A model generated the notes under the pieces. That model was not told the origin of the DNA, made no database searches, and saw only the letters and a list, made by a program, of their open reading frames with translations. From positions 36,300 to 100,299 of the forward strand of contig NIVC01003384.1 in the NCBI GenBank assembly GCA_002269645.1: 64,000 bases of DNA. Reading direction: 5' to 3'. This DNA is from Macrostomum lignano (lineage: Eukaryota). How positions within the stretch are numbered: position 1 is the stretch's first letter; each line of letters begins with the position of its first letter. The position numbers and the translations under genes were made by a program. Of the stretch, positions 1 to 64,000 are shown in pieces.

Positions 1-339
1 CCTTCACCACGTTCTCGTGTCCAACGAGAATGTTGGCGGCTCTCAGATCTCTGTGAATGAACTTCTTCTCCTCGAGGTAGGCCATTCCGTCAGCGATCTG
101 GAACAGCATGTCAAGCATTTCGCAGAACTTTATTTTCCTTCCGTTCTTCTCGTCGTTCTTCAAGTACGACAGCAGTGCTCCGTTGGGCATGAGCTCGGTG
201 ACGATGTAGAAAGGCTCCTCGGTGGTGCACACTCCGAGCAGTTGGACAATCTTTGGGTGATGCAGCTGGTGCATGGTTTGCGCTTCGCGAATGAACTCCC
301 CCTTGTTCGTATCTTGGACAAAGTTTTGGTCTAAACTAC
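1..339 (-). pseudogene. Truncated Src-family kinase-domain exon (third Src paralog or fragment), antisense within a TRPV intron; runs off the window's left edge
   Basis: The reverse complement reads TTTTCAG|GT AGT TTA GAC...ACG AAC AAG GGG GAG TTC ATT CGC GAA GCG CAA ACC ATG, translating to (G)SLDQNFVQDT-NKGEFIREAQTMHQLHHPKIVQLLGVCTTEEPFYIVTELMPNGALLSYLKNDEKNGRKIKFCEMLDMLFQIADGMAYLEEKKFIHRDLRAANILVGHENVVK. From ~309 downward it is nearly identical in DNA to 9273-9580. The track's + ORF 17..334 is only its antisense shadow. Confidence 0.8.
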
Positions 340-612
340 CTGAAAACAGGCAGTCCGTAGTGCTTTTTTATTTTACTACCCTGGAACGCACTTTGATTTG
401 GTAATGCTTTGGAAAAAAAATCACCGTACAAGACGCTTTATTGGGCTCAGTTTTATTTCAACTCTGCTCTGCATAGCTCTAATTTTAGCCTCATTATTTG
501 TTTCTCTTCTCTTCTGATCAGTCTCAGTCTTCTGCTTATTGTGTTTTTGTTTTTAACATAAAATATTAAAAATACAATCAATGCAGTTTTCATGTCCTTG
601 TTATTGTTTCAG

Positions 613-3600
613 TATGCAGAATTCAGCTACACCAACTATCCGCTGATGTCCAAGTGTGTATTCGCCATTTTCATGATAATCATGCCCATCATGCTGCTGA
701 ACATGATTATCGCAATGATGAATCACACCTATTCGACCGTGAATGCCCGATCGCAGAAGGAATCGATTGCTATGGTTCGTGGTGACGATTTACTCACTTC
801 CCGACTGTACCTAATATGTATCTTTTGTGAGGGGATGGGCACCTTATCTCAACGGTAGAAACTATAATATAAACAATAATGGGGCATCGAGATAATGGAC
901 CGCAAAATTCGGGACCTGGAATAATCCAGTCATAAAAATCGGGGCCTGGAATCATTCCACAATAAAAATCGGGACCTGGAATCATTCCACAAAAAAATCG
1001 GGACATGGAATCATTCCACAATAAAAATCGGGACCTGGAATCATTCGGCAATAAAAATCGGGACCTGGAATCATTCAGCCATAAAAATCGGGACCTGGAA
1101 TCATTCGGCAATAAAAATCGGGACATGGAATCATTCCACAATAAAAATCGGGACCTGGAATCATTCCACAATAAAAATCGGGACCTGGAATCATTCGGCA
1201 ATAAAAATCGGGACATGGAATCATTCCACAATAAAAATCCGGTCCTGGAATCATTCAGCCATAAAAATCGGGACCTGGAATCATTCAGCCATAAAAATCG
1301 GGACCTGGAATCATTCGGCAATAAAAATCGGGACCTGGAATCATTCGGCAATAAAAGTCGGGAGATGGAATCATTCAGTCATAAAAATCGGGACCTGGAA
1401 TCATTCAGTCATAAAAATCGGGACCTGGAATCATTCGGCAATAAAAATCGGGACATGGAATCATTCGGCAATAAAAATCGGGACCTGGAATCATTCGGCA
1501 ATAAAAATCGGGACATGGAATCATTCCACAATAAAAATCCGGACCTGGAATCATTCCACAATAAAAATCGGGACCTGGAATCATTCCACAATAAAAATCG
1601 GGACCTGGAATCATTCAGTCATAAAAATCGGGACCTGGAATCATTCGGCAATAAAAATCGGGACCTGGAATCATTCAGCCATAAAAATCGGGACCTGGAA
1701 TCATTCGGCAATAAAAATCGGGACCTGGAATCATTCAGTCATAAAAATCGGGACCTGGAATCATTCAGTCATAAAAATCGGGACCTGGAATCATTCGGCA
1801 ATAAAAATCGGGACCTGGAATCATTCAGCCATAAAAATCGGGACCTGGAATCATTCGGCAATAAAAATCGGGACATGGAATCATTCCACAATAAAAATCG
1901 GGACCTGGAATCATTCCACAATAAAAATCGGGACCTGGAATCATTCGGCAATAAAAATCGGGACATGGAATCATTCCACAATAAAAATCCGGACCTGGAA
2001 TCATTCAGTCATAAAAATCGGGACCTGGAATCATTCGGCAATAAAAATCGGGACCTGGAATCATTCAGCCATAAAAATCGGGACCTGGAATCATTCAGCC
2101 ATAAAAATCGGGACCTGGAATCATTCGGCAATAAAAATCGGGACCTGGAATCATTCGGCAATAAAAGTCGGGAGATGGAATCATTCAGTCATAAAAATCG
2201 GGACCTGGAATCATTCAGTCATAAAAATCGGGACCTGGAATCATTCGGCAATAAAAATCGGGACATGGAATCATTCGGCAATAAAAATCGGGACATGGAA
2301 TCATTCCACAATAAAAATCGGGACCTGGAATCATTCCACAATAAAAATCGGGACCTGGAATCATTCCACAATAAAAATCGGGAACTGGAATCATTCAGCA
2401 ATAAAAATCGGGACGTGGAATCATTCAGTCATAAAAATCGGGACCTGGAATCATTCGGCAATAAAAATCGGGACCTGGAATCATTCGGCAATAAAAGTCG
2501 GGACCTGGAATCATTCCACAATAAAAGTCGGGACCTGGAATCATTCCACAATAAAAGTCGGGACTTGGAATCTTTTAGTCACTAAAAATCGGGACGTGGA
2601 AGTGCCGGATCATAAAAATCACCACCCAACCTCCCGCCTCATCATTCCAGTGGGCCAGGATTGTGGGCATTGTGGAGCGCAGCTTCAACTCGCAGCAGCT
2701 GCTGGCCTATCGCACTGGCTACACAATCCCGGTGCCCGGCAAAGAAGGCGAGTTCGGGCTCATGACCATTTATCGGACGAAGAAAACCCTCGCCAAGCAG
2801 AGGGTCACGGCGCAGTGCAATTGGAAGGTAAATAAAAAATCTGCTTTATAGTTTTCAAAAACGTTTTACCACAGCCAGCAGAGCTGAGACAATTCTGCTC
2901 ATTCCGCTGACTTCTGAGCACATACATGCGCAGCCAATACTGTACGCAGGCACAGCACTCATGCAACACGGTCACGGAGGGTGTACAGCGGCCCCGGCTT
3001 CTTATTCTAATCGTCAGTCATGTGCACTCTGTGTGCCTTGGGGGTTGACTTCAAGATTACGAGATGTCATGGATGCCTGGATATAGTGTCTGACGACCCC
3101 TGACCCTATATAGTGTCTGACAACCCCTGACACTATATCTATAGTTTCTAACAACCCCTGACACTATATCTACAGTGTCTGACAACCCCTGACACTATAT
3201 CTATAGTGTCTGACAACCCCTGACACTATATCTATAGTGTCTGACAACCACCTGACACTGTCTATAGTTTCTGACAACCTACTGACACTATCTATAGTTT
3301 CTGACAACCTACTGACACTATCTATAGTTTCTGACAACCTACTGACACTATCTATAGTTTCTGACAACCCCCTGACACTATCTATAGTTTCTGAAACCCC
3401 TGACACTATCTATAGCTTCTGACAACCCCCAGACACTATATCTATAGTATCTGACAAGCCCCTGACACTATCTATAGTTTCTGACAACCCCTGACACTAT
3501 ATCTATAGTTTCTGACAAGCCCTGACACTATATCTATAGTTTCTAACAACCCCTGACACTATATCTACAGTGTCTGACAACCCCTGACACTATATCTATA

Positions 3601-5725
3601 GTGTCTGACAACCACCTGACACTGTCTATAGTTTCTGACAACCTACTGACATTATCTATAGTTTCTGACAACCTACTGACACTATCTATAGTTTCTGACA
3701 ACCCCCTGACACTATCTATAGTTTCTGACAACCCCTGACACTATCTATAGCTTCTGACAACCCCCAGACACTATATCTATAGTTTCTGACAAGCCCCTGA
3801 CACTATCTATAGTTTCTGACAACCCCTGACACTATATCTATAGTTTCTGACAAGCCCTGACACTATATCTATAGTGTCTGACAACCCCTGACACTATATC
3901 TATAGTTTCTGACAACCTACTGACACTATCTATAGTTTCTGACAACCTACTGACACTATCTATAGTTTCTGACAACCCCTGACACTATCTATAGTTTCTG
4001 ACAACCTACTGACACTATCTATAGTTTCTGACATCCCCTGACACTATCTATAGTTTCTGACAACCCCTGACACTATCTATAGTTTCTGACAACCTACTGA
4101 CACTATCTATAGTTTCTGACATCCCCTGACACTATCTATAGTTTCTGACAACCCCTGACACTATCTATAGTTTCTGACAACCCCTGACACTATATCTATA
4201 GTTTCTGACAAGCTCTGACACTATCTATAGTTTTTCACAAGCCCTGACACTATCTATAGCTTCTGACAACCCCCAGACACTATATCTATAGTTTTTGACA
4301 AGCCCTGACACTATCTATAGTTTCTGACAACCCCTGACACTATCTATAGTTTCTGACAACCTACTGACACTATCTATAGTTTTTGACATCCCCTGACACT
4401 ATCTATAGTTTCTGACAACCCCCAGACACTATATCTATAGTTTCTGACAACCCCTGACACTGTCTATAGTTTCTGACAACCCCCAGACACTATATCTATA
4501 GTTTCTGACAACCCCTGACACTGTCTATAGTTTCTGACAACCCCTGACACTATATCTATAGTTTCTGACAACCTACTGACACTGTCTATAGTTTCTGACA
4601 ACCCCCAGACACTATATCTATAGTTTCTGACAACCCCTGACACTATCTATAGTTTCTGACAACCCCTGACACTATATCTATAGTTTCTGACAACCTACTG
4701 ACACTATCTATAGTTTCTGACATCCCCTGACACTATCTATAGTTTCTGACAACCCCTGACACTATCTATAGTTTCTGACAACCCCTGACACTATATCTAT
4801 AGTTTCTGACAAGCTCTGACACTATCTATAGTTTTTGACAAGCCCTGACACTATCTATAGTTTCTGACAACCCCTGACACTATCTATAGTTTCTGACAAC
4901 CTACTGACACTATCTATAGCTTCTGACATCCCCTGACACTATCTATAGTTTCTGACAACCCCCAGACACTATATCTATAGTTTCTGACAACCCCTGACAC
5001 TGTCTATAGTTTCTGACAACCCCTGACACTATCTATAGTTTCTGACAACCCCTGACACTATATCTATAGTTTCTGACAAGCCCTGACACTATCTATAGTT
5101 TCTGACAACCCCTGACACTATCGAATGTTTCTGACAACCCCTGACACTATCTAAAGTTTCTGACAGTTTAGGAATAACTGACGGGAATCGCTAGGACTGT
5201 CAGCAAACACATGTATCAGTTAGTCACTGAAATCACCAAAAAAAGTTCACAAACCGGCTACCATTCAAGCGCTCCTACCGCAAAGTGCTGCAGCTGATCC
5301 GCGATCACAAGCAGCTGGGCAACACGCAGCCTTTCACATTCGATGGCACCGAAGTCAGCTTAGCGACAGTTCGACAGCAGAAGACTCGACTGCTCAGCCT
5401 GCAGAAGCAGGCGGCTCTCCAGGCAAAACGCGGCGGCCGATCGACGCGACCATCGGCAGCCAATCAGCAGGCGGCCTCGGAGCTCAGCCAGTCCATCCAG
5501 GACATCATGCGCTCGGTACCGTTGGAGTCGGGCCCGCCCCAATCAGCCAAGAAGCGGCTTGTCAAGCAGGTGGCCAGCGTCGACGAGCCGAGCGTCGCGG
5601 GTTCGCGTCCGGACACGTCGGCGAGCCGGAGAAACACGGTGGAACTCTCCAGAACGTCAGCGTCAACGACAGCCGGGCAGAGAAAATCTTTGCCAACCAG
5701 TGCGGCGGCTGGCAAGAAAGCTTAG
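613..5725 (+). CDS. TRPV-family cation channel (Inactive/OSM-9/Nanchung-like), last three exons; 5' part lies upstream of the window
   Basis: Exons are 613-774 (YAEFSYTNYPLMSKCVFAIFMIIMPIMLLNMIIAMMNHTYSTVNARSQKESIAM), 2651-2827 (WARIVGIVERSF...KQRVTAQCNWK) and ~5270 (or 5294)-5725. All junctions are phase-0 GT-AG. LLNMIIAMM..TY followed by WARIV..VERS matches the S6/TRP-domain pattern of invertebrate TRPVs. The acceptor of the last exon is ambiguous. Confidence 0.8.
905..2620. repeat. 30-bp minisatellite (ATAAAAATCGGGACCTGGAATCATTCGGCA and variants) filling TRPV intron 775-2650
   Basis: More than 50 tandem units are directly visible. They generate the spurious 526-aa ESFxNKNRD ORF. Confidence 0.97.
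3084..5165. repeat. ~30-32-bp minisatellite (ATAGTTTCTGACAACCCCTGACACTATCT) in TRPV intron 2828-5269
   Basis: Tandem units are directly visible, with +/-AT length variants. Confidence 0.97.
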
Positions 5726-6174
5726 CTGGATCCCGGATGTAAAACAACCGATGCTTTATTGTTTTAGCGATTCGAATGCTTCAATTTTGGAAGCAATCTT
5801 CACGGACGATTTGGTAGCATTGAATGAGTCAATTTTCCGGCTTTATTTCATTTTAGTTTGTTATAAATCCTACTGACACATGATGCCTTACCTTACGTTT
5901 CTGGAATGTATACTCCTGACATCTTACCTATACTGCTGAAAACTCACCTATGCATGTTTATTTATGACGACTTATTGCACTTTTTCATGTCCCACCGAGA
6001 TGCATCTGCTTTGTTCAGTTATTTAATTACAGTAGCCTGCACTCAAGCGGTGTCTATTCGGTATAAAATACAAGTGCGCGGATTAATATTTCTGACTAAT
6101 CAGTGAACTTTTGTTTTTTGATATGATCAGAATGCTGACTCTATCTATATTCTATCTACGAGTACAAGATGAAA

Positions 6175-7082
6175 CTCCTGACACTATCAACACTTTCTGA
6201 CACTAGCTATCTATAGTTTCTGACACTATCTATAGTTTTCTGGCACTATCTATAGTTTTCTGACACTATCTATAGTTTTCTGGCACTATCTATAGTTTTC
6301 TGACACTATCTATAGTTTTCTGACACTATCTACAATTTTCTGACACTATCTATAGTTTCTGACACTATCTATAGTTTTCTGACACTATCTACAGTTTTCT
6401 GACACTATCTATAGTTTCTGACAACCCCTTGACACTATCTATGGTTTCTGACAACCCCTGATAATACATGTATCTATAGGTTCTGACAACCTTCTGACAC
6501 TATCTATAATTTTTGACAGCCCCCTGACACTATCTAAAGCGTCTGACAGCCTTCTGACACTATCTAAAGCATCTGACAGCCCCCTGACACAATCTAAAGC
6601 GTCTGACAGCCTTCTGACACTATCTAAAGCATCTGACAGCCCCCTGACACTATCTAAAGCGTCTGACAGCCTTCTGACACTATCTAAAGCATCTGACAGC
6701 CCCCTGACACAATCTAAAGCGTCTGACAGCCTTCTTACACTATCTAAAGCATCTGACAGCCCCCTGACACAATCTAAAGCGTCTGACAGCCTTCTTACAC
6801 TATCTAAAGCATCTGACAGCCCCCTGACACTATCTAAAGCGTCTGACAGCCTTCTTACACTATCTAAAGCATCTGACAGCCCCCTGACACTATCTAAAGC
6901 GTCTGACAGCCTTCTTACACTATCTAAAGCATCTGACAGCCCCCTGACACAATCTAAAGCGTCTGACAGCCTTCTGACACTATCTAAAGCATCTGACAGC
7001 CCCCTGACACAATCTAAAGCGTCTGACAGCCTTCTTACACTATCTAAAGCATCTGACAGCCCCCTGACACTATCTATAGTGT
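6175..7082. repeat. Related CTGACACTATCT minisatellite: ~21-bp units at left, 60-bp dimeric higher-order units from ~6520
   Basis: The core is the same as in 3084-5165. From ~6520 the units alternate between ...AAAGCGTCTGACAGCCTTC and ...AAAGCATCTGACAGCCCC. Confidence 0.95.
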
Positions 7083-7449
7083 CTATTTTAGGGAATGCAG
7101 TTAATGCGCCTTGAGTAAATAGCCAAAGAAAGCAGTGCTCACTCATACAATGCATCGCCTCGTTTCAGTGTTCTATTTTCTTATATTTTTTTCACACGGG
7201 TGTACCATGAAAACGCCTTTCTATAGGCACTTTTTGAAAGGCTATGCAAGACTGAATCTAGTAAGAAGGCACAGAGAGAAATTCGGCAAAGAGTTGGTGT
7301 TCACACAAGTCACAGTGCAAGAGTGCCAAAAAACCATATTGGGTAAAACTGAAAGCATTGCTTTTGCATATGCGAGAGTAATGTTCGTATTTGGGTGAGA
7401 CCCTTATGAACGCCAATATTGCGGATGGCCTAAGGGTGCTTCGGTCTTT

Positions 7450-7750
7450 TAGGTAGGCACCCCTGTCTCTTCGGTTAGCGCCCCTGTCTCTTCGGTTGGC
7501 GCCCCTGTCTCTTCGGTTGGCGCCCCTGTCTCTTAGGTTGGCGCCCCTGTCTCTTAGGTTGGCGCCCCTGTCTCTTAGTTTAGCGCCCCTGTCTCTTAGT
7601 TTAACGCCCCTGTCTCTTCGGTTGGCGCCCCTGTCTTTTAGGTTAGCGCCCCTGTCTCTTCGGTTGGCACCCCTGTCTCTTCGGTTGGCGCCCCTGTCTC
7701 TTCGGTTGGCGCCCCTGTCTTTTATAATGGCGCCCCTGCGAGGGCGCCCC
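7450..7750. repeat. 21-bp minisatellite (GCGCCCCTGTCTCTTCGGTTG)
   Basis: About 13 tandem units, ending in GGGCGCCCCTG. Confidence 0.92.
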
Positions 7751-8266
7751 TGCGCCGTCAGAGGTAAAGCTCTCTGAGAGTTTAAGGCAGAAAATTCCTA
7801 GTCAACTTAGCATACAGGAAGTTTGACAATAAACTCCAAGGGTAGTTCAGCTAAAAGGGACGAATTCGCAAATTTGAATGGCAGAAGCAGAAGCAGCACA
7901 AGGGTTACGACGCGTACATTGACAGAGACAATAGCAAGCAGAGCCCAGAGTCTGGACAGAAGGCGACGTCACGCGTTTGTCAGGCAATTGCAGTATGGGC
8001 AACTCGAAAAAATCTTAGAAAAATATCTGCCCCAGCACTATCTGGGCTTGGCGCGTACACTCACTGCACTGTACAGCTGCTCCGCTGTCTACTTAAATCG
8101 TACAGACTAAGAAAGATAACTCACAGAGCTACTCTCTGACACAACAAGGTTCTACATGGTGTTCAGCATCGCAGATCCTTAGATAACATATCTTTAAGCG
8201 TTGTACTCGCATTGTACAGCAGCAGAGTAACCGAAACTTGTGCCAAACCTGCGTCTCAGCCAAGAG

Positions 8267-9983
8267 ATGGGCAACAGGCACAGCAAAAGCTCGACAAAGA
8301 AGCCAAAAAATCGTAAAAAGCGAAAGTCGGAAGGTCAGCAAATTCCTACAAGCCAGTCCGTGCCCAATCTTTCGACGGTGGAGGAACCATCCAGATCGGA
8401 GCCGGCTGTGAGAAACTCGGGATCACAGGATGACCTGCTGCACAATGGGTCAGTGCATGTACAGCAGCCGCACCTACCGCCACCGCGACCGCCGCCAAAG
8501 ATGCCTGAAAAAAGTAGAAAGCAGATGAAAGCGCTGTTCGACTTTGAGAAGCAGACAGATGGCGATCTGTCCTTCAAGAAAGACGACATCTTTGATCTAG
8601 TGGACGACTCGGACCAGTTCTGGTGGAAGATGACCCACACCGGCACAGGAGAAACCGGCTACGTGCCATACAACTACGTTCAACAGTACGACGGAGGGCC
8701 GACCTCATTATCCTGCTGGTTCGATCTGGACCGCAGAGAGGCGGAGAGGAACCTGCTGATGCCGGGCCTTCAAGAGGGGACGTTTCTGCTGCGGCCCTGC
8801 CGGCAGAGAGCCGACCAAGCGCTTTACACTCTGAGCATTCGGACTGAGGAAAATACTCGAAATATGGGGAGACAAATCCTAGTGAAGCACTACATGGTGA
8901 GACCGTTGGACTCTGGAGGCCTCTACATCTCGCCTAAAATAACATTCCCAACTGTGAAGGAGCTGTTAGAGCACTATGAGCACACTCAAGATGGACTCTG
9001 CTGCAAGCTTTCAAAGCCGTGCCCTCGAAAGTATGAACCGCCGCCTCAATTCCGAGACCTTGAGCTCAACAGGAACCAGCTTCAACTCGTAGAAAAGATT
9101 GGAAAAGGATCTTTCGGAGAAGTCAGTATAAATACTGTATTACCTTAGCATGCCTTATGTGCCCCTCCTAATTTTTATCGATTTCCAACTGCAGGTCTGG
9201 AAGGCAAAACTCGGTCGGTTAGTTGAAGTGGCGGTAAAGATGATGCACTCTGACGGTCAAGGCATCGCTATGAACAAGGGCGAGTTCATTCGCGAAGCGC
9301 AAACCATGCACCAGCTGCATCACCCAAAGATTGTCCAACTGCTCGGAGTGTGCACCACCGAGGAGCCTTTCTACATCGTCACCGAGCTCATGCCCAACGG
9401 AGCACTGCTGTCGTACTTGAAGAACGACGAGAAGAACGGAAGGAAAATAACGTACCGCGCAATGCTTGACATGCTGTTCCAGATCGCTGACGGAATGGCC
9501 TACCTGGAGGAGAAGAAGTTTATTCACAGAGATCTGAGAGCCGCCAACATTCTCGTTGGACACGAGAACGTGGTGAAGGTGGGCGACTTCGGGCTGAGCC
9601 GACTCATTGAGGAGGACGTGTATGACGTAGGTGAGAACACGAAGTTCCCCATCCGCTGGACGGCTCCGGAGGCTGCGACCGACAAGGTGTTTACCAACAA
9701 GTCGGACGTGTGGTCTTTCGGCGTCCTGATCTACGAGGTCGTGACGCGAGGCCGGGTTCCGTACCAGGAGCTTCAGAACAAAGCGATTCTAAATCAGGTC
9801 TCGAACGGCCATCGAATGCCGAACCCGCACAATGAGCAGCAGGGCATTCGATGCGACGAGTTTTTGTATAAAAACATCATGCTGGCCTGCTGGCACTCAA
9901 GCGAGCAGGAGAGACCCACCTTCGCCACCTTGAGGAACATCTTCGAGAGCTACGAAACCGAGGCGGAACGGCAATATGAGTGA
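8267..9983 (+). CDS. Src-family non-receptor tyrosine kinase, copy 1 (~547 aa; 2 exons: 8267-9121 and 9195-9983)
   Basis: Starts MGNRHSKSS (Gly2 myristoylation pattern). Contains SH3 (ALFDFEKQTDGDLSFKKDD...WW...GYVPYNYV), SH2 (WF..DRREAE...GTFLLR) and a kinase domain with GKGSFGE|VW, VAVK, HRDLRAANILV, DFG, activation-loop Tyr and C-terminal QYE*. The 73-bp phase-0 intron is GTCAGT...CTGCAG. Confidence 0.95.
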
Positions 9984-10644
9984 TGTTGTGCTGAGAACTA
10001 TGCCAATAGTCTGTGCTGTCTGTTGCTCCGACGTTACGCTCTTATTTGGTTGTTTAGTTTTGTTTTCTTGCTCCTCTTAGCATACGCCGCCGTCGCTTGG
10101 TGGATTTCGACGATACGAGTATTGTGTTTTAAATGTTTATACGGACTCATTGAGTGCATATTTTCCACTTAAAGTACCTTTTTTCTTGTGTTGAAAGTGA
10201 ACTTTAAAACATAATTTTTATCGGTCCGAATGTATTCCAAAGATTTTTCACTCTAAACATTCGAGACTTAGCTATTTATTTTTTTAGTATCCAAGCTTCG
10301 TTATGCTACTTGATGCACAATGGTTGCCATTCGAATTCGAATTGCTATCTTGATTTTTATTGTTGATGCCAACTGAAAAAACTTTAAATGCGTTGACATG
10401 TAGAACATATTTTTTTAAACCTGTGAATACGTTCATGCTGTGAGGACGGCGTTCTTTAACAATAACACTGTTTTGATTTATTATTTACTCCGGTCTCATC
10501 AAATAAATATATTTTTAGATCTCATTCGTTGACCATGAAAAGCAACGACTAACTGTTGATAGTGGCTGCAAAAATTCACCGAAGGTTCAAGTCATGAAGG
10601 AGTCTCACATTTATAGAAAAATATTTACTTTCTTTTATTTAGGT

Positions 10645-12026
10645 CTAATGCAGGAGGGTTTCTGCAGGAGGGTTTCTGCAGGAGGGTTTAATGCAGAAGG
10701 GTTTCTGCAGGAGGGTTTCTGCAGGAGGGTTTCTGCAGGAGGGTTTCTGCAGGAGGGTTTAATGCAGAAGGGTTTCTGCAGGAGGGTTTCTGCAGGAGGG
10801 TTTCTGCAGGAGGGTTTCTGCAGGAGGGTTTCTGCAGGAGGGTTTAATGCAGGAGGGTTTAATGCAGAAGGGTTTCTGCAAGAGGGTTTCTGCAGGAGGG
10901 TTTCTGCAGGAGGGTCTAATGCAGGAGGGTTTCTGCAGGAGGGTTTAATGCAGGAGGGTTTCTGCAGGAGGGTTTAATGCAGGAGGGTTTCTGCAGGAGG
11001 GTTTCTGCAGGAGGGTTTAATGCAGGAGGGTTTAATGCAGAAGGGTTTCTACAGGAGGGTTTCTGCAGGAGGGTTTCTGCAGGAGGGTTTCTGCAGGAGG
11101 GTCTAATGCAGGAGGGTTTCTGCAGGAGGGTTTAATGCAGGAGGGTTTCTGCAGGAGGGTTTCTGCAGGAGGGTTTCTGCAGGAGGGTTTCTGCAGGAGG
11201 GTTTCTGCAGGAGGGTTTAATGCAGGAGGGTTTAATGCAGAAGGGTTTCTGCAGGAGGGTCTAATGCAGAAGGGTTTCTGCAGGAGGGTTTCTGCAGGAG
11301 AGTTTCTCGCAGGAGGGTTTCTGCAGAAGGGCTTCTGCAGGAGGGTTTCTGCACGAGGGTTTCTGAAGGAGGGTTTAATGCAGGAGGGTTTAATGCAGAA
11401 GGGTTTCTGCAGGAGGGTTTAATGCAGGAGGGTTTCTGCAGGAGGGTTTCTGCAGGAGGGTTTCTGCAGGAGGGTTTCTGCAGGAGGGTTTCTGCAGGAG
11501 GGTTTCTGCAGGAGGGTTTCTGCAGGAGGGTTTCTGCAGGAGGGTTTCTGCAGGAGGGTTTCTGCAGGAGGGTTTCTGCAGGAGGGTTTCTGCAGGAGGG
11601 TTTCTGCAGGAGGGTTTCTGCAGGAGGGTTTCTGCAGGAGGGTTTAATGCAGAAGGGTTTCTGCAGGAGGGTTTCTGCAGGAGAGTTTCTCGCAGGAGGG
11701 TTTAATGCAGAAGGGTTTCTGCAGGAGGGTTTCTGCAGGAGAGTTTCTCGCAGGAGGGTTTCTCGCAGGAGGGTTTAATGCAGGAGGGTTTCTGCATGCA
11801 GGAGGGTTTTAATGCAGGAGGGTTTCCCGCACGAGGGTTTCCTGCACGAGGGTTTCCCGCACGAGGGTTTCCCACGCGAGGGTTTCCCGCACGAGGGTTT
11901 CCCGCACGAGGGTTTCCCACACGAGGGTTTCCCGCACGAGGGTTTCCCGCACGAGGGTTTCCCGCACGAGGGTTTCCCGCACGAGGGTTTCCCGCACGAG
12001 GGTTTCCCGCACGAGGGTTTCCCGCA
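10645..12026. repeat. 14-bp GCAGGAGGGTTTCT minisatellite grading into 15-bp GCACGAGGGTTTCCC units, between the two Src genes
   Basis: Directly visible; the unit switches at ~11820. Confidence 0.96.
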
Positions 12027-12864
12027 GTCCGCAGAGAAGAAAAATACACGACATGTGAGCTTTTATCACTCAACTTTGACGCAACTCCCATTTACTATAT
12101 GATTGTCTTATACCGGTTTAAACGTTTTAAAGTTCTTAAAATGAGCTTTTTGAGTGTGATAAACTTGAGCATTAAGTAACAGATGGATAGCAAATGAACA
12201 GCTATAGTTATTAAGTACGTCGATCACAGTTGAAAACTACTGCCGCGTCATCTCAAAAGCGTCCGGCTAATGGGCTTGAAGATGTAAAAACTTAATTGCA
12301 TAAAAGGCTGAGCGAAAGAAACTTAGAGAATTAATATAGGTTGCCTATTCGCACTCGTACATGCAAGCCAACTGCGTAGTTTATTTACTTGGCAGAGGTC
12401 TAAGGCGCGCCTTGAAGCTTTGTGGGCTGTTTTTCTAGCAGAGAAAGAAACGCAAAAAGGAGAGAAATGAAAAACTAGGAGAGAGAGAGGAGAGATAGAA
12501 AGAGCGGACAGAGCAGAGCGGCAGAGTTAGAGGAGGTTGTCGCCAATGAACACACAGCTCTCATACTCGCACGTCTCTGCAGCATGCTATCGAGTCGCGA
12601 CTCGGCTCTTTCTTAAACGGCTCGCGCACAAGATTCACAGGAATAACCCCCGAGAACCAAACCGAAGGGCGTACATTCGCTGTAAAATGTGTGTGCTCTT
12701 AGCTATAGTATTATGACTGAGCATTTAGTTGATAGGCTGAAAACAGCCTCGGTTTTAGCAGCCGTAGCCCTCAAAAGAAAATCCTTAAAAGTCTCTTTAC
12801 ATCACACGGACTACATCAGACAGAGCGGAAAGCAATAAGTTAGAATTGAGAACTCATCAGCAGA

Positions 12865-14522
12865 ATGGGAAATTGCATTAGTAGAAAAGAGCAAGAAAAT
12901 AGCGATATCAGAATGCCACAGCCAATGCCACAGTCTCAGCCTGAGTTCCAGACTCAGCGTCAGCAGCAGTACCAGGCACCGTTGCCGCCTGCATCGCAGC
13001 AGCAACCAGTTGTGTTGCAGAAGCCTCCAACCCAGGCGCCAGCAATAGCTCCCCGTCGAAAGCAGATGAGGGCATTGTTCTCATTTGAAAAGCAGGTAGA
13101 AGGCGACCTGTCTTTCAGAAAAGACGACATCCTGGATTTAGTCGACAACTCGGACGAGTTCTGGTGGAAGATGCGCCACACCGAAACAGGAGAAACCGGC
13201 TACGTGCCATACAACTATGTTCAACCGTACGATGGGAGCCCGACCTCAATGGCATGCTGGTTCGACGTGGATCGCAGAGAGGCGGAGAGGAACCTGCTGA
13301 TGCCGGGCCTTCAGGAAGGGACATTTCTGCTGCGGCCCTGTCGGCAGAAAGCCGACCAAGCCGTTTACAGTCTGAGCATTCGAATAGAGGAGCAGACGCG
13401 GAACGAGGGCAGACAAATATTTGTTAAACACTACATGGTGAAGCCAACCGACCAAAATGGATTTTATATTAGTCCAAAAAAGATTTTTGCAAGCATGCAG
13501 AATCTAGTGAGGCACTATCAGAACGCTGAAGACGGACTCTGCTGCCGCTTGACTGTGCCGTGTCAGCGAAAGTACGTGCCGCCGCCTCAATTCCGAGACT
13601 TTGAGCTTAACAGGAATCAACTCACGTTAATTGAAAAGCTCGGCCGTGGATCATTTGGAGAGGTAATCGCGAGCACACGGGCTGTAATTCAATTAGCATG
13701 AACCAAAACTTAAAAATGCCAAACTAATTTCAGGTCTGGAAGGCAAAACTCGGTCGGTTAGTTGAAGTGGCGGTAAAGATGATGCACTCGAACGGTCAAG
13801 GCATCGCTATGAATCAGCAAGACTTCATTCGCGAAGCCCAAACCATGCACAAGCTGCACCACCCTAAGATTGTCCAACTGCTCGGAGTGTGCACCACCGA
13901 GGAGCCTTTCTACATCGTCACCGAGCTCATGGCCAACGGAGCACTTACAACTTATCTAAAGAACGACGAAGAAAATGGAAGAAGAATTACATTTGACAAC
14001 ATGCTTGACATGCTGTTCCAGATCGCTGACGGAATGGCCTACCTCGAGGAGAAGAAGTTCCTTCACAGAGATCTGAGAGCCGCCAACATTCTTGTTGGAC
14101 ACGAGAACGTGGTGAAGGTGAGCGATTTCGGATTGAGCCGTTTCATGGAGGAAGACGCGTATGATGCAGGTGAGAACACGAAGTTCCCCATCCGCTGGAC
14201 GGCTCCGGAGGCTGCGACCAAGAAGGTGTTCACAAACAAGTCGGACGTGTGGTCTTTCGGCGTCCTGATCTACGAGATTGTGACGCGAGGCCGCATACCG
14301 TACCCAGAGTACGGGAACCGGGACATTTTGCGGATGGTGTCCCGTGGATATCGAATGAAAAATCCGCACAACGATGACCAAGGCGTTTTCTGTGATGAAT
14401 TCCTCTATGAGAACATCATGTTGTCCTGTTGGAAAGCAGACCCGTCCGAACGGCCGACGTTTGCCACACTGAGAGGCATCTTTGAGAACTATTACGTGGA
14501 GAAGCAGCACCAGTATGAGTAA
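12865..14522 (+). CDS. Src-family non-receptor tyrosine kinase, copy 2 (~528 aa; 2 exons: 12865-13662 and 13734-14522)
   Basis: Starts MGNCISRK. It has the same SH3-SH2-kinase motifs as copy 1 and an intron at the identical GSFGE|VW position (71 bp, GTAATC...TTTCAG). Ends QHQYE*. Confidence 0.95.
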
Positions 14523-15799
14523 TATCTTACCGATTGTTCGTTTTATCCATTGTTCGCGCACTCGTATGACTGTTGTATCTAATCAACGTATCTCAATACC
14601 ATGCTATTCAGTTTGCATGCGAAGTGCATTATGTTTATACAATAAGTTGGTAATTAACTAAGCTAGTTTTAACTAAGTTTTAGGAGCTGCCTACCGACTT
14701 GACGTTCGCCTGTAAATGTTTTTGTGCTGCTTTTTTGCATCGCAAACTTTATTTGTTCTTTTGATACGCTTTGAGCCTTTTTTTGCCATGCAGTTGATTT
14801 ACATGTATCTAAAACTTTTTTATTTAATCATGTCTCGGCTTGTTTATTCAGTCCATGTACATGATAATCGTTGTACACTGCACACGTATTTCGCTACAAC
14901 TATGGATCCTACTGAAATACTGAAAGTTGTCTATATGAGCATATAAAAAAACTGCTCTTAATTTGCAGTAACTGCCTGTCTGCACAGCCACACGGATGTA
15001 AGTTCATTGGCTGCATGCAGTGTTTAATCGATGCTAGCTCGTATTTTTCAGAATTTCAACTGGTAAACATTTTATAAAATGTACAAGTACCACGTGTACT
15101 TTTATCCACAGATAAGAATCTATTAACACAGCAGCAGCTGATCTCTGGTAATAACCAATAACCGTAGAAAAATTTTTGATGCTAAGTTGATTATTAGTCA
15201 ACATATAAATACGCAATAGTGTTGAATGTACTATAAATGTATTCACTTCACGTGGCATTATATAGCCTAATTCATAGCCTAATAATTACAGCCAAGCACA
15301 TTTTCAACAATTTCATTTTTCAGATTTCTAGCCAGGAATGAGTGTACTGTACTTATGAATTTAAACAAACTTCAAACAGGCTAATACTTATTTCAAAGTA
15401 AAACAAATGTTTTTAAATTTCCTTAATTGATCATAATGATTCAATTAATGCGTTGTTGAATTGTAGTTAACAATTAAGCTGCATGACTTTCAAACATTAC
15501 GTAATATACTGGACTGGTGTACAGCTAATAATAACAAAAGCATTAATTGCCTATATGTTAAGGCAAACCATTAGACAAATCCTCTTTTGAATCCCAACTA
15601 ATTTTTGCGCACCCTCCCTTCCTCCCCTATGAATCCGATGACTGCTGCCGGTCGCCCCCCTCACTCCCCCAGCGCACCAACCCCACCTCCTTTCGATTGT
15701 TCTGAAAGTTTTATGACCCACTTTTCTCCCCAAGCTTTTTCCTGCTTGTTAAGTAATCCCCCATCATAAATCATTTTTCTCCGCTGCCCCCCAGCCCTC

Positions 15800-15920
15800 C
15801 TCGTCCAATCACAGCGCGGCTGGCGGGTGACGTCATCAGAGTTGCTTGGTAATGGAGGTCAAGAACAAGTCACGGCCTTTAATATCATGCATCGCGTTCA
15901 CGTGATGCGTGACGCGTGAT
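15800..15920. promoter_or_regulatory. Promoter-like motif cluster (CCAAT, CRE TGACGTCA, E-box CACGTG)
   Basis: CCAATC at ~15805, GTGACGTCAT at ~15827 and TCACGTGA at ~15898 sit in a CpG-rich island. The target gene is not identified. Confidence 0.3.
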
Positions 15921-16705
15921 CTCAGGGCTGTCAAATACGAGCCCGTTTTAAACGCTTAGCCGCTGAGACTAGAATCGCTCACCAGCTAAAAGATCCCCCT
16001 GTCAAAAGTCCTCGTTTCCAGCACTTACTAGACTCTTCCTGTACGCCTCGCATAGAGTACCTCTATCGGCCATTTCTGGTACAGTTGGGGTCAAGACTTC
16101 GTGTACCTACAAACAACCCGGGCCGGCAGGCCCGCGCTGTCTAGATAATGGGATCTTGGCTGCAACGTCAACTACCGCACCATCCAGAGGCGGACAAAGT
16201 CTAGATCGGACGAGGCTTGGCGGCTGTACCTTTCAGCGCCATATCCCAGGGGTTTGCACAGGTGTTTTCAAGCAGCTAGCTCGGGTTACATCAATTAGTT
16301 GGTAACTTTATTCTTTCCAAGTCAATTAGCAAATAAAAGTTTCAAATGATGGCTGTTACGATCTAGAAAAGCCAGGAATACGGGGAAAGAACATATACAG
16401 GATACCCACAGGGGATATCGCGCACTTTTTAATCGACTGCTGCTCGACCGTACATGTATGAATTCACAGCTGGTGCTGGACCTGTACCTCCGTTCTAAAC
16501 ATGTTATAACATCTATTTTCTATTTGAACTGCATCTTAAAATCATAATAAAGTATAACTACATCTGTATGTAATTCATAATTCTTAAATTTTTATTTCTC
16601 ACCTGGCCTCCTGGGTCTGCCTGGCAAGTGTATGATGATGTGTATGAGTGTATCGCATTGAATGGGAAAGCTGCGTTGTGTGCATGGGGAAGCAGAATAA
16701 AGTAA

Positions 16706-16895
16706 ATGGCTAAATTCCTATATTTCCATTATTGTGAGAATCGCATTGTTAGCATTCATTTTGGCGCCGCAGGCACTCCTTTTGGCGCCGCAAGCATTCA
16801 TTTTAGCGCTGCAGGCACTCATTTTGGCGCCGCAAGCATTCATTTTAGCGCTGCAGGCACTCATTTTAGCGCCGTAGGCACTCATTTTAGCGCTG
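16706..16895 (+). mobile_element. Truncated copy of a non-autonomous element carrying the 21-bp GGCGCCGCAGGCACTCATTTT minisatellite
   Basis: CTAAATTCCTATATTTCCATTATT..GAGAATC..ATTGTTAGCA followed by repeat units is the inverse of 17792-18190. Confidence 0.75.
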
Positions 16896-17791
16896 AGTAG
16901 AGATCTCCAAGCCTAATAGCCTACTAGAAGTAGTTAGATAAAAACATGAATACTATTTAAAAACTAACATGCGTCATACTCTATTTTCAGTAATACATGC
17001 AATATCACGTAAACACCGAGTGATCATTCCATAGTCCAAAAACCGGTTTTCAACCTATATTTCCAAATTTGGTAAATGTCAATTTAAATGCGAACCAAGC
17101 TTCACCCCTTTTCTATGTAAAACCCCACCGGTCAAGAGACAAAGTCCATCTTTCGATGCTTATCAACAAAACCGGTTTGGAGCTCAAGGTCGAATGAAAT
17201 CGTGTATAAATACAAGCGAAAATCCGAGCTGAAACCTCAGACTTAGAGCAGCCTTAAGAAATCTTGGGCTTAGCCAGAGCTACCAAGCAAGGCTATATCT
17301 CTGAGAGAGACAAACACCAATTGGTAAGCCTTTGTTAGAGTCTTTGTTATTTGAGTCTTTGTTATTCGATTATTGAGAGCTGCGTCATTGCCGGCCGTTA
17401 CTGATCAGTCGAATTTATTGAGTTATTGAATTTGAGGCCTCCCTATTCCTAAGGGATTGGATAGGATCCACGGACCGATTCCGATGCTCTTAGTTGGTTA
17501 CTGATTGATTTATTTTGGTACCCTAGAGTAACCGATAGGAGCACACGACTCCGATTCCGTTATTTCCAGAAGAAGACGCCCTTTCTGGAGGACCTTGTTA
17601 TTGTTATAGAGTTGACTTTGTTATTAGGGCGCATCTCTGCACTCGAGGAATATATTGACGTCGACGGACTAAGTTATTTTAAAAGCTCTCATATTCGGCC
17701 GATTGTAGAATTCAAGAAGACTACTCCGGAGGAAAAAGATTTGAAGAGACGAGCTCGGAGAACCTGCCCGACAAATAAGAGGAGCCCGCCA

Positions 17792-18253
17792 AAATGAGTG
17801 CCTGCGGCGCCAAAATGAGTGCCTGCGGCGCCAAAATGAGTGCCTGCAGCGCCAAAATGAGTGCCTGCGGCGCAAAAATGAGTGCCTGCGGCGCTAAAAT
17901 GAGTGCCTGCGACGCCAAAATGAGTGCCTGCGGCGCTAAAATGAGTGCCTGCGGCGCCAAAATGAGTGCCTGCAGCGCCAAAATGAGTGCCTGCAGCGCC
18001 AAAATGAGTGCCTACGGCGCCAAAATGAGTGCCTGCAGCGCCAAAATGAGTGCCTGCAGCGCCAAAATGAGTGCCTGCGGCGCAAAAATGAGTGCCTGCG
18101 GCGCTAAAATGAGTGCCTGCGACGCCAAAATGAGTGCTAACAATAAGATTCTCAAAATAAATAATGGAAATGTAGGAATTTAGTCATATACATGTACATG
18201 TTGAATTCTTGGAATTGTCCCTCTCCATCATAAAATCTATGGCGACGCCCCTG
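17792..18253 (-). mobile_element. Non-autonomous hAT-like element end (terminus CAGGGGCGTCGCCAT) with ~16 units of the 21-bp minisatellite
   Basis: The terminus ATGGCGACGCCCCTG at 18239-18253 and its ~110-bp unique flank are shared with 44930-45054. Confidence 0.75.
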
Positions 18254-21049
18254 AAAAGGGAGCAAACTTCGGGCAAACGTCGGTGGGGAAACGTCGGCGG
18301 GCAAACTTCGGCGGGCAAATTTCGGCGGGCAAACTTCGGCGGGCAAATTTCGTAGACCCCCCTGAATTCAAGATTAAACCAATTCAGTGTCAAAAAGTTC
18401 GGGGTTAGGTTCGGGTCACGTCGGGTTTTGCATGTGATACCCGGTTTGAAAAAATTATGTTCGGTTCCTCCAAAAAATTTCTATCCCGAACATAATAACA
18501 TAATCGCGAACAGAATATGCGATTTGAAGCTGTATCAAGATATAAAAGTCAAGATCTTGAACGATGTAGCAAGTCGCCCAGATCTGGTAAGTTTACCCAA
18601 ATATTGTCATAGCGAAAATCTTGCACCTTCTTAATTGCAAGTACTTGCGCAGCAACCCAAGAAGATAGATAAGATCTGTTAAGAATCAACTCAATTGTCT
18701 TCTAAAGGGACATTATATTGGCCTTATAGCCTCCAGCAGGACGTCCTGGTACTCACGTTGCAGGGCCCTTAGATGGGGCCAGGTGTGACCCGTTGATACG
18801 TGGAATTGCATTCTGCATGTACTTACATGTGGCTTGCTGTGCGGCGGGGCTGCAGCTCGAGAGTTCGTCGCGTGCGCTATATATATGTAGCGCTGCTGTG
18901 CGCCATCTGACGCACGCATCTAGATTTTTCTTCTTTTGAATCGCGTCTTTTACAAGTCAGAACCTTAACTCTAATTGTAATCGATATGGATTTTTTGAGT
19001 CACATATGATTTGTTTCTCAGTTGTAGCCTTTTACTATGTGTAAAGTTTATTAATATCGCAGATCGTCGAACTATGTGCTTCTACATACGAATATCAACT
19101 AATACAATATTTGGAATGACTACGATACTACGATCATATAAATGATTATTTTATATTTAGGTGAAACATCAAAAATCGCTTCGACTCGAAACCACAGTGA
19201 CATATCAAGCTTAAATTTACTTTTACTTTTACTTAATTTTACTTTTTGTTAAAGTTTTACATTGATGGATGTATCAATACAAATTAGCAAGGGACCCAAA
19301 TGCGTGACACGTGAGTGAATGACGTGTTAGTGATACTAGGCGGTGCGTTGTGGCTGTGGATCTTCGTTCGATTCACTGCCTGAACCATGCATGAGTCATG
19401 ACATTATATTAACAAGTCATTTGAAGTCTAAAACTAAAACCCAACTTTCAATAACTTTTCGTTGTCATTAACCATTATCAGCTGATGGTTTTGTTGTCAG
19501 GCCCTAATACTAGGCCTAGTAACAGTTGCGTTTTATTATGTAACTAAATCTTTTCTATTCTATAGTAGTATAGTTGTAAATTTGCATTTTCTAGAAATTT
19601 CTGGCACACATTTGTGACAGCTGGCACACAATTTTTATTTGAATTTAAGTCTTGTGGTGCATTATATGCCTGAATTTTGGTATTTAGCATATACTGTCTC
19701 ACTGTCTGTATAGGCTATAGCCAGTATAGCACATAGGGCCTATAAATTTATTCAAGCAAAAAGGCTGAAACATGCCACTATTGTTTGTACAAGTTCAAAA
19801 ATCTTATTTAAGTTATAAAACAATTATTAATATTAGGTAAAAAATTAATAATAAAAAAGTTAGACCTATAGCATAGCATAAAAAATATATATATAGGCCC
19901 TAGTTGAACCATTTTTTAGGTATCCATGCTTTTCGGTGTCTGTGCTTTTCAGTGCCTAAATTATGTATTTTAGAATTGGATACAAAAATAGGCCTATAAA
20001 AATTGATTGAGCCCTAATTTAGCAGTACTAGTTAAGTGATTTGTCTTTGCAGTACTTAATTACTTTAAAAAACTAAGGTATTATTCATTTTGTTCAGCTG
20101 ACCTGGTTTTTTAATTAAAAAATGGTTTTTGATTACTTGATTCAATTTACTTCCATGTTGTTAGCTGCGTCTTAGCCATGTCAAAATTTTAAACTATTGC
20201 CCCAAATGCGCTTGTAATAAAATCTTATAGATTAATGGTCCAATAGTTATGCCCCAAAAGATTTCAGCTCACAAAATAATACTTGCTTCATTTCTTAGGC
20301 CTAGGCAGTTTCATCTTTCATGAAATAAAACATGATCATGATTCAAAAATCAATACTAACTAAAATATTTAAGTTAATCAAGACTTGTCATATTTCATAA
20401 TTTCAATCAAAACTACATGTAGCATCATTGATGGATTTCAACTTTACCTAACTAAGATTTCATAGCACTAGCACACTTGCTGAGTGCAGCCAGCTTGTAT
20501 TATATATTATATGATATATACAGCAATGTATGGAATTAAATTGAGCAGAATTTTCCAAATTTAAGAAATGTGCCAGTTTAACAAAATGAATATTGCTTTT
20601 ATTAGAAATATCAAATGCTTTGTAAAGTATTTATTATATTTGTTATAGGATTTCTTTTTTATTATCATCATTTTGGCATCATAAACTGGGGCACCGAAAT
20701 GCCAGGCACCAAAAAGCATGGGCACCAAAATGCATGGAAACCATTTTTTAAATATATTGTTATTAGCCTAAAGTGTAAATACATAAAGGATAATAGCTTT
20801 ATCAAAAAGCATGTAAATGTTTTTGTCAATTCTAAAGTAAGCTAAGGGCTAGGAGATTTCAGACTCACTGCTAGTAGCTAGCATATTTGCCTATCCAATA
20901 CATTAGGCCTTAGGCCCCTACCTTAGGGCCTAGTAAATTTTGCCTAGGCCCTAGAATACTAGGCCTATCTATGTTTAAGACAAAAAACTTTTTGCCCATA
21001 TGCCCTAAGTCCTAAAAACTCAAATTCAAAATCTATCCCAATGCCCTAT

Positions 21050-21221
21050 CATGCTTGGGCACAACCTAGGGATTCACCCGGCCGTTTCTATTGGCAACAC
21101 ACGCATGTAAGTTGCTATTGGACAGAATAGTAGTCACGTGACTGCTCTCAGCCAATAGCGACTTACATGTGTGTGTTGCCAGTGGAGACGGCCGGGTGAA
21201 TCACTAGGTTGCGCATGTATG
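21050..21221. mobile_element. 172-bp palindromic MITE with CAT-termini and 8-bp TSD (P-element-like)
   Basis: Perfect TSD TGCCCTAT at 21042-21049 and 21222-21229. Ends are CATGCTTGGGCACAAC and GTTGCGCATGTATG, and the element is almost a complete hairpin centred on GTCACGTGAC. Confidence 0.9.
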
Positions 21222-21821
21222 TGCCCTATTGAAGTAGGCCTAGTCTTAATTTCTGCCTTGAAGTCTATCAAATTTAATCATTTAGTCATTTACTTCCAAA
21301 TCTATATTGCAATATTGGCCAATAAATATGCAACATGGCTTGGCTCTAGCATGCCAATTGACCACTTTGCTGTTCTTTATCATACTTTGCCCTTGACTTA
21401 GCCATATCTATCCTTGCCTTGCCCTGATTTACTCTTAAGGCTACCCTGATCTACATAGACCTGCCTTTGCCCTACTTTACCCTGCCCTGTATTGCCCCTC
21501 TTTGCTCTGCCCCAGGCTAAATTCGCCCCAAATTTTCAGTGAAAGATCCATCTTCTTGACTATACTCTATATTCTATAGAATGCATAATTGATATATATT
21601 CAAGACTAGGGCCTAGTTAGGATTGTTATTTTTATTAAAAAATAGACATTTCTCTTAAGACAAAAAATCAAAATAATTATAGATCTACACATGTTGTTAT
21701 TGATCTTAATATGTATGATAATTTAGTTGTTAAAATCATATATATTTAATATTTAACCTAAATTTTTCACATATAATCAAATATTCAAATTTATAGAATC
21801 TACTCAACTTCTAAAAATACC

Positions 21822-24800
21822 ATGGTGGAGACTAAAGAAATCACAGACATGGTATGTTTATTTTTCAATTCATTTTTTCATATCCAAAAAAGAATCAAAA
21901 GATATTTAAAAAATCTACTATTGATATTTTAGAATCCTGCCAAGGTTGTAATCAATGAGACTGCTTCTCAAAAAGAAGAAATTGATTCTATTTCTAAGGA
22001 ATCTGATTTGATTAATCAATTGTCTGAAGCTGCTGTTAAGATTAATCTATGTGAAGCACTAGCTGGAGGCCCTGATGATGCTGAAGATGATATTGAAGAA
22101 CATGAAGCTGTTTTTGCTGCTGCTGAGACTGAGTCAGCCAGCTATGATGAAGAACCAGTTGAACATGAGTCTGGCATACCTGCTGAAAGTGATTCTTTAA
22201 AGGTATCTATAATTTCTATCTTGCATATAGAAGATAGAAAAACTATAATCTATAAAATTTGCATCCTCAAGATTAAAAGTCATTTTTTTCTAATCTAATT
22301 TTTAGGATGTGAAACCCAAGCTATGTTTTATTTGTCAAACAGCTGTGGCTTCTCTGTTCTGCGAAAGCTGCAGTTCAGGTGAGCACTTTGGGTTTTTTAA
22401 CAAATCCACATTGAAGAATAGCCTAATATTTATAGAATTTAAATTAAAGTTAGTAAACAATAATTTAACAAAAATGAATTTCAGAGCACATTTCGACCAA
22501 TTTATGCCTGCACTGCTTTATTAAGTATCACAAAGGTGACATTAAGCATGGAGCTCGCGTGCTTTTAGCAGATGTAAGCAATTTATTGAATTTTTGGTTC
22601 TTTGTTATAAATATTACTAATATGCTGTTAATAATGTTTCCCTAGTAAATTATGTTTTAATATAGGAAATAATTAAAAATCTACAAGCTGAGATCAACGC
22701 TTTGGAGATGCCCTGCTCGCTTAGAGACTATGACAGTCTCATTGACAATAAAGTGTTTAAAAACAGGTATTTTGTTACTGTTATGCTCGTACTTGTTACG
22801 CTAAATTGATTCTTCATTAGGCTACATGTCCTTCATTAGGCTACATCTCCACTTCATTAGGCTACATCTCCACTTCATTAGGCTACATCTATCCTTCATT
22901 AGACTACATCTATCCTTCATTAGGCTACATCTATCCTTCATTAGGCTAAATTTTCCTTCATTAGGCTATATCTAGGCTACATCTATCCTTCATTAGGCTA
23001 CATCTACCCTTCATTAGGCTACATTTACCCTTCATTAGGCTACATCTATCCCTTTTTAGGCTACATTTATCCTTCATTAGGCTACATCTAGGCTACATCC
23101 ATCCTTCATTAGGCTACCCAATCCTTCATTAGGCTACACCTATCCTTCATTAGGCTGCATCTATCCTTCATTAGGCTACCCAATCCTTCGTTAGGCTACC
23201 CAATCCTTCATTAGGCTACACCTATCCTTCATTAGGCTACATCTATCCTTCATTAGGCTACCCAATCCTTCATTAGGCTACATCTATCCTTCATTAGGCT
23301 ACACCTATCCTTCATTAGGCTCATACATGCGCAACTTTGGGAATCACCCGGCCGTTTCTATTGGCAACATACACATGTAAGTCGCTATTGGCTGAGAGCA
23401 GTCACGTGACTACTATTTCGTCCAATAGCGACTTACATGTGTGTGTTGCCAATAGAAACGGCCGAGTGAATCCCAAGGTTGCGCCCAAGCATGATTAGGC
23501 TACATCTATCCTTCATTAGGCTACACCTATCCTTCATTAGGCTACATCTATCCTTCATTAGGCTACACCTATCCTTCATTAGGCTACATCTGTCCTTCAT
23601 TAGGCTACCCAATGCTTCATTAGGCTACCCACTGCTTCATTAGGCATACATCTATTCTTCAGAAGGAACCTTCCTCCCACCCCCTAACGCTCCCCCTCAG
23701 TTACCTGGCTCTGCTCACCGAGTGCAAGGGCGTCACGGCTGAGCTGATAGGCCGAGCCCAGCGCTTCATAAACGCATTGCAAGAGCGCGACTCCGTAGAG
23801 TGCAGAGAATTGCGTAACGCTTGGCGAGAAAAAGAAGACCGATTGAAATTCGCTCGCAGTGTGCAGCAAGCCAATTGTGCCAAGGTTCAGCAGTACCAGT
23901 GCCGGCTGGCTGACGCTATCACCCGGCTAGAGAAGCTGAGAGACGGCGGCGGTCAGGGTGACGGCGAGGCTGCCGAACTCACTGATGACGGCGACTGTAG
24001 TGGTTTGCTGGAACAGCTGACCAATATTTATCAAGTAAGCTGGCTTCCTGCGGGGTTGGGATCTGATTCCCCGTAGTTGGGATCTGATTCCCCGTAGTTG
24101 GGATCTGATTCCCCGTAGTTGGGATCTGATTCCCCGTAGTTGGGATCTGATTCCCCGTAGTTGGGATCTGATTCCCCGTAGTTGGGATCTGATTCCCCGT
24201 AGTTGGGATCTGATTCCCCGTAGTTGGGATCTGATTCCCCGTAGTTGGGATCTGATTCCCCGTAGTTGGGATCTGATTCCCCGTAGTTGGGATCTGATTC
24301 CCCGTAGTTGGGATCTGATTCTCCGTAGTTGGGATCTGATTCCCCGTAGTTGGGATCTGATTCTCCGTAGTTGGGATCTGATTCCCCGTAGTTGGGATCT
24401 GATTCCCCATAGTTGGGATCTGATTCTCCATAGCTAGGATCTGATTCCCCGTAGCTAGGATCTGATTCCCCGTAGCTAGGATCTGATTCCCCGTAGCTAG
24501 GATCTGATTCCCCGTAGCTAGGATCTGATTCCCCACAGTTGGGATCTGATTCCCCACAGTAGGGATCTGATTCCCTACAGTTGGAAACTAATTCCCCACA
24601 GTAGGGATCTGATTCCCCACAGTTGGAGACTAATTCCCCACAGTAGGGATCTAATTTACCATACTTAGGATTTAATTCAAACAGTTCGCACAAAAATCCG
24701 CTGCAACCCTCAGTCCAAGCCGCAGCCGCAGCAGCAGCCAGTTCTGTCCCCAGACGAGCCGCTGCTTCTCATACAGTTTGCCGCTCCCAGCAACCTAGCT

Positions 24801-27800
24801 GATCTGCTGGACCGATTCTCCTCAGTTTGCAGCGAAATCGAGCAAGTATTCAGCGTCCCCTATACTCGCCATCCGGTCAGCTCCGGTACCCTGGTGAGCC
24901 GTGGCTCCTCTCTGCTAACCGGATTGCCAACCTCCGTGTCACCGGGCGACACTCTCACCTATCGATTGATTGACAGTCGCGTATTGGGCTACGGTCTGTT
25001 CGGCGCCGCTCTGGATCATCCTCATCGGTCCTGCCTGTTGCGGGCTATGGCTACTGATGTCTCGCTTAAATTAGCTAGCGGCCAATTGAATCTATCCAAT
25101 CAATTATTGTCTGGCTATGTACCGAAGATTGGCGACCAAGTGTTGGCTAGGTGCGAGGGCTTCTGGCGTCGCGGTCGGGTGGCTTATTCTCACGATTCGG
25201 GCTTTTCATCTGCTAATAGCGGCCTTACCTATTGGGGAGTGCAGCTAACTGATATGGCTCGGATTGAGAAGGTTGCGTCCAATGATATCATCGATGTTAG
25301 CAGGTTAGTGTTCTTTTTTAGCCCGTGTTTTAACTACCTAGAACGTTCAGATCCTTCAGGTTCAGCTCTGATGCTTCAGGTTGAGCTCAGATCCTTCAGG
25401 TTGAGCTCAGATCCTTCACGTTCAGCTCCAATGCTTCAGGATCAGCTCCAATGCTTCAGGATCAGCTCCAATGCTTCAGGATCAGCTCCAATGCTTCAGG
25501 TTGAGCTCCAATGCTTCAGGTTGAGCTCCAATGCTTCAGGTTCAGCTCCAATGCTTCAGGATCAGCTCCAATGCTTCAGGTTGAGCTCCAATGCTTCAGG
25601 ATCAGCTCCAATGCTTCAGGATCAGCTCCAATGCTTCAGGATCAGCTCCAATGCTTCAGGTTGAGCTCCAATGCTTCAGGTTGAGCTCCAATGCTTCAGG
25701 ATCAGCTCCAATGCTTCAGGATCAGCTCCAATGCTTCAGGTTCAGCTCCAATGCTTCATGTCCAGTTCCAATGCTTCAGGATCAGCTCCAATGCTTCAGG
25801 TTGAGTTCCAATGCTTCAGGATCAGCTCCAATGCTTCAGGTTGAGCTCCAATGCTTCAGGTTGAGCTCCAATGCTTCAGGTTGAGCTCCAATGCTTCAGG
25901 TTGAGCTCCAATGCTTCAGGTTGAGCTCCAATGCTTCAGGATCAGCTCCAATGCTTCAGGATCAGCTCCAATGCTTCAGGATCAGCTCCAATGCTTCAGG
26001 TTGAGCTCCAATGCTTCAGGATCAGCTCCAATGCTTCCGCTTTAGCTCTGGTGTCTTATTATTGATATGCCATTTAGTACTTAAACCACTTATAACAAAA
26101 TCTTTTAAGTTATTAACACAAGCCCTCATTAACCTGAAATCCCCGTAGTACCCCAAACGGTTACGGCCGTTTCCCGGACATTCCTCAGCTGGCTATTCTC
26201 GCCTGCCTAGTTGAACCGTGCGAAAAGAGCCCGTTCGAGGACAGGGCTTGGCTGGCCCGCTGGCTGGCTGATCGCGGCGTCGACTTGCCCGACTGCGGCG
26301 GTGCAACGGCCGTCAAGCAGGACGACTTTGATGACGCTGCCAAGGGGCCGCCGGTTAGGATTCGGATCGTACGACAGATTGAATTCCGCCAGAAGTTGGC
26401 GCACCTGGTGCAGCTGTGGCCCTGCGGCACGGACGAGAGCGACAAGGATAAGGTTTGTGCGGTTTATTTAGCGACATCTTCGACATCATTCATCGACTCA
26501 TTTACCGACATATTCATCGACTCATTTTATCGACATATTCATCAACTCATTTACCGACATATTCATCGACTCATTTACCGACATATTCAATCATCGACTC
26601 ATTTACCGACATATTCATCGACTCATTTACCGACATATTCATCGACTCGTTTACCGACATATTCATCGACTCATTTATCGACATATTCTTCGACTCATTT
26701 ACCGACAGATTCATCGACTCTTTACCGACATATTCATCAACTCATTTATCGACATATTCTTCGACTCATTTATCGACATATTCTTCGACTCATTTACCGA
26801 CAGATTCATCGACTCATTTACCGACAGATTCATCGACTCATTTACCGACATATTCATCGACTCATTTACCGACATATTCATCGACTCATTTACCGACATA
26901 TTCATCGACTCATTTACCGACATATTCATCGACTCATTTACCGACATATTCATCGACACATTTACCGACATATTCATCGACTCATTTACCGACAGATTCA
27001 TCGACTCATTTACCGACATATTCATCGACTCATTTACCGACATATTCATCGACTCATTTACCGACATATTCATCGACACATTTACCGACATATTCATCGA
27101 CTCATTTACCGACATATTCATTGACTCATTTACCGACATATTCATCGATTCATTTACCGACATATTCATCGACACATTTACCGACAGATTCATCTACTCA
27201 TTTTATCGACATATTCATCGATTCATTTGTCGACATATTCAACAACGTCGACTAATTTTATCGACATATTCGACCTACTCGTAGATATAAATTGACTTAA
27301 GTATTAATCGATATGTATATATGGATTTTCAGCATTATATTAAGCGACAATTTGATGGATAAGTAAATCAAGCAAACTCAAAACAATCCTCCAGATCCAA
27401 GCCTGCTCAATCGACTTTGCAAACGAGTTGGAGCGTCAAAAGGAGGCTCAGGCAGCCGCGTCTCAGTCTGTCTGCCGCGACATCCGACTTGGCACGGATC
27501 CCACTGTCAGCTGCTCCAGGGCCATGTGCAATGCCCCAGCTGGTGAGTGTGTCCAGAGAGAGGGGCCCTCTAGGAGTGTATTGTGTCAGACTAGACAAGT
27601 GTTTTGCATTGACATTGACGCACAACCGGTGAGAGGCATTACTGCCCATTCGGCCGACTCCCCATAAGCAGGCACACGTACACAGTCATACGCACAGACA
27701 CACACAAGAGTGTACAGCCCTAACTTTATTTATCGTTAGGCATGTACACTTCACTGTGCCTTGGGGGTTGGTCAAGCCGAAAGTTCAATTTAGCCCCAAA

Positions 27801-29864
27801 TTAATGTGCCAGACCACTTTGCTACGGCCCACCCAGTCCTGCAAGTGATGTCTTTTGTAATTAGATCCGCCCTTAATTATTCCGTGAGAGTATTCTCTAT
27901 GATTTTAAAAAATCGCTAAATATCTGAAATAAATCGCCAAAAATCGTCCCTGGGAATAAATCGCCAATAATCACCCGGTCACCCCTGGGAATAAATCACA
28001 AATAATCACCCCTGGGAATAAATCGCCAATAATCGCCCTTGGGAATAAATCGCAAATAACCACCTTTGGGAATAAATCGCCAATAATCGCCCTTGGGAAT
28101 AAATCGCAAATAATCACCCCTGGGAATTAATCGCCAATAATCGCCCTTGGGAATAAATCGCAAATAACCACCCTTGGGAATAAATCGCCAATAATCGCCC
28201 TTGGGAATAAATCGCAAATAATCACCCCTGGGAATTAATCGCCAATAATCGCCCTTGGGAATAAATCGCAAATAATCGCCCTTGGGAATAAATCGCCAGT
28301 AATCACCCCTGGGAATAAATCGCCAATAATAACCCCTGGGAATAAATCGCAAATAATCACCCCTGGGAATAAATCGCAAATAATCACCCCTGGGAATAAA
28401 TCGCCCAAAATCACCCCTGGGAATAAATCGCCAATAATCACCCCTGGGAATAAATCACAAATAATCGCCCTTGAGAATAAATCGCAAATAATCGCCCTTG
28501 GGAATAAATCGCCAATAATCACCCTTGGGAATAAATCGCAAATAATCACCCCAGGGAATAAATCGCCAACAATCGCCCTCCAGAGGATCAACAGGCCATT
28601 GATTTCCGTCGCGAGCCAACGCAGATGGAGTCATCCAACCAGCAGCAGCAGCAGCAGCAGACTGAAGACAATCAGGCGGACAATGACGATGCCCCGCCCA
28701 GTACGGGAGGCTCCTGTCCGCCTGCCACTGCAGCTGTCCCCCAGCAGCAGTCTGCTGACCAGTTTCCGCCCTCTGCTCCAACTGTGGAGAACTGGGGAAA
28801 ATGTTCAAGCACCGAACCTGAGGTGCAGCAGCAACAGCCGATTGTAGTCCAGGAGCCTACTAGACGATGTATTAATAGGCCAACAGTTATCAAAGCGCTA
28901 TGCAATCAGCAGCAGATGTACGCGTACTATAATGATTATCGTTATAGTAATAAGGACAGACAGCCTAAGGACTTCTCCAATGCGTAAGCTTCTTATTGTG
29001 ATTGATGGGTTGGTGGGGCGGCTCTTTTTGAAGTTACCGCTGTTCGGGTGGTGGGTGGGGCGGCTCTATTTGAAGTTACCGCTGTTGGGGTGGTGGGTGG
29101 GCCGGCTCTTTTTGAAGTTAACGCTGTTGGGGTGGTGGGTGGACCGGCTCTATTTGAAGTTACCGCTATTGGGGTGGTGGGGCGGTGCCTCTCTTTAAAG
29201 TTACCGCTAATGGGGTGGTGGGGCGGTGCCTCTTTAAAGTTTTTAGATACTTATAGCACTCACCTTGAAGTAAGCGTTAATTATCTAGGGTTGTCTGTCT
29301 GTGAAGCTTTTAAAAAAATCAATACTGTTTTTCGTTTAAATTTCAGCCAATGCTTTTTCTGCATGCAGTTTGGCCACATTCAAGCCCACTGCAAATATCG
29401 GTGAGTCGCTCACAGCACTGCCCAATTAATATTTTATACCAAATATTAAAGTGTTTTAAATACATGTCTTGCACTGCAGCGAACTGGCTAGCGGAGTTCA
29501 GGGCCAATCCAGGCGCTTGCCTCTGCACCAGCAGCAGTCCTCCCACGCCTCCGTTAACCAGCCTGGCGAGGTCGACAATCCAAAACCGACAGACAGAACC
29601 GACGGCGAAGGCGGTCCCGACGAGCCGGCTGCGGCCGCTGCAGCGACTCCTGAAGTCGAACACCACGCCGGCTTTGACGGCAGCGACGGCGTCAGAAGGC
29701 GCAACAACAACAGCGGTCGCGCCGACGCCGACGCTGGCGAAACCGGCGCCGAAGTCAATGCCGACTCGTCGCGACGTCGTCAGCAGAGAAACGGCGGCGG
29801 CAAGTCGAAGTCGAGAAACAAGAAAGACGGCACTGGTTACAGAGGCACTGTGAGGCGCAAGTAG
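21822..29864 (+). CDS. B-box + coiled-coil + extended Tudor domain protein with Q-rich/low-complexity tail (~907 aa, 11 exons; Qin/Kumo/RNF17-like architecture)
   Basis: Phase-consistent GT-AG exons: 21822-21851, 21933-22202, 22306-22378, 22485-22573, 22666-22766, 23701-24034, 24714-25303, 26149-26452, 27395-27542, 28584-28983, 29480-29864 (2724 nt, open). B-box is CFIC-x8-CESC..CLHCFIKYH.....H. A helical segment follows (ELRNAWREKEDRLKF...ITRLEKL). The Tudor core is YVPKIGDQVLARCEGFWRRGRV...VQLTDMARIEKV, followed by an SN-like FPDIPQLAILACL. The start ATG is uncertain because an upstream acceptor exists at 21796. Confidence 0.8.
22815..23645. repeat. 21-bp minisatellite (TTCATTAGGCTACATCTATCC) in intron 5 of the Tudor gene, interrupted by a MITE
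   Basis: Directly visible. Confidence 0.95.
23322..23493. mobile_element. Second copy of the 172-bp palindromic P-like MITE, in opposite orientation, inserted into the minisatellite
   Basis: 8-bp TSD ATTAGGCT at 23314-23321 and 23494-23501. Ends are CATACATGCGCAAC and GTTGCGCCCAAGCATG. Confidence 0.9.
24052..24660. repeat. 21-bp intronic minisatellite (GTTGGGATCTGATTCCCCGTA)
   Basis: Directly visible; source of the NYGESDP and TTGNQIP pseudo-ORFs. Confidence 0.96.
25345..26037. repeat. 20-bp intronic minisatellite (CTCCAATGCTTCAGGWTSAG)
   Basis: Directly visible; starts ~40 bp after the donor at 25304. Confidence 0.96.
26480..27275. repeat. 24-bp intronic minisatellite (ATCGACTCATTTACCGACATATTC)
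   Basis: Directly visible. Confidence 0.96.
27930..28578. repeat. 27-bp intronic minisatellite (GGGAATAAATCGCCAATAATCRCCCYT); its last unit runs into the acceptor at 28583
   Basis: Directly visible; ends ...AATCGCCCTCCAG|AGGATCAA. Confidence 0.95.
29008..29236. repeat. 39-bp intronic minisatellite (GGTGGGTGGGGCGGCTCTWTTTGAAGTTACCGCTGTTGG)
   Basis: About 5-6 units visible. Confidence 0.9.
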
Positions 29865-30474
29865 GAAAAAAACCCCATTTTTTCGCAATTTAACTTCTTT
29901 GCACCAGCCCTCCTTTTCACCCTGTCCATGCTCAAAATCGGTGCATTGCATTTTGCCCAGTTGTGAGGCTTTTTTTGTCTTTAGTATCCAGGTCGCATTG
30001 CATAGCTCATACTACTGCTGTAAGACTGTCTGTCCAACAGTAGTATCGGGCACAAATTTATCATCAAAAAGAAAAATGCAGTTCTTTTTTCATAACAAGT
30101 TTTTCTAGAACTTTTTTCATTGACAACTAAAACTAAAACTAAGGCTACCTTCAGAACTATAATAAAGCACGGTGCTTCTCCAATTTGTTTTTGTTTCAGG
30201 GCGATTTTCTTTCAAACTAAATAGTAAATCTTATAGTACGAAATTGATTGTTAGTGTAAGTGTTTTAATTGCGATTTAATAAAATCTTGCAGCTTTTCAC
30301 GCTTTGGTTTTTTTGTTTCAATATAAATTTCCAAGGTCACAGCTCCCGTGTTCATTTGATTTTATTAAGCATAGAGATTATGCAAAAAAGCAGCATGCAC
30401 CCTCTTATGGCATCAAAGCCCCCTTTAACTCTCCCTATGATCTGCCTTGGCTTGGCCTACCCACAACTCCCAAT

Positions 30475-31676
30475 TGAGCCTTGACATCTCAACAATTCCC
30501 CCGTGAGCCTTGGCATCTCAGCAATTCCCCCCTGTGAGCCTTGGCATCTCAGCAATTCCCCATGAGCCTTGACATCTCAACAATTCCCCCCCCGTGAGCC
30601 TTGGCATCTCAGCAATTCCCCCCTGTGAGCCTTGGCATCTCAGCAATTCCCCCCTGTGAGCTTTGGCATCTCAACAATTCCCCCGTGAGCCTTGGCATCT
30701 CAGCAATTCCCCCCTGTGAGCCTTGGCATCTCAGCAATCCCCCCATGAGCCTTGACATCTCAACAATTCCCCCCGTGAGCCTTGGCATCTCAGCAATTCC
30801 CCCTGTGAGCCTTGGCATCTCAGCAATTCCCCCCTGTGAGCTTTGTCATCTCAACAATTCCCCCGTGAGCTTTGGCATCTCAGCAATTCCCCCTGTGAGC
30901 CTTGACATCTCAACAATTCCCCGTGAGCTTTGGCATCTCAGCAATTCCCCCGTGAGCCTTGGCATCTCAGCAATTCCCCGTGAGCCTTGGCACCTCAGCA
31001 ATCCCCCTGTTTGCCTTGGCATCTCAGCAATTCCCCCTGTGAGCCTTGGCATCTCAGCAATTCCCCCCTGTGAGCCTTGGCATCTCAGCAATTCCCCCCT
31101 GTGAGCCTTGACATCTCAACAATTCCCCCCTGTGTGCCTTGACATCTCAACAATTCCCCCGTGAGTTTTGGCATCTCAGCAATTCCCCCTGTGAGCCTTG
31201 ACATCTCAACGATTCCCCCGTGAGCTTTGGCATCTCAGCAATTCCCCCCTGTGAGCCTTGACATCTCAACAATTCCCCGTGAGCTTTGGCATCTCAGCAT
31301 TTCCCCCCGTGAGCTTTGGCATCTCAGCAATTCCCCCCGTGAGCCTTGGCATCTCAGCAATTCCCCCGTGAGCCTTGGCATCTCAGCAATCCCCCCTGTG
31401 AGCCTTGGCATCTCAGCAATCCCCACTGTGAGCCTTGGCATCTCAGCAATTCCCCCGTGAGCTTTGGCATCTCAGCAATTCCCCCGTGAGCCTTGGCATC
31501 TCAGCAATCCCCCTGTGAGCCTTGACATCTCAGCAACTCCCCCGTGAGCTTTGGCATCTCAGCAATTCCCCCCGTGAGATTTTGCATCTCAGCAATTCCC
31601 CCCGTGAGCCTTGACATCTCAGCAATTCCCCCGTGAGCTTTGGCATCTCAGCAATTCCCCCCGTGAGCCTTGGCAT
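30475..31676. repeat. ~29-31-bp minisatellite (GTGAGCCTTGGCATCTCAGCAATTCCCCC)
   Basis: Directly visible; the C-run length varies. Confidence 0.96.
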
Positions 31677-32164
31677 CGGGGAAAATAGGTTTGGCGCCCT
31701 CTCACAATAGTTTTGGCGCCCCTGCTGGCGCCTCCCACCGCAAGAAAAACTCAAATCTACATTTATGCTTGATTTAAACAATACCAAGCTTTCCAAACTG
31801 TGACACAGTCTGAGGTAAAGACTGAAAAGTCTTTTGGTTAAAGAGAAAAGGTGTACATGTACATGTAGGTATTCTCGCAAAAAATCTGTCTCGCAAGAAA
31901 GTTATAACAATCTGCATGACGACAAGTTTATGAAACTGAATTCAAATTTCAGCTCTGAGGTTTTAGTCTGCATCAAATGGTATACATGTTGGTTTATTAC
32001 TTAATCTTTAATTGTCACTGCTATTTTTTAATTTCTTAAAATTTTGGAATCGACGGGTAAGAGATGTCTGAGATGCATTATTAACAGTGGGTAAATTGCA
32101 TGGTGGCTTTCAGTTATGAAAAAACTCATTGACTGCATTTACATGTAAGAATCATTATCAGCAG

Positions 32165-32446
32165 AATACTGAATCACTGAGTCTGAGGCATTGGATCTGA
32201 ATCACTGAATCCAAGGCACTGAGTCTGAGGCATTGGATCTGAATCACTGAATCCAAGGCACTGAGTCTGAGGCATTGGATCTGAATCACTGAATCTGAGG
32301 CACTGAGTCTGAGGCATTGGATCTGAATCACTGAATCCAAGGCACTGAGTCTGAGGCATTGGATCTAAATCACTGAATCTGAGGCATTGGATCTGAATCA
32401 CTGAATCAAAGGCACTGAATCTGAGGAATTGAATCTGAGGCACTGA
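32165..32446. repeat. Compound CTGAGT/CTGAAT minisatellite (~45-bp units)
   Basis: Repeated CACTGAGTCTGAGGCATTGGATCTGAATCACTGAAT. Confidence 0.88.
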
Positions 32447-33201
32447 ATCCGTTCACTACTTTTAACAAATACATACACTGTATATTTTCTTTGGAGTAAA
32501 TTTGATCGAGAACTGTATTGTATTCCCTCACTTATTCTCCTGTAAGATAAGTCGTAGGTAAAGCATCAGGTAACCCTGTTTGTCTGTCCCCCCGGCCATT
32601 GAGTAGGCAAGAAGCTTATGGCAACGGGACACGTCCAGCTAATGTTGACGTGGAAACTATTTCATAGAGAATTGATTTATCAGGCTCAAGGCTTATATTT
32701 GAACGATCTAAATCTCCTTTCTCTCTCCCGCACTGCTCTGTAATGCAGTTAGGGATTAGAATTTTTTGGGAGCTCTGTCTGTCGTAGCTGCTGCCTAATC
32801 TCTTTCCCTTGACCCTGATTCCCAGATCCCGTCATCGAGAGGGGGCGGCGGCGGGACGAGCGAGGAGAGGAGAGGAGAGAAGAGGACGCGAGAAAAATTC
32901 CATCTCAAATCCCCACGGTTCATTTCGACCGGTTTCTCTTAACCGATCCCTAGCTCTCCTCCCCTCTCTCCCCTTCCCTCGCCGCCTTTCTAACCCGCGG
33001 TTTTCCACTGGATGCTCTCTGTTCCACACTGTACTTGTGTACGAACCCCGGCCCTCTGCAAGCTACGGTCTGTTCCCTCCCACTCCCGTCCGTCCACAAC
33101 TCCCCGGCCCATCTCCGACCAACTTCGAAGATTTATTCGTATCATTCTCTTTCGAAAGCCAGAGACAGTTTCTGCCACTTAAGCAGCTTTCCAATCCAGC
33201 C

Positions 33202-34383
33202 ATGAGCTCAGCGTCCAGTGCGAAACGGATGGTGCAGATACCCCCGGGCTTCAAGGACCTGCTGCAAGAGTTCGCTGTCGCTGTGCTCCGCGAAACTCCG
33301 CCGGATGTGGTCGACTTTGCCGTTGATTACTTCACTAAACTGCGCGAGCATCGAGAAGAGGACAGAGGCGACGACAATGACAACGAGGACAAGAACTCCG
33401 CCGATGGCGAGGGCGACTCTGACGTCGACGACGAACCAATTCAGGCGCCGCCGCCGCGTCGAGGAACCCGACGAGTAGCCGTGGCCGGCGAGAGTTTCGA
33501 CCCGGAGAAGGAGGACGACGACCCGACGCCGGTGGCCAACCACCCGAAGACCGAGGAGCAGCGGCAGCGCCTGAACGAGGCCATGAAACACATCCTGCTG
33601 TTCCGCTGTCTGGACGAGGACCAGGTACGTGACGTCATCAACGCGATGTTCGAGCGGCGCTGCGAGCCTGGCGAGAAGGTCATCACGCAGGGCGAGGATG
33701 GCGACAATTTCTACGTGATCGAATCGGGAGTCTACGACATTTACGTCCTGATCAACGGCCAGGACACCAAGGTCGGCCAGTACGATAACAAAGGCTCGTT
33801 TGGCGAGCTTGCCCTGATGTACAACGCTCCGCGGGCTGCCACCATCCAGTGCGCCTCACCCGGCAGCATCTGGGCGATGGACCGCGACACCTTCCGTCGT
33901 CTGGTCCTGAAGAAGGCCTTCCAGAAGCGAGTGATGTACGAGAACCTCATCGACTGCGTGCCGCTGCTCAAGCAGCTGGCGCCCTACGAACGGATGAGCA
34001 TCGCCGACGCGCTGAAATCGAAGATCTACGAGGACGGCGTGCAGATCATCAGGCAGGGCGACCCGGGCAACGAGATGTACTTCATCGAGGATGGCGAGGT
34101 GCGAATCACGCGGGACACCCAGGACGGCAGCGGGGAGAAGGAGCTGTCCAGACTGCACAAGGGCGGCTACTTCGGCGAGTTGGCCCTGCTGACAAAGCAG
34201 CCCCGAGCTGCCAACGTGTACGCCAGCGGCGGCAGGTGCAAAGTGGCCGTGCTGGATGTCGGGTCCTTCGAGCGCCTTCTCGGCCCCTGTCTGGACATCA
34301 TGCGGCGTTCCATTGACAGCTACAAGCAGCAGCTGGAGGCCATCTTTGGCAGCGTTGATGCTGTGCCCGACCTGCGAGCTTGA
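33202..34383 (+). CDS. PRKAR2: cAMP-dependent protein kinase regulatory subunit, type II-like, intronless (393 aa)
   Basis: RII-type D/D domain [36 protein letters not shown], hinge [14 protein letters not shown], and two CNB domains with intact phosphate-binding cassettes [15 protein letters not shown] and [18 protein letters not shown] 33202 (CCAGCCATGA) is preferred over the track's TTG 32809. The symbol is family-level only. Confidence 0.95.
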
Positions 34384-34825
34384 GCCTCTGGAATCTTCAT
34401 CAATTGTCCGTCGGTTTGAAGACTTCAAACAATCGTGTGTTGTCGCTTCACGTTTATCAGTAGGTTTAAGAAGCCCCTCAATACGTTCATTTTAAATGTT
34501 GACATAACTTTACAGTTTTATAGTGCTTTGTCCTTCACCTGTTAGCTAACTGGTATAGTCTGCTGTCTGACCCTCTAGTAGAAACCAATATTTTAAACTG
34601 CTGAATAATAACTCTTTGTTGTATGATAATTTTACAATCCTATTAGTCTTCATATTAGCCCATTTATTATAATTAACATATCGCAATAAACGTATTAAAA
34701 GTTTCACCAACCAAAACTGTTGCTTTGATAATAACTTTTTATAACTGAAATATTGCTTCAAGAAAAGTTTGATTAGCTTTTAAATATTTTTCGTAAATAA
34801 ATCTGTTGATTCAACGGAATCATTT

Positions 34826-37538
<2,713 letters not shown>

Positions 37539-37845
37539 CCCTGTTGTTATCTAAGGTAAGCGTTTGAAACGTATCAAATTTTGTAACATGCTTCGAAAAG
37601 CTACATGTGTGCACGCACTGATGACGTACACTTGGTTCGTAGGCTTACGAGAGTTTCATAACAGATATACATGTTAACACGAACACATACATGCAAGGTC
37701 GTAAAACGGTGTGACATTGCTAGCTCTTAAAAAGTTTTTTTTTCTAACACAGCCTCCGGATGTCGATTGATCTGCATAATTTGGTTTTGTTTCTGCTTCA
37801 AGTGGTTCAGCATGCAGGCAGGCAGGTGAGTGCACTCCAACACAG

Positions 37846-38443
37846 CTCAGAGCTACACCTGGTGCGAAGCCAACCGGCACTGCGCATCGATCGGTGGCGA
37901 GCTCATCAACTCGTACGAGTCGATCAAGCAGCTCAAGAGCTGCAACATCCCCATAGCCATTACGCCATTAGTGATCGCAATCTCCGGATTGGCCTGAACT
38001 CTCTGGCTGACTTCCGAGGGAACAGCCCAGCTGGCTGGCAGAGGGTCAATGGAAAAGGAGTTTTCCCGAGTGACAGCTCTTCCCGAGTGATTCCGATTCC
38101 GATTCCGATTCCGATTCCGAGATCCCGAGTGATTCCTGTGCGAATTCGTTAATCCGCCAAGGCCGTTGGATTCGAACAAATGGACAAAGACCCCGATTGA
38201 TCATACGATTTTTGCCCCTCGCGAAGTGATGTGACTGCAGACTACTGCTTTGATGACCTGCATGGTGTGCAGAGTGAAATGCACTGCATCAAGAAGGCCG
38301 CCACTAGTAGGTATCCAAGCAGCTGCAGACACGTGCTGTACAACCGCAAGCAGGAAATTTGCCGCCTGCTGCTGTTTGCTGACGCCCAGGTGGAAAAGGA
38401 GATCGCGACCAGTGCCGATTGGGTCAAATACCGCCTGGCCTAA
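37846..38443 (+). pseudogene. C-type-lectin-like plus PAN/apple-like coding fragments with frame disruptions
   Basis: One frame gives QSYTWCEANRHCASIGGELINSYESIK (CTLD start). The next segment, in another frame, gives LRIGLNSLADFRGNSPAGWQRVNG (WIGL...W.W.DG-like). 38231-38443 gives CFDDLHGVQSEMHC...SCRHVLYNRKQEICRLL (PAN-like C..C..YN...C.L). No single open frame joins them. Confidence 0.4.
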
Positions 38444-39189
38444 TCAAAGCTATCATCTTTGTTTTAATCGTCTAGTGAACACGATTTAAAATCGAGATCC
38501 ATCGAATGATGAATTGAATGAAATACTGAAACTTAATTAAATATTAAAACGAAGTTTTAGAGAGATCTGGATAAAACCTGGAAGGAGTTTTTTCTGCAGT
38601 AAAAAAATAAAAACATTCGTTTTTTGCTAACCGTACGGCCCAAAAAATTCCGCTTTTTGCCTTGTTAAGTGATATTTTTCCTCTTTAAATTAGTATAATT
38701 GGTATATATATATATATCCTCTTATCAGTTTTGGCTTTAAAACTTTTTAAACTTAGCACTTAGTAGTGTTTTGTTCAGCTAAAACGCTAACTTTATTCTT
38801 CAGTTTCATTCATACTTTATTTCTACTGTAAGCGACTGTTCTACTATTTTTACTATCCACAAATATTATATTATATCACATATTATATAGCTATAAGTCT
38901 TACTCTCAATGTAATTTGCAGCTGTAGTATCCACAAGCTGTATTACTTTTACATGCAGTGTAAAAGCATGACCTACGAGTAAAATATGCAACCGCGGTCG
39001 CGAATACTAAACCTGCACCTAGATTGAAGCCATAATAGTCGTTTTAAGTAAGTATAAGCATTAATTTTGGTAATTGTTGATAATTTCATGGTATTATAGG
39101 AGCATAAATATACAGGTGTACTGTAGCTTATATATATATTTATAAATATGTGTACGTCATAAATAACTAGCTAGTTATAATTGCACATT

Positions 39190-40200
39190 AGTGACCAAGC
39201 GAGAGCGAAAGCAAAGCGGAGCGCACAAAGCGAAGCGGTCTCCAAAACCCAAAGAAAGCCGTCAGGGATAAAGAAAAAGAGAGAAGACAGAAAAAAAATA
39301 GCGCGGCCACTCCATCAGCAAAGGAGATCGTAGCCTCAGCAGCCTGTTGAAACTGAGGCAGGTAGCGCTGCACGGCATCACTCCTCCAGTCTCCAATGCG
39401 CATGATGTCGGCCACTGGGAGACCCGGCAAGGCAGCCCAGGTCGCCCCACCTCTGCGCAGGCTGTGTGCGGAGAAGGAACCCTTTCTGAAGCCAGCCGCA
39501 GAAAATTTCTCGCGGAGGAAGCAGTCCAGATGCGTCGCGGTTAGCAGGCGCTGGCTGCCCCTGTCGTCGTGGTACGACCAAAGCGGCGAATCTGCGGCAC
39601 GAATGTGCAGCTCGACAGCTCTCACCGGGCACAGAGCGGGTCGATGTGACAGCCTCGGTAGGAGCACTCGGTGACTGCGCTCCTTGAACTGGATCGCCTT
39701 GCCGAACTCGCAGCGAACAACCAGACCTTTCGGATGCTTGAGCAGATCAGCGCGCCGTGTCAGTGCCGGGCCCTTTCCAGTTCGGGGGAGTAGGCTGTAT
39801 TTTCGCAACATCCCCCACCGCATCAGCATCGTGGGCGACACTGGCCCTTTCCGGCTAGCACGCAGTCCGAGGACCCGCTTGGCACCACGCAATAAGTGAA
39901 CAGCGGCGGCATGCTTGGTCAGGTCTGGTGCGGAGTTTAAGCGGAACCAGACCGACAGAGAACTGGCGACCGCTGAGAGAGTCTGGTGCAGCTTGGCGGC
40001 CTGAAAATGAAGAAAGGAGGCGTGGCCGAGCCAAAAGCGTGCAGGTGCCGAGTTTGGAGTACATAAGGTACTCGTATATAATAGCCAGCGGAGGGGGGCG
40101 GGGCTAAGTACAGCCCGCCCCAAGCAGATGCACAAGGGCAGGGGGTGGCTGATCACTAAAGCTGGTTTGCACAAGTTGCGCGCACCTATGCAAACCATGA
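39190..40200 (-). mobile_element. Degenerate DIRS/Ngaro-type retroelement fragment encoding a tyrosine recombinase
   Basis: The minus-strand ORF contains LLRGAKRV...RKGPVSP, MLRK, KAIQFKER, LCPVRA and FSAHSLRRGGATWAA..GLPVADIMRIGDWRSDAVQRYL, which is the R-HxxR-W-Y catalytic set of DIRS-class recombinases. The helix before MLRK appears deleted, and no RT/RNaseH ORF is present. Confidence 0.85.
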
Positions 40201-40314
40201 TTGCAGTTTTTTAGTATTTTTTCTCAAACAAGCAGTCACTCGTTTAATAACAATATTAATTTTTTCAACCGTGCATCGAATGAACTGTACTGTATTGTAC
40301 CCCTATATCGCTAA

Positions 40315-40536
40315 CAGGGGAGCACGAGAATTTCCCGCAGGAATTTTTCCCGCCGAGCTTTCCCCGCAGGAGCTTTCCCGCACGAGATTTTCCCGCAGCG
40401 AGAGTTTCCCGCAAGAAATTTCTCGTGATTGCCTGTTTACCTTAAGAAAGAAATTGTAAAAAGGAAAGCTATTAGCAGAGACGCGATTTTCTTTGATAAA
40501 TTCGACACAGGCAGCCAGCCAGCCAGCCAGGCAGGC

Positions 40537-40597
<61 letters not shown>

Positions 40598-40601
40598 GCC
40601 G

Positions 40602-40685
<84 letters not shown>

Positions 40686-40689
40686 GCCG

Positions 40690-40729
<40 letters not shown>

Positions 40730-40733
40730 GCCG

Positions 40734-40793
<60 letters not shown>

Positions 40794-40817
40794 GCCGGAC
40801 AGACAGACAGACAGCCG

Positions 40818-40861
<44 letters not shown>

Positions 40862-40987
40862 GGTAGGAAGGTAGGAGGGTAAACAGGCAATCACGAGAAA
40901 TTTCTTGCGGGAAAATCTCGGCGGTAAAAGCTCGGCATGAAAATCTCGGCGGGGAAATTTCCTGCGGGAAATTCTCGTGCTCCCCTG
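40315..40987. mobile_element. MITE with ~110-125-bp inverted arms (CAGGGGAGCACGAGAATTTCCCGCAGGAA...) enclosing a (CAGA)n microsatellite
   Basis: The left arm 40315-40440 is the inverse of the right arm 40879-40987. (GACA)n occupies 40515-40860. The flanks ATCGCTAA and TTGGCTAA match at 6/8 (decayed TSD?). Confidence 0.85.
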
Positions 40988-41454
40988 TTGGCTAACAGTT
41001 TTTCTTTTTAGCCTTATCTAATGCCTTATTCTAATGTCTATAAATCAAAATACATGCACACACACACAAAACTACATGTATAAGAAATTCAATTGTTGCT
41101 TGAATTTTTGCTGCTAGCTATGTATACAATTAGTCAATTACAAGTGTACTTCGTATAAGTACTTGGTATAGAAGCAAGCCCCAGCGATCTGGAGAAAGTC
41201 GAAACCGCGGCAAAATATTGCCGCCAGTCGCGACGTCCAGTATCATGCAATTGTACTTGCGATCACGTTGTCAATATAAATGACACATGCAATTTATTGA
41301 CATTCCGCCCATTCCGCTAATCCCTGAGAAGCCCGCATTGGCTAGGGCGCGGGGCCGGTCAAGGGAGGTCTGCCAGCCGGGACCTGTCTGCGGTGGGGAA
41401 GACGGAGCCTCGTTTGGTAGCCTGGAAGAACCGATCAATGAGCTGTGTGGGATA

Positions 41455-41732
41455 TTCTCGAGCCGCGGCAAGCGTCGTCCAGGGGCGGGCTGCATATGTG
41501 CCCGAGGGGGTGGAGCCGCGGCAAGCGTCGTCCAGGGGCGGGCTGCATATGGGCCCGAGGGGGTGGAGCCGCGGCAAGCGTCGTCCAGGGGCGGGCTGCA
41601 TTTGGGCCCGAGTTGGTGGAGCCGCGGCAAGCGTCGTCCAGGGGCGGGCTGCATTTGGGCCCGAGTTGGTGGAGCCGCGGCAAGCGTCGTCCAGGGGCGG
41701 GCTGCATATGGGCCCGAGGTGGTGGAGCCGCG
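41455..41732. repeat. 59-bp GC-rich minisatellite (GGAGCCGCGGCAAGCGTCGTCCAGGGGCGGGCTGCATWTGGGCCCGAG...)
   Basis: About 4.5 units visible. Confidence 0.9.
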
Positions 41733-42619
41733 GTCACAGTTGAAGGCCGGACAGTGGCAGACGACACTGCTTAGCATCCTTTTGTTCTCGAGGCTGCAGA
41801 AGGGGCAGAGAGTTCACTCCGGCAGGCGCCGGAGGAAGCAGGGCCTGGCTAACCAAACCGTGACCTGTGAAGGTCATGGTGAGAGCGGTTCAAAAGGATT
41901 CTCCGGGATTGGCGGCAGTCTCGGGAATTCTGTGCCATCTGAGCTAGTGCAGCTAGGATATTTCGCCCATGCATTTATTAATCTGACGGTTTAAATGACC
42001 GCGTCGGAGATGGGGGCAGATCGAGAGGCACGGGCCAAGGAGTAGCGAACTGGAACCCGGCCGCCTTAGCGAGGGAGTCAGCGAGAGCTCTGTGGCCGGG
42101 GGATCGAGACAAAGCTGGCATGTCCCCCATAGCTTTTACTGGGTGGTCCCCCCCCCTGTCCCCCACGGGCCCACGGTGGCAGGTGGCAACTTTGCGAGAA
42201 ATTAAATTACTCACTCTAATGTCTTCGAACAAAGACCCTACAAACACCCTACCGCTTGGTGCGGAAACTTTGAAAGTATAATACAACTAAGTTGAAGTGA
42301 GTGAATTGGTATTAGTTTTTGTGCATGTCTATAGTCTATCTATACATATATAAATAAATCTGTAAATAATGTACATTAATGTGTTCGCTGTACTAAATAT
42401 ATACAGCTGTAAGGTTCCTGAAATTTCAAGGCTTTAAAGCCTGCGCGGTGCTTGGCTTTGTTCCGCAATTCTCAAGCTTGACCGAGGCTAAGGTGCATGT
42501 GTTTATCCCAAGCCCGGTCAACCGCACTAACCGGACCTCTGTCTTCCTTTTGACATTGTTGGAGCTATAGCCTTCCATAACGTTATCTTGTTCGGTGGTC
42601 ATGTACATGTTCTGTATGA

Positions 42620-42959
42620 CAGTGGCGTAGCCAGGAATTTCAATTGGGACGGGGGGCACGTTGGCTTGGCTGGCCATGCCTTATGCCATTGCTACTTTTG
42701 GCACTCATTTTGGCGCCGCAGGCACTCATTTAGGCGCCGCAGGCACTCATTTTGGCGCCGCAGACACTCATTTAGGCGCCGCAGGCACTCATTTAGGCGC
42801 CGCAGGCACTCATTTTGGCGCCGCAGGCACTCATTTTGGTGCTGCAGGCACTCATTTTAGCGCTGCAGGCACTCATTTTGGCGCCGCAGGCACTCAATTG
42901 TCTCATGGTTTTTGGTACCCGCCGCGCCCAATCCCACCCCACCCCTTGCTACGCCACTG
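42620..42959. mobile_element. 340-bp hAT-type MITE (TIR CAGTGGCGTAGC) carrying ~9 units of the 21-bp GGCGCCGCAGGCACTCATTTT minisatellite
   Basis: Perfect 12-bp TIR and perfect 8-bp TSD CTGTATGA at 42612-42619 and 42960-42967. Confidence 0.93.
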
Positions 42960-44769
42960 CTGTATGATGGGCTTCGGCCTTTTCGGCTCCTTTGTGGAAG
43001 CCTTCGGGCCTCAGGTCTCAGAAATAAATCAATTAGAGTCCTGGCCCCCCACTCCTGTCAGATGGTCAGCCCCATGGTAGCGTGATCTGTGGCGAGCAGT
43101 CTAGGTCCTATAGCGAGAGACAAGCAGGGTGAATTTTGAAGGTAGAGATTAAGATTAGCTAATGCGCAGATTAACAACCCGCTGCCACCAGATTGATCGG
43201 CTGAGAACTGCCTTGTCATTGGTCCACTGTGATCGGCGCCGACTAGCTTAGCTACTCATCTGAGCTATTGGCGATCGAAGAAATACAACCGATTAAAATA
43301 ACTGTCAGATTTAACCTTCTCACTGAATCTCTTCACATTTCAGATTGAATTGGAGTAATCAGACTACTAACAGTATTATTAAGTGATTTCTGCCTCAATA
43401 ACAGCACTGCTGAACAAAATGAGCAAAAGTGTGCGCCTATTCCAGCTACTGAAATAGGGAACAGATAAGGAATCAGCCAATCAAGCAAGCCTAGGTAGCC
43501 TCTCACCCAACCAATCAGAAACTCAACAGCCGGAGACCAGGTAATCCACAGTGACCGAATCGGCTTAGTGCTTCGCAGCTGTATGCCCAGGATGATGCTG
43601 TCACAGTCTTCGCAGATAGCTAGCAGGTGATGATCTTAACCTCGATGATCGATGCCGTCGACCGGGGGATTCGTCCTTTTGATGATGAGGGGGGGTTGTC
43701 GCAATCCGGGGATCAAGAGACGACGGTCGTGACTCCGAAACAGGTCGATCGTCCCGGGAGTCCGAAGATTTGTCTGAGGTAAGAGGCAAGAGCCGGTGCC
43801 GCGGAATGAGTCCGAGCGGGCCAAAAACATTGGTTTAAATAGCCTCCAACTGGACCGCAATTTATTACAATGGAACACCTCGATGCTGATTGGCTGAGCC
43901 GATTTGTTATAACTGACGTCGAATTTTCTGATTGGCTGAGCTTGTTGCCACCCAAACTTACGTGACCAAAAGATCCTATCAGTATAGCGAGGGGCCATAA
44001 AAATATGCCAGGTACGTGTTGTCACAATTATCATTCAAAATCGCTACACCATGATTTATGACCTTTCGCGTAGGAATTACAAAAATTAATGAAAGAATAT
44101 GCATTAGAAAGATCTTATTAATTGTAGAAAGTGAAGATGGTGAAGAGAAATCGCTAATCCCAAAGTACTTTTAGAGGTAAAACGCACAGCTGTCAAAACT
44201 GTCAAACGCTTGAGTGAACACGAACAATAGGCCCTGACCTCATAAATCTGCACTGATGGCCTGTCAAAAATGATTAGAAAAAAAAGTTACCGGTCGATTC
44301 CTCTCAGACTATCTGGCGCCAGCCCGATCAACACTGAGTGAGGCGCAGGTGGCTGTCAGACCAGCTCACAAGCAATGATTTATGACCCCAAAAGCAGCGA
44401 AAACCGCGCCTACATAACTACAAGTACTGGCAAAATCATTTACTCGAAAGCTACAAAAATCTTACTAGTATGAATTCTAGGAAAATTACATAAAAAGGAG
44501 AAAAATGCCCATAGCCTGCTGCAAGTAGGCTATAGCAAGTTTGGAGTCCAGGTGCGCGAGCGTGAAATTTGGAATAAAGTGCGTCCTCATCATGTACATG
44601 TACTGGTATTACAGCCAGTACCGTACTGCCACCGCGCACCTGCTTTTTGGGCCACCAACGGACAGTTAACCGCGTCTGCCAGAGCTCGATCCCGTACTCC
44701 CGAACAGTCCGTAACAGATAGGACAGCCGGCCTCCACCTTGTGAACCACTGTTGGTAATCAATGTTTTT

Positions 44770-45054
44770 TCAGGGTGCTAAAATGAGAGTGCATGAGTAA
44801 GTGCCTTGCAGCGCTAAAGGGAGTGCCTGCGGCGCTAAAATGGTGCCTACTATAGCTGCGGCGTCAAAAGGAATGCCTGCGCGACAAAAGGAGTGCCTGC
44901 GGTTCCAAAATGAGCGCTGACAATACGATCTTGATCAAATTCGTGTTGTAGGAAATGTAAGAATTTAATATTTAATCATGTTACATGTACACATGCTGAA
45001 TTCTTGGCTTTTGCATTGTCCCCCACATATATAAAATCCATGGCGACGCCCCTG
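44770..45054 (-). mobile_element. Decayed copy of the CAGGGGCGTCGCCAT-terminated element with eroded 21-bp repeats
   Basis: Homologous to 18100-18253 (GGAAATGTA.GAATTT, CATGTACA..TG.TGAATTCTTGG, ATAAAATC.ATGGCGACGCCCCTG). Confidence 0.75.
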
Positions 45055-48037
45055 GAGACAGGTTAGGCTAAGGCGGAGCAAAAGTCGGGCGGGGCTTTTA
45101 TCGGCGCGTGAATTACGTGCGTGTGACGTTGTCAGTTTAAGTAGCCCGCCAAGTGCCGTTTTAGCCTTTTAGGATACGGTACGAATCTATAATATTGTTG
45201 GTTTCGTACTTTCACGTCTGCTTAAGTAGTAGTGTCCAAAGAATTTTAATCTCAGCTTGCGTACATTTGTAAAGCCTGCGTACAGTGCGCGATCGATAAT
45301 TTCTGTTTTCTGTTTTTTTTCAGCCGGCCAATAGAAAAGCCGTGCATTAATTATGTTAAGTTCTCCTCGCGCGCCCACCCCCAGCCCGCTCTTTATCAGT
45401 CCTGTCTGGCTGGGCGCTCGGGTTTAGACCCCGTTTCTGCCGCATCAAAGCCCTTCCCTGCCCCGCGCTGCTCTGCCCGCCCTTAGGCTCTCACTCCTTG
45501 TTTACTTGCCTTCTCTCTGGGCCTTTTCATATTACCAATTCCAGAACCAGAATCGGTTCGGAATTCCAAGAAAAACAGCAGTATAACTATTAAACTCTGT
45601 GAATATTTGACTGCCTTAACAACCTAACTTAGCACAATTTTTCACTTTCTTCTTGGCGATTGTCATTCAATAATAAAAACTTTATAGCACGTATCTGATC
45701 TCCTTCTAGTTATGGAGACAAAAAGTTATACTTCACAAATTGGTTCTGGTTCTGGAACCAGAGCAAGCAATATGAAAAGGCCCTCTCTCCGCCGCGTTCT
45801 AGCTACGCCTTCGCCAGCCTCAGTCACACCACTTCTACTGTCAGTTCGAGCTCTTCACTTACTACGAGCACCGCCACCGTACGTTCACCGCCATCACTTC
45901 GTCACCGTTGCCTCAAACTCATCGACCCCCTCTGCAGCTCCTACCATCTAACTTATTGTTGTGTAGCCGCCAGTGCATCGTTTGCGAATTCAACTAGTAC
46001 TTTGATCTATCTCCGTTACAATAAACAAAGTCTGCGGCCATTGCCTGCACCAGTCATCATTATTGCCAAGTGCTACCGCTACAATTTTGCCTCTGCCGTA
46101 TTTGTCTTGTCGACTATTTTCGAGGCCGCCACATTATTCGTCACAGTGCGCTAAAGATTTTTTGATCAGCAAAGACTGCAGATAACTTAAACTTAGTATT
46201 CTTTCCAACTTCGCAATCGCATCCATGTACGTATTAATAGAAGGAAACAAGACCCGGTTACAAACCGCAGAAAATAAGCAATGAAATAATCAATTTTTTT
46301 AACAATTAAACTATCGTTAATATTAAAATTCGACATCATTTCTCAGACATTTGTTAAAATCTAAACTAAATTTTGTGTTTTACGAAACAGTACTTTTCAG
46401 CGAAACCTGGAAAGACTGACTGAGTGCGTACCTGCGCATGATGGCGTTTTCAATACATTATGCTATGGGCCTAGCCTATGGCCTATTGATGTACATATAC
46501 AGTATATACTTCTTGAAAAACTACAGTATAGTATTATGACTATATTATTACACTGTTTCAGGCATGCAGGCCATATTATAGGCTAAAAAATATAATACTT
46601 TCATTAGTAATCTATAAAAAGATCTGTAAAGTAACATAAAGAATCTATACTGTGTTAAAAAATGCCAAGTCTGCTAAATGACAACTCTGAAAATTTTGAG
46701 GGTCAGTAAGGATTAGCAATAGTTAGGTACAATAGAGTCAAGATATTTGTGTTTGCCCCTAATTGGCATCCTAGTTTTAAATTTTGGGCATCCTAGGAAT
46801 TCTGGAGCTTAGTCCTAAGATGCCAAATGCCACAATGATCAGGGGTTGTATTTTGGATATTGTGGTAGGTCAATAGATGTTTTTGTTCTTAATTATTCTA
46901 TCCCACTGGCCACTAAGGCCACTAAGTTGTAAGGCCTATCTATCTAGAATCTAGGTAGGTATGTGATTGATTTTATCAAAATTAGAGTCCTAAATTTAGA
47001 CTAACCCTAGATTGGAGTTGCCCAATGAGACAAACTTCTTACTCTTGCTGTCTCCTAATAGTTATTACTTCTTTTTTCTATTAGCTTAAGCTTAGAGAAT
47101 AGTAAGTTAGAATGCTTTGCTTTATTTCTTAGACCAAATTGTAGAGATGCAGCCAAATCTAAAATGAGGCAAAATTTGCTTGTATTTATAGTCTTATGGG
47201 GAGGTGCATCAGTGCATAAAACAAGTATAGCAAAACAAAGTCATCAATTTGAAAAAATTACCAAGAATAGTTCCTGTCAAAATAATTCTCTTATTTATAA
47301 CAAGTTTAGAATTAAGTTATATAGTAGGGCTAAGTTTAGACTTTGTAGTCATAGATCTAGATATATATCCTAAACTTAAATATGCCCTAAAAATCTAATT
47401 AGTAGGCTCCCTAGTGTCATGGTGACCCATAATCAGGATCAAGATCATGACATGATGCACCTATGCCAAAACAAATCCTATCAAAAAGTTGGATTGCACT
47501 ATGCACCAGAATAAATCCTATCAAAAAAGTTCATTTGTACTGTGCGCTAGAACTAATTCTATCAAAAAAGTTTGCTTGCACCATGTACCACAACGTTATA
47601 GAAAAAAACTGCAAAAAATGTATAATTTTCCATTTGAAAAATACAAGTAAAACTTGTATTTGAATCTGTTTTATAGAAATGCAATGTTGATACAAATTAA
47701 TTAAAAAAGCCATAAATACACTAGTAAATAAAAATTGCTAATAAAAAGAAATTATATATAATTTTCTGTTGGAGAAAATATTGTCTTGTCCAAAGTTTTT
47801 GTTTGGCAACAAGTTATGCCAATTTTTTGTCTTATGCCTTACTGCACCAGACTTTTCTCCCTTGCATGCTATTGCGCCGGAGTGCCCCAATGCAGCACAT
47901 ATCCAACCCTTTTTTGTGTTGGAATTTTCCATGAAAAAGGCTATCTTCCTAACTATGGAATTGGTGACTTGGTAAGGAATAGATATAAACTATAAAGGTC
48001 ATATCCAATAGTATAGAAGTAGCTTGAATTATATGAA

Positions 48038-48334
48038 CATACATGCGCAACAGTCGGCCGAGTCGGCCGATCCGGCCGACCGATTTGGCGGCCAACCAAG
48101 GAAGTCGCAAAAATGCCAACCTGAAAAAACACCGAGTAGTAGTACTAAGTAGCTGACGAGGCATTTTGGCTTTATAAGACAGTCATAGTTACTCCTGCCG
48201 TTTACCCAAAGTTGCGTTTATTTTGCTTTCGGGTTTTTTTACATGTAAGTCGCATTTTTGGCCAAAAACTACGTCGCATTTTTGTTAAAACTAAGTCGCA
48301 TGGCCGACCGAAATTTGGAGGTTGCGCATGTATG
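48038..48334. mobile_element. 297-bp MITE with TIR CATACATGCGCAAC and 8-bp TSD (same termini as the 172-bp palindromic family, different interior)
   Basis: Perfect 14-bp TIR and TSD TATATGAA at 48030-48037 and 48335-48342. Confidence 0.92.
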
Positions 48335-48997
48335 TATATGAAAAAGAAAAATGTAGGGCCTATCATTTAAATTGTATTTGAAAAATTAAAATATCAAAAA
48401 CTAAGTCAATATCCAGGGACCAAGGTCTAGATCATATAGTCCATAGTTCAGAACACTGTATGTATCCCAGAAAAAATATGACCAATTTTTTGGTATATGC
48501 CAGTTTATGCTAAACATATAGAATCTTATTGTAGCTAAAATGTCAATAGGGGGCCTATATACTAACAAATGTAAAATTTCCACAAAATGTACACTAAAAT
48601 TTCTCCTAAAAAGAGGTTATTTATCTTTGACAATGAGTTTCCTAATAAAGGTCATTTTTAAGATAGGGCCTATCAAAAATATTAACAGTTTATTTTTTAG
48701 ATTACTTTTAGAGATAAAATAAAATTAGACCTTTGAAAATAATGATGCATAATTTTAGTTTTCAATGATCATTTTTACTAATTTTATTAAATATTAGCTA
48801 ATTGTAAAAAAACAAAAAAATTATCACTCATTGTTTAGAGTATATGAATCATTCTTTTCTCAAACAAATTTTTGTTTTTTGTATGTCAATATATGTATAG
48901 TGTATGCAACTTTGCAAGAGGTTATTTGTACATTATATTCAAAAATTTCTAGCATACATGTAACCTTCTAAAGTCTAGACTTAAATTAGGCCCTAGC

Positions 48998-49336
48998 CAG
49001 TGGCATAGTCAGGAATTTCAATTTGGGAGAAGGAGAAGGTAGGTTGGCCTGGCTGGTCATGCCTAGTGCCATTGCCATTGCCACTTCCCATTGCCATTGC
49101 AAAGTCAGATAGAATTTGACATTATGAGTTGATTTTAATTTTTATAGCTTCATGTAGTTCATTTTTTCTTTGATGTTTCAACCTGTCCTGTCCTGCAGAC
49201 CAACCTGCAGCCAGTCTAATCTAGCCCATAAAGTCTGGGTAATAAAATTTTGCTTGGTTTTTGGTACCCACCACACCCCACCCCACTCCCAGGCAATTGC
49301 CACAGCCCCCTTGGCCCTTTCCTGGCTATGCCATTG
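48998..49336. mobile_element. 339-bp hAT-type MITE of the CAGTGGCRTAG family without the minisatellite
   Basis: Ends are CAGTGGCATAGTCAGGAATTTCAATT and GCTATGCCATTG. TSD GCCCTAGC at 48990-48997 and 49337-49344. It shares its terminal ~70-80 bp with 42620-42959. Confidence 0.9.
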
Positions 49337-49599
49337 GCCCTAGCAAAATAAATAGTCACTTTGTATTAAAAATTGATTTTTAAAACTATCTATCAAATGT
49401 CTCAATTAATTTTTGCCATCTATTCTTTAAACATATATTCAAGATTTTTTAAGTCATTTTTTCATTTTAAAAATAGAAGTTTATTCATTATTATATAATT
49501 TTCATGATTTATGACAAGTTTGATCAATATTTACTAATTAACTAACAACTCTTATATTACATTATGGTTTCAGCCTATTTTAATTTTCAGACAACTAAA

Positions 49600-52500
49600 A
49601 TGAGCAAAAATTTCTCTGAATCAGATAAGAGTCTGCTTTGCAATACAATAGCCACTATTGCTATCACAGCTAATAGTGATAGCTCTGTAAATAGCGGATG
49701 CAAAGTTTTATCAAAGCATTTGCTTCCTCTAAAGCCATATGATTGGGTTGAACTTTATAAGGTAATAATTGATTACCACTTCTAAGTCTTAATAAAAAAT
49801 TAAGCATATTGATTCTAATTTTAAGATAAAGAACTTTCTTTTGTAGACAAATCACAATGCTAATGAAGTCAATGCATTTACACTAACACTATCAACTAAA
49901 AAAGTTTTTTTGGACAACTTGTTGGAGTCAGTAAGTTTAAAATGTTGTATTAAAATGATTCTTGCATAAATAGTTAAACTGTTTGAATAATTTAAATTCA
50001 AGAATGGGGATTTGATACCTTGAAGGGGATTTAGGATCTCAATCCTACCTTGAATGGGATTAAGGATCTCAGTCATACCTTGGAGGGGATTCGATCTTAG
50101 ACATACCTTGGAGGGTATTTGAGATCTCAGACATACCTTGGAGGGGATTTGGGATCTTAGACATACCTTGGAGGGGATTTGGGATCTTAGACATACCTTA
50201 GACATCTTAGACATCTTAGACATCTTAGATCTTAGACATCTCAGACATACCTGGAAAGGGATTTGGGATCTCAGTCATACCTGGAAAGGGATTTGGGATC
50301 TCAGTCATACCTGGAAAGGGATTTGGGATCTCAGTCATACCTGGAAAGGGATTTGGGATCTCAGTCATACCTGGAAAGGGATTTGGGATCTCAGTCATAC
50401 CTGGAAAGGAATTTGGGATCTCAGTCATACCTGGAAAGGGATTTGGGATCTCAGTCATACCTGGAAAGGGATTTGGGATCTCAGTCATACCTGGAAAGGG
50501 ATTTGGGATCTCAGTCATACCTGGAAAGGGATTTGGGATCTCAGTCATACCTGGAAAGGAATTTGGGATCTCAGTCATACCTGGAAAGGGATTTGGGATC
50601 TCAGTCATACCTGGAAAGGGATTTGGGATCTCAGTCATACCTGGAAAGGGATTTGGGATCTCAGTCATACCTGGAAAGGGATTTGGGATCTCAGTCATAC
50701 CTGGAAAGGGATTTGGGATCTCAGTCATACCTGGAAAGGGATTTGGGATCTCAGTCATACCTGGAAAGGGATTTGGGATCTCAGTCATACCTGGAAAGGG
50801 ATTTGGGATCTCAGTCATACCTGGAAAGGAATTTGGGATCTCAGTCATACCTGGAAAGGGATTTGGGATCTCAGTCATACCTGGAAAGGGATTTGGGATC
50901 TCAGTCATACTTGGAAAGGGATTTGGGATCTCAGTCATACCTGGAAAGGGATTTGGGATCTCAGTCATACCTGGAAAGGAATTTGGGATCTCAGTCATAC
51001 CTGGAAAGGGATTTGGGATCTCAGTCATACCTGGAAAGGGATTTGGGATCTCAGTCATACTTGGAAAGGGATTTGGGATCTCAGTCATACATGGAAAGGG
51101 ATTTGGGATCTCAGTCATACCTCGAAGGGGATTTAATAACAATCTGTCATAACTAATCCCAGTCAATCAGCCATTCTCTCTGTCTCGCCCGAATAGACAA
51201 CCAGATCCCTGTTGCGCAATCATCTGGCTAGCCATTTCGGGCCACTGTCCAGCCTCCACTTGATGAGGCGCAATCGCGGCGGTGGCAGCCGACTAACCGG
51301 CAGCGCCATAGCTGAGTTTGCCTCGCCTCAGTCGGCCACCAGCTGCTTGGCAGCGGAGCCTCCCCAGCTGACCATTCACGGGTCGCCGTGCCCGCTACTC
51401 GACAAAGATCCCAGCGGCTGCGGCGACGGCGGGCGACCAAGGCGACGTCGATGTAATCTGCTGCGAGCGTCGCCTTTCTATGAAAAAGCTATCCGTGAAA
51501 CCGATCCCAGCCCCATGGAATCTGTTGATCCTAACAATTTCTATGGCCAAGATGACGGAGAGGAGGCTGAGGACAAATTGGCAGTTCATCAACGTCGAGC
51601 TGAACACGCCAATCAGTGCCTGCTGTTCAAACTCAATCCGATGGCTTTTAGAGCTATTTTGGAGCGACTGGATTTGAAAGATTGGTTTAGACTGTTGGTG
51701 AGACCTTACTGTGCTTGTTTCATAACCCTTAAATTAATTCTCAGGTGAGAATCTCCCCAGAATGTCTCTTAGGTGAGAATCTCCCCCGCCGCCAAGAATG
51801 ACTCTCAGGTAAGAATCTCCCTCTGAATAATTCTCAGGTGAGAATCTCCCCAGAATGATTCTCAGGTGACAATCTCCCCCAGAATGACTCTCAGGTGAGA
51901 ATCTCCTCCAGAATGATTCTCAGGTGAGAATCTCCTCCAGAATGATTCTCAGGTGACAATCTCCCCCAGAATGACTCTCAGGTGAGAATCTCCCCCAGAA
52001 TGACTCTCAGGTGAGAATCTCCTCCAGAATGACTCTCAGGTGAGAATCTCCTCCAGAATGACTCTCAGGTGAGAATCTCCTCCAGAATGACTCTCAGGTG
52101 AGAATCTCCTCCAGAATGACTCTCAGGTGAGAATCTCCCTAGAATGATTCTCAGGTGAGAATCTCCCTAGAATGGTTCTCAGGTGAGAATCTCCCTAGAA
52201 TGGTTCTCAGGTGAGAATCTCTCCCCAGAATGATTCTCAGGTGAGAATCTCCCTCAGAATGATTCTCAAGTGAGAATCTCCCTCAGAATGATTCTCAAGT
52301 GAGAATCTCCTCCAGAATTATTCTCAGGTCAAAGCAAAGCGCCCACAACCCCGTCGGTGTCCGCAGGAGGTGTGCAGCTGCACACATCACCGGGTACGCC
52401 TCGCGCTGACAGCCACCCGTCAGTTTCGACTGGATGGGTCGCTGTTCCGACGCGGTTTTCCAGTCCCTTCGCCGCCATTAAACGACAGCCTCTGCATGCG

Positions 52501-55500
52501 ATTGCTGGGCCAATTATCCACAACGCTGACTTGCCTAACTGTCAATCTGGCGGATTACAGTCAGCGCAGCATTAGCGGCAAACTGCTGATTGACATTGCG
52601 CGACAATTCCCTGCTTTGGAGAGTCTGGAACTCGTGCCTGTACAGCTAAGCGCGGCCGACTGCCGATCAGCCGGTATCGCGGGGCTTCAGCGACTCGCTC
52701 GACTGCGCCTGCTGATGCCGCCGCCCGAGCAGAGGTTTGTCGCTAGCAGGGGAGCTTACGGTGGCCTTGGATTCAGCAGCAGCTTCAGCAGCGGCTACGG
52801 CGACTGGACTGGGGACGAGTGTCGAATCACTGAGGATGGCCTCTGGCACCTGCTGAAGGTGATGAATTGTTTGATGAGTTGATAACGGATGCTGGGTTTC
52901 GGTAGAGATGATGGATTCTGGGTTCTGGTAGAGACTAAGGATTCTGGGTTTCGGTAGAGATGATGATGGATGCTGGGTGTCAGTAGAGATGATGATGGAT
53001 GCTGTGTTCCAGTAGGGATGATGATGGATGCTGGTTGTCAGTGGAGATGATGATGAATTCTGGGTGTCAGTGGAGATGATGATGGATTCTGGGTGTCAGT
53101 AGAGATGATGATGGATGCTGAGTGTTAGTAGAGATGATGATAGATGCTGGGTGTCAGTAGAGATGATGATGGATGCTGGGTGTCAGTAGAGATGATGATG
53201 GATTCTGGGTGTCAGTAGAGATGATGCTGGGTGTCAGTAGAGATGATGATGGATGCTGGGTGTCAGTAGAGATGATTATGGATGCTGAGTGTTAGTAGAG
53301 ATGATGATGGATGCTGGGTGTCAGTGGAGATGATGATGGATGCTGGGTGTCAGTAGAGATGATGATAGATGCTGGGTGTCAGTAGAGATGATGATGGATG
53401 CTGAGTGTCAGAACCTAAAGCCGCTCCCCACCGCACGCAGACCGTGGGTCCCAGACTGGAGGAGCTTCGCGTCCCGGCCGCCGGCCTCAGCGGCAAGTGC
53501 TTCCACTTCCTGACCGACCGCCTGACCATCCTGGAGCTGGTTGGTGTCGTCTCGCCGCGCGTACTTCGCCGATTGACCGAAGCCGCCTGCTGTCGGTCGC
53601 TTCGCTGCCTCCTGGTTGTCGCCGCTCCGCCAAGCCGCACTCCCGCTGGCTGTCGTCTTGCCGACTGGCTCGACTGGCAGCCAAGCGACCTCTACGCCCG
53701 ATTGCCGCGTCTGTGCATCGCCGACTTTGCCGGCCGCGGCGTCAGCTGCTCGGCTCGTCACGTTGAGCTGCCGGTCGGACAGGAGATCGGCTACTTCGGA
53801 CGTCGGCACGGCGATTTGGGATCGGCAGATATTGGACAGGCCAGGCGTGGCGAGAGATGGCTGAGCGTGCTCACCGCGTTCACCTGCGTTTCCTGCCTGG
53901 TGCTCACGGATACGTCTGTGAGTTGGTTGATGGATGATGGGATTTTGGGATTGATGGATGATGGGATTTTGGGATTGACAAATGATGGGATTTTGGGATC
54001 GACGGGTGATGGGATTTTGGGATTAACGGATGATGGGATTTTGGGATTGATGGATGATGGGATTTTGGGATTGATGGATGATGGGATTTTGGGATTGATG
54101 GATGATGGGATTTTGGGATTGATGGATGATGGGATTTTGGGATTGACGGATGATGGGATTTTGGGATTGACCGATAATGGGATTTTGGGATTGATAGATG
54201 ATGGGATTTTGGGATTGACGGATAATGGGATTTTGGGATTGATGGATGATGGGATTTTGGGATTGATGGATGATGGGATTTCGGGATTGATGGATGATGG
54301 GATTTTGGGATTGACGGATGATGGGATTTTGGGATTGACCGATAATGGGATTTTGGGATTGATAGATGATGGGATTTTGGGATTGACGGATGATGGGATT
54401 TTAGGATGAACGAATAATGGGATTTTGGGATCGACAAATGATGGGATTTTGGGATTAACGGATGATGGGATTTTATGATTGTTGAATGATGGGTTTCGGG
54501 GATTTGAGGATAAAGATTGGAGATTTGGGTTGAGATCTTTAGACTGGGTTTAGTTGCATTGCATTGTGCATTGGGTGATGGCGTGTTAGGCTGTGCATGT
54601 TTAAGTAAGTCGATGTGGGTTCTCTCGGATCGTGTCTAGAACATGCACTGCCCGCTACCCCTGGCCATGGCCAGGTGGACGACCAGTGTCTGCAGGCGGT
54701 GAGCCAGCGCCTGTCCAGCAGTCTGCAGGCCCTGTGCCTCACCCACTGCACCCGGATCAGCGCCTCAGGCTTTTGCGCGCTCGCCGAGTGCTCCAAATTG
54801 CGTCGGCTCCGAGTTTCCTGCACGCAGTTCGACCTCGGCGTTTCAACCCGTCTGCCTCCGCCGGGACTGCAGGAGCTGGCGGTGGCCTCCTGCCACCGGC
54901 TGGGCCAGCCTGTGCAGCCCGGCGTGCTGCGACGCTTCCTGGCACTTCGCCAACTCGTCAGTCTCGACCTGTCCTTCTGCGTCGGACTGCCGACTGCCGA
55001 CGAGATTGCCGATTGTCTTCGTCGGACCGACAGCGTCGCTGCCGCTGCTAAGCTAACCATCTACTGTAGGGGTGTCAGCGTGCCGATTGCGCAGGTTAGT
55101 ACGATGAAGCTTTGGCGTCTCAGCCTCGGCAATCCCATTTAACCCGTTAACAACGTTACCGTGACAAGAATCTTGTGACTTCTCTTCAATTTCTTGACTA
55201 TCTGACGATCTGAATGCGGTTATTCTTACTGTTAAAGAGTCATACTCGTACCTTTATGAAACTTCAGGAGCAACTGGACTCGATGAATCTAAATAGGCCA
55301 GTCGAGTTTAACAACCATCGATATCCATCGTCGTCATTGACTTGTACTCAGCAGGACGGCTGGTCCAATAGCGACTGGACCGCAACAGCCGCCCAGTCGG
55401 TACGGCCAATGTGCCTGCCGACACACTGGGTTCACCCCACTGCCACCGAAGCAGCCCGCCAGCAGGACCTGGAAGGCGGCTACGAGCACTATGTGGGCGA

Positions 55501-55615
55501 GTTCGACCTCATAGAGGACGAGCACGACTTCGATTTTGACGATACGGACGATGAAGATTATACAGACGAAGACTTAATCGACTGGGTTGACGACGGATCA
55601 GATTTTAGCTATTGA
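49600..55615 (+). CDS. F-box/leucine-rich-repeat protein (FBXL-like, ~827 aa, 7 exons) with acidic C-terminus
   Basis: Phase-0 GT-AG exons: 49600-49761, 49847-49930, 51197-51697, 52367-52858, 53441-53917, 54675-55094, 55268-55615. The F-box-like LLFKLNPMAFRAILERLDLKDWFRLL|EVCS spans a junction. Cysteine-containing LRRs include FPALESLEL, LVLTDTS|VDDQCLQAV, LQALCLTHCTRISASGFCAL and LVSLDLSFC. The first two exons and some acceptors are less certain. Confidence 0.75.
50030..51132. repeat. Highly homogeneous 30-bp intronic minisatellite (CTGGAAAGGGATTTGGGATCTCAGTCATAC)
   Basis: About 30 near-identical units; source of the 332/313/297-aa pseudo-ORFs. Confidence 0.97.
51742..52327. repeat. ~28-31-bp intronic minisatellite (CTCAGGTGAGAATCTCCTCCAGAATGAYT)
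   Basis: Directly visible; about 19 units. Confidence 0.95.
52890..53410. repeat. ~29-bp intronic minisatellite (GATGATGATGGATGCTGGGTGTCAGTAGA)
   Basis: Directly visible. Confidence 0.94.
53925..54480. repeat. 24-bp intronic minisatellite (GATGGGATTTTGGGATTGATGGAT)
   Basis: Directly visible; starts a few bases after the donor at 53918. Confidence 0.95.
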
Positions 55616-56115
55616 TGACAGAAGGCTGCGATGATGCTGTCAGCATGCTCTGTGTTGCATTTTGCTCACCCTTTAAACCAGTTTAAATATACAAACGTTA
55701 GAAACTATTAACTACCAATAACAACACTAAAAAGCTGCACTTCAAAAGTTTTATAATAGTACTTGAACTTAATTTGCTTCCCGATATATATTGTAAACGT
55801 CATTCATAAACGCTTAAACAAACAGATCCGATACCTTATGTTACTTTAGTATAGAGCATGGCTGACAGGCTACGATTTACGTACTGTATAAAATGCGTCT
55901 GCGCTTTACAGTGCAGAGCTGTAGAGACTGCAGTTGTGTAGTATGTAACTGAGTATGATGCAACATTGATTAGTATCCGGCCAGCACATGTAATTACAAT
56001 TCGCTATAAGTTGCAGTTTGATCAGCAGGCATCCAGCAACTCGTACAGGTCGGTAGGAGCGCCGCGATCAAGCCAGCATACAGGTTGGTATAGCGCGATC
56101 CGCAACGCACATCGA

Positions 56116-56241
56116 TCACTTCTTCTTATGACCGCCCTTGGCAGCGGCCTGCTCGCCCTCGGCTTTTTCCGGCTGCTGCTTGGCGGCGTCCTTGTTGGCA
56201 TCGGCGGCCTTCTTGTCGGCGGCGGCTTTCTTGGCAGGCAT
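56116..56241 (-). CDS. Microprotein A, copy 1 (41 aa: MPAKKAAADKKAADANKDAAKQQPEKAEGEQAAAKGGHKKK)
   Basis: ATG in context CAAACATGC through TGA, with GC3-rich codons (GCC/AAG/CAG) inside AT-richer flanks. It is paralogous to microprotein B. It is below the track's 60-aa cut-off. Confidence 0.7.
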   Translation of the reverse strand: MPAKKAAADKKAADANKDAAKQQPEKAEGEQAAAKGGHKKK

Positions 56242-56963
56242 GTTTGTCTGTTGAGATTAGGAAGCTGATGCTTGAAGCATCAATTTGAGAAGCGAGCAGC
56301 TGCGGTTTGCAAGGTGACCAACGTCAACTTCAAGTATAGCTAGCTGGCTGTACATCCTCATTAGAAAAACTATCTAGATATGTCCTAAAGGGCACTTCTT
56401 CTTATTTAACCGCTTATTGGAGCAGTGCAGCTCTACAAGGAACATTGGTGCATATCTAGCCTCTAGTTGGATGTGCTGGACAACGAAATCTAGAGGATGC
56501 TATATCAAGCCAAATGCAAGTAATGCCCCTTTCTCTGTCTGCAACTGCTGATCTAACACAAAACATCCTAAGCATATAGGGAAACAGAGAGCATTTAAAG
56601 AACGAGAGCCGAAAACACCTGCTTGCTTTAAAAATACTGTCCAATATGTAATTAGGAAATGCTACTGTAATTATTCTACAATCAAACAACTTTTTTCAAA
56701 GGATCAATTTACAACTATAAGCTTTCGTCAGCACGTGAGTAAGGTTAGTACAGTACAGAATACAGTAAGTAACCTAATTGCAGTTTCAGAGCTGGATGCA
56801 GCGACTCTTTAGCCCTAACAAAGACGATACGCTAATGCGGACAGATTATAGTATACTGTACAGGTATAGAGAGAGCTCAGAGTTCCACTCAGTCACGCCA
56901 ATAGTAGGCCTGGCTGTCATGCGGTGCAGAGCACACCTAACAATTGATCTCTCTGAAATCGCA

Positions 56964-57104
56964 TCACTTCTTCTGACCGGCCTTGGCGGCAGCGCCACCA
57001 GCCTGCTGTTGTTGTTGCTGCTGCTTTTGCTGCTTGGCGTCCTTGTTGGCATCGGCTGCCTGCTGCTTGCCGGCTCCCTGCTGCTGGTTCTGCTTGGCTG
57101 GCAT
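56964..57104 (-). CDS. Microprotein B, copy 1 (46 aa: MPAKQNQQQGAGKQQAADANKDAKQQKQQQQQQQAGGAAAKAGQKK)
   Basis: ATG in context CAGAATGC through TGA. It shares MPAK, AADANKDA, KQQ and KK-TGA with A. The track starts it at an upstream TTG (57167). Confidence 0.7.
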   Translation of the reverse strand: MPAKQNQQQGAGKQQAADANKDAKQQKQQQQQQQAGGAAAKAGQKK

Positions 57105-57991
57105 TCTGTGTTTTGCTTTTTGTGCTTGAAAGCTGCTTAGAGCTGCAATCGGGGCGACAGTAAGCAAGTCATATAGTGCTCACACAACAACAACACACAC
57201 ACAGCAGCGAACGAAGTCTGCGTGCATCTTAATCAAGTAGCTAGCTAGAATTTTTAAGTGCTACCAACCAGAGTATAACTTAGCTAAATACCAAAGGAAT
57301 TTCACTCTTTCTACTCATACAACTAATGATCGACGCTGGTTGCATTGATAAACCTGATGACCTGACCAGCTCGCAAGGGATGCCTAGAAATTATACATTT
57401 ACGAGCCGTATACTCCATTTCCACAGATTAGTCTACAAAAGCCCAGTAGCTAATTATTGCACTGCAAAATGTCTAACTCTTATACATAAACTGAAACAGC
57501 CCCACTGTCAGCCTGTGAGCGAGAGGCCCCTAAGCCTTGAGGAGCATGAAACTATATACGTGACTAGGAAGCAGCAAAAATATTGGTAAAAGTAGAGCTC
57601 AAGCCGAAAAACGATTGTTGGTTGTTGCAACAACTTTGTAAGTAACTGATGCACCCAGTACAACAATGTAATTTACGACAAGTACATGACTGCCCGTCAG
57701 AACAGAGCAGCTGGTACCATAGTATAGAGCATGGCTGACAGGCTACGATTTACGTACTGTATAAAATGCGTCTGCGCTTTACAGTGCAGAGCTGTAGAGA
57801 CTGCAGTTGTGTAGTATGTAATAACTGAGTATGATGCAACATTGATTAGTATCCGGCCAGCACATGTAATTACAATTCGCTATAAGTTGCAGTTTGATCA
57901 GCAGGCATCCAGCAACTCGTACAGGTCGGTAGGAGCGCCGCGATCAAGCCAGCATACAGGTTGGTATAGCGCGATCCGCAACGCACATCGA

Positions 57992-58117
57992 TCACTTCTT
58001 CTTATGACCGCCCTTGGCAGCGGCCTGCTCGCCCTCGGCTTTTTCCGGCTGCTGCTTGGCGGCGTCCTTGTTGGCATCGGCGGCCTTCTTGTCGGCGGCG
58101 GCTTTCTTGGCAGGCAT
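57992..58117 (-). CDS. Microprotein A, copy 2
   Basis: Identical ORF to copy 1. Confidence 0.7.
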   Translation of the reverse strand: MPAKKAAADKKAADANKDAAKQQPEKAEGEQAAAKGGHKKK

Positions 58118-58840
58118 GTTTGTCTGTTGAGATTAGGAAGCTGATGCTTGAAGCTGCAATTTGAGAAGCGAGCAGCTGCGGTTTGCAAGGTGACCAACGT
58201 CAACTTCAAGTATAGCTAGCTGGCTGTACATCCTCATTAGAAAAACTATCTAGATATGTCCTAAAGGGCACTTCTTCTTATTTAACCGCTTATTGGAGCA
58301 GTGCAGCTCTACAAGGAACATTGGTGCATATCTAGCCTCTAGTTGGATGTGCTGGACAACGAAATCTAGAGGATGCTATATCAAGCCAAATGCAAGTAAT
58401 GCCCCCTTTCTCTGTCTGCAACTGCTGATCTAACACAAAACATCCTAAGCATATAGGGAAACAGAGAGCATTTAAAGAACGAGAGCCGAAAACACCTGCT
58501 TGCTTTAAAAATACTGTCCAATATGTAATTAGGAAATGCTACTGTAATTATTCTACAATCAAACAACTTTTTTCAAAGGATCAATTTACAACTATAAGCT
58601 TTCGTCAGCACGTGAGTAAGGTTAGTACAGTACAGAATACAGTAAGTAACCTAATTGCAGTTTCAGAGCTGGATGCAGCGACTCTTTAGCCCTAACAAAG
58701 ACGATACGCTAATGCGGACAGATTATAGTATACTGTACAGGTATAGAGAGAGCTCAGAGTTCCACTCAGTCACGCCAATAGTAGGCCTGGCTGTCATGCG
58801 GTGCAGAGCACACCTAACAATTGATCTCTCTGAAATCGCA

Positions 58841-58981
58841 TCACTTCTTCTGACCGGCCTTGGCGGCAGCGCCACCAGCCTGCTGTTGTTGTTGCTGCTG
58901 CTTTTGCTGCTTGGCGTCCTTGTTGGCATCGGCTGCCTGCTGCTTGCCGGCTCCCTGCTGCTGGTTCTGCTTGGCTGGCAT
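58841..58981 (-). CDS. Microprotein B, copy 2
   Basis: Identical ORF to copy 1. Confidence 0.7.
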   Translation of the reverse strand: MPAKQNQQQGAGKQQAADANKDAKQQKQQQQQQQAGGAAAKAGQKK

Positions 58982-59868
58982 TCTGTGTTTTGCTTTTTGT
59001 GCTTGAAAGCTGCTTAGAGCTGCAATCGGGGCGACAGTAAGCAAGTCATATAGTGCTCACACAACAACAACACACACACAGCAGCGAACGAAGTCTGCGT
59101 GCATCTTAATCAAGTAGCTAGCTAGAATTTTTAAGTGCTACCAACCAGAGTATAACTTAGCTAAATACCAAAGGAATTTCACTCTTTCTACTCATACAAC
59201 TAATGATCGACGCTGGTTGCATTGATAAACCTGATGACCTGACCAGCTCGCAAGGGATGCCTAGAAATTATACATTTACGAGCCGTATACTCCATTTCCA
59301 CAGATTAGTCTACAAAAGCCCAGTAGCTAATTATTGCACTGCAAAATGTCTAACTCTTATACATAAACTGAAACAGCCCCACTGTCAGCCTGTGAGCGAG
59401 AGGCCCCTAAGCCTTGAGGAGCATGAAACTATATACGTGACTAGGAAGCAGCAAAAATATTGGTAAAAGTAGAGCTCAAGCCGAAAAACGATTGTTGGTT
59501 GTTGCAACAACTTTGTAAGTAACTGATGCACCCAGTACAACAATGTAATTTACGACAAGTACATGACTGCCCATCAGAACAGAGCAGATGGTACCATAGT
59601 ATAGAGCATGGCTGACAGGCTACGATTTACGTACTGTATAAAATGCGTCTGCGCTTTACAGTGCAGAGCTGTAGAGACTGCAGTTGTGTAGTATGTAATA
59701 ACTGAGTATGATGCAACATTGATTAGTATCCGGCCAGCACATGTAATTACAATTCGCTATAAGTTGCAGTTTGATCAGCAGGCATCCAGCAACTCGTACA
59801 GGTCGGTAGGAGCGCCGCGATCAAGCCAGCATACAGGTTGGTATAGCGCGATCCGCAACGCACATCGA

Positions 59869-59994
59869 TCACTTCTTCTTATGACCGCCCTTGGCAGCGG
59901 CCTGCTCGCCCTCGGCTTTTTCCGGCTGCTGCTTGGCGGCGTCCTTGTTGGCATCGGCGGCCTTCTTGTCGGCGGCGGCTTTCTTGGCAGGCAT
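59869..59994 (-). CDS. Microprotein A, copy 3
   Basis: Identical ORF to copy 1. Confidence 0.7.
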   Translation of the reverse strand: MPAKKAAADKKAADANKDAAKQQPEKAEGEQAAAKGGHKKK

Positions 59995-60717
59995 GTTTGT
60001 CTGTTGAGATTAGGAAGCTGATGCTTGAAGCTGCAATTTGAGAAGCGAGCAGCTGCGGTTTGCAAGGTGACCAACGTCAACTTCAAGTATAGCTAGCTGG
60101 CTGTACATCCTCATTAGAAAAACTATCTAGATATGTCCTAAAGGGCACTTCTTCTTATTTAACCGCTTATTGGAGCAGTGCAGCTCTACAAGGAACATTG
60201 GTGCATATCTAGCCTCTAGTTGGATGTGCTGGACAACGAAATCTAGAGGATGCTATATCAAGCCAAATGCAAGTAATGCCCCCTTTCTCTGTCTGCAACT
60301 GCTGATCTAACACAAAACATCCTAAGCATATAGGGAAACAGAGAGCATTTAAAGAACGAGAGCCGAAAACACCTGCTTGCTTTAAAAATACTGTCCAATA
60401 TGTAATTAGGAAATGCTACTGTAATTATTCTACAATCAAACAACTTTTTTCAAAGGATCAATTTACAACTATAAGCTTTCGTCAGCACGTGAGTAAGGTT
60501 AGTACAGTACAGAATACAGTAAGTAACCTAATTGCAGTTTCAGAGCTGGATGCAGCGACTCTTTAGCCCTAACAAAGACGATACGCTAATGCGGACAGAT
60601 TATAGTATACTGTACAGGTATAGAGAGAGCTCAGAGTTCCACTCAGTCACGCCAATAGTAGGCCTGGCTGTCATGCGGTGCAGAGCACACCTAACAATTG
60701 ATCTCTCTGAAATCGCA

Positions 60718-60858
60718 TCACTTCTTCTGACCGGCCTTGGCGGCAGCGCCACCAGCCTGCTGTTGTTGTTGCTGCTGCTTTTGCTGCTTGGCGTCCTTGT
60801 TGGCATCGGCTGCCTGCTGCTTGCCGGCTCCCTGCTGCTGGTTCTGCTTGGCTGGCAT
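60718..60858 (-). CDS. Microprotein B, copy 3
   Basis: Identical ORF to copy 1. Confidence 0.7.
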   Translation of the reverse strand: MPAKQNQQQGAGKQQAADANKDAKQQKQQQQQQQAGGAAAKAGQKK

Positions 60859-61745
60859 TCTGTGTTTTGCTTTTTGTGCTTGAAAGCTGCTTAGAGCTGC
60901 AATCGGGGCGACAGTAAGCAAGTCATATAGTGCTCACACAACAACAACACACACACAGCAGCGAACGAAGTCTGCGTGCATCTTAATCAAGTAGCTAGCT
61001 AGAATTTTTAAGTGCTACCAACCAGAGTATAACTTAGCTAAATACCAAAGGAATTTCACTCTTTCTACTCATACAACTAATGATCGACGCTGGTTGCATT
61101 GATAAACCTGATGACCTGACCAGCTCGCAAGGGATGCCTAGAAATTATACATTTACGAGCCGTATACTCCATTTCCACAGATTAGTCTACAAAAGCCCAG
61201 TAGCTAATTATTGCACTGCAAAATGTCTAACTCTTATACATAAACTGAAACAGCCCCACTGTCAGCCTGTGAGCGAGAGGCCCCTAAGCCTTGAGGAGCA
61301 TGAAACTATATACGTGACTAGGAAGCAGCAAAAATATTGGTAAAAGTAGAGCTCAAGCCGAAAAACGATTGTTGGTTGTTGCAACAACTTTGTAAGTAAC
61401 TGATGCACCCAGTACAACAATGTAATTTACGACAAGTACATGACTGCCCGTCAGAACAGAGCAGCTGGTACCATAGTATAGAGCATGGCTGACAGGCTAC
61501 GATTTACGTACTGTATAAAATGCGTCTGCGCTTTACAGTGCAGAGCTGTAGAGACTGCAGTTGTGTAGTATGTAATAACTGAGTATGATGCAACATTGAT
61601 TAGTATCCGGCCAGCACATGTAATTACAATTCGCTATAAGTTGCAGTTTGATCAGCAGGCATCCAGCAACTCGTACAGGTCGGTAGGAGCGCCGCGATCA
61701 AGCCAGCATACAGGTTGGTATAGCGCGATCCGCAACGCACATCGA

Positions 61746-61871
61746 TCACTTCTTCTTATGACCGCCCTTGGCAGCGGCCTGCTCGCCCTCGGCTTTTTCC
61801 GGCTGCTGCTTGGCGGCGTCCTTGTTGGCATCGGCGGCCTTCTTGTCGGCGGCGGCTTTCTTGGCAGGCAT
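61746..61871 (-). CDS. Microprotein A, copy 4
   Basis: Identical ORF to copy 1. Confidence 0.7.
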   Translation of the reverse strand: MPAKKAAADKKAADANKDAAKQQPEKAEGEQAAAKGGHKKK

Positions 61872-62594
61872 GTTTGTCTGTTGAGATTAGGAAGCTGATG
61901 CTTGAAGCTGCAATTTGAGAAGCGAGCAGCTGCGGTTTGCAAGGTGACCAACGTCAACTTCAAGTATAGCTAGCTGGCTGTACATCCTCATTAGAAAAAC
62001 TATCTAGATATGTCCTAAAGGGCACTTCTTCTTATTTAACCGCTTATTGGAGCAGTGCAGCTCTACAAGGAACATTGGTGCATATCTAGCCTCTAGTTGG
62101 ATGTGCTGGACAACGAAATCTAGAGGATGCTATATCAAGCCAAATGCAAGTAATGCCCCCTTTCTCTGTCTGCAACTGCTGATCTAACACAAAACATCCT
62201 AAGCATATAGGGAAACAGAGAGCATTTAAAGAACGAGAGCCGAAAACACCTGCTTGCTTTAAAAATACTGTCCAATATGTAATTAGGAAATGCTACTGTA
62301 ATTATTCTACAATCAAACAACTTTTTTCAAAGGATCAATTTACAACTATAAGCTTTCGTCAGCACGTGAGTAAGGTTAGTACAGTACAGAATACAGTAAG
62401 TAACCTAATTGCAGTTTCAGAGCTGGATGCAGCGACTCTTTAGCCCTAACAAAGACGATACGCTAATGCGGACAGATTATAGTATACTGTACAGGTATAG
62501 AGAGAGCTCAGAGTTCCACTCAGTCACGCCAATAGTAGGCCTGGCTGTCATGCGGTGCAGAGCACACCTAACAATTGATCTCTCTGAAATCGCA

Positions 62595-62735
62595 TCACTT
62601 CTTCTGACCGGCCTTGGCGGCAGCGCCACCAGCCTGCTGTTGTTGTTGCTGCTGCTTTTGCTGCTTGGCGTCCTTGTTGGCATCGGCTGCCTGCTGCTTG
62701 CCGGCTCCCTGCTGCTGGTTCTGCTTGGCTGGCAT
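62595..62735 (-). CDS. Microprotein B, copy 4
   Basis: Identical ORF to copy 1. Confidence 0.7.
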   Translation of the reverse strand: MPAKQNQQQGAGKQQAADANKDAKQQKQQQQQQQAGGAAAKAGQKK

Positions 62736-63625
62736 TCTGTGTTTTGCTTTTTGTGCTTGAAAGCTGCTTAGAGCTGCAATCGGGGCGACAGTAAGCAAGT
62801 CATATAGTGCTCACACAACAACAACACACACAGCAGCGAACGAAGTCTGCGTGCATCTTAATCAAGTAGCTAGCTAGAATTTTTAAGTGCTACCAACCAG
62901 AGTATAACTTAGCTAAATACCAAAGGAATTTCACTCTTTCTAACTCATACAACTAATGATCGACGCTGGTTGCATTGATAAACCTGATGACCTGACCAGC
63001 TCGCAAGGGATGCCTAGAAAAAATATACATTTACGAGCCGTATACTCCATTTCCACAGATTAGTCTACAAAAGCCCAGTAGCTAATTATTGCACTGCAAA
63101 ATGTCTAACTCTTATACATAAACTGAAACAGCCCCACTGTCAGCCTGTGAGCGAGAGGCCCCTAAGCCTTGAGGAGCATGAAACTATATACGTGACTAGG
63201 AAGCAGCAAAAATATTGGTAAAAGTAGAGCTCAAGCCGAAAAACGATGTTGGTTGTTGCAACAACTTTGTAAGTAACTGATGCACCCAGTACAACAATGT
63301 AATTTACGACAAGTACATGACTGCCCGTCAGAACAGAGCAGCTGGTACCATAGTATAGAGCATGGCTGACAGGCTACGATTTACGTACTGTATAAAATGC
63401 GTCTGCGCTTTACAGTGCAGAGCTGTAGAGACTGCAGTTGTGTAGTATGTAATAACTGAGTATGATGCAACATTGATTAGTATCCGGCCAGCACATGTAA
63501 TTACAATTCGCTATAAGTTGCAGTTTGATCAGCAGGCATCCAGCAACTCGTACAGGTCGGTAGGAGCGCCGCGATCAAGCCAGCATACAGGTTGGTATAG
63601 CGCGATCCGCAACAACGCACATCGA

Positions 63626-63750
63626 TCACTTCTTCTTATGACCGCCCTTGGCAGCGGCCTGCTCGCCCTCGGCTTTTTCCGGCTGCTGCTTGCGGCGTCC
63701 TTGTTGGCATCGGCGGCCTTCTTGTCGGCGGCGGCTTTCTTGGCAGGCAT
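63626..63750 (-). pseudogene. Microprotein A, copy 5, with a 1-bp deletion (frameshift or sequencing error)
   Basis: It reads GCTGCTTGCGGCG where other copies read GCTGCTTGGCGGCG, giving 125 nt instead of 126. Several other small indels cluster in this last unit. Confidence 0.55.
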
Positions 63751-64000
63751 GTTTGTCTGTTGAGATTAGGAAGCTGATGCTTGAAGCATGAATTTGAGAA
63801 GCGAGCAGCTGCGGTTTGCAAGTGACCAACGTCAACTTCAAGTATAGCTAGCTGGCTGTACATCCTCATTAGAAAAACTATCTAGATATGTCCTAAAGGG
63901 CACTTCTTCTTATTTAACCGCTTATTGGAGCAGTGCAGCTCTACAAGGAACATTGGTGCATAATCTAGCCTCTAGTTGGATGTGCTGGACAACGAAATCT

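Follow-up and report, generated by a model that had tools for sequence, protein, structure and literature searches.

The window analysed here comprises 64,000 nucleotides of the Macrostomum lignano contig NIVC01003384.1, and its right-hand part is occupied by a head-to-tail tandem array that starts at position 55848 (plus-strand numbering), with unique sequence to the left of this point, and continues past the window end at 64000. The array is oriented on the minus strand, and the end seen in the window is the downstream one relative to transcription. At least 4.3 copies of a unit of 1876-1879 bp are present, the spacings between ORF A anchors being 1876, 1877, 1877 and 1879 bp; full units are 1-4 mismatches and a few indels apart, and the terminal unit is short by ~292 bp relative to the phase in which the array starts in L002. 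In each unit, ORF A (41 aa) and ORF B (46 aa) lie in the same orientation on the minus strand. An earlier note on this DNA described ~1877-bp units with two such micro-ORFs, paralogous to one another and forming a two-gene cassette that is repeated in a homogenised array, and this is borne out over 55848-64000. Identical copies of ORF A (MPAKKAAADKKAADANKDAAKQQPEKAEGEQAAAKGGHKKK, 41 codons plus stop) lie at 56116-56241, 57992-58117, 59869-59994 and 61746-61871, with a fifth, frameshifted copy at about 63626-63750, and identical copies of ORF B (MPAKQNQQQGAGKQQAADANKDAKQQKQQQQQQQAGGAAAKAGQKK, 46 codons plus stop) lie at 56964-57104, 58841-58981, 60718-60858 and 62595-62735, all on the minus strand. 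Neither the unit nor the A or B peptide recurs in the remaining 56 kb of the window, and apart from the A/B block described below there are no inverted or direct repeats inside the unit. Minisatellites abound in the window.

The properties previously ascribed to the two peptides are correct: their net charges are +5 (A) and +6 (B), neither contains L, I, V, F, W, Y or C, and both start with MPAK, share an AADANKDA core (encoded by identical DNA, GCCGATGCCAACAAGGACGCC) and end in KK before a TGA codon. Both have a calculated pI of about 10, with masses of about 4.1-4.2 and 4.7-4.8 kDa, 2-6 acidic residues and GRAVY values of -1.5 and -1.8 that mark them as highly hydrophilic. AlphaFold places two helices at low confidence (pLDDT 65), and the hydrophobe-free, Lys/Ala/Gln-rich peptides would be transiently helical at most. 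Codon choice is skewed to GCC (20/24), AAG (17/19) and CAG (15/19), the same codons reaching 36%, 71% and 68%, respectively, in neighbouring genes; low complexity in the form of GCC, AAG and CAG runs can mimic ORFs and codon bias alike, and an overlapping +1-frame ORF is likewise open in both genes. The start codon is the first AUG of the exon in both A and B, with A at -3 in each case, and ORF A has no possible upstream extension because its leader contains an in-frame TAA.

Paralogy of A and B is evident directly from a single block of likeness (69% identity over 200 columns, E = 1e-14), outside of which the A-half and the B-half of the unit have no further match. This block of ~190 nt runs from a common ATTGCAG acceptor, ~37 nt before the ATG, to 5 nt past the TGA; it therefore consists of acceptor, 5'UTR and CDS, and exon A extends 234 nt more, to its donor. 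All three indels between A and B inside the CDS are multiples of 3, and none of them disturbs the start codon, the stop codon or the reading frame; ORF, start and stop are also kept between the two arrays discussed below. Codon differences between A and B comprise 4 synonymous and 17 non-synonymous changes, and the differences are distributed 10/9/14 over the codon positions, with no clear excess at the third. Thus, of the claim that coding constraint acted on an old duplication, the ORF-limited likeness stands, but the substitution pattern suggests a weak coding signal, below what the earlier note implied. Such a weak dN/dS-type signal, together with the low-complexity composition and the open alternative frames, is also what might be seen if the array specified a long non-coding RNA whose exons recur in tandem, in which the small ORFs are untranslated or functionless as peptides and the conserved block reflects either an element acting at the RNA level or a side effect of gene conversion. 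We consider this a possible, if less probable, account of the locus, given that the block stops 5 nt past the stop codon rather than covering the whole exon, that start, stop and frame survive three indels, that each AUG is the first in its exon with A at -3, and that the block has neither a predicted stable structure nor an Rfam match.

Three public "hypothetical proteins" (P0001-P0003) from the RNA-seq-based M. lignano annotation overlap the ORFs. The Mlig_3_7 annotation rests solely on RNA-seq transcript assemblies, SL reads and poly(A) reads (PMC5730564). P0002 and P0003 were rebuilt exactly as two-exon GT-AG transcripts that end in ORF B and have the acceptor junction CCCCGATTGCAG/CTCTAAGC; P0002 joins the A 3'UTR to the next B exon of the same unit (an exact rebuild on L003), and in P0003 a leader exon lying upstream is spliced to a B exon. 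Since both rebuild exactly as spliced transcripts, they support transcription of the ORF strand and splicing at the B acceptor, and the absence of minus-strand transcripts, which the earlier note had named as grounds for abandoning its reading, is contradicted by these RNA-seq-built gene models spliced just upstream of ORF B. In the window, the B acceptor (GATTGCAG, within 57105..57150 on the minus strand, AG at 57143-57144) precedes a 38-nt B 5' leader (57105-57142, minus strand), both recurring every 1877 positions. In M. lignano contigs, two annotated transcripts use the homologous site as their cis-splice acceptor, and a third gene model, that for B on L001, opens in the first codon phase past the acceptor AG. 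A TATA-driven start at the B 5' end (CACTATATG, ~33 nt upstream) was rejected as the sole explanation because two transcripts use the same AG as a cis acceptor.

On the A side, a 36-nt 5' leader (58118-58153, minus strand) is preceded by a predicted acceptor (AATTGCAG, within 58118..58160, minus strand) that aligns with the B acceptor and would be used in the same manner; the copy closest to the end of the array (about 56279) has GATG in place of GCAG at this acceptor. The 3' untranslated part of the A exon (234 nt, 57756..57991, minus strand) extends up to the donor TTTATACA/GTACGT, with its GT at 57756-57757 and, in the copy nearest the array end, at 55883-55884. An intron of 615 nt (57143..57757, minus strand) separates this donor from the next B acceptor in every unit, as in the exact rebuild of P0002 on L003. 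The leader exon is GC-rich, looks non-coding and is situated some 1.8 kb ahead of the first B exon; it is also present in P0004, an independent UniProt entry, and an alternative second leader exon was found, the leader exons being alternatively spliced. A 153-aa gene model across five units (L002) is fitted by 0 two-exon models and by 228 three-exon models; a further protein search did not recover this model but brought up the alternative second leader exon. Neither AATAAA nor ATTAAA occurs in the whole unit. Splicing of the A 3'UTR to B would place B second on a bicistronic RNA, and a long non-coding RNA fits this join equally well; the join of B to the leader exon, the apparently non-coding and alternatively spliced character of the leader exons and the lack of a canonical poly(A) signal in the unit are likewise consistent with a non-coding transcript.

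The description of the peptides as unannotated holds for the intact 41/46-aa ORFs, which are not annotated as such, but lengthened versions are present in P0001-P0003, and annotated versions exist only where a frameshift or a translated UTR lengthens the frame. If the peptides are real, these public entries over the ORFs are artefacts, namely a frameshifted A copy and B fused to translated UTR. The gene IDs Mlig029044, Mlig001540 and Mlig030344 find no mention in the literature searched or in its supplements, which may be truncated, and the expression tables published there for the germline, for neoblasts and for position along the body do not list them.

The SL acceptor motif of M. lignano is [T/C]TNCAG (PMC8629364), and the TTGCAG that precedes both A and B fits it. 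As in an operon, the joins in P0002 and P0003 place co-oriented genes on one primary transcript. SL trans-splicing is probable because the SL consensus is matched and one gene model starts exactly at the acceptor; to judge from these sequence features, the B and A acceptors probably take the SL in addition to their cis use. An SL-RNA array was rejected because the window lacks the 35-nt M. lignano SL sequence, an absence that is expected for a trans-acting donor. Known M. lignano SL operons resemble the array in that several genes are annotated in one transcriptional unit (PMC5730564, PMC8629364) and in having a [T/C]TNCAG acceptor with a gene-model 5' end at it. The published operons, however, mostly contain 2-3 different conserved genes with ~100-bp spacers, and nine genes at maximum, whereas the array would consist of 12 or more repeats of a single gene pair, its ~0.6-kb spacers acting as introns.

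In the alpha/beta-tubulin array of Trypanosoma brucei, two paralogous genes alternate in a co-oriented, homogenised head-to-tail unit, and trypanosomatid arrays yield a long precursor in which a splice acceptor able to receive the spliced leader stands before each coding region. Alternating paralogues, co-orientation, a long precursor, acceptors and homogenised copies are shared with the M. lignano array. Tubulins are large and universally conserved, however, whereas the products of the M. lignano array would be 41/46-aa orphans; in M. lignano, units are demonstrably joined by cis-splicing, the addition of an SL being putative.

Further copies are found elsewhere in the Mlig_3_7 assembly, in which NIVC01000056.1 and NIVC01003793.1 are 99.7% identical to the array, and M. 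lignano contigs add its upstream end and at least 11.5 more units (at one contig end). Counting A and B together, 29 copies in this main array (window, L002, L003) retain an intact anchor, and 27 of them are intact and identical. Units in the interior match one another at 100%, those at the edges do not; assembly polishing may contribute in part to the perfect identity among interior copies. Contig breaks fall within the array. A second array on NIVC01004846.1 is about 2.5% diverged (47 of 1882 aligned columns differ), with B unchanged and A showing one N>S change and one in-frame 3-bp deletion. Between the two arrays the CDS, with 2 of 34 events, has changed less than the remainder of the unit, albeit non-significantly (P = 0.13), and the introns are more diverged than the exon parts (P about 0.03, with one exon boundary inferred).

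Given that tandem repeats constitute 15% of the M. lignano genome (PMC5730564), that minisatellites fill the window, that contigs break inside the array and that interior copies are identical, the unit might be regarded as a satellite-like or non-autonomous repeat with chance open frames, the gene models then representing read-through or spurious transcription from the leader exon. We think this unlikely, because the unit is long, complex and non-palindromic, encodes no TE protein domain, has zero copies in the 56-kb flanking window, possesses canonical donors and acceptors that transcripts use, and contains an ancient internal paralogous pair whose similarity tracks an ORF. The unit lacks TE domains and terminal repeats, dispersed copies of it are absent from the 56-kb flanking window, and within this scope it is no recognisable TE, satellite-with-ORF or RNA-gene array.

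The SNORD115/116 host genes are snoRNA host arrays with repeated short exons in tandem. By analogy, the short repeated exons and roughly 600-nt introns of the M. lignano array, at least one intron per unit being demonstrated, could belong to an intron-hosted small RNA array (snoRNA or miRNA), with exons and ORFs as mere host transcript. This account is highly improbable. There are no Rfam matches to the window at the gathering threshold or to one full unit at E<=1, and a motif scan of both strands turned up no candidate C/D box pair closed by a terminal stem. Sliding-window folding found no strong RNA structure on the gene strand (no window better than z = -2.2), and it is the introns, rather than the exon parts, that diverge more between the arrays. 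On the opposite strand, two windows reach z about -3.4, and both coincide with the GC-rich complement of the CDS. With 0 tRNAs (ARAGORN) and 0 Rfam matches, the locus does not have the character of a structured-RNA gene array (5S, SL RNA, snRNA, snoRNA or tRNA).

An exhaustive HMMER search of 1.84 billion protein representatives matched three entries, all from M. lignano, and no homologue outside this species; a word-indexed search of 5.8 billion proteins returned the frameshifted A copy as its sole match. This lack of homologues outside M. lignano also suits a long non-coding RNA. Pfam-A (hmmscan, E<=10) yielded 0 families for A and B, the ORFs of the unit contain no Pfam domain, and a PDB profile search with the A/B alignment was empty, in agreement with the statement that the peptide family is not a recognised one. 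JGI metagenome contigs gave 0 matches to a degenerate DNA pattern for MPAK ... ADANKDA, and the assembly index contained no exact match to A, B, a 67-aa TTG-extended B or a neighbouring PKA-R ORF.

Several basic protein families resemble A and B in being Lys/Ala-rich with an MPxK-type N-terminus, among them HMGN, linker-histone and sperm basic proteins, some of which also come from multicopy genes. HMGN (Pfam HMG14_17) was ruled out, as A and B have no nucleosome-binding RRSARLSA core and no Pfam match at E<=10; linker histone H1/H5 and H1-like sperm proteins were ruled out because 41/46 aa are too short for the winged-helix globular domain that Lys-rich tails flank in those proteins, and neither Pfam nor the PDB yielded a relative. 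Compared to protamine-like proteins, A and B are far less basic, with charges of only +5/+6 and 2-6 acidic residues. Hero proteins, SERF/4F5, TMA7 and hydrophilins/LEA are of the same size or composition class, being hydrophilic and charged with no hydrophobic core, but have no sequence relationship with A or B, and TMA7, SERF/4F5 and LEA families were discarded in view of the 0 Pfam-A families at E<=10. Hero-type proteins are abundant, heat-soluble, highly charged and disordered and protect client proteins; the composition and the low-confidence model of the peptides are compatible with such an identity without being diagnostic.

The account that we prefer, with roughly even chances of being right, is that the locus is an orphan two-gene smORF cassette, restricted to M. 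lignano and carried on a long spliced, probably SL trans-spliced, transcript. An old duplication would have produced the paralogous small ORFs A and B, and the B-A pair would later have been amplified as the 1877-bp unit, concerted evolution keeping the copies within each array nearly identical. A long ORF-strand precursor would start upstream of the array, with the leader exon spliced onto it; the TTGCAG acceptor ~37 nt before each ORF serves the cis routes from the leader exon to B and from the A 3'UTR donor to B, and putative SL trans-splicing at the acceptors would release mRNAs that are short and capped. If translated from their first genomic AUG, these would yield the 41/46-aa basic peptides, and the high gene dose suggests that such products would be abundant. 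Our best guess for their function would be non-specific polyanion binding (RNA, DNA, ribosome or chromatin) or Hero/hydrophilin-like solubilising; chromatin, sperm and protectant roles are speculative. It is more tentative to suppose that A and B are indeed translated and constitute a new family, confined to Macrostomum, of abundant Lys/Ala/Gln-rich microproteins of 4-5 kDa that lack hydrophobic residues and are polyanion-binding or Hero-like, a homogenised array of at least 12-16 copies with an SL-resolved precursor supplying them at high dose.

If this were true, the locus would amount to a "trypanosome-style" gene array in a metazoan, dedicated to a protective peptide that binds polyanions or is Hero-like. 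Real peptides would be absent from the proteome of a transgenic flatworm model, having been overlooked by standard annotation (ORF length cut-offs) and by tryptic proteomics (too many lysines), and their genes would be among the most amplified protein-coding genes of this genome, suggesting a high-abundance product. If the ORFs are untranslated, the array would be a repetitive spliced lncRNA in a repeat-rich genome and of modest interest. The locus is a clean natural test of cis-splicing versus SL trans-splicing at one acceptor within a long repetitive precursor.

Two other systems offer partial parallels. The flounder type I antifreeze proteins are alanine-rich helical peptides of ~40 residues encoded by tandemly amplified small genes, but A and B lack the Thr-x10 periodicity and any sequence similarity, the lineage and ecology are unrelated, and the analogy is in gene organisation only. 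The arthropod tarsal-less/polished rice/mille-pattes gene encodes peptides of 11-32 aa with an LDPTGxY core on one mRNA of about 1.5 kb; although it has no 1.9-kb genomic tandem array and no sequence similarity with A or B, it resembles the M. lignano locus in having several paralogous tiny ORFs per RNA and a short conserved peptide core.

Window positions 55848-64000 are occupied by a head-to-tail repeat array that continues past the window end, and each unit of ~1877 bp carries two paralogous micro-ORFs on the minus strand, A (41 aa, MPAKKAAADKKAADANKDAAKQQPEKAEGEQAAAKGGHKKK) and B (46 aa, MPAKQNQQQGAGKQQAADANKDAKQQKQQQQQQQAGGAAAKAGQKK). The ORF A start anchors are spaced by 1876, 1877, 1877, and 1879 bp, and pairs of full units show 1-4 mismatches plus a small number of indels; spacing and unit alignment confirm the tandem two-ORF array proposed in the earlier note, with both minus-strand ORFs exactly as described there. 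The left edge is sharp, unique sequence stopping at ...CCTTATGTTACTT and the array opening with TAGTATAGAGCATGG at 55848. Pfam searches of all ORFs of the unit give zero domains, and hence no sign of a transposable element (TE), and the 56 kb of window outside the array hold no further unit copies. Both results speak against a TE, and both disfavor a satellite-like repeat in which the ORFs are incidental, a reading that we consider improbable. An array of intron-hosted small RNAs seems very improbable given that there are no Rfam matches (window at the gathering threshold, one unit at E<=1), that tRNA and C/D-box searches yield no candidates, and that a folding scan of the gene strand finds no segment better than z = -2.2. 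The spliced leader (SL) sequence of M. lignano is also not found in the window.

Searching 5.8 billion proteins with an A+B profile returns one match, a 71-aa M. lignano "hypothetical protein" that is a frameshifted copy of A. Exhaustive HMMER comparison with 1.84 billion representatives adds two more M. lignano entries, the C-termini of which are the full B peptide, and gives zero matches from organisms other than M. lignano. The contigs behind the protein entries all belong to GCA_002269645.1 (assembly Mlig_3_7), in which the array sequence is already public. The earlier description of the genes as unannotated holds for the intact 41- and 46-aa ORFs, which are not annotated themselves, but not for the versions in databases, in which a frameshift has occurred or the UTR is open in frame, so that the ORF is longer.

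Contigs NIVC01000056.1 and NIVC01003793.1 match the window array at 99.7%. They contain the junction on its upstream side, followed by 11.5 or more additional units before a contig end is reached; the interior units on NIVC01000056.1 are mutually 100% identical, with differences only in edge units. The window thus captures where an M. lignano array of at least ~12 copies stops on its downstream side. A second array, on NIVC01004846.1, has a 1870-bp unit with differences in 47 of the 1882 columns aligned; B is unaltered there, and A has an N>S substitution and has lost a single codon in frame. These diverged array versions, at least two in number, are either homeologues or haplotypes of the hidden polyploid M. 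lignano. Identity within arrays greatly exceeds that between arrays, which points to concerted evolution, with the caveat that assembly polishing is able to inflate array identity. Copies at array edges (window ~56279, 55848-56116, and 63400-64000; NIVC01004846.1 395-415; NIVC01000056.1 11629-13505) differ from the identical interior copies. In the last downstream copy (~56279), GATG replaces the GCAG acceptor before A and TTA is absent from the A 3'UTR, and in the copy nearest the window end (~63.4-64.0 kb), one of several indels of 1-3 bp puts A out of frame. Edge-copy divergence is the pattern expected under weaker homogenization at array ends and may have this origin, assembly error being the alternative.

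The Mlig_3_7 annotation is based on RNA-seq transcript assemblies only, which were split wherever experiments had placed an SL trans-splice or poly(A) site and were then given to an ORF caller (PMC5730564), and its gene models are thus indirect transcript evidence. Two public "hypothetical proteins" that overlap the ORFs, P0002 and P0003, can be reconstructed exactly from the genome. P0002 employs an exon in the A 3'UTR with its donor (TTTATACA/GTACGT) 234 nt past the A stop, joined across a 615-nt intron to CCCCGATTGCAG/CTCTAAGC, which is the acceptor preceding B. In P0003, a GC-rich exon that precedes the first B exon by ~1.8 kb (donor CAAGCCAT/GTAAGT) is joined to this same acceptor. Minus-strand transcripts over the ORFs, on which the earlier note had made its proposal depend, are therefore present according to these models, and the RNA-seq-based annotation supports both transcription of the ORF strand and splicing at the B acceptor. 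Moreover, the gene model on NIVC01004846.1 begins in the first codon phase after the B acceptor AG with no upstream stop as an explanation, as would a trans-spliced or exon-initial 5' end. The TTGCAG before A and B fits the M. lignano SL acceptor motif [T/C]TNCAG (PMC8629364), and SL is probably added at these sites, the acceptor-like site before A being a putative acceptor. Judging from sequence, the AUG at the 3' end of the M. lignano SL (PMC8629364), if joined to either leader, would start a frame of 2 or 7 codons that terminates at TAA. Neither AATAAA nor ATTAAA occurs in the unit.

In P0004, an independent UniProt entry, the P0003 leader exon is joined to an alternative second leader exon. 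P0003 and P0004 (auto-named 'Secreted protein') are likely annotation artefacts, being translations of probably non-coding leader exons. Two GC-rich leader exons are seen in AT-rich surroundings upstream of the array on NIVC01000056.1, outside the window (10001-10124 and ~10452-10552). On the same contig, one public model (17552-27111, plus strand), whose product is 153 aa long, spans five array units, starting in the B leader phase and ending at a later B stop; reconstruction of its exons gives zero two-exon and 228 three-exon solutions.

Self-comparison of the unit reveals a single significant internal similarity (158-331 versus 1169-1360, 69% over 200 columns, E = 1e-14). This A/B block opens at ATTGCAG/CT in both copies, at a distance of 36 nt from the ATG in A and 38 nt in B, and closes 5-6 nt past the TGA; outside it A and B have diverged beyond recognition, and this holds for the 234 nt that complete the A exon as well. 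The three indels within the CDS are 12, 6, and 3 nt long, an A occupies position -3 of both AUGs, and neither leader contains another AUG. An in-frame TAA in its leader means that A is not part of a longer frame. Codons are strongly skewed to GCC, AAG, and CAG relative to neighboring genes. The codon comparison itself is unimpressive, with 20 of 41 aligned codons identical, 4 synonymous, and 17 non-synonymous (10, 9, and 14 differences at codon positions 1, 2, and 3). Of 34 mutational events between arrays, 2 fall in the CDS, a non-significant deficit relative to expectation (P = 0.13), and a +1-frame ORF starting within the conserved core is open in both A and B. For these three reasons the strongest coding argument is positional rather than one of dN/dS, in that conservation follows the ORF and not the exon; the A/B comparison carries less coding signal than the earlier note suggests. 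The +1 ORFs are 59 and 68 aa long (MPTRTP...; window 56022-56201 and 56846-57052, both minus strand, with equivalents in every unit). They begin at an ATG within the perfectly conserved core GCCGATGCCAACAAGG, continue beyond the main-frame stop, where the sequence is no longer homologous, and are thus probably incidental.

The main rival accepts the same spliced RNA as a repetitive lncRNA with untranslated ORFs, and we regard it as possible, if somewhat doubtful. Our best explanation, to which we give about even credence, is an amplified orphan two-gene smORF cassette with a spliced precursor that is translated into two basic, hydrophobe-free peptides. An orphan A/B cassette would have been amplified and then homogenized, and a long precursor would be transcribed from leader exons upstream of the array, with cis-splicing and probably SL trans-splicing at the TTGCAG acceptors. 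Translation would then give two small basic peptides lacking hydrophobes, and gene dose would imply that they are abundant. The closest analogues in organization, none of them homologous, are the alternating tandem arrays of trypanosomatids (e.g. alpha/beta-tubulin), the SL-resolved transcriptional units of M. lignano, and arthropod polycistronic smORF genes (tarsal-less). The feature is real, transcribed, no known element, and effectively unannotated at the peptide level, and we rate the array as taxonomically restricted smORF genes in tandem. The earlier overall reading is upheld in part, for a transcribed, tandem paralogous cassette matching no known element, its translation and function side staying putative.

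Computed compositions bear out the charges predicted for A (4.2 kDa, pI 9.8, GRAVY -1.5, net charge +5) and B (4.8 kDa, pI 10.2, GRAVY -1.8, net charge +6), and neither peptide contains L, I, V, F, W, Y, or C. Neither A nor B matches any PDB chain, or any Pfam family at E<=10, which excludes the HMGN, linker histone, TMA7, SERF, and LEA families and agrees with the earlier note, in which the family was not recognized. The AlphaFold model has two low-confidence helices (residues 3-22 and 27-36, mean pLDDT 65), a prediction that fits a peptide with disorder or transient helicity. A polyanion-binding or Hero/hydrophilin-like role is conjecture from composition. The predicted des-Met masses are ~4.09 kDa for A and ~4.72 kDa for B. 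Tryptic peptides of A and B are mostly too short, the usable ones being AEGEQAAAK, QNQQQGAGK, and QQQQQQQAGGAAAK.

The rest of the window is metazoan, with two Src-like SH3-SH2-kinase genes and a PKA RII-type regulatory subunit amid many minisatellites. The Src-family-like genes are tandem duplicates on the plus strand (8240-9983 and 12865-14522; SH3, SH2, and tyrosine kinase by Pfam), each interrupted once only, between the SH2 and kinase parts. The apparently intronless PKA type-II regulatory subunit gene (33202-34383, plus strand) encodes a RIIa dimerization domain and two cNMP-binding domains in one 393-aa frame. A 336-aa ORF at 39188-40198 on the minus strand, with no Pfam match, contains ...AHSLRRGGATWAA..., which we take to resemble the tyrosine recombinase catalytic box known from Crypton or DIRS-like elements; it adjoins an (ACAG)n tract with short 14/29-bp repeats on either side (40322-40422, 40507-40862, and 40897-40977). 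Convergent with the array is a multi-exon gene (51212-55615, plus strand) with leucine-rich-repeat-looking ORFs, tested pieces of which have no Pfam match, intronic minisatellites, and a very acidic C-terminal ORF at its end (55214-55615). The 21-bp unit GGCACTCATTTTGGCGCCGCA recurs at 16752-16893, 17787-18137 (opposite orientation), and 42700-42896. Long minisatellites of 12-60-bp period crowd 904-54504, many inside or between genes (e.g. 904-2601, 3082-5165, 10649-12021, 30475-31677, and 50015-51134), a load in keeping with the 15% tandem-repeat content published for the M. lignano genome (PMC5730564).
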